From IMG/VR virus record IMGVR_UViG_3300045988_129927: 64,000 bases of DNA. One strand, 5' to 3'. This stretch comes from a virus. Position 1 is the stretch's first letter. Every line of letters starts with the position of its first letter. The notes under the pieces were generated by a model, which searched no databases, was not told the DNA's origin, and was given only the letters and a program-made list of their open reading frames with translations. A program made the position numbers and the translations under genes. Shown here piece after piece: positions 1-64,000 of the stretch.

Positions 1-1007
1 GAGAAGGTGGTGCATTTGTTAGTTTCCGTGTAGATGACACAGGTGCTGTTTCTGAAACATTCTCTAACAACTACAAAACATCTTCATTAATGGAAAAGAT
101 TAACAGTATGGCTTCTACTGGTCGTTCCACTTACTTTGACTTAGCAGGTGGTAATATTGGTGATGATGCTCTTACCAATACAGTTGAAGCAGTAGTAGGT
201 GGTATTAAATCTATTGCAACAGGTATTGTTTCTACAATTGGTTTAGGTGGTTTATTGGTTGCAGGCGGTGGTGGTACAGTCTCTATGCCTAAGTATTGGG
301 AATCTTCAGAAGCTCAATTACCAAAACCAAGTTACTCATTTACATTAAAAGCAAGATACGCTAATCGTCGTTCCGCATTTAATGATGTGTACTTTCCATT
401 AGCTTGTATCTTAGCAGCTGCCCTACCAACATCAGTAGGTAAGCACTCTCACTCTAATCCGTTGTATTGCGAATTCTACGATAAAGGTAGAATGCAATCT
501 CGTTTAGCGGCTATTGATTCTATTACTATTACACGTGGTGATGGTACAATGGGCTTTACGCCAGAAGGTAACCTAATGTCAGTAAATGTTAGTTTCTCTA
601 TTACACCAATGGAAGAAATCATTGCTATGCCTATTACAGAGGGTGTCTCGATGAGTGAAACCATTGAGAAAATGGTAGCAGGGTCTTTAATCGGTGGTAT
701 AGGCGGCGCAATAGCGGGTGCATTTTTTGGTGCGGCAACTAATCTTGTAGGTGGTATATTTGACGACGACACACCATTCATGGACTATATGGCTACATTA
801 GCTGGTATGGGTGTTAACGAACAATATTATCAAAGTACTCGTTTAAAACGTAGATTAGCATTTAATCAAACACAGTATGTTTCTAGTTATAGTAGTGCAA
901 GAACAGCAAGTATCATGGGTAATAGTTTACCTGGACAAATGTTAGGCGCACTATTCTTGAAAGACGGTTTAAATGCCTTACTTTGGGATGAGAGAGCAGA
1001 ACGTTAA
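1..1007 (+). CDS. Hypothetical protein with two glycine-zipper segments (5' end outside the window)
   Basis: The frame of ORF 90..1007 stays open back to nt 3 (EGGAFVSFRVDDTG...), so the gene is truncated by the window edge. It has two Gly/Ala/Ile-rich stretches (AVVGGIKSIATGIVSTIGLGGLLVAGGGG and VAGSLIGGIGGAIAGAFFGAATNLVGGIF). Hairpin 1017..1050 follows. Confidence 0.6.
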   Translation, partial: EGGAFVSFRVDDTGAVSETFSNNYKTSSLMEKINSMASTGRSTYFDLAGGNIGDDALTNTVEAVVGGIKSIATGIVSTIGLGGLLVAGGGGTVSMPKYWESSEAQLPKPSYSFTLKARYANRRSAFNDVYFPLACILAAALPTSVGKHSHSNPLYCEFYDKGRMQSRLAAIDSITITRGDGTMGFTPEGNLMSVNVSFSITPMEEIIAMPITEGVSMSETIEKMVAGSLIGGIGGAIAGAFFGAATNLVGGIFDDDTPFMDYMATLAGMGVNEQYYQSTRLKRRLAFNQTQYVSSYSSARTASIMGNSLPGQMLGALFLKDGLNALLWDERAER

Positions 1008-1016
1008 TATGTATAT

Positions 1017-1050
1017 ACATTACAGTATAGCTTTCGCTATACTGTAATGT
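1017..1050. terminator. Bidirectional hairpin between convergent genes
   Basis: ACATTACAGTATAGC tttc GCTATACTGTAATGT: a 15-bp perfect stem with a 4-nt loop. Confidence 0.7.
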
Positions 1051-1055
1051 ACTCT

Positions 1056-2279
1056 TTATGCGTTATTAATTTTAAATGCGTCTGGTGAGATAATAGAAAC
1101 AGTTTGTTGTCGCTCATTAACGATAAAGTCAGGGAAGTCTTTATTAAGTTCAGTTTTAAAACCACCAATTTCGGTAAACACATTACCTAATAACAATAAT
1201 ACTTCATTTTCTTTATCAGTATAAGCTAGAGATTTTGTAGCATGACTATCCATAAAGAATCTATCTGCTAAACTTACTTTAGCTATTCTCTTAAAGTCTT
1301 CAGAAGCACCCATGAATAAGTTAACATTAAATAGCTTTCTATTACCTTCTCTATCTATCCAAAGATAGTTACCATTATCAAATGCCTCAATGACACTTAA
1401 TACATCATTAAAGACATCTTGCTCTTTTCTACCTGTATTAAAGACAGAATTCATACTGAAGTTTTTCAACATATTCTCAATGGAATCACCTGTGATTTCT
1501 TTTAACTTTTGTGGATTAATCGATTTAATGGCTATCTTAGCAGTATCGTAATCACCATATTCCAATAAGTCATCCATTACTGTAGTAGCGACATCCATAG
1601 CCACATTATATTCGTAACCATCTTTATCACGATGCCCTACTAAAGAATACCAGTTGTCTCGAATAGCAATACCTGCACTACTGAATTCTTTAACAATGGC
1701 AGCAGCAGAAGCTTTAAATGCTTGAATGTCTTTTATCAAACCAATGTCTTGACCAGTAATGGCTTTACCTAAATTATTCAAACCAGATAATACATCTAAT
1801 TTACCAGAACGAACATCTTTAACTGTAGTAACGACATCATTACCAATCTTAGCAGCAGCTTGTACCTTATCAAACATAGCAGGGTCTAAGCCAGCTGATT
1901 GTAATGCTGCTTTAGCTCCTGGTGCTAATGAACCTACTCTATCCATTAGGTTACCATTTTGAAGACCAGTACTAATATCTTTTGCCATCTTAAGGTAATC
2001 ATTGATTTTATTTAAACCATTTAAACCACCTTTAATAGCATCGGTAATAGAAGTCAAAGACATAGTGTTAGTAAACTGATACAAACTATTAACAGTATTA
2101 CCTAGATTCTGATAAGCATCAATAGTAGCCAACTTAGTATCTAGACTACTATTAAATACCGTCTTTGCGTCATCTTTCTTTTTAGTAGATACTTTATTAC
2201 CTACACCATTTTTTGTCTTTTTAGACTTATTTCCTTTTTTACCTTTTGGTGGCGCAGGTGTTCTTTTTACTTTAGCCAT
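1056..2279 (-). CDS. Hypothetical protein with a lysine-rich basic N-terminal tail
   Basis: 407-aa ORF with RBS AAAAGGAAATAAC before the ATG. The N-terminus MAKVKRTPAPPKGKKGNKSKKTKNGVGNKVSTKKKDD is strongly basic. Hairpins lie on both sides. Confidence 0.7.
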   Translation of the reverse strand: MAKVKRTPAPPKGKKGNKSKKTKNGVGNKVSTKKKDDAKTVFNSSLDTKLATIDAYQNLGNTVNSLYQFTNTMSLTSITDAIKGGLNGLNKINDYLKMAKDISTGLQNGNLMDRVGSLAPGAKAALQSAGLDPAMFDKVQAAAKIGNDVVTTVKDVRSGKLDVLSGLNNLGKAITGQDIGLIKDIQAFKASAAAIVKEFSSAGIAIRDNWYSLVGHRDKDGYEYNVAMDVATTVMDDLLEYGDYDTAKIAIKSINPQKLKEITGDSIENMLKNFSMNSVFNTGRKEQDVFNDVLSVIEAFDNGNYLWIDREGNRKLFNVNLFMGASEDFKRIAKVSLADRFFMDSHATKSLAYTDKENEVLLLLGNVFTEIGGFKTELNKDFPDFIVNERQQTVSIISPDAFKINNA

Positions 2280-2325
2280 GTTATTTCCTTTTCTAAAACT
2301 AAAAAATAATTCATAGATTTTATAT

Positions 2326-2358
2326 ACTACGCTACCCCTTTTATAGAGGTAGCGTAGT
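2326..2358 (-). terminator. Hairpin after gene 2375..2869
   Basis: ACTACGCTACC (11-nt loop region) GGTAGCGTAGT: an 11-bp perfect stem. Confidence 0.6.
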
Positions 2359-2374
2359 GCAGTTAGTTAATTGG

Positions 2375-2869
2375 TTATTTACCACGTAATTCGTCAATTA
2401 CTTTTCCAAGTATTCGGGTATATTGAATATAATTTACCTTAGCATATCCATCATTACCGACATGATAACAACAGTAAGGTAATTTATTCTCTACAGCCAT
2501 ACTGAATAAATCAGGTTTACTCAATAGAGAATATGTAATAAACTCTTTAATGACATAATCTGGTACTTCTGTGGTTTTAACCGTATTTTTACCAGATTCA
2601 ATTTGTTCTTTTACATATTCATCTAACTTCACACCTGTCATTAAACGTACATCGAAATCGTCTTTTTCCAATTTATACCATTCAATTGCAGATTGAATAC
2701 TGGCAAATGAACCATAAACTGGATGGTAAAACGTCCGAGTATAACTTGGAATCAGTTGTTTACCAAGTAAAGTAATGGCATGTTTATCAATACGGATATG
2801 GTCAATACCATCTTTCTTATCCATATCTCGATATGCTTTAAACTCGAGAGTGTTTGTTGCGTTTGTCAT
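2375..2869 (-). CDS. Hypothetical protein
   Basis: 164-aa ORF with RBS AAAAAGGAA upstream. Hairpin 2326..2358 lies just downstream. Confidence 0.7.
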   Translation of the reverse strand: MTNATNTLEFKAYRDMDKKDGIDHIRIDKHAITLLGKQLIPSYTRTFYHPVYGSFASIQSAIEWYKLEKDDFDVRLMTGVKLDEYVKEQIESGKNTVKTTEVPDYVIKEFITYSLLSKPDLFSMAVENKLPYCCYHVGNDGYAKVNYIQYTRILGKVIDELRGK

Positions 2870-2899
2870 TTAAGTTAATTCCTTTTTAAATAGTTTATC

Positions 2900-3472
2900 T
2901 TATTTAGAACGCTTCTTACGAGTAGCATTCTTTTTGATTTTCTTTACTACTAAAGAATCAGGGCAATCTGCCGGATTATCATGTCCACCAGATTCACGAT
3001 TGTATTCTTCAGTATATTCTGGGTGCTCGAATTGGGTTTTACCAATCCCACCGATATGTTGCATATAGGTTTTAACAGTACCGGATTTACGCGCAGCAGT
3101 AATAGAAATATCTACCCAGTCAAAATCCAATACTAATAGTAATTCACCCAATACCTTAAATGAAATACCATCTCGAGAGAACTCTGTCAGTAAACGAGAT
3201 TTTTCAGATTTCAATTCAGCATCTGAAATACTACTACCATAGTATCGTTTAACAAATTCCTCAATGAGTTCTTCCATTTGGGGATAGGTAATACGCTCGT
3301 CTTGCCATTGCATAAAGCCTTCTTTACCTTTGCCAATGTACATATCACGGATAATCTTCCGTAATAACATGGCACAGATACCTGGCCAGTCGTTAGTGAC
3401 TTCACCTAAACCACCGTCCTTAGAATCGGTGATTTTACGAAAACCACGAAGCATAGTGTCTTCATTATTCAT
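2900..3472 (-). CDS. Hypothetical protein
   Basis: Start moved to the ATG at 3472 (MNNEDTM...), which is preceded by AAAGGAAACAAC. The longer track ORF (to 3544) would overlap the upstream gene and has no RBS. Confidence 0.65.
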   Translation of the reverse strand: MNNEDTMLRGFRKITDSKDGGLGEVTNDWPGICAMLLRKIIRDMYIGKGKEGFMQWQDERITYPQMEELIEEFVKRYYGSSISDAELKSEKSRLLTEFSRDGISFKVLGELLLVLDFDWVDISITAARKSGTVKTYMQHIGGIGKTQFEHPEYTEEYNRESGGHDNPADCPDSLVVKKIKKNATRKKRSK

Positions 3473-3494
3473 GTTGTTTCCTTTATATAAATAA

Positions 3495-4073
3495 TTATTT
3501 CTCGACCTTATTAAATTCGTATAATACCTTAGAGCTAACCGCAATAACAGACATCAATACAAATATAATAGGTTTCAATTTAAAATAGATTAAAGGACTG
3601 TCTTTCTTATCCTTTAATGTTTTTAATAAATTAATCATTTTATCGAAGAAATCGACAATAGTGATTAAGTTAGGAGAATACCTTAAATAGTTGGTATTTA
3701 GCTTTTCTACTTCTAAAGGTTTTAATTTAAAAGTAGGATTATTCAGTTGAGAAGTCAAATAACCAATCGTACTGTTTACTTTTATTAAAGTATCTGCTTT
3801 GTTTAGATACTTAATTCCAACAGGTATTTGGTTAATATCTGTACTGATACTATCTGGTAAGATACGTTTGTTATAAGGTAATAACTCTTTATGGTAATGT
3901 TCACAAACTTCTATTAGGTTTGTATACATACTGTTAAAGTCACCATTCATCTCTATGTAAAGAGCATTAAGGATAAAACCTTCGTATTGTTTACTCGCCT
4001 CTACTAAAGAAATTAATTTTCGATTAGCCTTATAACGTTTCCAGATATAAAAGATATCTTTAATTATAGACAT
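3495..4073 (-). CDS. Hypothetical protein with a C-terminal hydrophobic segment
   Basis: Start moved to the ATG at 4073 (MSIIKDIF...), which is preceded by TAAAGGAATCCGTAGT. A C-terminal hydrophobic stretch (KPIIFVLMSVIAVSSKVL) is present. Confidence 0.6.
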   Translation of the reverse strand: MSIIKDIFYIWKRYKANRKLISLVEASKQYEGFILNALYIEMNGDFNSMYTNLIEVCEHYHKELLPYNKRILPDSISTDINQIPVGIKYLNKADTLIKVNSTIGYLTSQLNNPTFKLKPLEVEKLNTNYLRYSPNLITIVDFFDKMINLLKTLKDKKDSPLIYFKLKPIIFVLMSVIAVSSKVLYEFNKVEK

Positions 4074-4179
4074 ACTACGGATTCCTTTATATAATTTTAT
4101 GAATAACTGATTTTCTATTTTTAGAAATTCATAAGTAAAATAACTGGTGGAGAAGTACACCAATTCCAATATAATAGTA

Positions 4180-4201
4180 TATGTTTAAAATATGTTTAAA
4201 A
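4180..4201 (+). promoter_or_regulatory. Perfect tandem duplication TATGTTTAAAA x2 upstream of gene 4225..4761
   Basis: Copies at 4180..4190 and 4191..4201 end 24 nt before the ATG. Confidence 0.3.
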
Positions 4202-4224
4202 CAAATTTAAAAAAGGATAAAACA

Positions 4225-4761
4225 ATGATTGAAGAAATGATTGAAGATTCACCACCGAAACCAAAATCAATTACACCGATTAATATTGGTAGTTTTGAAA
4301 AAGTAGGTAACACCAGTAAATACGATGAACTGGGTGTGATGGATGAAAACATTAAATTACGCCAACACCTCACTCGAACCATTTTTGCAAAAGGTGAAGA
4401 AGTTACTAATGATTTAGAACTATTAGACATGGCTTTAAAGATGATGGCTGCAAATGATAAAGCAGTGATTGCACAAGCCAGACTGAAAGTAGATGAAGAA
4501 TCAAATGCTGTACAACAAGACTTGGTATACGCACTTGTATCTGAAGCAATGAGTCGAAATGAAGAACAGAGAAAAGAGATTAAAGATATTATCCCTAATT
4601 CTGTTGAGACTATGGTAGAAAGAGTAATTGACTTACCTCCTGCATCTCGTGAAATTACAGACAGTGAATTAGTACGCGGTACTGTTATCCTTACAGAAAA
4701 AGAAGTATTAGGTAAATTGAATACATTGCCTGAAGGTGACAATGATAGTATGGATGAATAA
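4225..4761 (+). CDS. Hypothetical acidic protein (single plus-strand gene inside a minus-strand block)
   Basis: The ATG at 4225 is preceded by AAAAAGGATAAAACA. The composition is protein-like (MIEEMIEDSPPKPKS...). Hairpin 4766..4795 terminates it. The fully overlapping antisense ORF 4185..4742 is rejected. Confidence 0.6.
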   Translation: MIEEMIEDSPPKPKSITPINIGSFEKVGNTSKYDELGVMDENIKLRQHLTRTIFAKGEEVTNDLELLDMALKMMAANDKAVIAQARLKVDEESNAVQQDLVYALVSEAMSRNEEQRKEIKDIIPNSVETMVERVIDLPPASREITDSELVRGTVILTEKEVLGKLNTLPEGDNDSMDE

Positions 4762-4765
4762 CTAG

Positions 4766-4795
4766 ATAGAGAGACACTTAATTGTGTCTCTCTAT
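4766..4795. terminator. Bidirectional hairpin between convergent genes
   Basis: ATAGAGAGACAC ttaatt GTGTCTCTCTAT: a 12-bp perfect stem. Confidence 0.7.
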
Positions 4796-4808
4796 TTAAG
4801 CTATATGT

Positions 4809-5522
4809 TTAAATTCTGGTATTTGCTACTTTAGAATATTCGGTGACACGAATCTTTTCAGCACCATTATCTGGTTTACCAGTAGAAACGAATACACCAT
4901 TTCCAGCACCATTTGGATGAGGGTGAGCATGAGATGATAGTACATCGTTAGGTTTCACCTCATCAGCACTGTGTCTAATTGAAGGAATAGCTTTTACAAC
5001 AGCATTACCAATTTCTACAATACCATTACCTCTAATAGATTTAACATCTTCATCAGAAAGAGTAACTGTATGTTCGGAAGAATGCTCAATGTTAGGAGCA
5101 CTAACTAAAATAGGCGCATTCTCTACATCGTCTTCTGTAACAGGTTCTTCGACTACAGTAGCTTTACTACGATAAGTGTCTAGTTCATTTCGTAGTTCTT
5201 CATTCTCTTTTTTCAATACTTCAACCAATTGACGAAGTTCTACCAATTCTTTATTAGTAGATTCACTTAGCTGTTTATAAGCTTGACTAGACTTAACCAA
5301 CAAATAGTCTTTAGTAGCATGAGATTCTGCATACTTTAACATAGTAGTTTCAATAAGAGAATAGATGTTCAAACCAGTAATGAAGTTCTCACGCAGTTGA
5401 GCCAACATATGTTGTGTCGCTGCACTTACATGTACTTCGTATGTGCTATCATCACAATCATGGATAGCTGTATTAGCGATAGCTGTATCTACAGTTTGGT
5501 TACTAGTATTTTGATTACTCAT
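4809..5522 (-). CDS. Hypothetical coiled-coil protein, co-transcribed with the Rad50-like gene
   Basis: Start moved to the ATG at 5522 (MSNQNTSNQ...), preceded by AAAAGGAAATCAAA and 13 nt after the stop of the upstream gene. A coiled-coil stretch LVELRQLVEVLKKENEELRNELDTYR is present. Confidence 0.65.
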   Translation of the reverse strand: MSNQNTSNQTVDTAIANTAIHDCDDSTYEVHVSAATQHMLAQLRENFITGLNIYSLIETTMLKYAESHATKDYLLVKSSQAYKQLSESTNKELVELRQLVEVLKKENEELRNELDTYRSKATVVEEPVTEDDVENAPILVSAPNIEHSSEHTVTLSDEDVKSIRGNGIVEIGNAVVKAIPSIRHSADEVKPNDVLSSHAHPHPNGAGNGVFVSTGKPDNGAEKIRVTEYSKVANTRI

Positions 5523-5535
5523 TTTGATTTCCTTT

Positions 5536-8064
5536 TTAACGAATAATTTCAACACCTCTGTTGAGGTTGTTAGGTGGTAAAACGATATTGTCTTCTGATA
5601 ACACACAGAAAGACACGTCATTTAAAACGGAATACTCCATAAAATTGTGAGACACAATAAATATTTGGTCTTCAATAAATTCTTCAGATAATTTCTCAAT
5701 TAGCTTTAAAGCATTCTCTCTGTGTTTAGCATCAAATGTTCTACCAAACTCATCTAAGAATATAGGATAACCTGATAAACCTAATGCTTTCATGGCAATC
5801 ATTTTAAATGCTAAATCAATAATCTCTAAAATACCATCACTACCTAAAGAAATATCTGCTTTTGGTTTTTCACTCAAACCCACAGTCATTGGGAAACGAT
5901 AAGATAACTCATCATTACTTTCACCATCTGTCATTTTAGCAGGATGAATAATAAGAGGATAAGACCAAATAGATTGGATAAATCCATTCATTCTGGCTAA
6001 GAATATCTTAATATAACCCAATAGACCCTCTGCAATTAAACCATCTTGAGGATTCAATGTATCAACAATAGCTGACCATGATTCAATCTCTTGTTTAATA
6101 TCTTCGATTTGTTTATTCACCATCTCGATATTCTTTTCACGAGTAATGATTTCAATTTGCTTTTTGGTCAATATAGCTACTTGATTTCTTTCTTCTGCAA
6201 TTAAACCAGACACCAAAGTATAAATATCGTATTCAGCTAACTTCATTTGGATATCATCAATATCATCCAATGTCGTTTGAAGAGAATCTTTAGCTTCTTC
6301 AAATTCATTATAGTAACGAAGAATATCTTCAATAGATTCCAAATGGATAATAATACTTTGTTTCTTTCTTCTCACTTCTTCTAACTGAGTTGACATCTTA
6401 TTTAATTGCTCGGTTAAAAGACGATGTTCTTTTTCATCTACTTGATTTGCATTGTCAATAATTTGCTGATAAGAGAGAATCTCTCGATTCAGTTTATCGA
6501 TATCGGATAGCAAAACCACATAGTCTTTATAATTATTATAAAGTTCAGTTGCTTCGTATACTTTACCTAGATAAAGTTTATTACGAATAACATCAATACA
6601 CCATTGGTTTAACACATTAGATTGATTTCGACAATATTGGCTAAAGTCTTTTAAGATAGTATACTTCGTATTCTTATCGATGTATTGTTCTTCTAAATCC
6701 TTAATAAGTAGAGTAATCTTATCAAGGTCTCCTTGAACTTCTTCTCGTTTTTTCAAATACAAATCATACTTCTCTTTATCAAACCCAGGATGAAATTCAT
6801 GTGAACAATTAGGACAAAGGATTTTAATCTCTTTCTCTTTTTGTTCTAAATGTTTAATTCTCTCATCAATTCGATTATACAAAACAGTAAGATTAGATTG
6901 TTCTTTCTTAGTTGAATCTATTTTATCAACTAATTGTCCAATAGAATCACGAGTAATATCTTCATCACCAAATAAACTTAAACGATGGAGTAATTCTAAA
7001 ACATCTGGGTTACCTTGTACCAATACTTCTTTTTGTAAGTGTAAATCAGTAATGGGATATTCACATGGAATTGAATTAGCTTGTTTTTCTAATTCGTTTT
7101 TCTTCTTTGTTAATTCTTCAATCTTAATACGAGTAGATTCTAATTCAGAATGAGAAGTAATCTTTACCTGATTAATCTTATTTTCCATTTGACTGTATTC
7201 TTTAATCAAATGGCTATACAGTAGTTCAGTCGCTTCTAATTCTTTTTCTAAAGAAAGTTTACGCTGAATGATTTCTTCTTTATATTCTGGCGTTAATTCC
7301 TTATTAGAGATATCAGTAATAGACTTTACTAATCTGTCATTCAATGGTTCTACTTTATTGACTAAAGAAGTTAGATTATTCTCTAAGTCAATATTATAGT
7401 TAGGATTAGCAAAAGCGTCTTTGTAACCAATAATCTTATTGAGTTCTTCAATTTTAAGATTGTGTTCGTTAATAGAAGCATTAATATTTGCTAATTCATT
7501 TTCTTCCACATTAGTAGAAGTCAATTGCATTTGGTGTTGCGTCATTTTCTTTAAAGCACCAGTAGCATCACGTAGTTTATCTTTTGCTTTATTGAATGTA
7601 TTAATCGCAAATGTGTAATCAGAATCACACAGCATAGTAAACCATTCTTTTCTCTTTACAGGGGACATCTGTGTAAACTTCTCTTTACCTGTTAAGAGTA
7701 AATGGATTTTATCAGTATAATTAAAATAATCTTTAATCAGTTGTTTCTGCATAGTTGCAGTACCACCGATATTCAATTCTTCATTTAATCCTTCGTCTAC
7801 GAAAGAATGTTTGTTAATGCTAAAATCAGAAGTCAAACAATAAATACGGTTATTGTGTTCTACCCTAATCTTCTTATATCCGTCTTTACTAAAGTCACTC
7901 TTATCAGCCAACATAGGGCTTAGGTAATGTAATAGACTAGACTTACCACTACCATTACTACCAATCACTGCCATGATGCTGGTTTCTGGTGTAATGGTAA
8001 TCTTTTTAATACCACTTAATTCTAAACGAATAGCACCTTTTAATTCTAATGATAATATTTTCAC
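5536..8064 (-). CDS. Rad50/SbcC-like SMC-family ATPase (T4 gp46-like)
   Basis: N-terminal Walker A is VIGSNGSGKSSLL. About 600 aa of heptad-rich coiled coil carry a central CxxC hook (ILCPNCSHEF, nt 6805..6816). The C-terminus has a signature-like SLGSDG, Walker B PIFLDEFG and an H-loop VSHN. The start codon is GTG with AAAGGA 8 nt upstream. Confidence 0.8.
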   Translation of the reverse strand: MKILSLELKGAIRLELSGIKKITITPETSIMAVIGSNGSGKSSLLHYLSPMLADKSDFSKDGYKKIRVEHNNRIYCLTSDFSINKHSFVDEGLNEELNIGGTATMQKQLIKDYFNYTDKIHLLLTGKEKFTQMSPVKRKEWFTMLCDSDYTFAINTFNKAKDKLRDATGALKKMTQHQMQLTSTNVEENELANINASINEHNLKIEELNKIIGYKDAFANPNYNIDLENNLTSLVNKVEPLNDRLVKSITDISNKELTPEYKEEIIQRKLSLEKELEATELLYSHLIKEYSQMENKINQVKITSHSELESTRIKIEELTKKKNELEKQANSIPCEYPITDLHLQKEVLVQGNPDVLELLHRLSLFGDEDITRDSIGQLVDKIDSTKKEQSNLTVLYNRIDERIKHLEQKEKEIKILCPNCSHEFHPGFDKEKYDLYLKKREEVQGDLDKITLLIKDLEEQYIDKNTKYTILKDFSQYCRNQSNVLNQWCIDVIRNKLYLGKVYEATELYNNYKDYVVLLSDIDKLNREILSYQQIIDNANQVDEKEHRLLTEQLNKMSTQLEEVRRKKQSIIIHLESIEDILRYYNEFEEAKDSLQTTLDDIDDIQMKLAEYDIYTLVSGLIAEERNQVAILTKKQIEIITREKNIEMVNKQIEDIKQEIESWSAIVDTLNPQDGLIAEGLLGYIKIFLARMNGFIQSIWSYPLIIHPAKMTDGESNDELSYRFPMTVGLSEKPKADISLGSDGILEIIDLAFKMIAMKALGLSGYPIFLDEFGRTFDAKHRENALKLIEKLSEEFIEDQIFIVSHNFMEYSVLNDVSFCVLSEDNIVLPPNNLNRGVEIIR

Positions 8065-8139
8065 GGTTATTATCCTTTTAATAAGACATAATTGTTCAAA
8101 AATATGAAAGGTTACAATATATTAATAAAGGAAAGTATA

Positions 8140-9087
8140 ATGGATAATCTAAATAACCTTGTACCATACTCAAGGGGTATCGCAGCCATTAACTTAGAGA
8201 TAAATACAGACATATTGACTGTATGGCCTAAGAGTATCCTACCTATGGTAGATGGTGAACTACATGATGTTATAGAAGAATATACGACAGAATATACCGA
8301 TAGCTATGGTAACAAGATATCGACAGGTGTACGCACCAGTAACACCATTGTGGCTAAGTGGTTATGTCGTGACCCAAACATGATGGTACCACCTAATATT
8401 AGACGTGGTGCAGAAGTACAAATATATCGTGAAGCCAATACAGATTACTTCTATTGGGAAACGGTTTCTAATTCTAAAAACTATCAGAAGCTAGAAACCA
8501 GAATCATGGGTTACTCTAATACTCAAAATGAGAATGAGAAACCTACACCAGAGAATACATGGACTCAAGGTATTTCTACACACGAGAAGAAAGTCAATTT
8601 CGTACACACTACTAAATCAGATGGTGAGAAATGGGCTTATGATGTTAACGTAGATGTTAAACAAGGTTTAGTTAACATCATGGATGACATTGGGAATTTA
8701 ATTAAGATAGATTCTGGAAATGGTATCATTCGTTTACAAACAGCGCAAGGTGCTTATATTGAGATTAATAAACGCGATATTACCATTAGTTGTGATAATC
8801 TAACCTCTAATGTATCTCAAGTAACACAAGTCAATACAATGCAAATGCAGAATAATGCTACTGCTAATATTGCTACAGTGACACCAATTCAAACACATAC
8901 TGGTAACTTAACGGTAGCAGGTGGTATTAGCGCAGGGCCTGGGGGTGACGGCAGTGGCTTTGAAATGCGTGGTGACATTAAGCATATTGGTAATATGGTT
9001 ACGGAAGGTGACCACATTATTGATGGTAAATCCTATAATGGCCATAGACATAGTGAAACACAATCTATTACTTCTCCACCAATTTAA
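8140..9087 (+). CDS. Baseplate central spike/hub protein (P2 gpV / Mu gp45-like)
   Basis: Start at the ATG at 8140 after AAAGGAAAGTATA. An OB-fold-like segment (AKWL..PPNIRRGAEVQIY) is followed by beta-helix-like repeats (IKIDSGNGIIRLQTAQGAYIEINKRDITI). The C-terminal apex GDHIIDGKSYNGHRHSETQSITSPPI has the HxH motif typical of gpV-type spikes. Confidence 0.55.
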   Translation: MDNLNNLVPYSRGIAAINLEINTDILTVWPKSILPMVDGELHDVIEEYTTEYTDSYGNKISTGVRTSNTIVAKWLCRDPNMMVPPNIRRGAEVQIYREANTDYFYWETVSNSKNYQKLETRIMGYSNTQNENEKPTPENTWTQGISTHEKKVNFVHTTKSDGEKWAYDVNVDVKQGLVNIMDDIGNLIKIDSGNGIIRLQTAQGAYIEINKRDITISCDNLTSNVSQVTQVNTMQMQNNATANIATVTPIQTHTGNLTVAGGISAGPGGDGSGFEMRGDIKHIGNMVTEGDHIIDGKSYNGHRHSETQSITSPPI

Positions 9088-9095
9088 TAAATACT

Positions 9096-9130
9096 ATTAC
9101 ACTAGGTACCATTACAGTACCTAGTGTAAT
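9096..9130. terminator. Bidirectional hairpin between convergent genes
   Basis: ATTACACTAGGTAC cattaca GTACCTAGTGTAAT: a 14-bp perfect stem. Confidence 0.7.
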
Positions 9131-9147
9131 ATATTATTTATTTATTT

Positions 9148-9552
9148 TTAAGCTGTAATATTCTTCAGTTCTAAACGATTTTCAATCATCTTCTTGATAT
9201 CTATAACCATGTCAGCATGATTATAAATAAGCCAATTAGGTGTTCTACTGATTATCTTAGAAACAATCTCTTCTTCAGCTTCTTTTGTCAATACGACACG
9301 ATTTTCTGAATTCAATTCTGCTTTGACAATCTGTAGTTCTACACCATTCCAGAAGACTTGAGCTAAGCTCATCCCAGCACCACACGCATAGTCGTTATTA
9401 CACACTGTTAAGAGCTTATTGACTTTATGATAAATTCTTATATCCAAAGTCTTGACATTAAACAGTTTCGTATAAAGAGATGTAATAAACAAAGTTCTAA
9501 TTAAACGCTCTGGGAGTAGAAATTTTAGAATTTTATAGATTATACTCATCAT
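9148..9552 (-). CDS. Hypothetical protein
   Basis: 134-aa ORF, 14 nt downstream of the RNase H gene on the same strand. It ends at bidirectional hairpin 9096..9130. Confidence 0.55.
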   Translation of the reverse strand: MMSIIYKILKFLLPERLIRTLFITSLYTKLFNVKTLDIRIYHKVNKLLTVCNNDYACGAGMSLAQVFWNGVELQIVKAELNSENRVVLTKEAEEEIVSKIISRTPNWLIYNHADMVIDIKKMIENRLELKNITA

Positions 9553-9566
9553 GGTAGGCTATCCTG

Positions 9567-11195
9567 TTAATCAAGTAGAATTTGAGATACCCCTACGCCT
9601 TCCCAAATTCCATAGTTTTTAATTGTAAGTTTTTCCTCACTTAACTTTTCATGTAAAGTTACTAGAAAAGCAAAACGATACAAAGCACACGAAGTATGCC
9701 ATACCAGAAGTTTTACAGATGGATATTCTTGTTCAAAATATTTCATCTGATTTCTTCTTGGCATGTCGATACCACAGGTTAAAATAATATTCTTAACTTG
9801 CTTTTCTTTCACAAATTCATCACCACCAAATTCAATAGGAACTTTAATGGATTTCATTGTGTTAGTGTGCTCTTTAAGTAACGTCTTACCTATTACCGTT
9901 TTAATATTATTTCCCTGTAAATCTTCTACGACTTCCATTTCTTTAGTAGAATAAAACAATTCAGTTAAATCTACTGCTTTAACTAAAGGACTATTATCTT
10001 TATACAAATCTAATACATTCTGCAAAGCAGAAATATTATCAATGTTCTTCATCCCTAAGTATACTGGGTCGTTCACATATGTCAGTGTACTACCGTCTAC
10101 TGTTTCTAGGTTAGGAACACCTTGTGGACGAGAGATAAAGATATTACCGTATTTTGCTAACTTACGGTAAGTCTTAGTATTAGCAATATTGTCTAACATC
10201 AGACAATACATTAAGTTATTATAACCATAATGTTGATTTAACCATTTGTTTTGTTCCTCCTCTACCATTTCGATGACAGGGTTTCTATCCTTCATGTAGA
10301 CAATGCCAATTTGTGCGTCAGGGATTTGTTTACCGATATAGATATCTTCAACCTGATATCCTGGGTTGCCAACATAGAAAAGATTTTTATCAGTTCTACC
10401 ACCGAAACTAAAATAAAGTCGTTTATTAACCAATAGAGGGTGTATCGGTTCTGGTTTTTTGTCTATTTTTAATTCCTCTATTGTGACCTCACGATATACT
10501 TCATCTAATGTATCTGGAAAGTAAAGTTTGTTATTGGATAATGAAGCACCAATACTGGCACAGTTATCTGCAAACATATTGCTGATGTTTGAAATGGTAC
10601 GACTATCTTTGATGTTATCCCCATGACCTTTAATCCACTTAATAGAATAAGGAATCTTATTAGCACGGAGGATATTTCTTTCTTTGTAGATTTCTTCCCA
10701 TATTTCTTTATTATTAATGGGTTTACCAGAACCAGTAATGAAATCAGTAGACTTCCATTTATCTAACCAACCCATACCTTTAATAATGTATTCAGAGTCA
10801 GTAAAAATAATACAAACATCAGGATGTTCTTGATTAATAATTTTTAGTGCTTGTAAGAATGCGAGTAACTCACCCACATTATTACTACCAATAGTACCTG
10901 TACCCTTACACCATTCTACCATGTTTGTAATCTTAACATCGTAAAATGATTCATCGTCTAGTACAGATTTAACAAACTCATCTAAGTTTCCAATACTAGG
11001 GTATTCTTTTACTTTCTGCATTTTAATATCAGTAAAGCCCTTACTAGTAGGTCTAATACCCTTGATTGGAAATACCTTTTCAGCTTCCTCATTAGAGAAA
11101 GTATAATAATAAAGACCCGACCCTACTGGGCCTGGGTTTCTTTTAAAGTTACCGCCATCGCAGTAAATAATGAGTCCTTTACCAGTATAAGACAT
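9567..11195 (-). CDS. rnhA: RNase HI domain fused to a ~320-aa C-terminal domain of unknown function
   Basis: The N-terminal ~215 aa carry RNase HI motifs in order: IIYCDGGNFKRNPGPVGSG, SNNVGELLAFLQAL, IFTDSEYII, WIKGHGDN...NMFADNCAS. The remaining ~320 aa have no recognisable motif. RBS is TAGGAAC. Confidence 0.8.
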   Translation of the reverse strand: MSYTGKGLIIYCDGGNFKRNPGPVGSGLYYYTFSNEEAEKVFPIKGIRPTSKGFTDIKMQKVKEYPSIGNLDEFVKSVLDDESFYDVKITNMVEWCKGTGTIGSNNVGELLAFLQALKIINQEHPDVCIIFTDSEYIIKGMGWLDKWKSTDFITGSGKPINNKEIWEEIYKERNILRANKIPYSIKWIKGHGDNIKDSRTISNISNMFADNCASIGASLSNNKLYFPDTLDEVYREVTIEELKIDKKPEPIHPLLVNKRLYFSFGGRTDKNLFYVGNPGYQVEDIYIGKQIPDAQIGIVYMKDRNPVIEMVEEEQNKWLNQHYGYNNLMYCLMLDNIANTKTYRKLAKYGNIFISRPQGVPNLETVDGSTLTYVNDPVYLGMKNIDNISALQNVLDLYKDNSPLVKAVDLTELFYSTKEMEVVEDLQGNNIKTVIGKTLLKEHTNTMKSIKVPIEFGGDEFVKEKQVKNIILTCGIDMPRRNQMKYFEQEYPSVKLLVWHTSCALYRFAFLVTLHEKLSEEKLTIKNYGIWEGVGVSQILLD

Positions 11196-11222
11196 AATGT
11201 TTAGTTCCTATAGTTAAAGTGA

Positions 11223-11239
11223 ATTGAGAGTATTGAGAG
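11223..11239 (-). promoter_or_regulatory. Tandem ATTGAGAG x2 (9-nt period) upstream of the RNase H gene
   Basis: Copies at 11223..11230 and 11232..11239 lie 28-44 nt upstream of the ATG at 11195. On the minus strand they read CTCTCAAT a CTCTCAAT. Confidence 0.25.
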
Positions 11240-11276
11240 ATTACTTTTTTCATAGAAACCAAACATCTGTTTTTAT

Positions 11277-11588
11277 TTACATTGTGCCAGCTGGTGGCGG
11301 TGGCATATATTTTCGGTCAATGTGCTTAACTACAATGTCATGTAATTTCCTATTTTCTGATTCTAATTGTCTATTTTCTTTTTTCAATTTTTCGTACTTA
11401 ACATTCACCTCGTTGAATGCATCGTAGTAAACAATCAGTCTTTTAGTGACCATGAAATTATAAAATAAAGAAGCACATACTACAATTACTAATAGTATAC
11501 GAAATTTATGATGTTGATAAGCTTTACCTGGTCTTACATCTTTACCGATGATAAGCTCCCAGATAAAGCCAAAAATTATTTTCCACAT
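11277..11588 (-). CDS. Small membrane-anchored coiled-coil protein (i-spanin-like or FtsB-like architecture)
   Basis: Start moved to the ATG at 11588 (MWKIIFGF...) after AGGAGAATAAACATA. It has hydrophobic segments (IIFGFIWELII and ILLVIVVCASLFYNFMV), then the heptad stretch KYEKLKKENRQLESENRKLHD and a C-terminal PPPP. Confidence 0.55.
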   Translation of the reverse strand: MWKIIFGFIWELIIGKDVRPGKAYQHHKFRILLVIVVCASLFYNFMVTKRLIVYYDAFNEVNVKYEKLKKENRQLESENRKLHDIVVKHIDRKYMPPPPAGTM

Positions 11589-11643
11589 TATGTTTATTCT
11601 CCTATAGTTATTCATTGTATATTAGTATATTTAAGGACAAAAA

Positions 11644-12990
11644 ATGAGTAAATCTATTAAAGCATTTGCACAACACGATTTCTTCGTGACTAACACCAGA
11701 ATGGAAGAACATCGTTTTGGTGAACTATCTACAGAATCTCGTACTTACGAGAAAGATATTGCATTATATACCCACAATACAGATAAGTCAATCACTTTAG
11801 CACTATTTCGTTCTACTGACAACAATAGACGTGTCGAGATTGCATCAAATGATTTGAATCTGACTTTAGATATTGTTAAACATATCTACGATTATGTATT
11901 GCGTTCAGCTCGTGAAATCTACGTAGATGAATTGAAACGTAATCTATTAGATACTTTCCGTACACGTGCTCAGATGTTCCAATTAGGCAATGTCGTTACA
12001 GACGGTAACTACTATTGTGTTCAATGGGTATCCTGGAAAGACAATAACAATAATGAATTCCACGTATGGTTTAGTGATAAATCATTTAAATCAGAATACG
12101 ATGATTTTGAAATTGAGATTGTCCCTCCAGTAGATGCAATGGATGTATTTTTTACTACACGTACTCAAGTAGAAGCTGAATTGGCTAAAACCCCAGTTAA
12201 TCTATTGACTAAGAAAGCTAATGCTAAAAAAGGTTCTTCACCTGTTACCGTGTTTCGATTGGATATCTTCAAATGGCACAATCCAGTTAACCGTAGACCA
12301 GAATTAGATACCAATTGGTATGTATTAATCTGGGGTGATGCAGGTGACAATATTGACTCTGTACGTGAGAAGATTCAAGAAACTATTTTAGCTAATTCTT
12401 CACACAGTCGAGATGAATGGAAAGAAGTATTCCCAGAAATCTTTAAACGCAATGAATTCATTATTGTACCACAATGGGATGTATTCAGTAACGAGAATAA
12501 AGTAAAAGAGAAAGCCTCTTTATATTCTCCAGCCATGAATTATAAAGAAGCCTTTACTAAGTATGGTAAACCTTTCATGAATGAAATGCCAGATGCACAC
12601 ATTCAAGATAACTTACAAGTTACTTCATTGTACTATCGTTCTATTACTTCTAGTGTTTGTGGTTCTCCAGAAAACAGAGACAATAAATTTAAAATCAGAG
12701 ACATGTTCCCTGACTTTATTGACGTACCTTCTACCTCTACTGACTTTAACTATCAATCTACCCGTACACAAAACTGGTCTTTGAAGTTACAAGACATGAT
12801 GGCTGTTGCTGAAGAAATGACACCTACTTCTACACTACCACGTGAACGTTTAACTTTACCTGGTGGTGAAATCATTAATGGTGATAAGATTTATACTCGC
12901 GTTACCCGTAATGGTAAGCTATTCTTAGTCATGAACTTTGAGGGATTCCATTACTTAGTAGCTGCTAAGTATAACTTTAATAAAAAATAA
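11644..12990 (+). CDS. Hypothetical protein (possibly structural)
   Basis: 448-aa ORF with RBS AAGGACAAAAA. The next gene starts 11 nt after its stop. Confidence 0.7.
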   Translation: MSKSIKAFAQHDFFVTNTRMEEHRFGELSTESRTYEKDIALYTHNTDKSITLALFRSTDNNRRVEIASNDLNLTLDIVKHIYDYVLRSAREIYVDELKRNLLDTFRTRAQMFQLGNVVTDGNYYCVQWVSWKDNNNNEFHVWFSDKSFKSEYDDFEIEIVPPVDAMDVFFTTRTQVEAELAKTPVNLLTKKANAKKGSSPVTVFRLDIFKWHNPVNRRPELDTNWYVLIWGDAGDNIDSVREKIQETILANSSHSRDEWKEVFPEIFKRNEFIIVPQWDVFSNENKVKEKASLYSPAMNYKEAFTKYGKPFMNEMPDAHIQDNLQVTSLYYRSITSSVCGSPENRDNKFKIRDMFPDFIDVPSTSTDFNYQSTRTQNWSLKLQDMMAVAEEMTPTSTLPRERLTLPGGEIINGDKIYTRVTRNGKLFLVMNFEGFHYLVAAKYNFNKK

Positions 12991-13001
12991 GGAATAAATG
13001 A

Positions 13002-13664
13002 ATGTCTTCTTTAAATAACCCAACAGTAGGGTCAAAAGGATTATGGGAACTCAAAGCCCCTTTTAATTCTTTACTACCTGTTAATACTGCTTTAGAGTGT
13101 ACCGCAATATCTAATTATGGTCAACTCATTGCAATAGGTATTGACCCTTATGAAACGTATTATAAGAAGCATGAGATACCTGAAGCAACTTATAAAGAGC
13201 ACATGGAAACAGAAGGCAGGATAGTATTCCTAAGAACTGATTCTGGACAACGATATTCATTCCCATTACATTACTTAGTATCTTATCCTATTGGCACAGG
13301 TGTGAATTATGTGAGTATGGGTATTGGCATTCGTTTAGGTGCTATGCCATTAAATACTAATTTAGATTTGTTAATTGAACAAATTAAAGAATTATGTAAT
13401 TTAAATGTAGGTATTGAGATACATGCTGAGGCCATGGCTTTGTCTGAAATACACATTATTTCAAATCAAGACCATGAGAGAATCAAATCAGTAAGAGAGA
13501 CACGTAAGAAGGAACAAACTCCTGCGTTGGCTAAGATTACTGAATTGGCTAAGAGAGATGCGGATAAAGGAGCTAAACTGAAAATAGCTGAAGAGAAAGT
13601 CATCGAATTAGTGAATAAAGTCGCTACCTTAGAAGCAGAAATTAAACAACTAAAAGCAAGATAA
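13002..13664 (+). CDS. Hypothetical protein with a C-terminal coiled coil
   Basis: 220-aa ORF with RBS AAGGAATAAATGA. The C-terminus reads KIAEEKVIELVNKVATLEAEIKQLKAR. Hairpin 13670..13704 plus a T-run follow. Confidence 0.65.
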   Translation: MSSLNNPTVGSKGLWELKAPFNSLLPVNTALECTAISNYGQLIAIGIDPYETYYKKHEIPEATYKEHMETEGRIVFLRTDSGQRYSFPLHYLVSYPIGTGVNYVSMGIGIRLGAMPLNTNLDLLIEQIKELCNLNVGIEIHAEAMALSEIHIISNQDHERIKSVRETRKKEQTPALAKITELAKRDADKGAKLKIAEEKVIELVNKVATLEAEIKQLKAR

Positions 13665-13669
13665 CATAC

Positions 13670-13704
13670 TACTACTAGGATACCTATACGGTATCCTAGT
13701 AGTA
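13670..13704. terminator. Bidirectional hairpin between convergent genes
   Basis: TACTACTAGGATACC tatac GGTATCCTAGTAGTA: a 15-bp perfect stem, followed by TTGTTTTT on the plus strand. Confidence 0.75.
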
Positions 13705-13711
13705 ATTGTTT

Positions 13712-14572
13712 TTAAGCTAAACCACTTATTTCCCAAGAAACTTCATTTAAAGCACGTACTGTCATTTCTTGATTAAATATAGAAGCACTGAATGCTTCAA
13801 TGAATTCTGCCACACAAGCTACAGCATTACCTACTTTAGCAACCAGTTGTTTAGAGAATCCATCTTGTTTTGCTAAATCAGATAACTCTTTCACATAATT
13901 CATTGTAGTTTCTACAGAAACCATTAATTTACGACGGTCGATTAAGTTAAAGTTATTATTAGCTTTACGAGTAATGTTAATAGATTCAATTAACTCACCA
14001 TTGTTTTTAAATACATCACCATAAGGACGCATAGCATTAAATTCATTACCTTTACGAATCTTGCTAAGAGTATCTAAATCTTTTTTCAATTCTTTCAGAG
14101 CTTTTACATAGAGTGCATCTGAGAAAATAGTAGCATCTTTAATACCATCTTGTGTGGAAATAATACGACCAATGTCAGAACGCAATTGTTCAACTAAACC
14201 CATAGTATTTTTAAATGTCTCAGACATTTTCAAACCATGGGACGTGTAAGTAACATAGGTGGTATTCATACCTGCTGGTACGGATACTTGACGGTCGATT
14301 AAATAAGCGTAGTTATTAGTAAATCCTTTACTGGTCAATTTACGAACCGCTTCTTCATCTACTGAAAGCTGCTTTTGTTCTGTTTCAGTTAGTTTGTTTA
14401 CACCTAATCTTAAAGCGTTAAAACCTTTACTAAAAATACCAGTAATCGCTTGAATCAAACCTTCGTTACTTAACTGGATATCTTTCAATTCAGATACGGA
14501 GAAATTGAGTTGCTCAATCGATACTTCCAATGGAACATTCCATTGATTTTTTAATGCATCAAATTTACTCAT
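13712..14572 (-). CDS. Hypothetical protein
   Basis: 286-aa ORF, a single-gene minus-strand unit between hairpin 13670..13704 and the 120-bp divergent control region 14573..14692. Confidence 0.65.
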   Translation of the reverse strand: MSKFDALKNQWNVPLEVSIEQLNFSVSELKDIQLSNEGLIQAITGIFSKGFNALRLGVNKLTETEQKQLSVDEEAVRKLTSKGFTNNYAYLIDRQVSVPAGMNTTYVTYTSHGLKMSETFKNTMGLVEQLRSDIGRIISTQDGIKDATIFSDALYVKALKELKKDLDTLSKIRKGNEFNAMRPYGDVFKNNGELIESINITRKANNNFNLIDRRKLMVSVETTMNYVKELSDLAKQDGFSKQLVAKVGNAVACVAEFIEAFSASIFNQEMTVRALNEVSWEISGLA

Positions 14573-14600
14573 GTTAAATGACTTTCTTCTTAATTATGGT

Positions 14601-14618
14601 TAAAAAATAGCTAAATAA
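14601..14618 (+). promoter_or_regulatory. 18-mer TAAAAAATAGCTAAATAA upstream of the recombinase gene
   Basis: It matches 52814..52831 at 17 of 18 positions. Both lie on the plus strand in divergent control regions 75-110 nt before a replication/recombination gene. Confidence 0.3.
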
Positions 14619-14692
14619 ATTGTCTCTCCCAATATATTTGAATACATTATATTTAACCCCCCGACAAACAGATTTTCAATAAAGGACATAAC

Positions 14693-16213
14693 ATGGCTAT
14701 TGAAGGTTTCTTTCAAATGGAAGCGAAGACATCACCATATCTTCGCGCAAATATTAATATCGGTTGCTTAATGGATATTCTAACAGGTGCACCTGTATTA
14801 GGAGAACATGGACGTTATATTACAAACGGTGGACATAATGGTTCCGTTGTAATTGTAGGTCCTGGTAACTCATATAAATCCGCTATTGCTGACTATATTA
14901 GTCAGATTTGTGCATTCCGTTTACATCGTTATTCTACTGGTCAAAAATACGATACAGAGAATAATGTGTTTATGCCAGGCTTAGAAGCACGTCTACGTCG
15001 TATCGTTCGTCCTGACCATGAACCAGACTGGTTCCAATCAGGTCGTTGGATTGTGACTGAATCAGCCATCTATAAAGGTGACGAATGGTTTAAGATGGCA
15101 AAAGACTGGATGTACGCTAAGAAAAAAGCAGGTTCTAAAATGATGGTGGAAATCCCTATTCTAGATAGGGAAGGTAAGAAGATTAAAATTCTATTACCTA
15201 CCCATATTACATTGGACTCTGCTTCTAAGTTTGAAGGTTCTCAAATTAATGAATTGCGTGATAAAACAGACTTAGGTGATGCCAAACAAAATATGCTTCA
15301 CATGACTTCTGGTAAAATTAAACGCAACATGATTGACGAACTACCAGATATCTTAGTAGGTACAAATACTTATTTAACCACTACTGTCCACTATGGTGAG
15401 AAATATCAGCTTGATCCATATGCGCCAGTACACCAACCACTTCAACATTTAGACCGTGGTATGCAATTGAAAGGTGTTCCTAATAACATTAACTATCTTG
15501 CCATGACCATGTGGTTGATTCGTGGTGTAGCAAAATTGAACAAATACGATAAAAACCAAATGGATTATCCATTAAAAGGTGTTGGCGTAGACAATAACCC
15601 AGATGACTTAAACGTAGTAAGCATGAAAATGTTACGTTGTAAAACAGGCCCATCAGGTGTGACTGTAAACGTAGTGGTATCGCAGAAGTACGGTGTATTG
15701 GAAGAATTGACTAACTTCCATTTCTTACGTACTCATGGTTTCTTTGGCTTAAAAGGCGATATGTCTTTGAATGGTAGCTTTAAAGATTCTTACTGTGTAT
15801 TACGCCCTGAAGTAAAATTAGCTCGTACTACTGTTCGTAGTTTGATGGATGAAGACCTTCGTTTGGCTCGAGCTATTCAGATTTGTGCAGACATGTTGCA
15901 GATGAAAGAATACTGGCGTGCAGCATTAGGTAATATTGATGTTCGACTTCTTGACCTTACTCCAGAAACACTCTACGAGAAAGTCAAAGAACAAGGTTAC
16001 GACTGGGACATCTTATTGAATACACGTCCATGGTATTCTGCAGACGATGACGACCATTGTCAACTAGAACTCTCTACATTAGATATTATGCGTATTGCAT
16101 TAGGTACTTATCACCCATTCTGGTTAGAAGCTGATAAGAAAACCATCAAGAAAAAATATCGTAAAGAGTTTGTTAAATCAATCACTGAAATGATTGAAGA
16201 ATCTTCTAAATAA
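14693..16213 (+). CDS. UvsX/RecA-like recombinase
   Basis: It is collinear with T4 UvsX as I recall it. VVIVGPGNSYKSAIADYISQ matches LLILAGPSKSFKSNFGLTMVS (Walker A). KYDTENNVFMPGLEARL matches FYDSEFGITPAYLRSMG. ITLDSASKFEGS matches VFIDSLGNLASK (Walker B). RBS is AAAGGACATAAC. Confidence 0.6.
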   Translation: MAIEGFFQMEAKTSPYLRANINIGCLMDILTGAPVLGEHGRYITNGGHNGSVVIVGPGNSYKSAIADYISQICAFRLHRYSTGQKYDTENNVFMPGLEARLRRIVRPDHEPDWFQSGRWIVTESAIYKGDEWFKMAKDWMYAKKKAGSKMMVEIPILDREGKKIKILLPTHITLDSASKFEGSQINELRDKTDLGDAKQNMLHMTSGKIKRNMIDELPDILVGTNTYLTTTVHYGEKYQLDPYAPVHQPLQHLDRGMQLKGVPNNINYLAMTMWLIRGVAKLNKYDKNQMDYPLKGVGVDNNPDDLNVVSMKMLRCKTGPSGVTVNVVVSQKYGVLEELTNFHFLRTHGFFGLKGDMSLNGSFKDSYCVLRPEVKLARTTVRSLMDEDLRLARAIQICADMLQMKEYWRAALGNIDVRLLDLTPETLYEKVKEQGYDWDILLNTRPWYSADDDDHCQLELSTLDIMRIALGTYHPFWLEADKKTIKKKYRKEFVKSITEMIEESSK

Positions 16214-16224
16214 AGGAAATCAAA

Positions 16225-17052
16225 ATGACTGAATTGAATAACACTAATGAAGAACAAGTAATCGAATTGACTAAAGAAACAGCTCAAGAGATTAATGACG
16301 AATATGCTAAAATGGCTGGTGAAGAACCAGTAAAAGTAGAAGATACTCTAAATAAAACAGGTTTGAAAGATGAGACATTTGAAGCTCTGATTACTGACCC
16401 TAATTTTATTTTGAGTGATTTGAAAAAGCTGATTGATAAACATGGTCTCTTTACATTGACTGATTTGTTTAATTTCATGGGATTTAATATCAATACCTTG
16501 AAAGCAGTAATTTATAACAAATCTATTACTGAACAAATCTTTCTTTTGTCTCGTGAACTTCGTTTGTTCTTGTTCCGCATTGGTGAACTATCTGGTAAGA
16601 AAGAAGATGGTTATAACACACGTGAGATTCGTTCTTTATTGGGTGAAACCATGACTTCTAAGGAATGGTTAGAGTTACTAGATACTCAAATCCTCCCTTA
16701 CATTGGCTACTATGTAGAACATGGCAAGATTGACCGTGAATGGTTTACTCGCGAAGAGAATAAGATTGAATCTCAAGAAGAAGCTACCGCCGCCGTTGTT
16801 CGAGAGGCATTTGAAACTAATCGTAAATTAGCAAATGAGATGATGCAGATGAACGAAGAAATTAAAGTTCTATTTGATGAAGATGGTAATGTACGCGAAG
16901 GCGAAGATACAGACAATCTTCAACTGGAGCACGGTGAAGAAACTGTTCTTGAAACTAATGACGAGGAAGTCAAAGAAGCTCAAGAACACCTCGACCACGC
17001 TGGTGAGACAGTAGTGGAAGAAAAGCCAGTACAAGAACAAACCCAACAGTAA
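16225..17052 (+). CDS. Hypothetical acidic protein
   Basis: 275-aa ORF with RBS AAAGGAAATCAAA. It is Glu/Asp-rich at both ends (C-terminus EHGEETVLETNDEEVKEAQEHLDHAGETVVEEKPVQEQ). Hairpin 17065..17090 follows. Confidence 0.65.
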   Translation: MTELNNTNEEQVIELTKETAQEINDEYAKMAGEEPVKVEDTLNKTGLKDETFEALITDPNFILSDLKKLIDKHGLFTLTDLFNFMGFNINTLKAVIYNKSITEQIFLLSRELRLFLFRIGELSGKKEDGYNTREIRSLLGETMTSKEWLELLDTQILPYIGYYVEHGKIDREWFTREENKIESQEEATAAVVREAFETNRKLANEMMQMNEEIKVLFDEDGNVREGEDTDNLQLEHGEETVLETNDEEVKEAQEHLDHAGETVVEEKPVQEQTQQ

Positions 17053-17064
17053 ATAATTAGACAT

Positions 17065-17090
17065 CCTACGTAATCTTATGATTACGTAGG
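17065..17090 (+). terminator. Hairpin between tandem plus-strand genes
   Basis: CCTACGTAATC ttat GATTACGTAGG: an 11-bp perfect stem. Confidence 0.6.
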
Positions 17091-17100
17091 TGTTTATATT
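17090..17100 (+). promoter_or_regulatory. GTGTTTATATT box immediately after a hairpin, 29 nt before an ATG
   Basis: An identical 11-mer occurs at 23648..23658 (19 nt before the ATG at 23677). Looser minus-strand copies are GGTGTTTTATTATTGTT (47731..47748) and GTGTTATTTATT (32651..32663), each just downstream of a hairpin. Confidence 0.3.
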
Positions 17101-17128
17101 GTTATATGTTTTTATAAGGTAGTTCAAA

Positions 17129-17809
17129 ATGAATAATGCCAGAAAAGCAGCGACTGATTTAGCTGTAGAATTTATTGGTAAGCTATTACCAAAAACCAAT
17201 AACGCTGAACTAACTCGGCAGCGTTTAGATAGGTTAAGCGACAAAGAATTTGAAGAATTAATGCATTCATTTAAGAATGAAAAAGATTACTTACAGTTAT
17301 TCTCACCAATTGGTGATGATGATGCCCGTCTGAATATGGACAATTTACATAAAGTAGGACACGAGTACGGTATTGAGTTTTACCATAAGATTTGGATGCC
17401 TGAAGAAGACGGTAGTTGGGAATTATCAAATAAAGAAGCGATGATTGTTTATCTCCCTATCCGTGTACAACAGCAATTGATTTCTAAAAAGATTTCTATT
17501 CCTAAAGACAATAACCATGTCGACTTCTATACAGGACAAGCTACTGGTCCTAATTCAAAAGGTGCACGTGTATCTTATCCTGAAGTCAATATGTTGTTAG
17601 CCATGGGTCTAAATAAAACTGTGGAAGAAATGATGCACTTTAGGGGTGGTTCTGAAAAAGGTATGCGTCTATTAGAGCAATCTATTTCTCAAATGGGTAG
17701 GGCTTCAGCAGATGCCTTAAAACCATATAGTGGTGAAGTAGGTGCAACCTTAATGCTTCATTCTTATTTAACAGCAATGATGTTAAAATCTACATTATTG
17801 CAAAAATAA
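17129..17809 (+). CDS. RNA polymerase beta-subunit C-terminal fragment-like protein
   Basis: Three collinear blocks resemble the last ~190 residues of bacterial RpoB (E. coli sequence recalled from memory). LDRLSDKEFEELMHSFKNE matches LSTFSDEEVMRLAENLRKG. MIVYLPIRVQQQLISKKI matches TVGYMYMLKLNHLVDDKM. TGQATGPNSKGARVSYPEVNMLLAMGLNKTVEEMMHFRGGSEKG matches [46 protein letters not shown]. Confidence 0.55.
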   Translation: MNNARKAATDLAVEFIGKLLPKTNNAELTRQRLDRLSDKEFEELMHSFKNEKDYLQLFSPIGDDDARLNMDNLHKVGHEYGIEFYHKIWMPEEDGSWELSNKEAMIVYLPIRVQQQLISKKISIPKDNNHVDFYTGQATGPNSKGARVSYPEVNMLLAMGLNKTVEEMMHFRGGSEKGMRLLEQSISQMGRASADALKPYSGEVGATLMLHSYLTAMMLKSTLLQK

Positions 17810-17821
17810 AAGGAAACCAAA

Positions 17822-18388
17822 ATGGAAGATGTAGACATTGACCTGACACAAGAACAAAGTGATGTAGAAGTAGCATATGCTTATACTACTAATTATATCG
17901 CTAAATTAGACCAAGAGATTAAAGAAGATAATTCTTTTTCAAAAAGAATAGAAAAAGAACTTTATCGCAGTAGTGCACATGTTCTTTCTAGATTCGACGA
18001 GCGTAAACAATTACCTTTATTCTTTACCACAAGTACAGACAATAAACTGTCTTCTTACATTAATAGTTTATTTAAAATAGAGAAAATTCAAGACATTTAT
18101 CGTTATCTTACATCAGGTACAGAAGAAGCTAATTTAATAGCTAATATCTTACAAGATATTTATTGTCACTTTAAGTTAAATAACCATGGACTATACGATG
18201 ATGTTCGTCTTTATATCAATACATTGGTTAGAGACCTTAATAGTCAAAATCTAGCAGAAGACATTACTAAGAATTATCTTATTAGACCTGATATTTGGAT
18301 ATTTATTGTTTTACAGACATTTACTAAATTAAACTATAAAGACTGTGTGTTGTACTATATTTTAAGTGAATCTACTTTGAAAGGATAA
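17822..18388 (+). CDS. Hypothetical protein
   Basis: 188-aa ORF with RBS AAAGGAAACCAAA, in the same unit as the beta-like gene. Confidence 0.6.
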   Translation: MEDVDIDLTQEQSDVEVAYAYTTNYIAKLDQEIKEDNSFSKRIEKELYRSSAHVLSRFDERKQLPLFFTTSTDNKLSSYINSLFKIEKIQDIYRYLTSGTEEANLIANILQDIYCHFKLNNHGLYDDVRLYINTLVRDLNSQNLAEDITKNYLIRPDIWIFIVLQTFTKLNYKDCVLYYILSESTLKG

Positions 18389-18392
18389 CTAA

Positions 18393-19199
18393 ATGATTAA
18401 TAAAGAAGTCCAAAAGAAACATGGGTTTCTGGTTAGTCTAGATGAATTATTCGACACTCGATTAGCTGTACTAGAGATGATGGACTTTGAAAAAGCAGAT
18501 GAATTACAAGTCACAGGTTTCTTTACACGAGAAAGAGACGAGTTTCCAGGTATAGACTTATACGAGTTTCGTAAACGCTATGCTGAAAGAAACATTGCTG
18601 TATTGGCTAATTCTACCATGACTAATCTCATGATTAATCTTCGAGACATCATTGGTTCTTATATTGTAGAAAATACATACGAGAACAAAGAAGCAGAAGT
18701 GGACTTAGTATTAAACACTTATCCTTATCAATTAACCAAAGAAGAATTAAATGACATGGTAACCTGTATTAAACTTCATTTAGGTAATATTGTTCCAGTA
18801 AGGGTAATTCACCAACCTCTTAAGAAAATTAGTAGTGATTGGTTAGATGACAATGTGGTTTCATTCTATTGTTACGACTGGAATGAGTGGTTAACGCACC
18901 ATTATACAGAGTTTATTAAGAAACGACTAGAAACAGTGGTGATGTTGTGTCCACGTATTGCTCCATTGTCTAATCAAGAAGGTCTTAATCAGGTAAATGA
19001 AATTAATAAAGAAATCGAATCTGTTAAAATCATTTCAGAAAAAGACTTAGAGTCTGAAGACTTTAATGAAGACTCATTTGGTGCTATTGAATCTATTTGT
19101 AAACACGCTGGATTAAACTTATCTTTTGTAGATACCCGTTTATTCTGTCGTATGTTACCTAATGATGTACCTACACCAACAGAAAAGTTTAAGTATTAA
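18393..19199 (+). CDS. Hypothetical protein
   Basis: 268-aa ORF with RBS GAAAGGATAACTAA, starting 4 nt after the previous stop. Confidence 0.65.
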   Translation: MINKEVQKKHGFLVSLDELFDTRLAVLEMMDFEKADELQVTGFFTRERDEFPGIDLYEFRKRYAERNIAVLANSTMTNLMINLRDIIGSYIVENTYENKEAEVDLVLNTYPYQLTKEELNDMVTCIKLHLGNIVPVRVIHQPLKKISSDWLDDNVVSFYCYDWNEWLTHHYTEFIKKRLETVVMLCPRIAPLSNQEGLNQVNEINKEIESVKIISEKDLESEDFNEDSFGAIESICKHAGLNLSFVDTRLFCRMLPNDVPTPTEKFKY

Positions 19200-19215
19200 T
19201 TTTCTAATACATGTT

Positions 19216-19290
19216 TTATATGAGAAAGATGTCGGGTTTTTCTCGTCCATGAGAATGAAACAAATTTTCGCCATATTTTTGTTTCATCAT
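19216..19290 (-). CDS. Candidate 24-codon small ORF (MMKQKYGENLFHSHGREKPDIFLI)
   Basis: It is below the ORF-track size cut-off. On the minus strand TAAGGAACTAAC precedes ATGATG. It lies in the 164-bp gap just downstream of hairpin 19314..19345. There is no other support. Confidence 0.2.
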   Translation of the reverse strand: MMKQKYGENLFHSHGREKPDIFLI

Positions 19291-19313
19291 GTTAGTTCCT
19301 TAGTGTTAACATA

Positions 19314-19345
19314 CTACTACTCTACCTAAAAAGGTAGAGTAGTAG
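19314..19345. terminator. Bidirectional hairpin at the left edge of the receptor-binding cassette
   Basis: CTACTACTCTACC taaaaa GGTAGAGTAGTAG: a 13-bp perfect stem whose core is identical to hairpin 29616..29652. Confidence 0.7.
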
Positions 19346-19363
19346 CTATGTCTTTTATGCTAT

Positions 19364-20614
19364 TTATTTTTTAACTAATGTCAATAGATTAAAGAAGTAA
19401 GCAGATGGGATACGATATCTGTCCGTAGGCTGACGTGCATCATTGTAATAACTATTCTCCGTTAAAGGCCAGCTCTTATTATACAAACGTGGACGATACT
19501 GACAGTCTGCAGTTTCTAATACATAAGTATCACCGTCTTTAATAGTAACATATTCTTCAAATTTACCCAATCGTGTCATCATGGGTAATTTAGGTTTGTA
19601 TTCTGTTAAATAGTTATTTGGAATACCACGCATTCTAGGATAAGTAATGTCTCTAAATACTTCAGTATTATCCAGTAAGACAATAAAAGAATAACTGAGT
19701 GTCAAGTATTTCTTAATAAAGTCATCTGAATAAACATCTGTTAAGATTAGATTAGTTTCACCGTATTTCTTATCAAATAAAGTATCACCGTAATCTAAGT
19801 CATCGTTACTTAAATGAATACGTTCTAACAAAGGTACATTTTTTAATTTAACTTTTACAGCACTGTCTGAAATACGACTAAACACTTCGTAATCTAAGAC
19901 ATGCATGAAACCACCTAGTATTAGAATAATGGTTTTATTACTACAGTCTTCACCAATATCAATCACGCACTCATGGTATAAACTAACTTTCTCATTTAAC
20001 TTACTAATCATTTCTTTACGAATAGGTATTTGTTTCAAAGCACCTAGATTCTCAAAACTAATGACACCAATACAGTGTTTCTTTCTCTTCTTAATGGTCT
20101 TATAACCATCTTCTACCCATAACCCTTTACTGTTAGCATCTGTTTGATGGACATAACCATTGACAGTAAATAAAGTATATTTCTGTAACTCTACTGGATT
20201 AACTCCTTTTTTAGTAATAAATAAATCATTATAGATATACTTATCACTAAAGTCACCGTCAGGCAATAATCCTTTTCTAACAGGTACAATCTTAAATCGA
20301 TTACTTAATGCTTCTTTATAAAGTAAACCAGACTTACTAATCTCTGTACTACCAGGAGTTAATTTAAAACCTTTCTCACCAATTCTATCTAAGTATCGAA
20401 AGAAGGTTTCATTAGCTCTTAATTCAGTCTCGTAATCGTCTACAGTAATCACACCACTCTTTTTAGTATACTTGTTAAAAAGAGTAGCACGTATGGTATT
20501 ATAACGTTTATATAATTTATCTAAAGGGTATTTCTTTAAATCTACTGGTTCCCATTGTGCTTGGGAGCCAATCACTCTACCCATTGCTGATTTAATTTCA
20601 TATGCAGCAGCCAT
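19364..20614 (-). CDS. Hypothetical protein (possible baseplate or fibre-associated protein, by position only)
   Basis: Start moved to the ATG at 20614 (MAAAYEIK...) after TAGGAGAATTTAC. It is transcribed divergently from tail-fibre gene 1. Confidence 0.65.
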   Translation of the reverse strand: MAAAYEIKSAMGRVIGSQAQWEPVDLKKYPLDKLYKRYNTIRATLFNKYTKKSGVITVDDYETELRANETFFRYLDRIGEKGFKLTPGSTEISKSGLLYKEALSNRFKIVPVRKGLLPDGDFSDKYIYNDLFITKKGVNPVELQKYTLFTVNGYVHQTDANSKGLWVEDGYKTIKKRKKHCIGVISFENLGALKQIPIRKEMISKLNEKVSLYHECVIDIGEDCSNKTIILILGGFMHVLDYEVFSRISDSAVKVKLKNVPLLERIHLSNDDLDYGDTLFDKKYGETNLILTDVYSDDFIKKYLTLSYSFIVLLDNTEVFRDITYPRMRGIPNNYLTEYKPKLPMMTRLGKFEEYVTIKDGDTYVLETADCQYRPRLYNKSWPLTENSYYNDARQPTDRYRIPSAYFFNLLTLVKK

Positions 20615-20751
20615 GTAAATTCTCCTACACGCTCGAGACAAATATATGAATATTTGCGACAGGCGCATTATAGATTAATAAATAAGTATTAACGGTATTT
20701 TTTTATATTCCGTTAGTCGTACTAAAAGTTTCATAAATTCGAGGAATTGAT

Positions 20752-23589
20752 ATGGCACAAAATACAAATCCTGTTTATGCATTTGACCCTAACGGGATAA
20801 ATCAAAACAACATTATCCGGAATGAACGACATACTGTAACCATTAAGAATAATTACGACTTTAACTACATTGTACCAGACTATGCTCCTTTCTTTGTTAA
20901 TGATTTTAAAATGTATACATTAACACAGCAAGGTGCTAAGAATTACATGGTTGAAGGTGTAGACTACGTATTTGGCTTTAGGTTTATTCAAGCCACCATG
21001 CGAGCCGGTAAAGTACTCTATGGTTCAGTACAATTCATTAATCGAAAATTTAGCGGTGATGTGTACTTAGAATATCGTACAGTAGGCGGTATTTGGAACA
21101 TCGATGCTCAAAAAATTAACCACATTCTATCAGAATGGATGCATAACCCAGTTACTACTTCTTGGGAACAAGTGGCTGACCTACCTGCACAGTTCCCAGT
21201 AATCGAACATACTCATGACATTAATAAAATGCCTGGTATTGAAGAATTGATTGCTGAAGTACGTAAGTTAGGTTCTGCGTCACGTGAATCATTACAAGAA
21301 TCCATTATTAACCAAGTAAACCTAGCAGTAGGTCGTATTACTAAGAATGATATTGGTTTAGGTAACATCCGTAACTTATCTACATTACCTGCTACTAAAT
21401 ATACTGACCGTAGTGAAGACTATTATGTTACACCTAAGTCTGTAGTAGGTATTATTGATAACTACATCAAACCCATGATTGTTGAACACATCAATGCACG
21501 CGGTAATGTACACCACTTAACCGCTGCTGATATTGGTGCAATCACGACATTAGATTTAAATAATGCTTTATCTGGTAAATTAGGTAAAAATGAGAAAGCC
21601 GCCGATACTACATTAATGGATGGCCGTAACTCTCAACAACTTAAAAACTGGATATTAGAAGGTACTTCAGCCAACACCATTAAGTTTAATAACTTAACTT
21701 ATCCGCAAATGATGGAAGACGTAACTAACCGTATTAACTCTTCTATCCAAAGTGCTACAGGTAGTAATAACGAAGCCATCATGCAACGTTTAAATAATAC
21801 TACAGTAGGTAATACTCAGCGATTTGGTAATAAAACACCAGATGAATATGCTGCTTGGCTATTGGCTAAAGAAATCAATGCTACGACCTTAAATGGTAAA
21901 AACTTAACGACTATTTTAAGTGAAGCTAAAAATAATGTCAATGCAGCACAGTTAAATGGCTCTACTAAAGAACAAATTATTGCTTCTGCTAAACAGAATG
22001 TGAATGCTGCTCGATTAGAAGGTAAGTCAGTATCTGATTTGAAATTTGAATTTCAAAGAGATATTGTAGCAAACAATGTAAGTAATGCAGTCGTAGATAG
22101 AATCACACAAACTGTACGTACTAATATTGCTGGTAACTTAGACGCTGCTACTTTAGGTGGTAAATCAGCTGCTGCTATTATTAACGAAGCGAAAAACAAC
22201 GTCACTCAAGTAGGTGGTTTAACAGTTGACCAAATCGTTGCTAAGTCTTTACAACAAGCTAATAACAGTGTGAATGCAGGTTCATTTGGCGGTAAGACAC
22301 CCGCAGCGTGGCGTGAAGAGATTCGTCAATCTCACGTGTCAGACTCTGACCAATTAGCAGGTAAATCATTAGCGACTATTAAGACTGAAATTGAAAATGA
22401 AAACCGTAATGCTTTTACTAAGAACTTTGTAAACATGGGTACTGGCGTAGACCAATTAGCACCTACAGCTAATGCAAATATCTTGAAGATGGGTTGGTCT
22501 AATAAGAAACAAGTCATGGCTACCGTAGACAGTAAAAACTTAGGTTACTTATTCAGATTTGTTAAAGTATTGACTAGTGAAGATTTGAATACACTTAAAG
22601 GTGATGAACACTATGGTTTCTATTCTCAAGACGCTAACGTTAATGCTACGACTGCGAGAAACTACCCAGAACAAAGAGCAGGTACACTTTGGGTAATGCC
22701 AGGTGCTTACCAAGGTTTACAATTCTATACAGTGTTTAGTACTGGTAATACTTATTTCCGTACTACTGAATACGATGGTAGTTGGGGTAATTGGATGTTG
22801 ACCAGTGTATCAGAGAGTCGTATTTCTCATTCTACTACAGGTACAGATACGACTAAAGTAGCTTCTGAAAAAGCAGTAGGTGATTTAAAACGTGCTACTG
22901 ATACTAACCTAGATACTAAAGTAGGTAAAGAAGGTAATCAAGCAATTAATGGCCAACTGCAAGTAGGCAAACAAAATGAGTGGACGAAGATTCAAATGCC
23001 ATCAGGTAATGGTAAATGGATTTTTGAAACACTTCCTACCTCCAATGTTACTGGTGCAACCAAAGTATATCCTCGTTTGAATCTGAAGTATTCTGAAGGA
23101 AGTAATAACTACTTAGTTCGATTCCCAGAAGTTAGTAAAGATGAAACTGTGGTGTATAAATCTTATTTAGATACTGCTGCTACACAAGCCATTAATCAGG
23201 CTGTGGCTAAAGTCTATAATGAAGGTGGCGTATTTAAGAAGAAAATCACTTTGACTCCAAATAATTCTGCTGACTTAGACATCTTAGGTTCTGCTGCTCG
23301 TAATAGTGGTTTTAAATTTAAAGAAGACGGCAGTATCCTAACTAAGGTTGCTAGTAAAGATAGAGTAATTATTGAACCAGATGGTAGCATGACGATTTAT
23401 ACTGGTACAGGTGCACGAGTATTAATTGATAACAATGGTAATGTTAAATCTTTCTCTGCTGCTAATCAAATGGTATTTAATTCAGGTGATATGGAAAACA
23501 CAATTATCAATACGATAAAGAGTTTCCTATTAGACAGTAATTCTAATAAACTTAAAACTGAATTTGTACCTCCTGCTCGCTGGAGTTAA
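20752..23589 (+). CDS. Tail fibre protein 1
   Basis: 945 aa. The N-terminal ~170 aa are homologous to the next gene. Fibre motifs DLPAQFPVIEHTHD and EHINARGNVHHLTAADIG are present. A series of degenerate xxGK(S/T)xxxI..AKNNVNAA repeats follows. RBS is GAGGAATTGAT. Confidence 0.8.
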   Translation: MAQNTNPVYAFDPNGINQNNIIRNERHTVTIKNNYDFNYIVPDYAPFFVNDFKMYTLTQQGAKNYMVEGVDYVFGFRFIQATMRAGKVLYGSVQFINRKFSGDVYLEYRTVGGIWNIDAQKINHILSEWMHNPVTTSWEQVADLPAQFPVIEHTHDINKMPGIEELIAEVRKLGSASRESLQESIINQVNLAVGRITKNDIGLGNIRNLSTLPATKYTDRSEDYYVTPKSVVGIIDNYIKPMIVEHINARGNVHHLTAADIGAITTLDLNNALSGKLGKNEKAADTTLMDGRNSQQLKNWILEGTSANTIKFNNLTYPQMMEDVTNRINSSIQSATGSNNEAIMQRLNNTTVGNTQRFGNKTPDEYAAWLLAKEINATTLNGKNLTTILSEAKNNVNAAQLNGSTKEQIIASAKQNVNAARLEGKSVSDLKFEFQRDIVANNVSNAVVDRITQTVRTNIAGNLDAATLGGKSAAAIINEAKNNVTQVGGLTVDQIVAKSLQQANNSVNAGSFGGKTPAAWREEIRQSHVSDSDQLAGKSLATIKTEIENENRNAFTKNFVNMGTGVDQLAPTANANILKMGWSNKKQVMATVDSKNLGYLFRFVKVLTSEDLNTLKGDEHYGFYSQDANVNATTARNYPEQRAGTLWVMPGAYQGLQFYTVFSTGNTYFRTTEYDGSWGNWMLTSVSESRISHSTTGTDTTKVASEKAVGDLKRATDTNLDTKVGKEGNQAINGQLQVGKQNEWTKIQMPSGNGKWIFETLPTSNVTGATKVYPRLNLKYSEGSNNYLVRFPEVSKDETVVYKSYLDTAATQAINQAVAKVYNEGGVFKKKITLTPNNSADLDILGSAARNSGFKFKEDGSILTKVASKDRVIIEPDGSMTIYTGTGARVLIDNNGNVKSFSAANQMVFNSGDMENTIINTIKSFLLDSNSNKLKTEFVPPARWS
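21844..22371 (+). repeat. Degenerate in-frame fibre repeats inside tail fibre gene 1
   Basis: Protein repeats include LNGKNLTTILSEAKNNVNAAQ, LNGSTKEQIIASAKQNVNAAR, LEGKSVSDL, LGGKSAAAIINEAKNNVTQV, FGGKTPAAW and LAGKSLATIKTEI. The DNA copies are diverged. Confidence 0.6.
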
Positions 23590-23595
23590 TAAGAT

Positions 23596-23631
23596 AAATT
23601 ACTACGGTGAAATAAATCACCGTAGTAATTT
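23596..23631 (+). terminator. Hairpin between the two tail fibre genes
   Basis: AAATTACTACGGTGA aataaa TCACCGTAGTAATTT: a 15-bp perfect stem. Confidence 0.7.
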
Positions 23632-23647
23632 TATCGAATATCTTTGA

Positions 23648-23658
23648 GTGTTTATATT
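23648..23658 (+). promoter_or_regulatory. GTGTTTATATT box upstream of tail fibre gene 2
   Basis: See 17090..17100. Confidence 0.3.
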
Positions 23659-23676
23659 AAAATAAGGAATTTAGAA

Positions 23677-26061
23677 ATGCCTATTTCACCAGAAATGAAA
23701 ATTCGGTATGAGTTCGATAAATCAGGACGAAATCCGAATAACTTAGTATCTGAGGAAGGTCATGTACTGAACGATAGAGAAGTTAGAATTATTTCTCCTA
23801 GACACGCTCATTTTTATATTGAAAGTGTCGTGATTAAAGATAAGAAAACTAACCAAGTCGTTCCACGTGCTTCTTACTTCTTCGAAGATACTTCAGAAAC
23901 CATTGCAGGGTTAACAGGTTTAGGTGCAGCCTCTACCATTGTCTTAGTAGATAAAACAGTAAGTAAGAATATTTCTGTAACATACCAAGCAGTAGGTGGT
24001 CAGTTTACTTCTATCGATATCCCTGCATTACAAAATAAATTAAACAGTCTTAATTTAGACAACCGACCAGTGTCTTGGTTGAATATTGCTAATAAACCAG
24101 ATGCATTCCCACCAGCAGAACACTTCCATCCTATTTGGCAAACTTACGGTTACGAAGGTTTAATCTACGTTATTGAACGTTTGATTAAAGCCACCTTAAT
24201 TGGTGATGAGGAATCCCATAATGTGATTTGGGAAGCCATTGGTGGATTTGATGCTAAGTTAGAGAAACTAAAAAATAAAGTAGATGTTGATGTTGCTAAC
24301 TTAATTGGTGATAACAATAATGGTATTACTAATAAGTTAGAAGAACTGAAACGTCAAATTAACAATGACATTCTTAACAAAGTAAGAGGCTTGCAAACAT
24401 CTCTAGATAACCACATTAACGCACGTGGTAATGTCCATGGTTTAACATTAGACAATATTAAACAGTTAGGTGTATATTCTAAACCAGAGATTGATGAGCG
24501 TGTAGGTGCGTTAAATACCAGTATCAATACCCTAAAAGGGACTATGTATACTAAACAACAAGTAGACGCATTATTGCCTCCTATTCGTGATTCTATTACA
24601 CAATTGGAAGGTGTAGTCAATGCAGATAAGAAAAACTTAGCTGACAATTACTATAACAAGCAGAATGTAGATAGTAAAGATACTGCTGTAAAAGATTTTG
24701 CTTGGTCTAATAAAGCCATTATGGAAAACATTGTAAGTAAAATGTTATTTGGTAAGTACACACAACCAGGTAAACAGATTACTCGTGAGAATGGCACTAA
24801 AGCTAACTTAGATGAATCTGAAATCAATACAGAAATGAGACGCGTATTTGGTAATACACCTAAATTAGCGAAAGACATTATTCCTATTTCTACAGCGGCT
24901 AATAACCAATTGCGTTGGAATGGTGATGGCTTGTACTATGGTAACGTACCAGATGATATCTTTGCTAACGTTTATGTAGACCCAGACGCTGGTTTAGATG
25001 AACCTATTACGTTTGAGAATAAACGTGGTACGAAAGAAAAACCATTGGCTACTATTGGTTATGCCCTAGCTCAAGGCCCATCAGATGTACGTCGTACTAT
25101 TCTTTTAAAAGAAGGTAAGACTCACGTTATTGGTAAACGATTGGTTTCTGTAACAGGTACGACTGCTACATACGAATCTAATCCAGTAAACCATAAAGAC
25201 GGTAATGAAGTACACTTTAGAGGTGGTAATATTGAATTCATCCCTTATGGTCCTAATACCGACGAAATCTACGCTAAAGCTCGTGCTATTCGTACTAGAT
25301 TTAATGATTATGCAAATACTTCAGAAGAGCGTCAACAAGAGATTATTAATCTTGGCTGTAAGATTGAATTTAGAGGTGCTTATGTAGGTAATAACTTAAC
25401 AAGAGGTGGTAAAACATATCCTACCTTTACTCGTTATTGTTTGTCTATTTCTAATAACACCAATTTGTCTTTTACTGGTTTAACTATTGTTTATAATACA
25501 GACCCTGTAGCAGACGCTAAAGTAAAAGCAGACGAATTTGTTTATTCTTCTACTAATATCTTTAACTGGTGGAATACATTTACCATTAACTTCCAAGGTT
25601 GTGCATTCAGCACTGGTGAGAGAGCGGCTTATGATAACAAAGGTGGTAAGATGACCATTAACTTGTTCTCACCATCTGTAGCTGCTCAGACATTCTCATT
25701 TGATAACTGTTGGATGACTAAGAGATTCTATACTGGTGAAAACAATGTGATTGAGTTTGGTAACTCTACTAACTCTGCGATTAAGTTTAACCGATTAGAT
25801 AGAGACATTGTAGGCATGCCTACATTTGTACCAGGTAAGACTTATTATACTGGTTTGAAGATTAAGTCAGGTATCTTCTTCAATGTTAAAACAAACATTG
25901 AACCTACACAAGCAGAAGAACTTAATACCAATAAAGCAGGTGCACCTAGTGGTACACGCCCTGCTGAAATTGAGGTATTAGGTGATAAAGTATTTGCTGT
26001 TTACCATGATGGCAATACTATTCAACGTATTCAAGTATCTCCTGCACGTTGGGCTGGTTAG
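23677..26061 (+). CDS. Tail fibre/tailspike protein 2 (paralogous N-terminus, different distal domain)
   Basis: Start at the ATG at 23677 after ATAAGGAATTTAGAA. The N-terminus is collinear with fibre 1 (FDKSGRNPNNLVSEEGHVL, YQAVGGQFTSID, NKPDAFPPAEHFHP, NHINARGNVHGLTLDNI). The distal ~350 aa look beta-helix-like. The C-terminus SPARWAG parallels PPARWS of fibre 1. Confidence 0.75.
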   Translation: MPISPEMKIRYEFDKSGRNPNNLVSEEGHVLNDREVRIISPRHAHFYIESVVIKDKKTNQVVPRASYFFEDTSETIAGLTGLGAASTIVLVDKTVSKNISVTYQAVGGQFTSIDIPALQNKLNSLNLDNRPVSWLNIANKPDAFPPAEHFHPIWQTYGYEGLIYVIERLIKATLIGDEESHNVIWEAIGGFDAKLEKLKNKVDVDVANLIGDNNNGITNKLEELKRQINNDILNKVRGLQTSLDNHINARGNVHGLTLDNIKQLGVYSKPEIDERVGALNTSINTLKGTMYTKQQVDALLPPIRDSITQLEGVVNADKKNLADNYYNKQNVDSKDTAVKDFAWSNKAIMENIVSKMLFGKYTQPGKQITRENGTKANLDESEINTEMRRVFGNTPKLAKDIIPISTAANNQLRWNGDGLYYGNVPDDIFANVYVDPDAGLDEPITFENKRGTKEKPLATIGYALAQGPSDVRRTILLKEGKTHVIGKRLVSVTGTTATYESNPVNHKDGNEVHFRGGNIEFIPYGPNTDEIYAKARAIRTRFNDYANTSEERQQEIINLGCKIEFRGAYVGNNLTRGGKTYPTFTRYCLSISNNTNLSFTGLTIVYNTDPVADAKVKADEFVYSSTNIFNWWNTFTINFQGCAFSTGERAAYDNKGGKMTINLFSPSVAAQTFSFDNCWMTKRFYTGENNVIEFGNSTNSAIKFNRLDRDIVGMPTFVPGKTYYTGLKIKSGIFFNVKTNIEPTQAEELNTNKAGAPSGTRPAEIEVLGDKVFAVYHDGNTIQRIQVSPARWAG

Positions 26062-26071
26062 ACATAAAGTA

Positions 26072-26111
26072 AATTATACTACACTAGGAAATATCCTAGT
26101 GTAGTATAATT
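26072..26111. terminator. Bidirectional hairpin between convergent genes
   Basis: AATTATACTACACTAGGA aata TCCTAGTGTAGTATAATT: an 18-bp perfect stem. Confidence 0.75.
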
Positions 26112-26113
26112 AT

Positions 26114-27772
26114 TTATCTACTGATTGGTTCTGTTTTAAGATATACTTGTCTTATAGTGAGTCTTCTATTTTTATTTCTAATACGGTCTAATACAGAATT
26201 ACGATTATAGCCACTATCAGAACGCCATGTCTCATTACCTATAATAAAAATAAACGTTATTTCATCACCATTTTTAATATCTAGGTGAGATAAACCATAT
26301 TTTATAACTGGGGAATAGTTCCAACCTCCTTTACCATACCATAATGAAGTACCACCACTACCATGTTCTTTAAGACTATTGTTAGTAGAATATGCGGCAA
26401 TTAAGGCACCATTTCGTCTTATCTCTATGCCTTCACCAACAGTTGTTTCATCACCACTATTAGTTAATTCATGGTAAATATGGTGAATTTTTCTATTAAA
26501 TCCTTTAACAATATATTTAAATTTATAAGTTGTACCAGATGAATTAATAGTCAAATATTCTTCATCTCTATCATTATAGATAATTTCTCTATTAATGGTT
26601 TCTAAAGGTACAGATTCAAGATTACCGTTAGGATCAATAGCGAAATCATCACTCCAGATTAATTCAGTAATTGTAAAATTAATCCAACTATTATCACCAC
26701 GGTCGCCATGTGTTTTAACTGTTATTTTTAATATAAGATCATCATATCCATTTTCAGTTAATATAATAGGATTATTAAATGTAAAAGTATGATTACCGTC
26801 TCCACCACCTAAACTTCTACTATTAGCGCCACCGACAACAGTACCATTTCTTTCATTTAATACGATGATTTCGTTAAAACGTAATTCGTGTCTATGACTA
26901 CCACCATTTCTATCTAATGCTATAGAGAAACCTTTTAAATTTCTGGTTACTTTAGGTAATTTAAAATATAATCCCTTTTCAGCTTCACCAAAGAATGTAC
27001 GAATTTGTACTCTATTGGTACCGTATGTTTCATGGCTATCTTCACCTGGTCGACCATAATACGGTTCATTAGCGTAATATTTAATATCATTCACTACAGG
27101 ATCAGGTAAACGTACTTCGTAATTTAAAGGATTATTAGCACTATTTTCTACAATCTTACGAAACCATTTTTTACAAACACCATTAAAATCATCAGAGTTA
27201 ATGATCTTGTTTCTAACTTCATTGTAATCGATTAGATTAGAAGGAGTACTACCATTACCAATAGCATAATGTGTACTTTCCGAAAACACACGATTACCTT
27301 TTTTAATAGTAATCTTTAATTTAGATAAAGTACCTAATTTATTAATAGTTTCACTAAAAGTATTACTTAAGTCATCGATGGTAATATCACCTTCTCTGTC
27401 TTTAAAGTCAGATAATTTTAAATAATCATGCATACACATGAATCCGTATTCATTACTTAAATAAGCATTACCTAACATATTCACTAAACCAGCGTGCATA
27501 CCATTATCATGCCAACCACCAAAATTACCCATAGGTACAAAATAGTAATCACGACTATATTTAGGAATATGGTTGGTTCTTTCAATGACTTGTTTATTGA
27601 AAATATCTAATACAGATTGTTTAGTAACAGGTTGACCAGCTTTATCAGTGAATTCTTCAATAGTAGTCTCTACAGCCCCAGGGGTCATTACTACATTAGG
27701 ACCATCGTTATTTCTTAACATCTCTAGAGTCGCTCTAGAGTATTTTCTTGGTAAATGAATTTCAATTGCCAT
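26114..27772 (-). CDS. Hypothetical protein embedded antisense in the receptor-binding cluster
   Basis: 552-aa ORF with RBS ATAAGGAAATAAGAT, convergent with fibre 2 at hairpin 26072..26111. I recognise no motif (it contains FGGWHDNGMHAGLVNMLGN). Confidence 0.65.
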   Translation of the reverse strand: MAIEIHLPRKYSRATLEMLRNNDGPNVVMTPGAVETTIEEFTDKAGQPVTKQSVLDIFNKQVIERTNHIPKYSRDYYFVPMGNFGGWHDNGMHAGLVNMLGNAYLSNEYGFMCMHDYLKLSDFKDREGDITIDDLSNTFSETINKLGTLSKLKITIKKGNRVFSESTHYAIGNGSTPSNLIDYNEVRNKIINSDDFNGVCKKWFRKIVENSANNPLNYEVRLPDPVVNDIKYYANEPYYGRPGEDSHETYGTNRVQIRTFFGEAEKGLYFKLPKVTRNLKGFSIALDRNGGSHRHELRFNEIIVLNERNGTVVGGANSRSLGGGDGNHTFTFNNPIILTENGYDDLILKITVKTHGDRGDNSWINFTITELIWSDDFAIDPNGNLESVPLETINREIIYNDRDEEYLTINSSGTTYKFKYIVKGFNRKIHHIYHELTNSGDETTVGEGIEIRRNGALIAAYSTNNSLKEHGSGGTSLWYGKGGWNYSPVIKYGLSHLDIKNGDEITFIFIIGNETWRSDSGYNRNSVLDRIRNKNRRLTIRQVYLKTEPISR

Positions 27773-27906
27773 ATCTTATTTCCTTATTCAAAAGGTTTAT
27801 AGGTTATTCTCATACGAATAAATAATAATTACTACGTGTAAAACATGGGATACAATAAGTAAAAACTATGAACCAAACACGTTACACACAACAAAAAGGA
27901 ATCAAA

Positions 27907-29598
27907 ATGATTGATGTAAAAAATTACTTTATGTGTCCCTCATGTTCAGACCAACATAATCGGACATTTACAGAAGCTCTAGAGTTAGCGATTGAATACG
28001 CTGATAAACTAGAGGATTTCGTGTATATTGACGAAGGTGAATATACTTTAGAAAAACAGATTACCATTAGCCCGACTAAAAATAAAGGTTGTAAAGGTAT
28101 TTTAGGCGCAGGCATGGGTAAAACCAAAATTAAATTTAACTGGCCTCAGACTATTGACTGGGACCCTAGAACAAACTCAACAGATGCTCGTTCACAAGCA
28201 GGTATTCTTTTAGAACATGTTTCTAAACGTTTGATATCAAATTTATCATTAACTTACGAAGGTGAATTCTATCGTAAAGGTGAATCCTACTTTGGTACCA
28301 TTAATGGTATTTACATGGAACACACAGATGATTGCTTAATCTCTCAAGTAGAAGTAACAGGCTGTAACCGTGCAGGTGTATTTTTAAATACCGTAGACAA
28401 AAAAGTAATGGAAGGTGCGAAAAAACACCATTCACAAGGTATGGATCCTAAATTGATTGGTTTACCTAAAGGCAATAAAATCGTAGGTTGTAATCTACAC
28501 CACAATCGCGTAGCAGGTATTCTTTCTGCATGGCAAGAAGACTTAGTGGTACGAGATAACTATCTGAATCATAATGGTCACGCTGCTGACGGTGGTACGG
28601 GTTATGGTATTGCAATGGGTTCTGGTTCTGTTAATATTAATTTCTTAGTAGAAAATAACCATGCTGAAGGTAACTTCCGTAAAGGCTTAGATGTACATGA
28701 TGCTTGGTCTGGTAAGTTCGTTAATAACCGTGTCATTAAAAATCGTTTCCATGGTATTGCTATTGAATCACGTGGCTATCCATCTAATGGTGTAGATGTT
28801 ATTGATAACTATATTACATTTGATAAAACCTTCCGTTTAGTAGCAGATGATGAAATCCCTGTACGTACCAGTATGGACTATTATCAACAACGTGCTATCC
28901 GTATTGAAACCAAACCACAAGATTGGCAACCATGGAAAGGTCAACCTACCCGCCCTATCTATAATGTTACAGGTAACGTAATACGTGGCGTAGAGTGGGA
29001 GACAGATAAACAACAAGGTATCCACCGCGTGATTGAGATTCGTAATAATGACCAAGACCCAAATGTTATTCCTACTTGGAACATTAAAGACAATGATATT
29101 GAAGCAGTAGATGTTTCAGATATTATGTTCTGTATTGCCCCTGCTCAAGTAGTCAATGGTTTAGGTAATGTAGTAGTAGAGAACAACCGTTTTGTATCTA
29201 AACGTGTCCGTTCAGCTCCAGTAACATTCCAAGAAGAGAATACTTCTAAATTACGTGAAAACTCAATTATCTTTAGAAATAACACAATCAGTGTTACTGA
29301 ACTTAATGTTTACATTAAAGCCCTGATTATTATCTCTACAGATAAGAAACTGACTATAGAGAATAACACTATTGACTTAGTAGATAACTTTAATAAACCA
29401 CTGTTTGATATTACATCAAAAGAGGATTATAAAGACCAAATCAATTGGACACTAAGTTCTAATGTATTCTCCTCTACAGTAAATGCCGATGTATTTAAAC
29501 GTATCTTATTGGTTAAAGAGAATAACTGTAAAGTGACTCAAACCGGTAATACTTATTTACAAAAGATTACTGCTGAATTACCAGATAAAACATATTAA
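27907..29598 (+). CDS. Parallel beta-helix tailspike / putative depolymerase
   Basis: Start at the ATG at 27907 after AAAAGGAATCAAA. Successive PbH1-like turns are NRAGVFLNT, CNLHHNRVAGILS, NYLNHNGHAADGGTGYGIAMGSGS, ENNHAEGNFRKGLDVHD, NNRVIKNRFHGIAIES, and later NNRF/RNNTI/ENNTI turns. Confidence 0.7.
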   Translation: MIDVKNYFMCPSCSDQHNRTFTEALELAIEYADKLEDFVYIDEGEYTLEKQITISPTKNKGCKGILGAGMGKTKIKFNWPQTIDWDPRTNSTDARSQAGILLEHVSKRLISNLSLTYEGEFYRKGESYFGTINGIYMEHTDDCLISQVEVTGCNRAGVFLNTVDKKVMEGAKKHHSQGMDPKLIGLPKGNKIVGCNLHHNRVAGILSAWQEDLVVRDNYLNHNGHAADGGTGYGIAMGSGSVNINFLVENNHAEGNFRKGLDVHDAWSGKFVNNRVIKNRFHGIAIESRGYPSNGVDVIDNYITFDKTFRLVADDEIPVRTSMDYYQQRAIRIETKPQDWQPWKGQPTRPIYNVTGNVIRGVEWETDKQQGIHRVIEIRNNDQDPNVIPTWNIKDNDIEAVDVSDIMFCIAPAQVVNGLGNVVVENNRFVSKRVRSAPVTFQEENTSKLRENSIIFRNNTISVTELNVYIKALIIISTDKKLTIENNTIDLVDNFNKPLFDITSKEDYKDQINWTLSSNVFSSTVNADVFKRILLVKENNCKVTQTGNTYLQKITAELPDKTY

Positions 29599-29615
29599 AA
29601 ATATATTGATTAATA

Positions 29616-29652
29616 CTAATACTACTCTACCCAAAAGGTAGAGTAGTATTAG
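29616..29652. terminator. Bidirectional hairpin at the right edge of the receptor-binding cassette
   Basis: CTAATACTACTCTACC caaaa GGTAGAGTAGTATTAG: a 16-bp perfect stem. Confidence 0.75.
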
Positions 29653-29657
29653 CTATA

Positions 29658-30188
29658 TTAAAACACAAACAAATGGTGTTCTGAATGACCAGTAGGACCA
29701 GTGATGATTTCACTCACACCTGGGACATTGGTATCTTTCTTACCTACTTCACCGTAGATTGGTTTATGGAAGTTAAAGTAAACAGGAATTTGTTCAATAA
29801 AACAATATTCCACAATACTACCTGACAACCAATTAGGAACATCTTCACCGATTAATACACCATCATAAAGTTCAATAGGTTTAGGTGGTACTGGGAAATC
29901 AGCCAAGTAACCATTCTTTTCATATTCTTGCTGTTTCTCTTCACTCAAAAGCAAGAACTTCTCTTTCCATTCATCCATTTCTTCAGAGCGTTTCTTACTT
30001 TCTTCAGCACGTGTCTTAATACAACGTACAGCTTCTTGAACAATATTAAATGCATTAAAGTCAATTTGATTACGGTCAGGTACAGTAATAAAGTTCAGTA
30101 AACCTTTAATCTTTTCATTAGGCTCATCAACATTCAAACCATTGATTTGTGTATACTTATGTTTATCTGCAGAGATTGGGAATAACAT
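29658..30188 (-). CDS. Hypothetical protein
   Basis: 176-aa ORF with RBS AAAGGAACGATT, bounded by hairpins 30251..30279 and 29616..29652. Confidence 0.6.
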   Translation of the reverse strand: MLFPISADKHKYTQINGLNVDEPNEKIKGLLNFITVPDRNQIDFNAFNIVQEAVRCIKTRAEESKKRSEEMDEWKEKFLLLSEEKQQEYEKNGYLADFPVPPKPIELYDGVLIGEDVPNWLSGSIVEYCFIEQIPVYFNFHKPIYGEVGKKDTNVPGVSEIITGPTGHSEHHLFVF

Positions 30189-30250
30189 AATCGTTCCTTT
30201 GTGTTAAAAAAAAATAAATGTATTACATAATTAATTAAATAACGGAATAA

Positions 30251-30279
30251 ATTAGGTAGAGTAACATACTCTACCTAAT
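30251..30279 (-). terminator. Hairpin after the topoisomerase gene
   Basis: ATTAGGTAGAGTA aca TACTCTACCTAAT: 13-bp perfect arms. The apical pair probably opens to give a 5-nt loop. Confidence 0.6.
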
Positions 30280-30282
30280 CTA

Positions 30283-32532
30283 CTATTTACCGTTTAGTAA
30301 ATCGTCTACTTCAGCTAATTGTAAACCAGAGATATCTGCATAATCATTTGCAGACACAATGGTTCGACACTTAGGGAAACGATTACAAGAGAAGAAATTA
30401 CCTCGTTTACCAGAACGAATCACTAATTGTCCTTTCTTACAACTAGGACAAGTCGTTCCAGTATTTACTGCTTTAGCCTTTTCAGTACCATCGATATTAC
30501 AACTATACTTACAAGGATTTTCTTTACGAGAATAATTTTCACATCCTACAAACTTACGTCCTTTAAAACCTTCTTTAATTAAAAGACGACCATTGCACTC
30601 AGGACATTTCTTACCTTCAAATACAACTTCTTCTTTCTTAGGACGATTGTTTTCTAAACTCTCTTTAAAACCACACTTCTTATCTGGACAAGATTTATAC
30701 TTACCGTATTTACCTTGCATTAAGTTAAGATTGTGTTGACCACACTTAGGACAGAGTTCAGCCATTTCTTCAATCTTACCAAATACAGATTTAGCTTCTT
30801 TAGCGGTTCTTTCTACGACTTGATAGAAAGGATTCCAAAAGTCGTACATAACCTGTTTCCAGTTTAGTTCACCTGAAGCAATCTTATCTAACTGTACATT
30901 CAAATCAGAAGTATAGTTATAATCGATGTATTTAGAAAAGTATTGTAGCAAGAAGTTAATGACTTGTTCACCAATGTCATTTAACACGAATCGTTGCCCA
31001 TCCATGCTAACATATGCTCTGTCTTTTAATACACGAATAATATTAGCATAAGTCGAAGGTCGACCAATACCATAGTCTTCAAGTGTTTTTACCAAAGAAG
31101 CTTCGTTATATCTAGCAGGTGGTTTAGTCTGGTGTTCTTCACATTTGAAATCGACTACTTCTACTTTATCATGGTATTCCAATTCAGGTAATTTAGTATT
31201 CTCTTCTTTATCAGAATCTAAATCTTCACCTTCTTGATAAATAGCTAAGTAACCAGCAAACTTCAATACAGAACCAGAACTTCTAAAACCAAATTCTTTT
31301 AAGGTAAAAGAGACTGATAATGTATCAAATAGAGCAGGTTTCATCTGAGATGCTAGAGTACGTTCCCATATCAGCTTGTAGAGCTTGTATTCGTCGTTTC
31401 CTAGGCGATTCTTAACGTCGGTAGGGGTAAGGTATATGTCAGTGGGTCGAATGGCTTCGTGAGCCTCCTGTGCCCCTTTAGCGAGCTTCCCATATTCAAT
31501 CACATGTTCAGACATGTATTGCTTATAGTTCTTGCGACCAAATGCAAAGATATTATCCAATGCTTCTTGACTTAATGCGGTAGAGTCAGTACGCATATAG
31601 GTAATATAGCCATGGTCAGACTTACCATCACCTTCAAACAACTTCTGTGCTGTTTGCATGACACGTGTAGTCGTCCATCCTAATTTACGTACTGCATCTT
31701 GTTGTAAAGTAGAAGTACGATAAGGTGCTTTAGGTTTAACTGATTTCTTACCACGTTTTACATCAGAAACCAATAGCTTTTCACCTTTACCAATGTATTG
31801 ATTAATGGTGTCCTTATAACCATCTACAACATCTTTAGGAAATAAAGATTCTTCAAAAGACAATTTACCTAAGGCTACATCACCTACACGTACTAACTTA
31901 GCAGGGAATGTAATATTATCCTTATTACCAAATACGGTCATTGTCCAATAAGTAGTAGGAACAAACTTACGAATCTCTTGCTCTCTTTCTACAATTAAAC
32001 GAAGAGCTGGAGATTGTACTCGACCTGCCGATAAACCAGGAGTTAATACTTTCCACAAAAGAGGAGAAACATAAAAACCATATAGGTAATCAGACACAGA
32101 ACGACCAAAGTGAGAATCTACTTTATTTTGGTCGATAGTACGTGGATTCTTAATGGATTCCAGTACGTGTTTTTCTGTAATCTCGTTAAAAGTTACGCGT
32201 TTAAATTCACAATTCTTATTCACACCTCGAATTAATTCTTTTAAATGCCAACTAATACCTTCACCTTCTGTATCAGGGTCAGTTGCTAAATAAACAACAT
32301 CTGCGCTTTTACATTTGTTTAATAACTCTTTGGTATTTTTAGCATTGTTTTTGTTTAAACAAAAGTGTTGTTTAAAACCATTGTTAACTTCAATAGCACC
32401 TTTATTTTTAAGGGAAATATCTAAACCACGTACATGACCAATAGAAGCCATTACTTGAATATTGAGTGGACGTACAAATTTACCAATTAGTTTTACCTTA
32501 TTGGGAGACTCCACAATCATGATACTTTTCAT
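30283..32532 (-). CDS. topA: DNA topoisomerase, type IA (TopA-like) with C-terminal C4 zinc ribbons
   Basis: Start at the ATG at 32532 after CAAGGAACAACAAC. Toprim motifs are IMIVESPNKVKLI and YLATDPDTEGEGISWHL. The catalytic Tyr motif is GYITYMRTDS. At least three zinc ribbons are present (CPKCG..C..KCG, CPECNG..GC, CPSCKKG..SCNRFPKCR). Confidence 0.9.
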   Translation of the reverse strand: MKSIMIVESPNKVKLIGKFVRPLNIQVMASIGHVRGLDISLKNKGAIEVNNGFKQHFCLNKNNAKNTKELLNKCKSADVVYLATDPDTEGEGISWHLKELIRGVNKNCEFKRVTFNEITEKHVLESIKNPRTIDQNKVDSHFGRSVSDYLYGFYVSPLLWKVLTPGLSAGRVQSPALRLIVEREQEIRKFVPTTYWTMTVFGNKDNITFPAKLVRVGDVALGKLSFEESLFPKDVVDGYKDTINQYIGKGEKLLVSDVKRGKKSVKPKAPYRTSTLQQDAVRKLGWTTTRVMQTAQKLFEGDGKSDHGYITYMRTDSTALSQEALDNIFAFGRKNYKQYMSEHVIEYGKLAKGAQEAHEAIRPTDIYLTPTDVKNRLGNDEYKLYKLIWERTLASQMKPALFDTLSVSFTLKEFGFRSSGSVLKFAGYLAIYQEGEDLDSDKEENTKLPELEYHDKVEVVDFKCEEHQTKPPARYNEASLVKTLEDYGIGRPSTYANIIRVLKDRAYVSMDGQRFVLNDIGEQVINFLLQYFSKYIDYNYTSDLNVQLDKIASGELNWKQVMYDFWNPFYQVVERTAKEAKSVFGKIEEMAELCPKCGQHNLNLMQGKYGKYKSCPDKKCGFKESLENNRPKKEEVVFEGKKCPECNGRLLIKEGFKGRKFVGCENYSRKENPCKYSCNIDGTEKAKAVNTGTTCPSCKKGQLVIRSGKRGNFFSCNRFPKCRTIVSANDYADISGLQLAEVDDLLNGK

Positions 32533-32672
32533 GTTGTTGTTCCTTGTATAAAAAGTTATTTTCATATAGATAAAATAACAATGTTAAATATTCTTCAACA
32601 AAGGTTTCACCTTTCATCATTTTAATAATATAGGTTCTAAATTAAATAAAAAATAAATAACACATAAAACTA

Positions 32673-32707
32673 CTAGATACACTACCCATTATAGGTAGTG
32701 TATCTAG
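32673..32707 (-). terminator. Hairpin after the membrane-protein pair
   Basis: CTAGATACACTACC cattata GGTAGTGTATCTAG: a 14-bp perfect stem. Confidence 0.65.
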
Positions 32708-32725
32708 ATAGCTTAATAAATATAA

Positions 32726-33514
32726 TTACTGTTCAGAGTCTTCTTTCTTAGTAGCCATGGTAAGAAGCTCATTTAACTTCTTATCCATTTCTTTACCTAT
32801 CTTTTTAAGTTGTACAAATCTCTCATCCATGGCTTTACTGATTTCATCTAGAGAATTAGGTCTACCGAGACTATCTTCTTTATTGATAGAGAGTTCAGAT
32901 AAACGTTGTCTGACTAATAATTTACCTTTCTCTTCAGTTTGCTCTAACAGTGGTGTATAAATAATCACCATAGCGCTAGAGAGCATGTTGAAATAGAAAA
33001 TCAGTACAGAATTAAGTCGATAAAAATAGTTTGCTTTTTTCACACCGTTGATGGTATTTTTATACTCAAACATGATGAAACTAAACAAACCAAATGTAAA
33101 AACAGAAATGATAAACAAAACAGTCAGTTTAATAGGTGCCCAGATATTAGCGTAGAATGATTGACGATAACCATTTAAACCATATATCTTTCTATATGCT
33201 TTAATACCGACAATAATACCCAGTACAGCTAATGCAAATAACTTCTCTAGGCCATTAGGTTGACTTTTCTCTGGCAATAGTTTAGCAGCCTCACTGTAAC
33301 AAAACCCCATTGCAAATAAGTAGGTATTGAATATAAACACTTTCCATGTTGGTTTGTCATCTTCTAACAAGCCAAAGTTAATATAAAATACCTTAGCTGC
33401 CGAAAAGATAAATAACAATCCACCAAATGTATACGATAGTTTAATCAAATCAAGATTTGCAAATAAGCCTGATAATACTTTGTCATTTGAGAATAGATTA
33501 GTAATAAATTCCAT
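32726..33514 (-). CDS. Polytopic membrane protein, paralogue of the upstream gene
   Basis: 262 aa with about 5 hydrophobic helices and a hydrophilic C-terminal tail. It shares FYANIWAPIKLTVLFIISVFTFGLFSFIMFEYKNT, LNSV...YTPL and GRPNSL with the 33532..34488 product. RBS is GGAGG. Confidence 0.7.
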   Translation of the reverse strand: MEFITNLFSNDKVLSGLFANLDLIKLSYTFGGLLFIFSAAKVFYINFGLLEDDKPTWKVFIFNTYLFAMGFCYSEAAKLLPEKSQPNGLEKLFALAVLGIIVGIKAYRKIYGLNGYRQSFYANIWAPIKLTVLFIISVFTFGLFSFIMFEYKNTINGVKKANYFYRLNSVLIFYFNMLSSAMVIIYTPLLEQTEEKGKLLVRQRLSELSINKEDSLGRPNSLDEISKAMDERFVQLKKIGKEMDKKLNELLTMATKKEDSEQ

Positions 33515-33531
33515 ATTGAGAACCTCCGTGG

Positions 33532-34488
33532 TTAGTTAAATTTGTTTTGATACGCTTCCATTAAAGAACCATGTTCTTTTAAACTCTTAGGTTTACCGAT
33601 TGTATTTTCAGGTAAAGTCTTAACTTCGTTATATAAAGACAATATCTCGTCTCTTTGACCAATAATCACTGAAGTGCTATTAGCCAATGGTAACATGATA
33701 TAGGTAAACCCATTACATAACTCAATTAAGAAATTACTAACAGAATTATTCAAATGAGTATAAGTTACCCAGTTAGTAATAATCTCACATTCGCATTTAA
33801 CAGCATTAGACATACCGAAAGTACAAATATTAAGAATAGCAATAACCATAATCTTAATCGGTAAGAGTGCATAAAGGTATAATACACCTGGATAAAACAT
33901 TAATGCACCAAATGGGTCTTCCTTAAACTTAGGGTCAATGATACGAATTAAACAAAACGTATACATGACATCACCAATAGTATTTAAACATTCGTTATAA
34001 ATCTTATTGATAGGACTACCATCTTTCAGTCTAATTTCACCAATATAATCATGTGTAACCTTATACTCTACCATAGTCGCTCTAAATAAGCCTAAAGTGA
34101 GAAAATGAATAATAGCAATCACTAATAACTTTATTGGTACGAAGAAGTAAACATAAAGATTATCGTGATAAGACTCTTCTCTATTGTCATCGTTAATTCC
34201 TGTCATTTTACGTAAGGCAAGAAATGTTACAGCAATAACAATTAACTGATCTTTAGTTATACTATACCCTAAATAGAAAAACCCTATAACAAATAGAGTA
34301 ATGATTAAACCTACAACAATGAGTACAGATAACGATGGAATCAGATTAATGTTCACTTGTCTATTAACAACTGTAAATCCATTAGATACCATTAAGAGTA
34401 TCTTAAACATGGATAATGTAACCATAATTGCCAATAGACAATAAGATATAACTGCTAGACTACTGGGACTAAATAAATTTTCAAACAT
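33532..34488 (-). CDS. Polytopic membrane protein with an internal duplication
   Basis: Start at the ATG at 34488 after TAAAGGAAACTTT. It has about 8 hydrophobic helices. The module YxYxxxPIK(L/I)xVIAI(I/L)xxxT(L/F)G occurs twice (YVYFFVPIKLLVIAIIHFLTLGLF and YLYALLPIKIMVIAILNICTFGMS). Confidence 0.7.
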   Translation of the reverse strand: MFENLFSPSSLAVISYCLLAIMVTLSMFKILLMVSNGFTVVNRQVNINLIPSLSVLIVVGLIITLFVIGFFYLGYSITKDQLIVIAVTFLALRKMTGINDDNREESYHDNLYVYFFVPIKLLVIAIIHFLTLGLFRATMVEYKVTHDYIGEIRLKDGSPINKIYNECLNTIGDVMYTFCLIRIIDPKFKEDPFGALMFYPGVLYLYALLPIKIMVIAILNICTFGMSNAVKCECEIITNWVTYTHLNNSVSNFLIELCNGFTYIMLPLANSTSVIIGQRDEILSLYNEVKTLPENTIGKPKSLKEHGSLMEAYQNKFN

Positions 34489-34540
34489 AAAGTTTCCTTT
34501 ATAAAGATATATCACATTAATAATATATAGATAAAAAATA

Positions 34541-34579
34541 CTATACTACGTAGGAGGAAATACCTCCTACGCAGTGTAG
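34541..34579 (-). terminator. Hairpin after the CYTH-like gene
   Basis: CGTAGGAGG aaata CCTCCTACG forms a 9-bp perfect core. It extends through one mismatch and one G-T pair to a ~16-bp stem. Confidence 0.6.
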
Positions 34580-34588
34580 CTACTTAAT

Positions 34589-35848
34589 TTACTTTCTCAT
34601 TTCTTGAGAAATTTCACTGGTAATGAAATTAAATGTTTCATCTTGAATGCCTGTCGGCGTCTCTTCAGTGGAAACTTCTACAATACCATTAATGTCTACC
34701 TGACCATTGGTTTCGTAGTTTTTACCATAGTTATCGAACGATTCTTTAGAGACTTCTTTATCGTCTTTAGCAGGCTCGTCCCAACCAGGTTCTTCACCAC
34801 CTTCTTTATCACCTTTATCTTCTTCACCAGAGTCTTCATCTTTATTAGATTCTTCATCACCTTCAGACTCACCTTTACTACCATCCTCTTCACCAGAATC
34901 AGTTTCTTCAGTATCAGTAGTAGCTTCTTCATCGTCACCTGAGTCTTCATCAGTACCTTCGACTTCTTCACGGGCTTCTTTAATTTGTTCACCACGTGTT
35001 TCTACTTTCTCGGCTTTGTCTTTATCATCAGTGATGTTATCTACAGACAAAGATGCCTTAGCGTCTTTCTCTTTATCTGCTTCTTCTGCATCTGGTGTAT
35101 CTTCTGTATCAGATTCAGGTTTAGTTTCTACTACTTTATCTGCATCACCTTTTAACTCAGTTTGGTTTTGAGTATTATTGTCATCCAGGTAAACATTACC
35201 TTTAACAAAGAAACGACTATTTAATTTATCAGTTTTTTCTTCGTATTCTTCTTCAGAAGTTTCAGATAGTTCAGGAGGATAAATGACTTCTTCAGTCTTA
35301 ATAGGGAATTCAGGTACTTTATCATTCAAGTCTTTCACTTCAATTTCAGCACGAACCCATGGGTAGTAACCACCATTGCCATCAGGAACAGCGTCTACTT
35401 CCCATTTTAAACCACTATCTTCATCTGTAAAGGTATAGCGGTGTTTGAACATAGAGACAGAAGCCATGACTTTAAATTGAATAAAGTTTTCTTCAGTAGT
35501 AGGAACAGTAACTTCAATCTTACCTTCTTTAACATCAGATTTAGTAGTCAGTTCGTAACGTACATCACCACTACGTGAAGTTACTTTACGAATACGGATT
35601 TTACCACTGCCTCTATTCTTATCAGTACGTTCAACAGGAATGATGTGTTGTTCTTGGATTTCTGCTTTATCCGCTTTCTTAAGTTGAGAGAAATCTAGAA
35701 TACGTGCGTATACAGTATGTTCTTTTTCACGTACTGCTTTACCGACATTCTCAATCTCTTCATTTAGTTTTTGCTCAGTCTCTTGATCAGCTATCTGTTC
35801 AGCAGCTTCTCGAGAAATACTAGCGAAATTTAAATCAAATAAACTCAT
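34589..35848 (-). CDS. CYTH/triphosphate-tunnel-like domain protein with a long poly-acidic tail
   Basis: Residues ~41-190 follow the CYTH strand pattern: EKEHTVYARIL, IQEQHII, KIRIRKV, YELTTKS, KIEVTVP..ENFIQF, MFKHRYTF, LKWEVDAVP...WVRAEIEV. Residues ~232-365 are Asp/Glu/Gly/Lys-rich (EEDGSKGESEGDEESNKDEDSGEEDKGDKEGGEE). Confidence 0.5.
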   Translation of the reverse strand: MSLFDLNFASISREAAEQIADQETEQKLNEEIENVGKAVREKEHTVYARILDFSQLKKADKAEIQEQHIIPVERTDKNRGSGKIRIRKVTSRSGDVRYELTTKSDVKEGKIEVTVPTTEENFIQFKVMASVSMFKHRYTFTDEDSGLKWEVDAVPDGNGGYYPWVRAEIEVKDLNDKVPEFPIKTEEVIYPPELSETSEEEYEEKTDKLNSRFFVKGNVYLDDNNTQNQTELKGDADKVVETKPESDTEDTPDAEEADKEKDAKASLSVDNITDDKDKAEKVETRGEQIKEAREEVEGTDEDSGDDEEATTDTEETDSGEEDGSKGESEGDEESNKDEDSGEEDKGDKEGGEEPGWDEPAKDDKEVSKESFDNYGKNYETNGQVDINGIVEVSTEETPTGIQDETFNFITSEISQEMRK

Positions 35849-35862
35849 GAGTTTAATCCTTT

Positions 35863-36348
35863 TTATTCAATGACTGGTTTACCTGCAAACCAGATATCTG
35901 TAATTTTGTTTACTAAAGACATAAAGATTCTGAGTAATTCATTTGTATTAATATCGTTTCTAATAATACCAGCAGTAATTACACCACCAATGACAGCAAT
36001 AAACAAGAAAAGAAAAGCATAACCTGCCCACCACAGAAAGTTAATTCTAAACTTCTTGACCTCTTGGTCGTAGTCAAGTATTTCATTGACTTTACCAGAA
36101 CCACAAAGATAACCATAAATCACAATCATTTGTTCTTCAAATGTCAATTTATTAATGGCTTCTTTAATTTCCTTACCAGTCATTTCACCAGTAATATCAG
36201 AATAATTTGAGTTCTTTTTAGCAATATTGTTATACTCGTCAATCAGACGAGTTAAACCTGCATCATCTTCTTTTCTGTTATTTAATACAAAATCATTACG
36301 GATGTTCTTTAGACCCTTAGTAATCATTTCTGAATTTCTAACGGCCAT
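35863..36348 (-). CDS. Small protein with a C-terminal transmembrane helix
   Basis: 161 aa with the hydrophobic segment FLWWAGYAFLFLFIAVIGGVITAGII. Its ATG overlaps the upstream stop by 11 nt. Confidence 0.6.
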   Translation of the reverse strand: MAVRNSEMITKGLKNIRNDFVLNNRKEDDAGLTRLIDEYNNIAKKNSNYSDITGEMTGKEIKEAINKLTFEEQMIVIYGYLCGSGKVNEILDYDQEVKKFRINFLWWAGYAFLFLFIAVIGGVITAGIIRNDINTNELLRIFMSLVNKITDIWFAGKPVIE

Positions 36349-36622
36349 TATCTTCTCCCGTATAATCGTCTAAATAACTCGGCATTTTGCCTGAGTTAAT
36401 AATTTCATATAATTTCATTCTCGATTCGTTACTTACTTCACTTTCATTTTTATATCTTTCAATTTGATTACTATAGCGAGCAATCTTTAAAGTCTTTCCT
36501 GCGACCATTGCACAAAGTAAAAAGATAATAAGTAAAGTAAAGAAATAAATCAAGTTATCTTTGTTTCTTTTATATCCTACACGAATATATCTTAGGATAT
36601 CTAGATATAATTTATTTCCCAT
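36338..36622 (-). CDS. Small single-pass membrane protein
   Basis: 94 aa with the hydrophobic segment LIYFFTLLIIFLLCAMVAG. Its ATG overlaps the RuvC-like stop by 11 nt. Confidence 0.55.
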   Translation of the reverse strand: MGNKLYLDILRYIRVGYKRNKDNLIYFFTLLIIFLLCAMVAGKTLKIARYSNQIERYKNESEVSNESRMKLYEIINSGKMPSYLDDYTGEDNGR

Positions 36623-37196
36623 TTAATCCACCATCTAAGACATATTTCTTATAACCGTGATAACCAATCGCACAAGCGTCAATAGCATGTTCGTCTAACT
36701 CGGTGACAGGATTCACCAATTTCAACTTATTAGCTACTTTTTCTAAAGCAATAGTCATATCGTCTTTTTTAGCATTACCTTTAGCACCTATGGCTTTTTT
36801 AGCAGTCGGTGGGTCTACTTTAAAGAATGGTATTTGATTATTAAAATCAAACAATGTCTTCTGAATAATGGAAACCAGCTCTGTTAATACAGAGAATGCA
36901 GAAGGTGTGAATCTACTGAAGAATGGAGATTCGCAAATAACAATAGATGGACGAATGGATTCAAATAATTCCATTAACTCATTTTCCATTGCGGCAAAAC
37001 GAGCGAGTCTATCACCATATTGATTACTTGCGTGTTTTGAATACTGGGACAATTCAGTAGCGTGTACAGTAAATGCAGTTGTCTGAATAATATCGTAAGT
37101 TTTCAAATTCAATTCGTAGATAGCTACACCCAGACTACTGGAGCCTGGGTCAATAGCCATTAGATTACACACCCAGTCAGAGGTGTCAAAAGTCAT
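36612..37196 (-). CDS. ruvC: RuvC-like Holliday junction resolvase
   Basis: MAIDPGSSSLGVAIYEL supplies the first catalytic Asp, ICESPFF the Glu, and LDEHAIDACAIGYHGY the C-terminal DxxD-type acidic pair. At 194 aa the size fits RuvC or A22-type resolvases. Confidence 0.75.
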   Translation of the reverse strand: MTFDTSDWVCNLMAIDPGSSSLGVAIYELNLKTYDIIQTTAFTVHATELSQYSKHASNQYGDRLARFAAMENELMELFESIRPSIVICESPFFSRFTPSAFSVLTELVSIIQKTLFDFNNQIPFFKVDPPTAKKAIGAKGNAKKDDMTIALEKVANKLKLVNPVTELDEHAIDACAIGYHGYKKYVLDGGLNGK

Positions 37197-37214
37197 GATA
37201 AAACCTTAAATGAT

Positions 37215-38111
37215 TTATTGGTTTTGAGAGATATTCCAAATAGGCTCGTTAATACCTAAGTTGAAGATAGATTCAAAACCACCAGTGTTTGCACCAAGAT
37301 ATTGAATGGTACGGTTAATGTGGGCGATTTGTGCAGCGATTACTTCTGTAAATTGAGAACGACCAGATGAGGTTACAACCTCTACAGTCTTATCCACACC
37401 AGAGACCAAACCAATTTCAGAAATCACAGCAGTCATTGGGTCACCATGTAGAATATTAAATACATTGTATATTTCTTCTACGTCTTGTTTACCAAAGTTA
37501 ACAGGTACTTGAGCAACTGAACGCGCATAAGTCGCTTTCAATACGTTTTCTTCACCTACAGTCAGTTCTTGTGGTTGTGGTTTCAAATTACTGTCACGTG
37601 GCGTGAATTCAGTATTGGTAAATGAACCATCTGCTTGTTTGGTAATAATTTGCGTAGAAATTTGAGTACGAGACAAATCTAGGCGTTTTAAATAATAAGC
37701 ATAGTATTTTACACCTTTGAAGTTTTCTTCACGACGTAGTGCGTACTTAGCACGTTCTTGAGGAGTCAAGTCGTTATTAATTTCACGCATGACAAATGGA
37801 ACCATTTTAAATAGACCAGTATCATCTGCACGATGTTGGAATACTTTAGGGAAGGGCAATACATCTTGGTTATTGGTACAGTTTTGCATACTGATACCAC
37901 CGTAACCAATACAATAATAACCAATGGTAGGAATAGTAGTAGAAGGAGGACTTACATTTTGGTTAATTTTAAGATATTCATTCAATGTAGAATTAGGAGT
38001 AATGCTATAAGGTAAACCTAACTCACGACGAATTTGGTTTTCATTACCAATAATGGTACGAACCGATTCAAACACTGTACGCTTATTAGGTACAATAGTA
38101 GTTGTTGCCAT
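37215..38111 (-). CDS. Abundant structural-type protein of unknown identity (codon-biased)
   Basis: 298-aa ORF with RBS AAAAGGATAAAATA. It uses more C-ending codons than its neighbours. It has its own upstream hairpin plus a phased repeat block (38145..38186). Confidence 0.7.
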   Translation of the reverse strand: MATTTIVPNKRTVFESVRTIIGNENQIRRELGLPYSITPNSTLNEYLKINQNVSPPSTTIPTIGYYCIGYGGISMQNCTNNQDVLPFPKVFQHRADDTGLFKMVPFVMREINNDLTPQERAKYALRREENFKGVKYYAYYLKRLDLSRTQISTQIITKQADGSFTNTEFTPRDSNLKPQPQELTVGEENVLKATYARSVAQVPVNFGKQDVEEIYNVFNILHGDPMTAVISEIGLVSGVDKTVEVVTSSGRSQFTEVIAAQIAHINRTIQYLGANTGGFESIFNLGINEPIWNISQNQ

Positions 38112-38144
38112 ATTTTATCCTTTTATATTTTAATTGCAAAATTT

Positions 38145-38186
38145 GTAGGAACATTTTTCTGTAGGAATATCATTCCGTAAGAACAT
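38145..38186 (-). promoter_or_regulatory. Three phased 10-mers upstream of gene 37215..38111
   Basis: On the plus strand GTAGGAACAT (38145), GTAGGAATAT (38161) and GTAAGAACAT (38177) are spaced exactly 16 nt apart. They lie 34-75 nt upstream of the ATG at 38111, just after a hairpin. Confidence 0.4.
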
Positions 38187-38190
38187 CATA

Positions 38191-38224
38191 ACTGAGACGA
38201 CTACATTTCAGTAATCGTCCCAGT
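38191..38224 (-). terminator. Weaker hairpin after the 780-aa gene
   Basis: ACTGAGACGA (14-nt loop) TCGTCCCAGT: a 10-bp stem with one mismatch. Confidence 0.4.
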
Positions 38225-38232
38225 CAGATGTT

Positions 38233-40575
38233 TTATTTGTTATAATCCAAACCACGTAAATCTTTATTACGAATATTCCAATCCAGCGCTTCTTTGGCTT
38301 TCTTAGTATCTTTATCGTATTCAGACCAATCCAAATTACCACCAAACTGGTCAATGATTTTTCTTTTCATTTCATTTGGCATATTAATCCAAGATTGCAT
38401 ACCAGGTAGAGCAGGTAAAGACAATGGGTTTTCTAAACCTTCAATAGCATCACCTACAGCCCAGTTATACAAACCCACACGAACAAGGCTATCTGTATTA
38501 ATACGATTAGCACGAGTTAGGTGGTCGTCTAATGTCTTAACAGATGGGTCAATATTAAATTCTACAAAGATACGGATACCGCCATCATCAGAATGAATAC
38601 CATTGTCATCACTGATTTCGTAGATATCTTGTTTACCTACAGTATCATCATCAATAATTTCAGTAGCATAATTACTGAAGGCTGAATCAGTCACATGTTT
38701 GGTTTTCTTGTTATTACCACCATCAATTCTAACACTTCTAAAATTAGTAGCAATCAATGGCGTTTCGTTAATCTCACGAATATAATGTACAGAATAACTA
38801 GATAACTTAGTCATCAAACCAACCATAGCGCGATGAGTATTATTTAACGATTTAATATTGACATTATCTAAACCAGTAATCTTCTTCCAAATATCTGTAG
38901 CAATTTTTAACCAGTCTTGTTTTAACATTCCTTTTTCATCAAAAGACAATTGTGAAATAAACTGTGGGAATGTTTTTAAATCATTGGTTCTAAATGACAC
39001 ATTCTCAGTATGGTACATTTGATACACTGTCGCAATCTTATAAGTCGTTGCATCCAAGTGTTCATCTGTCTTGGCTTTATCTAACAAATAATTAAGTTGA
39101 GTAAATTGTTCGTAGACTTGCTCGTAGAAATCAATCGTATTAATAATAGGATGAATAGGAGAGAAAGTCTCAATTAATTCATTTAACCATTTATTAGATA
39201 CTAAAGTCGTATCTGGAATAACAGATTTTAACTGTTTTAATGTAGGTCGTTTTTTATTAGGTACTAAACCAATAGTATAATCAGGAATACATGGGTCGGT
39301 AATACCATTTAACTTATAAACAGCGTAAGTATAAAGCAATAAAGCATTCTTACTATTTAATGGAATCGTCTCACCATTTAAAGGATGAGTAATCGTAATA
39401 TAAGCTTTATAGGTTTTCTTGTGCGCCATTTCAATCCAGAAGTCTAATAACATATTAGGTAAAATATGGGTTTCTGAATCGGTAAAGTCAATGGCTTTAG
39501 ATTCTAGTATCTTAGTTTTTAGTTCAGAAGACAGAGAAGAACCTAAAAGATTCTTAGCATCTTTTTCTTCAAACTCACGTTCACGTAAGTTAAATGGAGC
39601 TAATGGATCTTCTTTATCCATCATTTGTTTTAATGATAATGTATCAGTAGTATTATCAATATTCTCTAAACCATTTAAAGATACTTTCTCAAACTTAGCA
39701 ATGGATTCAACATCCTTAACAATATCGTTATATACTTGGATAACATTATACTCTGCAATAGGTAAACTACGCAAGGTCATGATGTGTTTAATCAACCAAC
39801 GCTGAGTATGTCTTTGTCCAATATAGCGTTCTACCCAACGGATATTCTTATAAAGGATAATAGCTTGTTTAATGGTTAAATGTTCAAGATAGAAATCTAG
39901 AAAACCATGTGAAGCTAAGAAACGACGATAGTGATAAGAATGTGCTTCATTGGTTAAGCAATTCTCCATTCGTATTTCCATAACAGCTTCTAATAGTTTT
40001 TGATAAAGAACACCCATGAAGGTAATATTGTAATAAGTATTATCAATATTATATTGTTTTTGATACCATCTTTCTATCATTCCGTATATTCTGTCTTGTA
40101 GTCTTTCAATCAACGTATATTCGTTAATTTCTACAAAACGTTTATCGTAAGAAAGAATAGTACCATCTTCAGCATTAATGGCTGTTTCGATATCTACAGG
40201 ATTTAAGATACCTTTAATTAAGAGTTCTTTATTAGGATATCGAGCAACAAGCTCCTCGTACTTATGAGTTCCGTAAGAGTATTCTTTACGAGTATTTTTA
40301 TGTATTTTTAAATTTTCTTTATTGAAAATAATTCTTTCCGTAGTGTCTACAGAAATAACGTAAATAGGTTCGTCTGTTACGTGATATTCACCAGAGATAT
40401 GTTTATAGTATATCCAACTAGATGGGTCATTTTCATCGTATCGATGTAAGGTGCGGTAAAATAATTCATTACTCATGTCCCTAGCATCTTTTGTCGATTT
40501 AATAATCATGGTGGATACTAAGGCTAGACACTTATCGATATATACTTTATAGTGATAATCGTATTGATTAATCAT
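38233..40575 (-). CDS. Large hypothetical protein (probably virion-associated)
   Basis: Start moved to the ATG at 40575 (MINQYDYHYK...) after ATAAGGAATTTCGAT. It is 780 aa with no enzymatic motif I can recognise. Confidence 0.7.
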   Translation of the reverse strand: MINQYDYHYKVYIDKCLALVSTMIIKSTKDARDMSNELFYRTLHRYDENDPSSWIYYKHISGEYHVTDEPIYVISVDTTERIIFNKENLKIHKNTRKEYSYGTHKYEELVARYPNKELLIKGILNPVDIETAINAEDGTILSYDKRFVEINEYTLIERLQDRIYGMIERWYQKQYNIDNTYYNITFMGVLYQKLLEAVMEIRMENCLTNEAHSYHYRRFLASHGFLDFYLEHLTIKQAIILYKNIRWVERYIGQRHTQRWLIKHIMTLRSLPIAEYNVIQVYNDIVKDVESIAKFEKVSLNGLENIDNTTDTLSLKQMMDKEDPLAPFNLREREFEEKDAKNLLGSSLSSELKTKILESKAIDFTDSETHILPNMLLDFWIEMAHKKTYKAYITITHPLNGETIPLNSKNALLLYTYAVYKLNGITDPCIPDYTIGLVPNKKRPTLKQLKSVIPDTTLVSNKWLNELIETFSPIHPIINTIDFYEQVYEQFTQLNYLLDKAKTDEHLDATTYKIATVYQMYHTENVSFRTNDLKTFPQFISQLSFDEKGMLKQDWLKIATDIWKKITGLDNVNIKSLNNTHRAMVGLMTKLSSYSVHYIREINETPLIATNFRSVRIDGGNNKKTKHVTDSAFSNYATEIIDDDTVGKQDIYEISDDNGIHSDDGGIRIFVEFNIDPSVKTLDDHLTRANRINTDSLVRVGLYNWAVGDAIEGLENPLSLPALPGMQSWINMPNEMKRKIIDQFGGNLDWSEYDKDTKKAKEALDWNIRNKDLRGLDYNK

Positions 40576-40612
40576 ATCGAAATTCCTTATATACTTAAAG
40601 AGGTAATCAAAA

Positions 40613-43612
40613 ATGAGTGGTAAAAATGATAACACATTGTTAGATGCATTGAGCGAACACTTAAAAGGAAAACCTGTTAAGTTAGATGAACAAGACATTA
40701 GAAGAAATCCAGCCAGCTATTCGTTGTTTTCAAAACTTATTCGTAGTCGTAATGATGAGTCATTTAAAAACAATGGACAACTTACTGAAACCACACCTAG
40801 TTTAGATTATTTATTAGGGATGGCATCAGACAAGGCACAAGATATCGATGATAACGAAGCAATCATGCAGTTGTTACCTGACTTACAACGTGCTGCTCAA
40901 ATTTTGATTTCCTATGTCCTCTCACCTACTTATATTACATCAGGCCAAGAATTACAGTATCTGCCTCCACCTGGATTGTTTACACAAAACTCAGGTGTAC
41001 AGATGGTAGATAGAATTAAAAACTATATGGCTACTGGTTTTAATCTAGACGGTAGATTATACGACATCATGTATAAGATTCTGTTTACCAAAGGTGCCTA
41101 TTGTGTTGCTGTGATTCCAGAGTCAAGTCTAGATGAACTGATTAATCCAGAAATTGCTAAAGAATCATTCTCTTATCAAAGCAGTAAACAATCTATTGCA
41201 GAAATCGATAAACAACTTAACGATTACATGCGACCTTGTGCTGGTTTTGCTGGTAAAAGAACAGAAACTAAAAAAGAACATTATAATTCACTCTCTACCG
41301 AATCTTATTCTATTAATTTCAATAGTGTTGAAGTGACTTCTGGTAATACAGATGGCTCTTCCCCTACACTTTATCAAACAAACCATTCTACTGTATTTAA
41401 TAATACGGTAAATCATTTAATCGATACAAGAATTAAAGTAGACGATAAAATTGAATATGAATTTCCTAAAGAGATTTTCGATATCGATGGTGCTAAAAAA
41501 GATAAAAAAGATACCGAAATTACATTAAGTAAAGAAGGTAAATGGACAGTTGATTTAAAAGGTTCTGGTGAAGAAACACTTATTGAATATTCAGATGACT
41601 TGAACATGATTCGTTTAGGGCATATCCGTAAAGAAGCTACTGATAAACGAGTTAAGGGTACACTGGGTTTATCTCGTGAATCCTATATCGATAGAACCAA
41701 TGCTTCTGATAGACAAATCCTAGACAAATTATTTAAGAATATTGATAGTTTTGTCAATTCAGGTTATGGAGATGACAATAATCTTAAAGTATTGAAGAAC
41801 AATCGTCAAACATATCGTAAAGATTTGAATGAGCCTTTGGTGATTGAATACCCAGTAGAATCAATCATTCCTATTTATAAACCAGGTACTCCTTCTGAAC
41901 ATGTTGGTTATTTAGTATTACACGATGAAGAAGGTGCGCCTTTATCTAAAGTAAAACCTGTTAACTATTATCGTGATTTAAGTAATACATTTAATAGTCG
42001 TACCAGTGGTTCTAAGATGGCATCTTCACTTATTCAACAAGGACGCGAGATGTTCGATGGGATGAATTCAATGATTGATGAAGCTCGTCAAATTGAAATG
42101 TTATCTCGTATTCATGGTAATGCTATTATTAAAGAGATTATCGAAAGAACACGTCAAGGTGAATATGGTAAAAATCTAGATATTGGTGATTCTACTGAAG
42201 CATTTAGAATTATGTTCTATCGTGCATTAGCAGGACAAAGAACACGTGTATTATTCATGCCTAAAGACATTATGACCTATATGGCTCAAGACTTCGATAA
42301 TAAAGGCATGGGTCGTTCTTTAATTGATAACATGAAAGTATTGTTGTCTTTACGTATTCAATTCATGTTAGCACAAGTACGTGCAGGTATTGCTAATTCT
42401 ATTCCTGAGACAGTAGCTACCGTTAGAATTGATGAGAAAGACCCAGACCCTAAAAAGACGATTCAGATTGCACAAGCACTTACTTTAAAAACCAGATTAA
42501 CTGCTGGTTTAATGGTAGGCGCATCTAATGTACAAACGATTGAAGACAGAATTAATCAATCGAATATTCGTTTAGCAATTGAATCAGACCATCCTAAAGT
42601 ACCAAATATTGGTCACGATATCACAAGAAATACTGCTGATATCCCAGTACCTGATAATGATACTGCTGAATTGATTAATAGATTAGTACAAATGGGTACA
42701 TTCTTACCTCCAGAATTAGTCGATAATTCCTATGGTGTAGATTTTGCTCGAGAAGTATTACAACAAAACTTCTTAGTAGGCATGGTCGTTAAACAAATTC
42801 AAACCAAACAAAATCCTTACTTTACAGAGTTTGTTAAGAAACTTATCTTAGCTTCTCCTACGTTAAGAACAGAACTTAAAGAAACAGTTAAGTCAAACTT
42901 AAATGATATTCTTGATGTATTGAATGAAGCATCAGATGATGAAATTGATAAAACTGCTCTGAGTGATGATTCACTTAGAACAATTATTGAATACATCACG
43001 GATAAATTCATTGCTGGGTTAGTAGTTAAACTACCAGAGAAAGCTAATGATAATGATGAGATGATTAACGACCAAATCAGTAAAATGGAAGCTCGTATCG
43101 ATAAGACATTAGATTATATCTATTCACCAGAATCATTACCAAATGATGTATTGGGTGAAGAAGCCGCTAACTTTATTGACCAATACCGTGGTTTGATTAA
43201 AGCAGAGATTATGCGTAATTTCTTAATTGAATCTGGATTTGGTACTGAAGTTATGGACTTCATTACAATTAGTGATGATGGTGTCCAAACTTACGAGAAG
43301 AATGCTTCTATGCGCGACTTTGCTATTAAGACTATTAAGAACATGATGGATATGTTTGAGAAGTCTAAAAACATTGTTAAATCTACTACTGGATTTATGG
43401 AAGGTAACGACCTTAAACCTAGCGAAGGCGGCGGTGGTAGCTACGATAGTGGCGACAGTGGTGATAGCTCGGACGAAGGTGGTGACGATGGTTTCGGTGA
43501 CTTTGGTGATGAAGGAGGCGAAGGCGGTGAAGACGACTTTGACTTCGATGAAGGTGGAGAGTCTTCAGGAGAAGGTAGTCCAAACTCTGACGTAGACGGC
43601 GCACCTGACTAA
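40613..43612 (+). CDS. Large hypothetical protein with an acidic Gly/Asp/Glu tail (weak portal candidate)
   Basis: 999-aa ORF with RBS AAAGAGGTAATCAAAA. The C-terminus is GGGGSYDSGDSGDSSDEGGDDGFGDFGDEGGEGGEDDFDFDEGGESSGEG. The portal suggestion rests only on size and proximity to the capsid block. Confidence 0.7.
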   Translation: MSGKNDNTLLDALSEHLKGKPVKLDEQDIRRNPASYSLFSKLIRSRNDESFKNNGQLTETTPSLDYLLGMASDKAQDIDDNEAIMQLLPDLQRAAQILISYVLSPTYITSGQELQYLPPPGLFTQNSGVQMVDRIKNYMATGFNLDGRLYDIMYKILFTKGAYCVAVIPESSLDELINPEIAKESFSYQSSKQSIAEIDKQLNDYMRPCAGFAGKRTETKKEHYNSLSTESYSINFNSVEVTSGNTDGSSPTLYQTNHSTVFNNTVNHLIDTRIKVDDKIEYEFPKEIFDIDGAKKDKKDTEITLSKEGKWTVDLKGSGEETLIEYSDDLNMIRLGHIRKEATDKRVKGTLGLSRESYIDRTNASDRQILDKLFKNIDSFVNSGYGDDNNLKVLKNNRQTYRKDLNEPLVIEYPVESIIPIYKPGTPSEHVGYLVLHDEEGAPLSKVKPVNYYRDLSNTFNSRTSGSKMASSLIQQGREMFDGMNSMIDEARQIEMLSRIHGNAIIKEIIERTRQGEYGKNLDIGDSTEAFRIMFYRALAGQRTRVLFMPKDIMTYMAQDFDNKGMGRSLIDNMKVLLSLRIQFMLAQVRAGIANSIPETVATVRIDEKDPDPKKTIQIAQALTLKTRLTAGLMVGASNVQTIEDRINQSNIRLAIESDHPKVPNIGHDITRNTADIPVPDNDTAELINRLVQMGTFLPPELVDNSYGVDFAREVLQQNFLVGMVVKQIQTKQNPYFTEFVKKLILASPTLRTELKETVKSNLNDILDVLNEASDDEIDKTALSDDSLRTIIEYITDKFIAGLVVKLPEKANDNDEMINDQISKMEARIDKTLDYIYSPESLPNDVLGEEAANFIDQYRGLIKAEIMRNFLIESGFGTEVMDFITISDDGVQTYEKNASMRDFAIKTIKNMMDMFEKSKNIVKSTTGFMEGNDLKPSEGGGGSYDSGDSGDSSDEGGDDGFGDFGDEGGEGGEDDFDFDEGGESSGEGSPNSDVDGAPD

Positions 43613-43635
43613 AAAATAAAATCATAAAGGATATC

Positions 43636-43667
43636 TAGAGTAGAGAGGGAAATCCCTCTCTACTCTA
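43636..43667. terminator. Bidirectional hairpin between convergent genes
   Basis: TAGAGTAGAGAGGGA aa TCCCTCTCTACTCTA: 15-nt perfect arms, giving an effective 14-bp stem with a 4-nt loop. Confidence 0.7.
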
Positions 43668-43675
43668 TTTACCTT

Positions 43676-45928
43676 TTATTGCGTTAATTTGCAAATACGA
43701 TAGAATACATGGTTAATGTCAAATCGACTGGCTGGAATAAACTCAATCAATACACCATCTGAAGTTAACAGATAAGTGTCACGAGTAGGTTTACTTGATT
43801 TACGATTACGACGTACCAAAGAAGCAGTAATCAAATTACTGATTTCAGAACCAGTATCTCGAACCAAGCATACCCAACCATTTTGATTGTTTTCAGAACC
43901 ATCCAATGTGATATTTAACTCACCAGCACTACGGTCTACATAAGTTACAGTTGCTGTATTACTTACAATAGTCGGCGTATCACTGTCTGACAAATATTCA
44001 TCATCATTATTGGTAATGGTGAATGATGCGAACATTTCTTCTACAAGTGTATCGTATTGCTGTCTTGATGACTTAGTGATGATATCATCGCGCTCTTCCA
44101 AATCATTGTAACATTCTACAATCTCAGTTACACTGATGTCAGTCAAGTCTAAACACAGAAGAATCTTGTTAAACTGAATATCAATCATTTCAGAAAGTTT
44201 ACGCAATAGGACAAACTCACGTGCTTTAGTCAATGGTTTAATGATTTTATCACGATAATCGTCAAATGTTTTACATTCTTTGATTTTCCGTACTACCTCT
44301 AACTGACGTTTCTTAGTAGCAATAGGATTCATGATAGTGACATCACTTTCAACCAAACGTGAATCATTGTGTTCTGTATAAACATCGTCAATGATTTCTG
44401 TAACCAGTGACGGTAAGTTATCAGCGATAATCTCGTTATCGTTAATAGTTACATTGTATTCATTTACTTCGCCACCATTTGCAAGGATTTCGGCTTCCTG
44501 ATATTGACGTTCCTCATCAGTCATGGTCAGATATTTAATCTCTTCTTCCAGACTAGGTGGATTCTCACGATTAGGAATTAATGCACTACCTAAGATACCT
44601 GGTGTTTTACCAGGAATGATATGGTCTTTAAGTTCCATTCTTTCTTCCTCAGTTAAATCGTACAATACCTGACAAGGCAAACCATGTTCATCTAATTCAA
44701 TCATACAACGTTTATTCAGATAGTTGTAGGATTGCCACAGTTTATTACTTGCGTTAAATGCAAATACATACTCACGTTGAACCAGACCATAAGTGTCGTA
44801 GTATTCAAAATACAAACCATCTTTATCTTCAGACAGTTTTTCACGATGTTTAGTATAGTCAAACGGATATAAGTATTCAGGTGTTAGTTTACGACGTACT
44901 TTTACTTCATTAATATCTTCGTATCCTTTGGTAGAAGTATTAATCCACAAACCTACTAACCAGTTACGACCAATAGCCATCTTACGACGATAATCTGGTA
45001 CAATTGGGAAACCATCTTCTTCAACTTGACGAGTTTCCTGATTGTTTACATTAGTAGTTTCATTGATGTTAGGTTTATCATAACGCTCTTCGTATTGACG
45101 TGCATTACCGTGAACAACGGTAGGTGTACCAATAACAGAAGATTCATCAACCAATTCGTTGTATGCTGAATTATCTTGTTGTTGGCGTTGTTGCTGTTGT
45201 GGGTTTTGCTGATTTCCACTAATGCTTTCAACATATTTACGACGTTTAATGGCAAAGTAGTCATTGGTATCAGTTTGCTGTGTAGTATTCGTGTTATTAC
45301 CACCACGACCGAACACATCATGTGCTTGTGTGTTAGAAGCACTAAATGTATTATCTACACGATTAGCACTCATGCCACCAAAGTTATTACCATTGTTACC
45401 ACGAACACTACCCCAACGAGAACCACCAGCATTACCTACATTGTTATTACGCATGGTCATACCACCACGAGTAGCGAAACTACCTGCATTGTTGTTACCA
45501 TACATCATGCCATTGCCATTACTGTAATGACGTGCCAATTGACGTTGGATATTATTAATGTAAGAACAATACTTACTAGCATCATTACGTACACCATGTG
45601 CTTCTTGAGCATTTAATTGGTTCATTGGGCCATAATTCAAGAAGATGTAAGGTACAGCATCAACAAAGGAATTACTTACTAAGTTGAATACTTGGTTTTG
45701 GTTATTAGGATTGATTTGGTTAGACAAATATTCTAATTCCAAAATCTGCAAGATATTTACGTAGATTTCAGAGAACAAATTATTGTTTTGACTCAATGCT
45801 TCAGCAGCACATCCACGGAAGAATGATACTTGGTTAGGACCAGCATACAGTGTTTCGTCAATTACATTTGTCAACATCTCACCAACCATTTGTTGTAGAG
45901 GTGCTGTTTGATACAAATCGATATTCAT
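43676..45928 (-). CDS. Hypothetical protein with an Asn/Gly/Gln-rich low-complexity insert
   Basis: 750-aa ORF with RBS AAAAGGAAACTAAC, starting 32 nt after the stop of the beta-like gene. Residues ~135-252 are low complexity. Confidence 0.75.
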   Translation of the reverse strand: MNIDLYQTAPLQQMVGEMLTNVIDETLYAGPNQVSFFRGCAAEALSQNNNLFSEIYVNILQILELEYLSNQINPNNQNQVFNLVSNSFVDAVPYIFLNYGPMNQLNAQEAHGVRNDASKYCSYINNIQRQLARHYSNGNGMMYGNNNAGSFATRGGMTMRNNNVGNAGGSRWGSVRGNNGNNFGGMSANRVDNTFSASNTQAHDVFGRGGNNTNTTQQTDTNDYFAIKRRKYVESISGNQQNPQQQQRQQQDNSAYNELVDESSVIGTPTVVHGNARQYEERYDKPNINETTNVNNQETRQVEEDGFPIVPDYRRKMAIGRNWLVGLWINTSTKGYEDINEVKVRRKLTPEYLYPFDYTKHREKLSEDKDGLYFEYYDTYGLVQREYVFAFNASNKLWQSYNYLNKRCMIELDEHGLPCQVLYDLTEEERMELKDHIIPGKTPGILGSALIPNRENPPSLEEEIKYLTMTDEERQYQEAEILANGGEVNEYNVTINDNEIIADNLPSLVTEIIDDVYTEHNDSRLVESDVTIMNPIATKKRQLEVVRKIKECKTFDDYRDKIIKPLTKAREFVLLRKLSEMIDIQFNKILLCLDLTDISVTEIVECYNDLEERDDIITKSSRQQYDTLVEEMFASFTITNNDDEYLSDSDTPTIVSNTATVTYVDRSAGELNITLDGSENNQNGWVCLVRDTGSEISNLITASLVRRNRKSSKPTRDTYLLTSDGVLIEFIPASRFDINHVFYRICKLTQ

Positions 45929-45960
45929 GTTAGTTTCCTTTTTAAAATATACTTTAACAA

Positions 45961-47664
45961 TTACTCTGTGTCTTCAATATCGTGCCTATTATCTACTTCA
46001 CCGTATAGCAATTTCTTAACGGCTTCGATTTTATCGGCAAGTTCGGGATTAGGCACAATGGTGTAATCGTCAGTGATAGTTACATATGGGTTTAATCTAC
46101 TGCGACCTGATGGGTCTGCTTTAGACATATCGAATGCCGCACCACATTCCAATAGAGATTCATGTAGTGCTACAGATGGGTCTTCTACATTAAACTGCGT
46201 ATTAGATGTTCTGGCTTTATCAGACTTCTCTTGTGGGATAACAATACGTCCCATTTTCAAGATAGGCAAATCAGCTGGGTCATCTACTACGATAATTTCA
46301 GTATGGTTCTTAATCTGCATAACAACTTCAGCACGAATGCTTTCAATTGCTTTGCGTACAGCTTCGTACTTAACAGGTACATTAGGATTTCTGTCTTCTT
46401 CTAATCGCAGTGTACTAAGATTAAAGTAAGCATTGTTAATCGCTTTAGTTAAATCGAATAACAAGAATTGACAAATCTGCAATTGCTTACCATACAGAGT
46501 ATTAGATTTAGAAATTTGTGAAATCTCACTGGTTAAGTCAATAAAGTTTTCAACAATATAAACAAACAGTTTATAAATGCTGTCAATATGTCCTAAACCA
46601 ATTCGCTCAAAATCATCGATAGTCATGTCATCTACATAACCATCCAATGAAACCATGTGTTTGTCAATATTGTCTTGAATAATAGACGCATGGTCAGATG
46701 TAGAACAGATGGCTTCACCCATCATGCTACGCCATGCTTCTGTATTATCTACAATATCTGGATTCATTCGATTATAACGAGTATAGTGACTCAATACGTA
46801 AATCAATGTACCAATAACCGTTTTAGCTGAACGAATGGTTTCCCATTCTTTACGACGTACTGCAAAGAACATCTTTGTAGGTTCGTAATAAGGATAAAGA
46901 TAACTGTGTGGTGGCTTACGACCATTACTTTTAACAATTACCCAATCTTCTGTTGGATATTGGTTTGATAGGTCGGCAGCTGTTTCAAAGTCATCTTCAT
47001 TTAACATCTGAACAGAACCAGGTTTAAAACCAAACATTTCTAATGTTTTGGTCATCCCGAACTTACAGCACAAATAATGTACAAGAGTACACTTCATTTT
47101 AATGAAATTATCAGTGCGTCCAGTGTCTTTCTTATTGTGGATTTTAGAATGATAGATAGATGTATATTCAGATACACCATCTACAAAAATATTCACACTA
47201 CGAATACGTTCAAACCACAGCTTAATCTTAATCAGTTTAACAAAGATTTCAGTAGGTTTAATGGTGATGATACCATCTGCCATTACAGGTGCAACCATGT
47301 ATTTTACACCATTCATCCACATGAATCCATGTCGACGAATAAATGGAAGATAGATATATTTACGAATCGGCTGACCATCAAAGTCAAAGTTAAAAGCATA
47401 AAGTCGGATATCATTTTTATTGATATCGTATTTACGCGTGTTGTTGTTACTGATTCTGGTCATGTATTGATAACCCTCTTTTGGAGGGACTTTCTCACAA
47501 CCAAGATACTTTAACTTTTTAGGAAATCGTTTCGAGTTAATGCGAAACAGTCTATCCACATAAAGAGGAATATTAGGATTGTCGTGATAAGACAATCCTA
47601 ATCCAATTCTTTCGTCAATATGTGGAGTATCTTCCTTAATCCGTTCTATCAATAAAGGATTCAT
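45961..47664 (-). CDS. RNA polymerase beta-subunit N-terminal fragment-like protein
   Basis: Collinear blocks match the RpoB N-terminal region (from memory). [27 protein letters not shown] matches [53 protein letters not shown] matches [24 protein letters not shown]. The rest is too diverged to judge by eye. Confidence 0.45.
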   Translation of the reverse strand: [567 protein letters not shown]

Positions 47665-47750
47665 GCTTGTTTTCCTTGTATAATTATTAAAGTATATTCT
47701 ACCATGATAAAAGACTCGCGATATTCTTTTAACAATAATAAAACACCTAA

Positions 47751-47768
47751 TATCTCAATCACGAGATA
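47751..47768 (-). terminator. Very weak AT-rich hairpin after gene 47785..49524
   Basis: TATCTC aatcac GAGATA: only 6 bp. Listed for completeness. Confidence 0.2.
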
Positions 47769-47784
47769 ATTCATTCAAATAAGT

Positions 47785-49524
47785 TTAAAAGTCAAATAAT
47801 TTTTCAATCCCTTTAAATAAAAGATAACCAATACCTACTACAGCTGCGGCTGCACCGATAACAGGTAAGGCTGCACCTATAAAAGAAATACCAGCAAATC
47901 CCATTGCTGATTTACTAGCTATACCTGCAACAGCACTAGAGGCTGCACCAGATGCAGATAATGCCAAAAATCCTTTCTTAGCTATAACTCCAGTAGTTGT
48001 TGTCTTTTTACTATCTGTTATTACTTTAGTTACTGCGCCAGCAATAGCGGCAGCTCCTGTAATAATACCAGCAGTAGAAGCAAGATTACGTGATGTATCT
48101 GAACTACCCGCACTTGCTGCTGCTATTTCAGCCTTTACGCGTTTAGAACGCTCTTCGATTACTTTTTCCTCCAAGTCTAAGTTACGGTCAATAAGTCTAT
48201 ATTTTCTATCATCCTGTTGTTTTTCAGTCAGATATTCTCTTTCCTCTCGTTTAAATGTTCTTTCTTCACGAGAATTCTCGTGACTACTTAATGTTTCAAT
48301 ATGGTCTAATTTAAGTTTAAGTTCTTTAAGCTCTCTTTCTTTTTGGTTAATCTCTTCATTCAGTTGGCGAACTTTAAGCTCATGCTCGCGTTCGCGTTCT
48401 TTAAATTGATTATTTAAAATTACCTCCTGTTGTTTTAGTTTACGAATTTCAATTTCAGAATTATAAGTTCTAGCTTCATCAGATGTACAGAAGTAACCAT
48501 GTTCTTGTAGTGTTTCTTTATCGTGGTAAGGGATAAATACTTTAACTACTTCAATGCAGTCTTCTTCGTTTAGATAAGACGTATAGATATATAATCCAGA
48601 TTCTTCGCCGTTAGTTGGTTTTTCACCACCGATAGTTTGAATTTTATTACCTACTCTACGGTAAATTTTACCATTCTCTTTATTGGTAATAAACTTAATA
48701 GATTCTAACCTACCTTGTTTTGTTAATTCTTTCTGAATAACTTGATGTAATTCAGATTCTTCAATAGAGAATGAAGGATGGATAATTTGTTTATAATTTA
48801 CCACATTAGGTGAAATTACAATATCCAATTCTTTATCGTAGATAATTTTATTCATACGAATAATATCTTCAGGATAATAGAATACAGTAACTAACTCACT
48901 ATTTGCTAAGTAGAGGTTTGTAGAATAAGGGCCTTTGGTAGCTTTAATTACATCGGATATCTTATCTTCCAACTCTTTTTTGTTTTCCAATACTTTACCA
49001 AATAAACGCCTGTTTTCAGTAATTCCAAACAAAGCATCGTCGTTATTACCTGATTCTTTATAGCTGTTTTCAATTGAGTTTAGTAAACCAACAGTCGGCA
49101 CTATTGATTCTAAATTAGACAAATGTCTAACAATAATATAAAGACCTGAACCGTATCGTAAAACCATTTCTTTATCTTTCAGAGTCAGTCTTCTTAAAGA
49201 AGAATTTTCAGTACCTGGTTTTAATCGATAGACATATCCAAATCGATTACTGATATTAATATCAGTATTAGACATGTTAATGATTTCAGTTGTTGAAAAT
49301 AATGTACTTGGGTGCTCGATTGACTTACCACTCTTAGCCCCAAAATAACTATCTTCTTTAATAATAACTGAATAAGGGCTACCACTAATAACATCAGAAT
49401 GTTCTGCATTAACTGTGTTATTATTGAAAAAGTCCGATGGTAAGTGAGTTTCTTTAAATTTACGACTGCTTCTATTTCGTACATTGAACAAAGCAGAACC
49501 ATTTTGATATTCATCGTTAGACAT
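47785..49524 (-). CDS. Hypothetical protein: globular N-terminus, coiled coil, Gly/Ala-zipper C-terminus
   Basis: 579-aa ORF with RBS TAAGGAGAAAACAACT. The coiled coil reads KEREREHELKVRQLNEEINQKERELKELKLKLDH. The last ~110 aa are Gly/Ala/Ser/Ile-rich with GxxxG/A spacing. Confidence 0.7.
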   Translation of the reverse strand: MSNDEYQNGSALFNVRNRSSRKFKETHLPSDFFNNNTVNAEHSDVISGSPYSVIIKEDSYFGAKSGKSIEHPSTLFSTTEIINMSNTDINISNRFGYVYRLKPGTENSSLRRLTLKDKEMVLRYGSGLYIIVRHLSNLESIVPTVGLLNSIENSYKESGNNDDALFGITENRRLFGKVLENKKELEDKISDVIKATKGPYSTNLYLANSELVTVFYYPEDIIRMNKIIYDKELDIVISPNVVNYKQIIHPSFSIEESELHQVIQKELTKQGRLESIKFITNKENGKIYRRVGNKIQTIGGEKPTNGEESGLYIYTSYLNEEDCIEVVKVFIPYHDKETLQEHGYFCTSDEARTYNSEIEIRKLKQQEVILNNQFKEREREHELKVRQLNEEINQKERELKELKLKLDHIETLSSHENSREERTFKREEREYLTEKQQDDRKYRLIDRNLDLEEKVIEERSKRVKAEIAAASAGSSDTSRNLASTAGIITGAAAIAGAVTKVITDSKKTTTTGVIAKKGFLALSASGAASSAVAGIASKSAMGFAGISFIGAALPVIGAAAAVVGIGYLLFKGIEKLFDF

Positions 49525-49613
49525 AGTTGTTTTCTCCTTAAGGAAACAATATAATATTCGATACCAATTTAATATTATATGTTTTAGAAAAAATACAATA
49601 AGACGTAGATAAT

Positions 49614-49655
49614 CCTATTACTCCTCTACCCAATTAAGGGTAGAGGAGTAATAGG
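49614..49655 (-). terminator. Hairpin after the capsid gene
   Basis: CCTATTACTCCTCTACCC aattaa GGGTAGAGGAGTAATAGG: an 18-bp perfect stem. Confidence 0.75.
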
Positions 49656-49705
49656 TATCTTTAATTAATTGTTTAAATTAATCAGTTCTAATTAACCACT
49701 AGTGA

Positions 49706-51982
49706 TTAAGGAGCAACAGCAGCACCAGTACCAGCAGCAGGTTTAGCAGGTTGTGCTACTTCGTTAGTAACTTGGAAGTTCAAGCGTTCTTGGATAGAAC
49801 GTTTCAGACCAGTTACTTTGATGCGTACCAATACTGGCAAGTGGCAGATGTGGCTGAACCATGGTTGAACCATAGTTTCGTGTTGGTATTTGCTACCACG
49901 GGCACGGCTAACAATACGTGGGATTTCACGTTTGTCAAGAGTGTTACCGAACCACAGAGGTACGCTCAGGCTACCATTGCGTGGTTTACCGAATGACAAG
50001 AAGATAGTACCAATTTCACCATCTTTAGCTTGACCATTTTCATCCAATACCAAACGTTCGTCAGAACATTCTTCAATAGTAAAGTCGAAGCCATCACCCA
50101 GAGTACGTGCATCACCTTCACGGAAGATGAATTTGCTAGTGAATGCGTCAGCAATAGCAATCACGTGTGGACGGAAAGAGCTACCACCGATGTCAGTCAA
50201 CTCGTAACCAGCAGCCAGTTCAGAAGAACAGTAAGCTTGAGTCATTTCACCCAGGATGTAGTTAGTCATTACAGAAGACACGTTATTCAAACGGTCAGAA
50301 GTAGTCAGAGATTGACAAGTTTTGTAAACGTCCAATTCTACATCTTTAACGTAAGTACGAGCAAACCATTGACCCACACCAACAGAAGTATAGTTAAATG
50401 GTTCAGCAGTATCCAGTTGTTGAGGTTGTGATTTCAACATATTCAGGATATCGTAAATAGCAGATACACCGGCGTTAGTACGACGGATGAAAGACAGACG
50501 AATCAGGCTATCAATACGTTGAGAATCGGATACGGTGTCTTTGTCATCGATAGGACGACGGATAGCGATTGGAGAGTGCAATTTAACACCGTAGATGATG
50601 CGTTGTACGCGGTCATCCAACAGCAGGCCATGTTCGCGCAAGTTGCTATTAGTACGAGTAGCGTCTACTTCGTAACCAACGATAGAGGTTTTTTCCAATT
50701 CAGCAACCAGAGCTTTAACGTCTGGGTTTTCCATAGACAATACTTCTTTGGTTTCTGCATTACGTACAGCGCGTACTTGTACAGCAGCTGCATTCAGAGT
50801 TACAGTACCCAAGTCAGTGTTACCACGACCAGAGATATCAAAACGCAACAGAGCTTCCAATTTTTTGTCTTTCAGTGCTTTCAATTCTGTAGGCAGAGCT
50901 TGAGAGATTTCACCGATAGTATCAGCATTTACCAAGTGAGTGTTTACATCGTACATCAATTGGATGCCTTCACGGTCACCATTAGGAGAGTAAGTGAAGG
51001 TAGATTGTTGATGGTATTGCAAGTTTTTGAACAATACAACATCGTTACCCACTTTCAGACCCAGAGTTTTCAAACGTGGGTTAGCAGAAATTTGGTCAGT
51101 ATCATCAGACATACCCAAAGTAACCATACGGTCAGTTTGAGAGATGTGAGTCAGTTTAATTTCTTTACCGATTTTCAGCAAGGAAGTTTGTACGTCTTCA
51201 TCGAAGTCAGTACGAACAACGTAAGGAGGCAACAAAGTGCTGTCTACGAAAGAATCTTCACTGATGGTTTTACGGAATACAGGAACGATGTCAGTGAAGT
51301 TAGATTTCAAGATATCGTGTTTACGCAATGCTTTGATTACGTGTTTTTGGTTGCGGTATGCGTCGCCTTTACCACCCAAGTCGTATTCTTTAGAGTTGAA
51401 TACAGTTGACAGGTGTACGTCGATAGTGTAGTTGTTTTGAGTAGAATCCAAAGTAATAGTAGGGAAGAACAATTCTACAGCTTTAGATTGTTTTTCAGGG
51501 CGGATGTTATAAGAAACAGTCATCGCCAGAGTGTTCATCATACCGTGAACTTCAAAAGACTCAGTAGCCAACTCTTGACCTACAACACCAACGTCAACAC
51601 CACCACCAATAGCAGATACCACAGTACCAGGTTCAGTTTGTGCACCAGCATTGTAGTATTCATCAGGGTTTTGAGCGATGATGATAGATTCAGACAAATT
51701 ATCCACTTGGTCTTCAGTCAGAGTAGCACCAGTGCTTTCTTGGTAGTCAGCAACGATACCATCGATTACAGCTTTTTGGCTGTTAGTAATAGCACTCAGG
51801 TCTTCAGCTTCAGAAGTACTCAGGCTTTCAGTAGACAAGAATGCTTTACCTACGAGTTTAGCAGCTTCAGTGCTCAGGGAAATATCGTGAGCACGTGATT
51901 TTACGATGTCAGCAATAACTTGTGTATTTGAACGGGGGGTAAAGGATTTTTTCTCTTTACCGAAAATATTTTTTTGAGACAT
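49706..51982 (-). CDS. Probable major capsid protein (jumbo-phage size class)
   Basis: The ATG at 51982 (MSQKNIF...) follows AAAGGTATTGAAA. Codon usage is very different from its neighbours (CTG, CGT, GGT, GCT, AAC, TTC, ATC), as expected for the most abundant virion protein. It is ~758 aa. The Ser/Thr/Glu-rich N-terminal ~140 aa resemble a removable propeptide. Confidence 0.55.
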   Translation of the reverse strand: MSQKNIFGKEKKSFTPRSNTQVIADIVKSRAHDISLSTEAAKLVGKAFLSTESLSTSEAEDLSAITNSQKAVIDGIVADYQESTGATLTEDQVDNLSESIIIAQNPDEYYNAGAQTEPGTVVSAIGGGVDVGVVGQELATESFEVHGMMNTLAMTVSYNIRPEKQSKAVELFFPTITLDSTQNNYTIDVHLSTVFNSKEYDLGGKGDAYRNQKHVIKALRKHDILKSNFTDIVPVFRKTISEDSFVDSTLLPPYVVRTDFDEDVQTSLLKIGKEIKLTHISQTDRMVTLGMSDDTDQISANPRLKTLGLKVGNDVVLFKNLQYHQQSTFTYSPNGDREGIQLMYDVNTHLVNADTIGEISQALPTELKALKDKKLEALLRFDISGRGNTDLGTVTLNAAAVQVRAVRNAETKEVLSMENPDVKALVAELEKTSIVGYEVDATRTNSNLREHGLLLDDRVQRIIYGVKLHSPIAIRRPIDDKDTVSDSQRIDSLIRLSFIRRTNAGVSAIYDILNMLKSQPQQLDTAEPFNYTSVGVGQWFARTYVKDVELDVYKTCQSLTTSDRLNNVSSVMTNYILGEMTQAYCSSELAAGYELTDIGGSSFRPHVIAIADAFTSKFIFREGDARTLGDGFDFTIEECSDERLVLDENGQAKDGEIGTIFLSFGKPRNGSLSVPLWFGNTLDKREIPRIVSRARGSKYQHETMVQPWFSHICHLPVLVRIKVTGLKRSIQERLNFQVTNEVAQPAKPAAGTGAAVAP

Positions 51983-52045
51983 TTTCAATACCTTTAAAAT
52001 TTAAATCAAGACAAGAATAACTTATAGTATCTTCGAAAATAATTA

Positions 52046-52753
52046 TTAATTATCTAATAGTAGTAAATAATTACCGAACAATACTGTAGCTGATATGGTC
52101 TGTTCTGAGTGGTAAATAGACGACTTTCTCATTACATCACGAATTTTCTCTAATACATAAGTTTTCAATGTATGTTCACTGTAGCTTCCTTCTACCGTTG
52201 AAGTAGGTACAGAAATAAAGTAAATACGTCCACTAGGGGACACGTCAATACTCTCATACATACAGTTTTCGTTAGTGTGTTGGTAAATGTTATTACATAT
52301 ACCTGTCATTACTTTAGATAGAATACGTGTTACATTAAACACTTCTTCATCAAAAGTATACTCACCATTTTCCTGAGGAAAATATTGGCTATACAATGCT
52401 TCTTTATCAGTAGCATTTGCAAGCCACAGTAGGCGAATATCCAATGCCTCACCCATCAAAGGGGTAAGTTTTTCAGACATCTCTACAGATTCGTGTACTC
52501 TATTTTTATCTAAAGGTGAGGATTTAGACAAAGCATTTAGAGCAATTAATTCTTTTAAAGCGTGTGAGCCGACAGACGCGACAGCTTTATCATAATAAAG
52601 TAAGTCAACAGGGCTAATGCCTTTATCTTTTAAGTCGTTATATAATTCTTCTGGTACAAATACTAATCTAATAGCATTCTCTGGGTTTTCTTCAGAATCA
52701 ATAAAACGATCCAATAACTTTTGAGCTTCTGTCTTTTTAGGTAACTCAATCAT
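52046..52753 (-). CDS. Hypothetical protein upstream of the capsid gene
   Basis: 235-aa ORF with RBS AAAGGATATCACCC. No hairpin separates it from the capsid gene, so the two are probably co-transcribed. Confidence 0.65.
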   Translation of the reverse strand: MIELPKKTEAQKLLDRFIDSEENPENAIRLVFVPEELYNDLKDKGISPVDLLYYDKAVASVGSHALKELIALNALSKSSPLDKNRVHESVEMSEKLTPLMGEALDIRLLWLANATDKEALYSQYFPQENGEYTFDEEVFNVTRILSKVMTGICNNIYQHTNENCMYESIDVSPSGRIYFISVPTSTVEGSYSEHTLKTYVLEKIRDVMRKSSIYHSEQTISATVLFGNYLLLLDN

Positions 52754-52813
52754 GGGTGATATCCTTTATATGTTGGTAGATTTCTATTTAGATTTTAGCC
52801 CTGACTATCTATG

Positions 52814-52831
52814 TAAAAAATAGCTCAATAA
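52814..52831 (+). promoter_or_regulatory. 18-mer TAAAAAATAGCTCAATAA upstream of the DnaB-like gene
   Basis: See 14601..14618. Confidence 0.3.
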
Positions 52832-52925
52832 GCTAATATATACTAACCGAATAATTCATATTAACATACGTTATAACCGTTACTTATTTTATTAACAATA
52901 TAAAAATAAAGAAAGAAATCCCGAC

Positions 52926-54458
52926 ATGAACATTAAAGCATTATTAGCAAAATGTATTTCTTTATTATACAGAGAATCTCAATTAGAAGAAGAATCAGAT
53001 TCCTCTAAACTGGTTAATGATATTATTAGTTCTTTAAAGATTAATAATAGAGACATCAGTGGGACAGACTCTACTTTAAATGACTTAAAAGATTTAGTAT
53101 TGGATATGGTTTCTAGAGAGAACCCTATTCCTTATAATGATTTAATACAACATTTAAAAATCATTTGTGCACAAGACACCACACTTTTTGAAAGTATTCA
53201 GGATAATATTGCATTTGAATTGACACCCCAAGAAGTACAGCGTTCTGTATTATCTTATCGTTTTGAATTAAGTAAATATCTAAAAAATAAAAAAGCACAA
53301 GATATTTTAGAGAAACTGACTTACGATTTAAAATTCAATCGAGATAAAGTAGATGACTTAGATGGTTACATGGCTACTAAATTAACAGATGCGATTGATT
53401 TAGTAAATTACGCTGGTGAAGAAATTCCAGGTGTAGTAATCGAACTAGATTTAAATAACATCGAACAAGTAGCTGAACAATACGAATTAATTAAGAAAGA
53501 ATCAGATGGTTCACGTACTATTCGTATGCCATGGCAAGCAATGAATAGAATGACACGTGGTGGTTTACGTTTAGGTCAACTGACTATAGTGGGTGGTTTA
53601 GCACACAATAATAAAACAGGTGTGTGTTTGTCTATGTTTATTTCAGCTTGTATGTTTAATAATCCTAAAGACTTATTAACCAATCCAAAAAAGAAACCAA
53701 TGAATGTATTGATTTCTTTTGAAGATGACATGCAAATCGTATTATCTAACATCTACACTTTATTAAAAGGTAACTTTGATAATGTCGTCGTAACAGACGA
53801 AGATAAAAGAAACTTAGATAAAAACGAAGCTGCAATGTACGTAAGAGATAAACTACAGTCTACAGGATACAATGTAAAACTGATTCGTATTAATCCATCT
53901 GAATGGTCTTATATTGAAATTCAGAATAAGATTCTAGAATTAGAATCTAAGGGATATGAAATCCACATGTGTCTGATTGACTATTTGAATCTGGCTAATA
54001 AAAATGGTTTACCTAATATTCGTGGTGACTCTGATGTACAGGAATTGTTTAGACGTACTAAAAACTTTATGTGTGCAGGACACAATATTGCTTTATTGAC
54101 ACCACACCAATTATCAGGCGATGCATTGGATTTAAAACGTCAAGGTAATAAGATGTTAGCACAACAAGTATCAGATGGTTCGTATTATGCTGACTGTCGT
54201 GGTTTATATCGTGAACCAGAACTTGAGATTGCTGTAGATATTGTAAAAGACAATGGTACTAAGTATCAAGTATTTGCACGTGGTAAACACCGTGGTCAAA
54301 ACGATACACCAGAAGAACATAAAGTATTTATTTTACCATTCGCACCAGTAGGTGGTTTAAGATACGACATTAATGGAAGTGATACTTCACTGTCTCGTTT
54401 CGGTGCAACACGAAATGAAAATGGTGAAGAAGAATTAGCATTCTACGACGTAGGCTAA
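52926..54458 (+). CDS. dnaB: DnaB-family replicative helicase
   Basis: RecA-fold motifs appear in DnaB order: TRGGLRLGQLTIVGGLAHNNKTGVCL (Walker A variant), ISFEDDM (SxE), MCLIDYLNL (the IDYLQL-type Walker B) and LLTPHQLSG (the SQLxR-type motif). Confidence 0.7.
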   Translation: MNIKALLAKCISLLYRESQLEEESDSSKLVNDIISSLKINNRDISGTDSTLNDLKDLVLDMVSRENPIPYNDLIQHLKIICAQDTTLFESIQDNIAFELTPQEVQRSVLSYRFELSKYLKNKKAQDILEKLTYDLKFNRDKVDDLDGYMATKLTDAIDLVNYAGEEIPGVVIELDLNNIEQVAEQYELIKKESDGSRTIRMPWQAMNRMTRGGLRLGQLTIVGGLAHNNKTGVCLSMFISACMFNNPKDLLTNPKKKPMNVLISFEDDMQIVLSNIYTLLKGNFDNVVVTDEDKRNLDKNEAAMYVRDKLQSTGYNVKLIRINPSEWSYIEIQNKILELESKGYEIHMCLIDYLNLANKNGLPNIRGDSDVQELFRRTKNFMCAGHNIALLTPHQLSGDALDLKRQGNKMLAQQVSDGSYYADCRGLYREPELEIAVDIVKDNGTKYQVFARGKHRGQNDTPEEHKVFILPFAPVGGLRYDINGSDTSLSRFGATRNENGEEELAFYDVG

Positions 54459-54481
54459 AAAATAAAATAGAAAGCATTATA

Positions 54482-54511
54482 CTACTCTCACTGGTTATCC
54501 AGTGAGAGTAG
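54482..54511. terminator. Bidirectional hairpin between convergent genes
   Basis: CTACTCTCACTGG ttat CCAGTGAGAGTAG: a 13-bp perfect stem. Confidence 0.7.
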
Positions 54512-54543
54512 CGTAGCTTTATGTTAAACATTATTTAACAAAG

Positions 54544-55158
54544 TTAAACACCGTTTAAGAGGATGTCACCACCTGTTACTACTTCGATTAATTCGACGTT
54601 AGTATCCAAGTCATAGGTTTTATACGTATCAGATTGTTTAGATTCAGAATCTACAGACTTATAGCATACGTATACATCTAATACGAGTTTACGTACCACA
54701 TGCGTATCCATCAGTGTATTACCAAAGTTACCATCATCGGTAAATTCAGTACTTAACAGACACAAAGAGAATGCTTCGATAGCTTCTGAATCAGATACTT
54801 TTTCAATAAATTTAGAAGTCAAGTCAACACCCCAGCGATAATCGCGGAATGTACCAATCTTAAATTCTTTCTTATTGAAATAATCAATCAGAATACGACG
54901 TACTAAACCAGTACGATCTTGTTCTTCCAGATTAGTAATACCTGTTACAGATTTAGTTTGAGAAGATTGAGCAATTCGTTTAATACGATGTTTGTTAATC
55001 ATGTTAGGATTCTTAATCATCTTATTGATGATTTTGATATTCTTATCGTGTGGTAAAACCTCACTGTACTTTTCTAATTTAGCAATAAAGTTTGCTACGA
55101 AGAATACAATCCCAATTAAGATTAAACAACCTAATGCAAAGAATGCAAATTTTTCCAT
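54544..55158 (-). CDS. Hypothetical N-terminally membrane-anchored protein
   Basis: 204-aa ORF with RBS AAAGGAACTATTAAA. The N-terminal hydrophobic helix is FAFFALGCLILIGIVFFVANFI. Confidence 0.6.
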   Translation of the reverse strand: MEKFAFFALGCLILIGIVFFVANFIAKLEKYSEVLPHDKNIKIINKMIKNPNMINKHRIKRIAQSSQTKSVTGITNLEEQDRTGLVRRILIDYFNKKEFKIGTFRDYRWGVDLTSKFIEKVSDSEAIEAFSLCLLSTEFTDDGNFGNTLMDTHVVRKLVLDVYVCYKSVDSESKQSDTYKTYDLDTNVELIEVVTGGDILLNGV

Positions 55159-55183
55159 TTTAATAGTTCCTTTAAATAAGTTA

Positions 55184-55204
55184 CCTGAATTAATTTAATT
55201 CAGG
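55184..55204. promoter_or_regulatory. Perfect 21-bp palindrome in a divergent control region
   Basis: CCTGAATTAA t TTAATTCAGG has 10-bp arms. It lies 26-46 nt upstream of the ATG at 55158 (minus strand) and ~150 nt upstream of the SNF2 start. Confidence 0.4.
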
Positions 55205-55211
55205 CGACATA

Positions 55212-55224
55212 GGCGTATAACGCC
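55212..55224. promoter_or_regulatory. GC-rich mini inverted repeat next to the palindrome
   Basis: GGCGT ata ACGCC, an unusually GC-rich element for this AT-rich intergenic DNA. Confidence 0.25.
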
Positions 55225-55356
55225 GTAAGTTAATAAATAGATGTACTATCTAATAGATTTGTACACTTTAATAGTATAGATTTAAATTATCTTAGATTAA
55301 GGTATAAAGGACAATGGAAAGATATGAATAACCTTATAGTAAAGAGGAATAATAAA

Positions 55357-57492
55357 ATGTTTGAAGTATTTAAATCACCGACTATTAAAGAAGATACTAC
55401 TAAAAATCAAATCATTGTAGAGGGTATTAATCTAAAACTAGTATATCGTGATTTTGAGAAATACATTGGTTCTAAGATGCTCTATAATATCTTAGATAAG
55501 TCAGGTAGATGGGAAATGAAATTCCAGAAATTTTATTTACCTGACATGTATCATGTAGTATTAGAATTACTAAACAATGATAAATTTAAACGTAGAATTG
55601 TATCTCGTTCTAAATTACAAAAATTAAAAGAATTGTTTGAGACTATTCCTTTGGTACAGAATATTAAATTAATTCAAAATACCAAAGATGAAGATATTCC
55701 TAGTGTGAATAAATCTATTTTAAAGAATATATTCGTACCAGGATTTAAGTTATTTGAACATCAAGATAAGTTTATTGATAACTGTTTATTTAAATCTAAG
55801 TTAATGGATTTAAGAGGCTATCTATTAGACGCAGGGCCTGGTTTAGGTAAGACCATTAATTCTATTGCTTTAATGGAACTATTAGGTGCAGATAAGATTA
55901 TTGTCGTATGTCCTAAGAAAGCAGTTATCGACGTATGGGAAGAGACCATTAATCGTATTTACAGTAAACCACAGACTTATAATCTCTCTATTGATTCTGT
56001 CAAGGGTGGTAAAGTTAAATTAGCTAATTTTTCTCTAGACAGTAAATTCATGGTTTGTCACTTTGAAGCACTGGATAAATTAGTAGCTAGTTTAAGAAAT
56101 ATACCTAACGCTAGATACTGCATTATAGGTGATGAAGGCCATAATCTGAATAGCTATAAATCAGAACGCTCCACATTGTTTAGAGAATTGAATAAAATAG
56201 TTAATCCTTATTTCTGTTTATGGATGTCAGGTACACCACTAAAAGCATTAGGTAGTGAAACCATGACAATGTTTGAAACTATTGATAAGTTATTTACACC
56301 TGAAGTGGTTAAATCCTTTACTTCTGTATTTGGTATTTCTGGTGTCTATGCTGCCACTGTTATGGCAAATCGTTTACAATTAGTAAAAGCTACTATTAAA
56401 GCTCAAGGTTCAGGTGTAGAACAATTTACCTATCAATCTAAAGTAGTCTTACCTGATGCTTGGAAATATACATTATCTACTATTCGTGAAGAAATGAAAA
56501 AATACATTAGAGAGCGTACTGCTTTTTATCATGAATTTAGAGAAGAGTATATTGAAGAGTATTTTGAAGGTATTGAAGAGTTTAAATCTAACTTAGGAAG
56601 TAACTTTGATAGTAAGATGCAAATAGCATTAGATGAATACCTAGCTAAAACCAAAGAACTCCATAATGGATATAACCCAACATCTCCAGTACACAAACAA
56701 TACATTATTGATTGTAATTACTTTGAAGATAAAGTAATTATTCCTATTCTTTCTAATAAGACTAAGAAGATATTTAGAAAAGCTAAGTCTGTTTATAAAT
56801 ACGTAGAACTTACGATTATTGGAGAAACATTAGGTAATGTTATTGGACGTAAGAGAACTGAGTGTAATAAAGCTATTGTAGAAGCGATGACAAAATCATT
56901 TACTGTAGTGAATGAAGAGAGTAAAGAAACTTATGAAACAAATCTAGGTGAAGTCATTCGTGATGCTGAAGCAAAAACATTAATCTTTACAGATTATGTA
57001 GATGTACTAAAACGTTGTAATGAAATCTTAACAGAAGAAGGTTTCCACCCTATTACTATTTTCGGTGAAACAACAACAACTATTGGTCTATCTAATCAAG
57101 TTAAACAGTTTAAAGAAAACAGTAAGATTAACCCTTTGATTACGACATTTAAAACATTGTCAGAAGCAGTGCCTTTAACAGAAGCCAATACAGTAATCTT
57201 CTTGAACTTACCATTTAGGTCTGGTACTTACGACCAAGCAGTTAAACGAGCAAATCGTATTGGTCAAACTAAAGATGTACACTTATACGAAGTAACATTA
57301 GATACAGGTGGTGAAGAAAACATTTCTACACGAAACTTAGATATCTTAAAATGGTCTGAAGAACAAGTAAGTATCTTAATGGGTGATAAGAAAGGTGAGA
57401 TGGAAGTAGTATCTAAACTGACTATAGACCACTTCTTACCTGATATGGTTACTAGAGGTATTCCTAGTATTAAAGACTTTAAAATGTTCTAA
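55357..57492 (+). CDS. SNF2-family helicase/translocase
   Basis: LFEHQDKFI and LLDAGPGLGKT form motif I, IIGDEGHNLN is the DEGH box, WMSGTPL is motif III, and the C-terminal helicase lobe has YDQAVKRANRIGQTKDVHLYE. I prefer the ATG at 55357 (AAGAGGAATAATAAA), but the in-frame ATG at 55324 is possible. Confidence 0.85.
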   Translation: MFEVFKSPTIKEDTTKNQIIVEGINLKLVYRDFEKYIGSKMLYNILDKSGRWEMKFQKFYLPDMYHVVLELLNNDKFKRRIVSRSKLQKLKELFETIPLVQNIKLIQNTKDEDIPSVNKSILKNIFVPGFKLFEHQDKFIDNCLFKSKLMDLRGYLLDAGPGLGKTINSIALMELLGADKIIVVCPKKAVIDVWEETINRIYSKPQTYNLSIDSVKGGKVKLANFSLDSKFMVCHFEALDKLVASLRNIPNARYCIIGDEGHNLNSYKSERSTLFRELNKIVNPYFCLWMSGTPLKALGSETMTMFETIDKLFTPEVVKSFTSVFGISGVYAATVMANRLQLVKATIKAQGSGVEQFTYQSKVVLPDAWKYTLSTIREEMKKYIRERTAFYHEFREEYIEEYFEGIEEFKSNLGSNFDSKMQIALDEYLAKTKELHNGYNPTSPVHKQYIIDCNYFEDKVIIPILSNKTKKIFRKAKSVYKYVELTIIGETLGNVIGRKRTECNKAIVEAMTKSFTVVNEESKETYETNLGEVIRDAEAKTLIFTDYVDVLKRCNEILTEEGFHPITIFGETTTTIGLSNQVKQFKENSKINPLITTFKTLSEAVPLTEANTVIFLNLPFRSGTYDQAVKRANRIGQTKDVHLYEVTLDTGGEENISTRNLDILKWSEEQVSILMGDKKGEMEVVSKLTIDHFLPDMVTRGIPSIKDFKMF

Positions 57493-57521
57493 AAAATAAA
57501 GTAAAACAAAAGTAAACATAT

Positions 57522-57559
57522 TACTCTATACAGTACCCGTTAAGGTACTGTATAGAGTA
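57522..57559. terminator. Bidirectional hairpin between convergent genes
   Basis: TACTCTATACAGTACC cgttaa GGTACTGTATAGAGTA: a 16-bp perfect stem. Confidence 0.75.
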
Positions 57560-57566
57560 GATTATG

Positions 57567-59243
57567 TTATTTAGGTAAATATTCGTAGAATGGTTCTAAT
57601 GGATTATCGACATCAGTACTGTCGGTAAATTCATACTTAATATCAGTACGACCATAAATACCTTCAGCAATCTTGTAGATGTGGGTACTGGTATTTTTAA
57701 AACTTGATTCACTACCAGTAACGACATCCGTATAAGTTAGAACTTCATCTATAGTATTATAATTAAACATAGGTGTTTCTACACCACATGTCTTATTACA
57801 ATAAATTAACTTATTATCAGGGAAAATAGTATCTTTATTTTCATCTGAACTATTAGCTAGATATTTACCAATTTCAGAATATTTAACCATTAGTTCTAAT
57901 GGGTAGTATCTGTATGTATATATACCCTCAGTCTTAGCTAAAGCTCTTTTAAAGTAAATATTCTTGAATAGTACGTATTCACCCTCAGGTAATTGAATTG
58001 CTCCATGTGGTTCAAACACTTTACCTACACTTCTATCGTTGTTTCCTTCAGAAGGTAACATAGGTCTTACGTAGCTAGACATACAGTTAGGTACTAAATA
58101 GAAACCATCGTTATCTTCACGAGTATCGTTATCTAAAATAGTAAAAGCACCGTGGTCGTTTACATTATCAGAAATACCGAGATTTAAATGGTAAGCTAAC
58201 AATTTATTAGATAACGCACCATCTCGTAACATATCTTGAATTTTGTAAGCTTTTTCTGCTAAGCTACGACATCCTGTGAAATCACGAATAAAGTTAATGA
58301 AATAACCAACCAAAGAATTAATAAACAAACATTCACCTTTTATTACTTTAGTAACATGGTGGTTTGATTTTAAGAATTCAGCTAGTAATCCTCTAGGAAT
58401 AATGTATTCATTACGTTTAACTGTTAAGAAATCTGCTTGATAGATTTTACCTTCAATTTCATATACCTCTTTATGGTAATACTTATCAGGTGAATCCATA
58501 ATACCATCATTCATGCCTTCTGGGTGTAACCAGATACCATCGTAATAAAATTCATGATCACCAATATCCAATGGAATAGTAGACACTCCATCACTACCTT
58601 TAAGGAAAGATAGCATGTGGTCAAATTCAATTAAATCTTCATCATTAATTTTATCGCTCATGGCGTCAAAGTAATAAATAGGAATTTCTTTCTCAAGATA
58701 CATGCTATACTTGTGTTTATTTTGCTTATATAATGCACTGCGAAATCCTACGGCAGTGTCTAAACTACTAAACACAGGATTAAAATCGTCCTTATTCTTT
58801 ACTTCACTTTCAGGTAGTTTTACCATAAAACGGTGGTTTTTACTAAAACCATGGATACCATGATGTCGTAGAATATTCGGATAAAAAGTTTCCGGTGAAT
58901 GACCTACTACACTCTTGTTATCTACAGAATACATTCTGTCATCTAAACCAGTGATAATGAACATATAACCAATCTGTGTAACATCGATACCTACTGGCAA
59001 TTCGTATTCTTCTGGATTATATTTTACACTATCAGGATCAACATAATACTCATGATCACTACCATATGCTGTAATATCAATCACAGCAATATTACCAATA
59101 ACAGTAACAGCACGGTTATTGGATTTAAAACTGGTTTTAATACCACTTACTTTATAGACACCTGAAACTTTTTCTTCAGAAATGGCTAAAACACTGTGAA
59201 GAATTTCTAATACAAATGCTTCGTTGTCGTAATTATTAGACAT
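57567..59243 (-). CDS. Large hypothetical protein (array member P1)
   Basis: 558-aa ORF with RBS AAAGGAAATTATT, bounded by hairpins 59269..59303 and 57522..57559. It shares only short modules with P2-P4 (VTVIGNIAVIDI, IITGLDD). Confidence 0.7.
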   Translation of the reverse strand: MSNNYDNEAFVLEILHSVLAISEEKVSGVYKVSGIKTSFKSNNRAVTVIGNIAVIDITAYGSDHEYYVDPDSVKYNPEEYELPVGIDVTQIGYMFIITGLDDRMYSVDNKSVVGHSPETFYPNILRHHGIHGFSKNHRFMVKLPESEVKNKDDFNPVFSSLDTAVGFRSALYKQNKHKYSMYLEKEIPIYYFDAMSDKINDEDLIEFDHMLSFLKGSDGVSTIPLDIGDHEFYYDGIWLHPEGMNDGIMDSPDKYYHKEVYEIEGKIYQADFLTVKRNEYIIPRGLLAEFLKSNHHVTKVIKGECLFINSLVGYFINFIRDFTGCRSLAEKAYKIQDMLRDGALSNKLLAYHLNLGISDNVNDHGAFTILDNDTREDNDGFYLVPNCMSSYVRPMLPSEGNNDRSVGKVFEPHGAIQLPEGEYVLFKNIYFKRALAKTEGIYTYRYYPLELMVKYSEIGKYLANSSDENKDTIFPDNKLIYCNKTCGVETPMFNYNTIDEVLTYTDVVTGSESSFKNTSTHIYKIAEGIYGRTDIKYEFTDSTDVDNPLEPFYEYLPK

Positions 59244-59268
59244 AATAATTTCCTTTACATAAAGATTA

Positions 59269-59303
59269 AATTACCCTATGGGATAGATTCCCATAGAGTA
59301 ATT
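59269..59303 (-). terminator. Hairpin between array members P2 and P1
   Basis: AATTACCCTATGGGA tagat TCCCATAGAGTAATT: a 15-bp stem with one mismatch. Confidence 0.6.
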
Positions 59304-59319
59304 AAGGTTAAAAGTTAAA

Positions 59320-61011
59320 TTAGAATTTAATATCCATAGGGATAGGTGTTACATAATTAGTCTCACTAAATTCTGTATAGTATTTACCAGTAGAAATATC
59401 CTTATAAAAATCACGATGATAACCTTCACTCCAGTGTGATTTAACAAAGTAAATACCTGAAGTATCTTTACCATTTTCAAAGGCTTCTTTAAGGTATTTC
59501 TCACAATCTTCTGCTGTTAAGAATATTTCTGAACAACTTTTGAATGAAGGGATTTTCAAACCAGATTCGTTTTTCTCTACTTTAACAAAATAACACTCTT
59601 CGCGTAAGTCGATAAGCTGCCACACATATTCTTGTTTTGCATCAAGATTAAATGGCCGAATATTCTTAACGTTAATGTGTTTACCTGCAAAACATTTAAA
59701 TACATCTTTATAGTTAAGCATATTGGGTTTATAGTGAATAACACAATCATTATTTAACGTGATTGTATGTATTCTTTTTTCTTCTTTGTAACGTCTAGTG
59801 AAGAAACCACCATGTTTAAATTCATGGAAGAATTCTTTTTCAGTTATATTAGTTAAGATTTCATCAACATTAACAGGTTTTCCTTTCCTATTAAAGATGT
59901 AATCATCTTTACGAAGACCAAATATTTTATTAAGTTTTTCTTTAATGTTATCAAATAAGGTGTTATCTGTAAATACTGCATCTTTATGCAACCCAGGATA
60001 AATCTTAGATTGAACACCTAAGCTGATAAATACATCAGTGTAATCAGATAAAGTAGTTTCTTTTACTTCATTCTTATTTCCTAACATTTTATCAATACAG
60101 TCAATAATAAATTTAGTATCTTTTGCTAAATCCTTAGTGAATAGTTTAACACTATTATCATCACGCAATGGCTCGATTAATTCACGGCTAATGTAACAGT
60201 TAGTTAAAACATGTTCAGATAAGTCTGCATTTGAGATATCAGATACACTAATGAGATATTCACCTTCGTATTCGATATTTTCCAAATAGCTTGTAACATC
60301 GTATTTGGTTGAAAATGTATTAACAAAGCTACGGCGTCCAGGTTTTACAGTAAACTGGACATTTTCGTTACTATGTTGTCCGTATTGATAAATAGGTGCG
60401 AGATATTCGTATTCTACTTCTGGTACAGTGAATGAAGGCAAATAGAATTCACCGTCTTTATCTTTTAACCAAACAGTAATAACCTTATCTTTACCATATT
60501 CATTGATATTAATGTGTCTGATAATAGAATTAGCTACACTAAATGCCGCGTATTTTGAAGGTTTAATGAATAACTGTACACTGTCATCGAAAGCACGGTC
60601 TACGAAGAAACCAAAACCTGTTAGATTTCTCAGTCTCTTGACAATAACACGAATGAGTTTCTTCAGTTCAACTTCAGATACACTTAGTAACTCTCTTTCT
60701 TTTTCTAATGCTGCTTGTTTTTCAGGATCATCGTACTTACTACACATAATGGAATAAGCATCGTAACAAATACGGATAGGGAGTTCGATAGAATTAGGAT
60801 TAGGACGAACCAGTTTATGGTACATCTTGTTTAAATCAAGAAGATCGTATTGATGTATAATCCCATTAACCATATTTTCAATGATTTCTCGTGGCAAACC
60901 ATTTACTTTAGAATCTAAATACCAGTACAACAAACCATCCTTATATAGTGGTCGAGTATCAGGTTCTTTTGGGGAGTCAGTAGCAGGTTTAAAATCAGTG
61001 TTAAGATTCAT
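59320..61011 (-). CDS. Large hypothetical protein (array member P2, paralogue of P4)
   Basis: 563-aa ORF with RBS AAAAGGAAATTAAA. Its C-terminal ~200 aa are collinear with the 63163.. product (ILTNITEKEFFHEF, VKVEKNESGLKIPSFKSCSEIFLT, YVTPIPMDIKF). Confidence 0.7.
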   Translation of the reverse strand: MNLNTDFKPATDSPKEPDTRPLYKDGLLYWYLDSKVNGLPREIIENMVNGIIHQYDLLDLNKMYHKLVRPNPNSIELPIRICYDAYSIMCSKYDDPEKQAALEKERELLSVSEVELKKLIRVIVKRLRNLTGFGFFVDRAFDDSVQLFIKPSKYAAFSVANSIIRHININEYGKDKVITVWLKDKDGEFYLPSFTVPEVEYEYLAPIYQYGQHSNENVQFTVKPGRRSFVNTFSTKYDVTSYLENIEYEGEYLISVSDISNADLSEHVLTNCYISRELIEPLRDDNSVKLFTKDLAKDTKFIIDCIDKMLGNKNEVKETTLSDYTDVFISLGVQSKIYPGLHKDAVFTDNTLFDNIKEKLNKIFGLRKDDYIFNRKGKPVNVDEILTNITEKEFFHEFKHGGFFTRRYKEEKRIHTITLNNDCVIHYKPNMLNYKDVFKCFAGKHINVKNIRPFNLDAKQEYVWQLIDLREECYFVKVEKNESGLKIPSFKSCSEIFLTAEDCEKYLKEAFENGKDTSGIYFVKSHWSEGYHRDFYKDISTGKYYTEFSETNYVTPIPMDIKF

Positions 61012-61041
61012 TTTAATTTCCTTTTAATAAAAGTTAAGAAA

Positions 61042-61063
61042 AGAGTGCCTATACAGACACTCT
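61042..61063 (-). terminator. Weak hairpin between array members P3 and P2
   Basis: AGAGTG c CT atac AG a CACTCT: 6 + 2 bp with an internal mismatch. Confidence 0.3.
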
Positions 61064-61070
61064 CTATTTA

Positions 61071-62834
61071 TTACAAACGGGTAATTTGATATTCTTTAAT
61101 TAAAGAATCGTCTAAATCAGTAAAACCACTAACAGCATAAGTGTTTTTATTCAAACGAGAAACCACACAACCTTTCTCTAACAATTCTTTAATGGTATAG
61201 AATTTTACTTGATGAGAAAAACTGGTTTCACTATCTTGACCAAATTCACACACACCAAATACATTACCACGATAGGTACTAAGACCTTTTTCATTCCAAA
61301 TGCTAAAGTCAGAATAATCACCTTCATCGACAATTGCTGTAGCGATTTTTTCACTACAAGCAATACTAGCGTAATGATAATTAGCATGTTTATCAATAAG
61401 CACATTGTAGTCAATAAGACTGTTGATAAAAACACCAACTGTTTCATTTTCATCAAAGTCAGTATTAGGCTCAATGATTTCACCATGTACTAAATCTTGA
61501 CCATCCTTAATAATACGAAATGGTGTTGAAATTATACCAATACTGTTAGCATCTTTAGAATAGATGACGCGCTTATCATCGACTTTACTATAAGTATAAT
61601 ATAACTTACTACCATCATTACAAACATAACCATACATCTTTTCAATATAGCATCCAAGATATCCTTCGCCAATAATCCCGTCTTCAATATATTGTTTAAC
61701 TTTATTAATCTCTTCAGTTAAACCATATAAGTTTTTAGGATTATCGTAAGTCTTAATAAATTCTAAGAATTCAGATTTCAAGTCACTACAGTAGATAACA
61801 ATATCATTGTCAATGACTCGTTTAATGGTTTCACTAGAATTAATAAACTCTTGGTATAGGATAAATGGAATAAGTTTAGATTGGTTATTTAATGGTTTGC
61901 GATAAGCAAGAATATAATCACAACCACCACTATAACTAATATCGATAGAAGTAGGTGTAAAACCATTTACACTACTATCACCATGGTTTTTAATGAAGTT
62001 ATCAATATCATCGTAATAGTCGATATCATCAGAGAGATAAATACCAGATACAATGACAATATCATCACCAATAAATTTAGTAGAATATCCATCAAATGGT
62101 TTAAACTCTACCTTTTTCATAGGCAGTGATTCTGATGTAAAGTAATAGCCTTCGTATTGCTTACCGTATATTTTTACTTTATCTAAATCAAAGTCATTTG
62201 TATCAATGTGGTAAACTTCAGATTCAATACCGTATTGTTCTTGAATTCTGTATTTATAGTTTAACATGATTTCAATATTATCGAAGATAATGTAAGTAGA
62301 ATCAGGTTTAGCGTCTTTTTCAATCAGTGCAAACTTGTGGTTATTGTAACCAAAATTGGTAATTGGTTTAACTACTTTAGCGTTAGCACGAAGAATAGTC
62401 AATTCTTCTTCTGTAAAACCAGTAACGATAAGAGTGGGTTCGATACCAATACCGTATTTTGAACTATCATCAGAACGACTAACTGCTTTAATGGTGTATT
62501 TATCTTTAAGTTGTTTAAAATGCTCGATAAATTTACCCATGGCTCTACGTGTATTTTCACCGTTTACAGGTTTATACACAGCATGGAAAATATCTATATA
62601 GTTAATTAAAACACAATCGTTAATTACTGTGAAATGACACTTACCACTAAAGTCTTCACGTAAACCATTAATGGTGATATTTGAATGCTCATCTACATTA
62701 CCATCAAAAAGAATATCAACAATGGCTTGCAATGTTTGTTGGTCTGTTGGTCGGTATTTTGTATCTTTTTGTTTTGCTTGTGTATCTTTGGCATTGGGAC
62801 TAACATAGTCTTTAATGAATTTATATGTACCCAT
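61071..62834 (-). CDS. Large hypothetical protein (array member P3)
   Basis: 587-aa ORF with RBS AAGGAGACTAAAG, starting 11 nt after the lipoprotein gene. It shares FTVINDCVLINY with P2 (ITLNNDCVIHY). It also has an internal repeat (LIVTGFTEEELTIL and YAVSGFTDLDDSLI). Confidence 0.7.
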   Translation of the reverse strand: MGTYKFIKDYVSPNAKDTQAKQKDTKYRPTDQQTLQAIVDILFDGNVDEHSNITINGLREDFSGKCHFTVINDCVLINYIDIFHAVYKPVNGENTRRAMGKFIEHFKQLKDKYTIKAVSRSDDSSKYGIGIEPTLIVTGFTEEELTILRANAKVVKPITNFGYNNHKFALIEKDAKPDSTYIIFDNIEIMLNYKYRIQEQYGIESEVYHIDTNDFDLDKVKIYGKQYEGYYFTSESLPMKKVEFKPFDGYSTKFIGDDIVIVSGIYLSDDIDYYDDIDNFIKNHGDSSVNGFTPTSIDISYSGGCDYILAYRKPLNNQSKLIPFILYQEFINSSETIKRVIDNDIVIYCSDLKSEFLEFIKTYDNPKNLYGLTEEINKVKQYIEDGIIGEGYLGCYIEKMYGYVCNDGSKLYYTYSKVDDKRVIYSKDANSIGIISTPFRIIKDGQDLVHGEIIEPNTDFDENETVGVFINSLIDYNVLIDKHANYHYASIACSEKIATAIVDEGDYSDFSIWNEKGLSTYRGNVFGVCEFGQDSETSFSHQVKFYTIKELLEKGCVVSRLNKNTYAVSGFTDLDDSLIKEYQITRL

Positions 62835-62845
62835 CTTTAGTCTCC

Positions 62846-63085
62846 TTATTTAGAGAATTTAGCAAAAGCCTTACAATCTTCGTCTTTATCGTTATTGAAA
62901 CAATAATCACGAATCTCGTTACAGGCAATACTGTTATTTTCTTTGCACATGATACCAGAGTCTTCGTTAATCTGTACTTCTACATTCAGATTAGTTTCTT
63001 CAGTAGGAGTAACAGGTGTAGATTCTACCTTTTGTGTAGCACAACCACAAATAGCAAGAGCCAATAAAATAAAAAGTTTATTCAT
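62846..63085 (-). CDS. Small Cys-rich predicted lipoprotein
   Basis: 79 aa with RBS AAAGGAAACTTAAA. The signal peptide MNKLFILLALAICGC has a lipobox-like ending. Four more Cys lie in the mature part. Confidence 0.6.
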   Translation of the reverse strand: MNKLFILLALAICGCATQKVESTPVTPTEETNLNVEVQINEDSGIMCKENNSIACNEIRDYCFNNDKDEDCKAFAKFSK

Positions 63086-63115
63086 TTTAAGTTTCCTTTA
63101 TAAAAAGAGAATGCG

Positions 63116-63149
63116 ATTACAGTATGGGTAAAAATACCCATACTGTAAT
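63116..63149 (-). terminator. Hairpin between P4 and the lipoprotein gene
   Basis: ATTACAGTATGGGTA aaaa TACCCATACTGTAAT: a 15-bp perfect stem. It shares ATTACAGTAT with hairpin 1017..1050. Confidence 0.7.
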
Positions 63150-63162
63150 TACGCGTTAAGAA

Positions 63163-64000
63163 TTAATCAAATTTAAAGTTAAGAGGAATAGGATAATGGA
63201 AGCTATTGGACTTACGAGCAATAAAGTATTGACCTGTTTCTTTATGGTGATAGATATCGTAAGGTTCTACTGTACCATCTTGCTTAGATTCAATACTGAG
63301 ATTAATCGCAGCACCGTAGTGATTTACATTAGAATCGTAGCCACCACCAAAACCTACGTTTCTAATATCATGTAAATATTCACCCAATACTCCTTTAGAA
63401 GTAATAATCAAATCACATTTCTTAAATCCAGCAATACGATTACCATTGTCATCTACTTCTACTCGAACAATGTTTCTGTTTCTTTTTACCATTCTAATAG
63501 TATAAACTGTCGGATGGTTTTTAATAAACTCTTCACGTTCAGCAGAAGATAATTTTTCTAACTTATCTTCATGCACATTGTCTTCGTAGAATTTATTAAA
63601 CTGACGACCATACAATCTATCATTATTATAGTAAACAATATTACCATTGTTTAAATGTTCACGAGAGATATTGATAATACCATTATTGTAATTATAAGCA
63701 TATGTGTTTAACAGATGTAAGAATTCTTTTTCAGAAATTCTATCCAATAGCTCAGCAACAGTGATTAGTTCACCTTTAAAGTCTACTAAACGAGTGCCTT
63801 TAAAATCTATAAAACCATCCTGTTGTTTACAACCATCTAGTTGTTTACTAGCGTGTTGTTTAGCGATTTCTTTAACTGCTTCAAAAATCTCGTCTTTCCG
63901 ATAAATAGCATCTGTACCAATATTGAATAACACAGAGTTATTAATATATTGACCAGGCAGAGGACCAATATCGTATACTACATTTTGACTAAGAATGTTA
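63163..64000 (-). CDS. Large hypothetical protein (array member P4, 5' end outside the window)
   Basis: The reading frame stays open from 63933 to the window edge, and the track start at 63933 is only a GTG. The C-terminus is paralogous to P2 (LLDRISEKEFLHLL, VRVEVDDNGNRIAGFKKCDLIITS, HYPIPLNFKFD). Confidence 0.7.
   Translation of the reverse strand, partial: NILSQNVVYDIGPLPGQYINNSVLFNIGTDAIYRKDEIFEAVKEIAKQHASKQLDGCKQQDGFIDFKGTRLVDFKGELITVAELLDRISEKEFLHLLNTYAYNYNNGIINISREHLNNGNIVYYNNDRLYGRQFNKFYEDNVHEDKLEKLSSAEREEFIKNHPTVYTIRMVKRNRNIVRVEVDDNGNRIAGFKKCDLIITSKGVLGEYLHDIRNVGFGGGYDSNVNHYGAAINLSIESKQDGTVEPYDIYHHKETGQYFIARKSNSFHYPIPLNFKFD

What the first reader, a model, noticed from the sequence alone, without database searches (positions are those of the whole stretch)
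17129..17809. Stand-alone 226-aa gene that encodes only the extreme C-terminus of an RNA polymerase beta subunit
Read by eye, the product aligns in three collinear blocks with roughly the last 190 residues of bacterial RpoB. These blocks include the near-universal [24 protein letters not shown]..GR region (here SYPEVNMLLAMGLNKTVEEMMHFRGGSEKGMR) and the terminal amphipathic helix (ATLMLHSYLTAMMLKSTL versus SFNVLLKEIRSLGINIEL). The gene has its own RBS and sits right after a hairpin, so it is a separate polypeptide and not a piece of a larger ORF. Split beta and beta-prime genes are the signature of the multisubunit RNAPs of phiKZ-like and AR9/PBS-like jumbo phages. A fragment this short would mean the beta chain is cut further towards the C-terminus, or into more pieces, than in the described enzymes. 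The flanking genes (16225..17052 and 17822..19199) are unassigned and could encode additional RNAP-associated subunits.
Basis: partly seen in the sequence, partly recalled or inferred. Interest (0 to 1): 0.7.

Follow-up and report, generated by a model that had tools for sequence, protein, structure and literature searches.

The report
Jumbo-phage virion RNA polymerase beta C-terminal subunit
This 226-residue gene is the small C-terminal piece of the split beta subunit of the RNA polymerase that phiKZ-like giant phages carry in their capsids; the subunit is already described and is cut at the same place as in phiKZ, so the finding is correct but ordinary.

Summary
The ORF at 17129..17809 (+, 226 aa) is real, and so is its resemblance to the end of bacterial RpoB. 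A family profile aligns collinearly with E. coli RpoB 1161-1310 (hhalign E 1.2e-4; score 40.8 against 15.9 +/- 2.3 for shuffles). All 50 best Foldseek hits of its AlphaFold model are RNAP beta chains.

It is not a new kind of fragmentation. The protein is the ortholog of phiKZ gp149 (224 aa, 31% identity, E 6e-33) and belongs to phrog_3233 (E 8e-63, full length). [quoted passage not shown] Gene order is conserved around it (gp152-like upstream, gp147-like downstream).

The same phage also encodes an unsplit 1482-aa beta-N (gp178-like), a beta'-N (gp180-like) and a gp176-like beta'-C about 25 kb away. Beta-N ends and beta-C begins at about RpoB 1130-1137, exactly as in phiKZ (1451 + 224 aa).

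The flanking genes show no link to RNAP.

One side observation may be worth following. In some uncultured relatives the beta-C module is fused to the C-terminus of the virion SNF2 helicase (gp203 ortholog), or to DUF5662 or GNAT domains.

The parts
17129..17809 (+). Gene for the beta-C subunit of the virion RNA polymerase (ortholog of phiKZ gp149, SPN3US gp218 and RSF1 ORF051); corresponds to E. coli RpoB about 1131-1342
17116..17119 (+). Shine-Dalgarno-like AAGG, 9 nt upstream of the ATG
   Evidence: read directly from the sequence
17065..17090 (+). Terminator-like hairpin (11 pairs, 4-nt loop, T-rich tail) between the upstream ORF and beta-C
14693..16213 (+). Conserved upstream neighbour: homolog of phiKZ gp152 (UvsX/RecA-like recombinase family); context only, not part of the RNAP
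18393..19199 (+). Conserved downstream neighbour: homolog of phiKZ gp147 and RSF1 ORF049 (phrog_3328, function unknown); no evidence that it is an RNAP subunit
45961..47664 (-). A piece of the other phage polymerase in the same window: homolog of phiKZ gp123, a subunit of the non-virion RNAP
55324..57492 (+). Ortholog of phiKZ gp203 (virion-associated SNF2/DEAD-type helicase). In some uncultured relatives this helicase is fused to the N-terminus of the beta-C module, so it is a candidate partner of beta-C

Best explanation
The gene encodes beta-C, the small C-terminal polypeptide of the split beta-like subunit of the virion-packaged multisubunit RNA polymerase (vRNAP) of an uncultured, AT-rich (33.7% GC) phiKZ-like jumbo phage.

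Shown: it is orthologous to phiKZ gp149, it is homologous to RpoB about 1131-1342, and it complements a 1482-aa beta-N encoded elsewhere in the same genome. Beta-N ends about 30 residues after its equivalent of the NPLGVPSRM motif.

Inferred from the cellular enzyme and from experiments on phiKZ and SPN3US: beta-C supplies the last part of the hybrid-binding domain (the stretch around E. coli H1237/K1242 and TQQPLGG...GEMEV) and the Rpb2-domain-7/clamp-anchor segment with its terminal helix, which clasps beta'. It assembles with beta-N and the three beta' pieces before packaging, is loaded into the capsid, and is injected with the DNA. There the complex transcribes early genes independently of host RNAP.
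For: - Family assignment: phrog_3233 'RNA polymerase beta subunit', E 8e-63, covering 1-224 of 226 residues and 223 of 225 profile positions.
- Distribution in isolates: tblastn hits in 289 phage records, all at under 60% identity, listed for hosts such as Pseudomonas, Erwinia, Salmonella, Vibrio, Serratia, Aeromonas, Klebsiella and Ralstonia. Best hit is RSF1 ORF051 at 41.7%. The ~40 rows listed are jumbo-size genomes (210-322 kb).
- Orthology: phiKZ gp149 at 31% identity, E 6e-33, 224 vs 226 aa.
- Synteny with gp152 and gp147 homologs in phiKZ and RSF1.
- Published role: gp149, RSF1 ORF051 and SPN3US gp218 are the vRNAP beta C-region. SPN3US gp218 was found in virions by MS and lost with a beta-N amber mutation. 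gp149 co-immunoprecipitates with gp180, and gp149-sfCherry2 is packaged and injected (PMC5468394 Table 1; PMC5105663 Table 5; PMC10612078; bioRxiv 10.1101/2024.03.24.586471; PMC7598289 Fig 3; PMC7824862).
- RpoB homology: hhalign E 1.2e-4 to 4.9e-4, about 10.8 sd above the shuffle mean (40.8 vs 15.9, sd 2.3). HMMER places RpoB chains collinearly (profile 33-186 to RpoB 1161-1309), though at E 0.4-0.6. All top 50 Foldseek PDB hits are RNAP beta chains, the best being AR9 nvRNAP 7s00_C (E 2e-3, prob 0.97).
- Partner subunits: the IMG/VR contig with a 100% identical beta-C also carries beta-N (1482 aa; gp178 E 1e-174), beta'-N (gp180 E 6e-88) and gp176-like beta'-C.
- Junction: the beta-N profile aligns to RpoB 515-1107 and ends 30 residues later.
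- Family size and conservation: 924 clusters at 50% identity, mostly 218-235 aa. All differences between the window copy and the four strain variants are synonymous.
Against: - No Pfam RNA_pol_Rpb2_6/7 hit for this protein or for any of 22 homologs. phiKZ gp178 and gp180 also get no Pfam hit, so this negative says little.
- HMMER profile hits to RpoB chains in the PDB are not significant on their own (E 0.4-0.6).
- The AlphaFold model is only moderate (mean pLDDT 64.8; residues 109-152 below 50), and Foldseek TM-scores are low (0.15-0.29).
- No hhalign match to the corresponding part of the phiKZ nvRNAP beta (gp73).
- Virion packaging and activity are inferred from orthologs and were not tested for this phage.
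Confidence: 0.93

Rival explanations
1. One reading: this phage has a vRNAP beta chain cut at a new, more C-terminal site or into more pieces than the described jumbo-phage enzymes.
For: The piece is short (226 aa) and no other vRNAP piece lies in the 64-kb window. In one other AT-rich metagenomic contig (L018) beta-N itself looks divided, with a partial ORF of 441 aa followed by a 1080-aa ORF.
Against: phiKZ gp149 (224 aa) and SPN3US gp218 (222 aa) have the same length and the same boundaries (PMC5105663). The same phage has one continuous 1482-aa beta-N, against 1451 aa in phiKZ. The junction maps to RpoB about 1130-1137 from both sides. L018 is a different phage.
Confidence: 0.02
2. A virion structural or internal head protein whose resemblance to RpoB is spurious, with the 'RNA polymerase beta subunit' label merely propagated through annotation.
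For: Many records call the homolog 'virion structural protein' or 'hypothetical protein'. There is no Pfam hit, and the individual HMMER and Foldseek statistics are weak.
Against: The profile score is about 10.8 sd above shuffles and lands end-to-end on the RpoB C-terminus. The 50 best of 350,542 PDB chains are all RNAP beta chains. Beta-N stops exactly where this protein begins on the RpoB scale. gp149 co-immunoprecipitates with gp180 (PMC10612078), and SPN3US gp218 leaves the virion together with beta-N (PMC5105663).
Confidence: 0.03
3. A subunit of the non-virion RNAP (the enzyme made after infection) rather than of the virion enzyme.
For: The window also carries an nvRNAP gene, the gp123 homolog.
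Against: nvRNAP beta is made of only two pieces (gp123 and gp71-73), and its C-terminal region is part of the 700-residue chain 7ogp_C (PMC7824862). The best matches here are gp149-type proteins, and there is no match to gp73.
Confidence: 0.01

Closest known systems
phiKZ gp149 (vRNAP beta C-terminal subunit; NP_803715)
   Same: Stand-alone protein of 224 vs 226 aa, alignable from about residue 14 to the last residues of both proteins. Same neighbours (gp152-like and gp147-like genes). Same partner architecture: a beta-N of about 1450-1480 aa encoded elsewhere.
   Different: Only 31% identical. The host genome is AT-rich (33.7% GC), known only from metagenomes, and has no near DNA match among 50,697 phage records.
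Ralstonia phage RSF1 ORF051, RP12 ORF55 and SPN3US gp218 (vRNAP beta-C)
   Same: Same family (phrog_3233). RSF1 ORF051 is the closest match among isolates at 41.7%. SPN3US gp218 is 222 aa and was shown by MS to be in the head and to depend on beta-N (PMC5468394; PMC5105663).
   Different: Sequence divergence only; no architectural difference was seen.
Bacterial RpoB C-terminus (E. coli residues about 1131-1342; end of Pfam RNA_pol_Rpb2_6 plus Rpb2_7)
   Same: Collinear from end to end, with the FSDEEV, TQQPLGG...GxR...EV...L.A.G and terminal-helix blocks in the same order.
   Different: It is a separate polypeptide, it falls below Pfam thresholds, and E. coli H1237 aligns with Gln116 (low confidence at residue level). 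The phage enzyme has no alpha or omega partners (PMC7598289).
AR9/PBS1-type vRNAP beta-C fused to an HD domain
   Same: It corresponds to the same C-terminal region of bacterial beta (PMC7598289, PMC7824862; not compared here). In the fused proteins found here the accessory domain always sits N-terminal to the beta-C module.
   Different: The window protein has no extra domain. The AR9-type proteins were too divergent to appear in the searches run here.

Membership tests
Jumbo-phage vRNAP beta-C subunit (phiKZ gp149 / SPN3US gp218 / phrog_3233) | Significant full-length sequence similarity to characterised members | tested here: met
   phrog_3233 E 8e-63 over 1-224; phiKZ gp149 E 6e-33; RSF1 ORF051 41.7%
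Jumbo-phage vRNAP beta-C subunit (phiKZ gp149 / SPN3US gp218 / phrog_3233) | Stand-alone polypeptide of about 220-230 aa | tested here: met
   226 aa; gp149 is 224 aa; most of the 150 best representatives are 218-235 aa
Jumbo-phage vRNAP beta-C subunit (phiKZ gp149 / SPN3US gp218 / phrog_3233) | Homology to the C-terminal conserved regions of cellular RNAP beta, continuing from where beta-N ends | tested here: met
   hhalign to RpoB 1161-1310 at E 1.2e-4, about 10.8 sd above shuffles; all top 50 Foldseek hits are RNAP beta chains; beta-N aligns to RpoB 515-1107 and ends 30 residues later
Jumbo-phage vRNAP beta-C subunit (phiKZ gp149 / SPN3US gp218 / phrog_3233) | The same genome encodes the other vRNAP pieces (beta-N, beta'-N, beta'-M, beta'-C) | tested here: met
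   None lies in the window. Contig IMGVR_UViG_3300008472_000003, which carries a 100% identical beta-C, also has beta-N (1482 aa), beta'-N (501 aa) and a gp176-like beta'-C (241 aa). The gp80-like beta'-M was searched for only in the window and in L069 and was not found there; the rest of the genome was not read.
Jumbo-phage vRNAP beta-C subunit (phiKZ gp149 / SPN3US gp218 / phrog_3233) | Conserved gene neighbourhood (gp152 ... gp149 ... gp147) | tested here: met
Jumbo-phage vRNAP beta-C subunit (phiKZ gp149 / SPN3US gp218 / phrog_3233) | Physically present in the virion and in the vRNAP complex | not testable with these tools
   Known for the orthologs only (PMC5105663, PMC10612078, bioRxiv 10.1101/2024.03.24.586471)
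Cellular RNAP beta (Pfam RNA_pol_Rpb2_6 / RNA_pol_Rpb2_7) | Score above the Pfam gathering threshold | tested here: not met
   No hit for the protein or for any of 22 homologs, even at E up to 10. The undisputed vRNAP subunits gp178 and gp180 also fail.
Jumbo-phage nvRNAP beta | Similarity to gp123 or gp71-73 type chains; C-terminal region contained within a chain of about 700 aa | tested here: not met
   No hhalign match to gp73 (E 0.64); gp73 corresponds to residues 406-700 of 7ogp_C

The most novel reading that the evidence does not exclude
The free N-terminus of beta-C may be the docking point for accessory enzymes of the virion polymerase. In particular, the virion SNF2-type helicase (phiKZ gp203; window ORF 55324..57492) may work as a physically attached factor of the vRNAP, in the manner of RapA or NPH-I.

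The basis is a set of 'Rosetta-stone' fusions. Three divergent uncultured relatives, from three different samples, encode one continuous ORF made of a gp203-type helicase followed by beta-C. Other relatives carry DUF5662 (which has an HHD motif and may be HD-type) or tandem GNAT domains in the same position. The beta-C module is always at the extreme C-terminus.

No such fusion is present in 50,697 isolate phage records. Iyer et al. 2021 proposed a RapA-like role for the jumbo-phage Swi2/Snf2-type helicase from its co-occurrence with the RNAP genes only.
Probability: 0.35. Interest if true: 0.5.

Novelty: new member of a known kind. Interest (0 to 1): 0.15.

Why it matters
For this window it matters little. 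The gene is a divergent but typical copy of a described vRNAP subunit, and it serves as a marker that the window comes from a phiKZ-like jumbo phage.

Two by-products may be useful.

1. The beta-N/beta-C junction can now be placed at about RpoB 1130-1137 by two independent profile alignments. No solved vRNAP structure matched beta-C by sequence in the PDB copy, and a 2020 review noted that no vRNAP had been purified.
2. The helicase-beta-C fusions in uncultured relatives give a testable physical link between the virion helicase and the vRNAP.

Tried and rejected
- Pfam scans of the protein and of 22 homologs found no Rpb2 domain. This is uninformative, because gp178 and gp180 also fail.
- phmmer and hmmsearch against PDB sequences: nothing with the single sequence or with the 22-sequence profile. 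With the 133-sequence profile, RpoB chains appear only at E 0.4-0.6, and S100-A9 and a designed repeat protein score better on the N-terminal helices. I take these as spurious.
- Pairwise BLASTP to E. coli RpoB is not significant.
- hhalign of the family profile against phiKZ gp73, the nvRNAP paralogous region, gave no match.
- I expected the long proteins that carry the beta-C module to be unsplit beta subunits. They are not: their N-terminal parts are helicase, DUF5662, GNAT or unknown domains.
- Flanking ORFs as RNAP subunits: ORF 16225..17052 has only a weak terminase-small-subunit hit (E 0.0075). ORF 17822..18388 has no hit and no similarity to gp148 or RSF1 ORF050. ORF 18393..19199 is the gp147 family, of unknown function.
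- Finding beta-N of this phage through RSF1 ORF040 homologs: the AT-rich candidates P0215 and P0216 belong to other phages. An exact-protein lookup of ORF 90..1007 failed, apparently because the window starts inside a 743-aa gene. Walking from the gp181-like SLT gene into IMG/VR contigs succeeded.

Full report
**Observation.** The window has an ATG-initiated ORF at 17129..17809 on the + strand, 226 aa, ending in TAA. An AAGG lies 9 nt upstream of the ATG (17116..17119). A terminator-like hairpin (11 pairs, T-rich tail) occupies 17065..17090 in the 76-nt gap after the previous ORF. Gene callers predicted exactly this protein on metagenomic contigs of up to 239 kb, and the identical protein is indexed in 94 blocks of the collection. 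Four strain variants differ from the window copy in this gene by 3-9 nucleotides each. All changes are synonymous, 18 of the 19 at third codon positions. It is therefore a real gene under purifying selection.

In K-12 RpoB, GEMEVW starts at 1271, KSDD at 1294 and SFNVLL at 1322.

Simple methods do not see the similarity:
- Pfam gives nothing for the protein or for 22 homologs.
- phmmer against PDB sequences gives nothing.
- Pairwise BLASTP to RpoB is not significant.

Profile methods do see it:
- A 22-sequence profile aligns residues 34-188 with RpoB 1160-1309 (E 0.054).
- A 161-sequence profile (Neff 4.9) aligns 33-188 with 1161-1310 at E 1.2e-4 and score 40.8. Forty shuffled RpoB sequences scored 15.9 +/- 2.3 (max 22.0), and reversed RpoB scored 17.0.
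- The tool's own hhalign on a 133-sequence alignment gives E 4.9e-4 over the same range.
- With greedy extension the alignment runs from residue 1 to 226 against RpoB 1131-1342, so both proteins end together.
- HMMER with the 133-sequence profile places RpoB chains collinearly (33-186 to 1161-1309; for Xanthomonas RpoB, 6-186 to 1176-1351), but only at E 0.4-0.6.

An AlphaFold2 model is of moderate quality (mean pLDDT 64.8). The N-terminal 100 residues are confident and residues 109-152 are below 50, which is plausible (my inference) for a chain that is interwoven with other subunits. Even so, all 50 best Foldseek matches among 350,542 PDB chains are RNAP beta chains. The best is the AR9 non-virion RNAP chain 7s00_C (E 2e-3, probability 0.97), and phiKZ nvRNAP 8que_C also appears. 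I conclude that the homology to the RpoB C-terminus is real.

**What it is.**
- The protein matches phrog_3233, 'RNA polymerase beta subunit', over its full length (E 8e-63).
- tblastn finds a homolog in 289 phage records, all at under 60% identity. The listed records are jumbo-size genomes from hosts such as Pseudomonas, Erwinia, Salmonella, Vibrio, Serratia, Aeromonas, Klebsiella and Ralstonia. The best is RSF1 ORF051 at 41.7%.
- In phiKZ the counterpart is gp149 (224 aa; 31% identity, E 6e-33).
- Gene order is conserved. The upstream 506-aa ORF is the gp152 homolog (E 1e-79), and the ORF at 18393..19199 is the gp147 / RSF1 ORF049 homolog.
- A tblastn map of the window onto phiKZ finds homologs of gp182, gp165, gp164, gp155, gp157, gp161, gp152, gp149, gp130, gp131, gp135, gp140, gp139, gp128, gp129, gp123, gp120 (major capsid protein), gp118 (DnaB) and gp203.

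The window therefore comes from a phiKZ-like jumbo phage. No isolate genome matches it at DNA level. Its GC content is 33.7%.

**What the literature says about this family.**
- phiKZ gp149, RSF1 ORF051 and RP12 ORF55 are listed as the C-region of the beta subunit of the virion-associated RNAP (PMC5468394, Table 1).
- SPN3US gp218 (222 aa) is labelled beta-C. It is detected in heads by mass spectrometry and disappears, together with the other vRNAP subunits, in an amber mutant of beta-N gp241 (1401 aa) (PMC5105663, Table 5 and discussion).
- gp149 co-immunoprecipitates with mCherry-gp180 (PMC10612078).
- gp149-sfCherry2 is packaged and injected with the DNA (bioRxiv 10.1101/2024.03.24.586471).
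[quoted passage not shown] 3). They note that the C-terminal extension of beta is a separate protein in vRNAPs (PMC7824862).

**Is the cut unusual?** No. The other vRNAP genes are not in the window, so I walked outwards from it.
- The window's left end lies next to a gp182-like gene and a 2811-aa gp181-like SLT gene.
- Using part of the SLT protein as a query, I recovered IMG/VR contigs of the same phage.
- Contig IMGVR_UViG_3300008472_000003 (97,447 bp) carries a beta-C that is 100% identical to the window's.
- About 25 kb away it carries a single 1482-aa ORF homologous to gp178 (33.7% over residues 467-1442, E 1e-174), a 501-aa gp180 homolog (E 6e-88) and a 241-aa gp176 homolog, the proposed beta'-C.
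- A profile of beta-N sequences aligns with RpoB 515-1107, including VGDK...LKA...GSNSVYNRI opposite PGDK...NKG...NPLGVPSRM. Beta-N ends 30 residues later, at about RpoB 1137.
- Beta-C begins at about RpoB 1131.

The two polypeptides meet with neither gap nor overlap. The arrangement (1482 + 226 aa) equals that of phiKZ (1451 + 224) and SPN3US (1401 + 222).

**Mechanism.** The steps shown here are orthology to gp149, homology and collinearity with RpoB 1131-1342, complementarity with beta-N, and purifying selection.

The following steps are inferred from established knowledge of cellular RNAPs and from experiments on the orthologs. The piece contributes the last strands of the hybrid-binding domain (the region of E. 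coli H1237/K1242 and the TQQPLGG...GQRFGEMEV stretch). It also contributes the switch-region/clamp-anchor segment (Rpb2 domain 7), whose terminal helix packs against beta'. It assembles with beta-N and the beta' pieces before packaging, travels in the capsid, and is injected to transcribe early genes without the host RNAP.

In the family alignments, positions such as Q116, Q137, S143, P151, E152, R172 and G173 are invariant or nearly so, and G174 is invariant in both. Their equivalence to individual RpoB residues is of low confidence.

**Flanking genes.**
- ORF 16225..17052 (275 aa, acidic) has only a weak PHROG hit (E 0.0075).
- ORF 17822..18388 has no hit and no similarity to its positional counterparts, gp148 and RSF1 ORF050.
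- ORF 18393..19199 belongs to the gp147 family (phrog_3328). Its SPN3US homolog gp219 is listed as essential and is not marked as a virion protein (PMC5105663 Table 4).

Nothing links any of these to the RNAP.

**Side observation.** An exhaustive profile search found 924 clusters (at 50% identity) of this family. Most of the best 150 are stand-alone proteins of 218-235 aa, but about 15 are longer proteins with the beta-C module at the extreme C-terminus.
- Their N-terminal parts are not beta-N.
- In P0060, P0092 and P0126 the N-terminal part is an SNF2/ResIII/Helicase_C helicase. P0060 has Hint and LAGLIDADG hits and P0092 a weak LAGLIDADG hit, which suggests an inserted intein.
- That helicase is orthologous to phiKZ gp203, a virion 'structural protein' helicase (E about 1e-77 to 1e-84), and to window ORF 55324..57492.
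- The three fusions are continuous ORFs on contigs from three different samples.
- Other fusions carry DUF5662, which has an HHD motif and may correspond to the HD domain reported for AR9-type phages, or two GNAT domains.
- No isolate phage record has the helicase-beta-C or the DUF5662-beta-C fusion as one locus.

This suggests that the N-terminus of beta-C is an attachment point for accessory enzymes. It also adds physical-linkage evidence to the earlier idea that the jumbo-phage Swi2/Snf2 helicase acts with the RNAP in a RapA-like way (PMC7824862). This concerns relatives, not the window gene, and it remains an inference.

**Verdict.** It is a new, divergent member (31-42% identical to isolate homologs) of a known and partly characterised subunit family. 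Interest is low.

Noticed in passing
Relatives P0060, P0092 and P0126 (loci L014:2279-6256, L015:73-3891, L009:1321-4101); window 55324..57492: In three divergent uncultured relatives the vRNAP beta-C module is fused to the C-terminus of an SNF2-type helicase. That helicase is orthologous to phiKZ gp203 (virion helicase) and to window ORF 55324..57492. P0060 has Hint and LAGLIDADG hits and P0092 a weak LAGLIDADG hit, suggesting an intein. The fusion is absent from 50,697 isolate phage records. It suggests that the virion helicase is a physical partner of the vRNAP.
   Followed up: partly
Relatives P0158, P0166, P0174, P0132, P0170 (DUF5662); P0145 (two GNAT domains); P0043, P0058, P0103, P0054, P0062, P0076 (unknown N-terminal domains): Other N-terminal accessory domains are fused to beta-C, which is always at the extreme C-terminus. 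DUF5662 carries an HHDEDK motif and may be the HD domain described for AR9-type Bacillus phages. The GNAT fusion and the unknown domains did not come up in the papers I read.
   Followed up: partly
window 45961..47664 (-): Homolog of phiKZ gp123, a subunit of the non-virion RNAP (PDB 7ogp_E, E 3e-46). The window therefore holds one piece of each of the two phage RNA polymerases.
   Followed up: yes
L069 (IMGVR_UViG_3300008472_000003, contig 10118-31317): 2602..7050, 7586..9091, 86..811, 9212..17647: The same phage encodes vRNAP beta-N (1482 aa), beta'-N (501 aa), a gp176-like beta'-C (241 aa) and a 2811-aa gp181-like SLT-domain protein just beyond the left end of the window, in the phiKZ gp176-gp182 order.
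   Followed up: yes
whole window; IMG/VR loci L019-L032: The phage is 33.7% GC and has no near DNA match among isolate phages. It recurs in many metagenomes: the identical beta-C is in 94 index blocks, and near-complete contigs are 229-241 kb. Several IMG/VR sample ids are of the 7000000xxx type, which I recall as Human Microbiome Project assemblies. I did not verify this, and the host is unknown.
   Followed up: partly
L018 (ENA ERZ27280939 k119_135551): 2..1327, 2234..5476, 9311..10465, 11355..12218: In a different AT-rich relative, beta-N appears divided: a partial ORF of 441 aa, a 0.9-kb gap, then a 1080-aa ORF. GIY-YIG and HNH homing-endonuclease genes lie nearby. This may be an intron or a mobile-element interruption like those drawn for vRNAP genes of 201phi2-1 (PMC5105663 Fig. 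7).
   Followed up: no
window 19314..19345 (+) and 17065..17090 (+): Two strong terminator-like hairpins bracket the three co-oriented genes 17129..19199 (beta-C, a 188-aa ORF, and the gp147-like ORF). This suggests a small transcription unit.
   Followed up: no
window 59320..61011 (-) and 63163..63933 (-): Weak paralogy (23% identity, E 1e-9) between two ORFs in a run of large minus-strand ORFs. Those scanned (57567..62834) have no PHROG match; the function is unknown.
   Followed up: no
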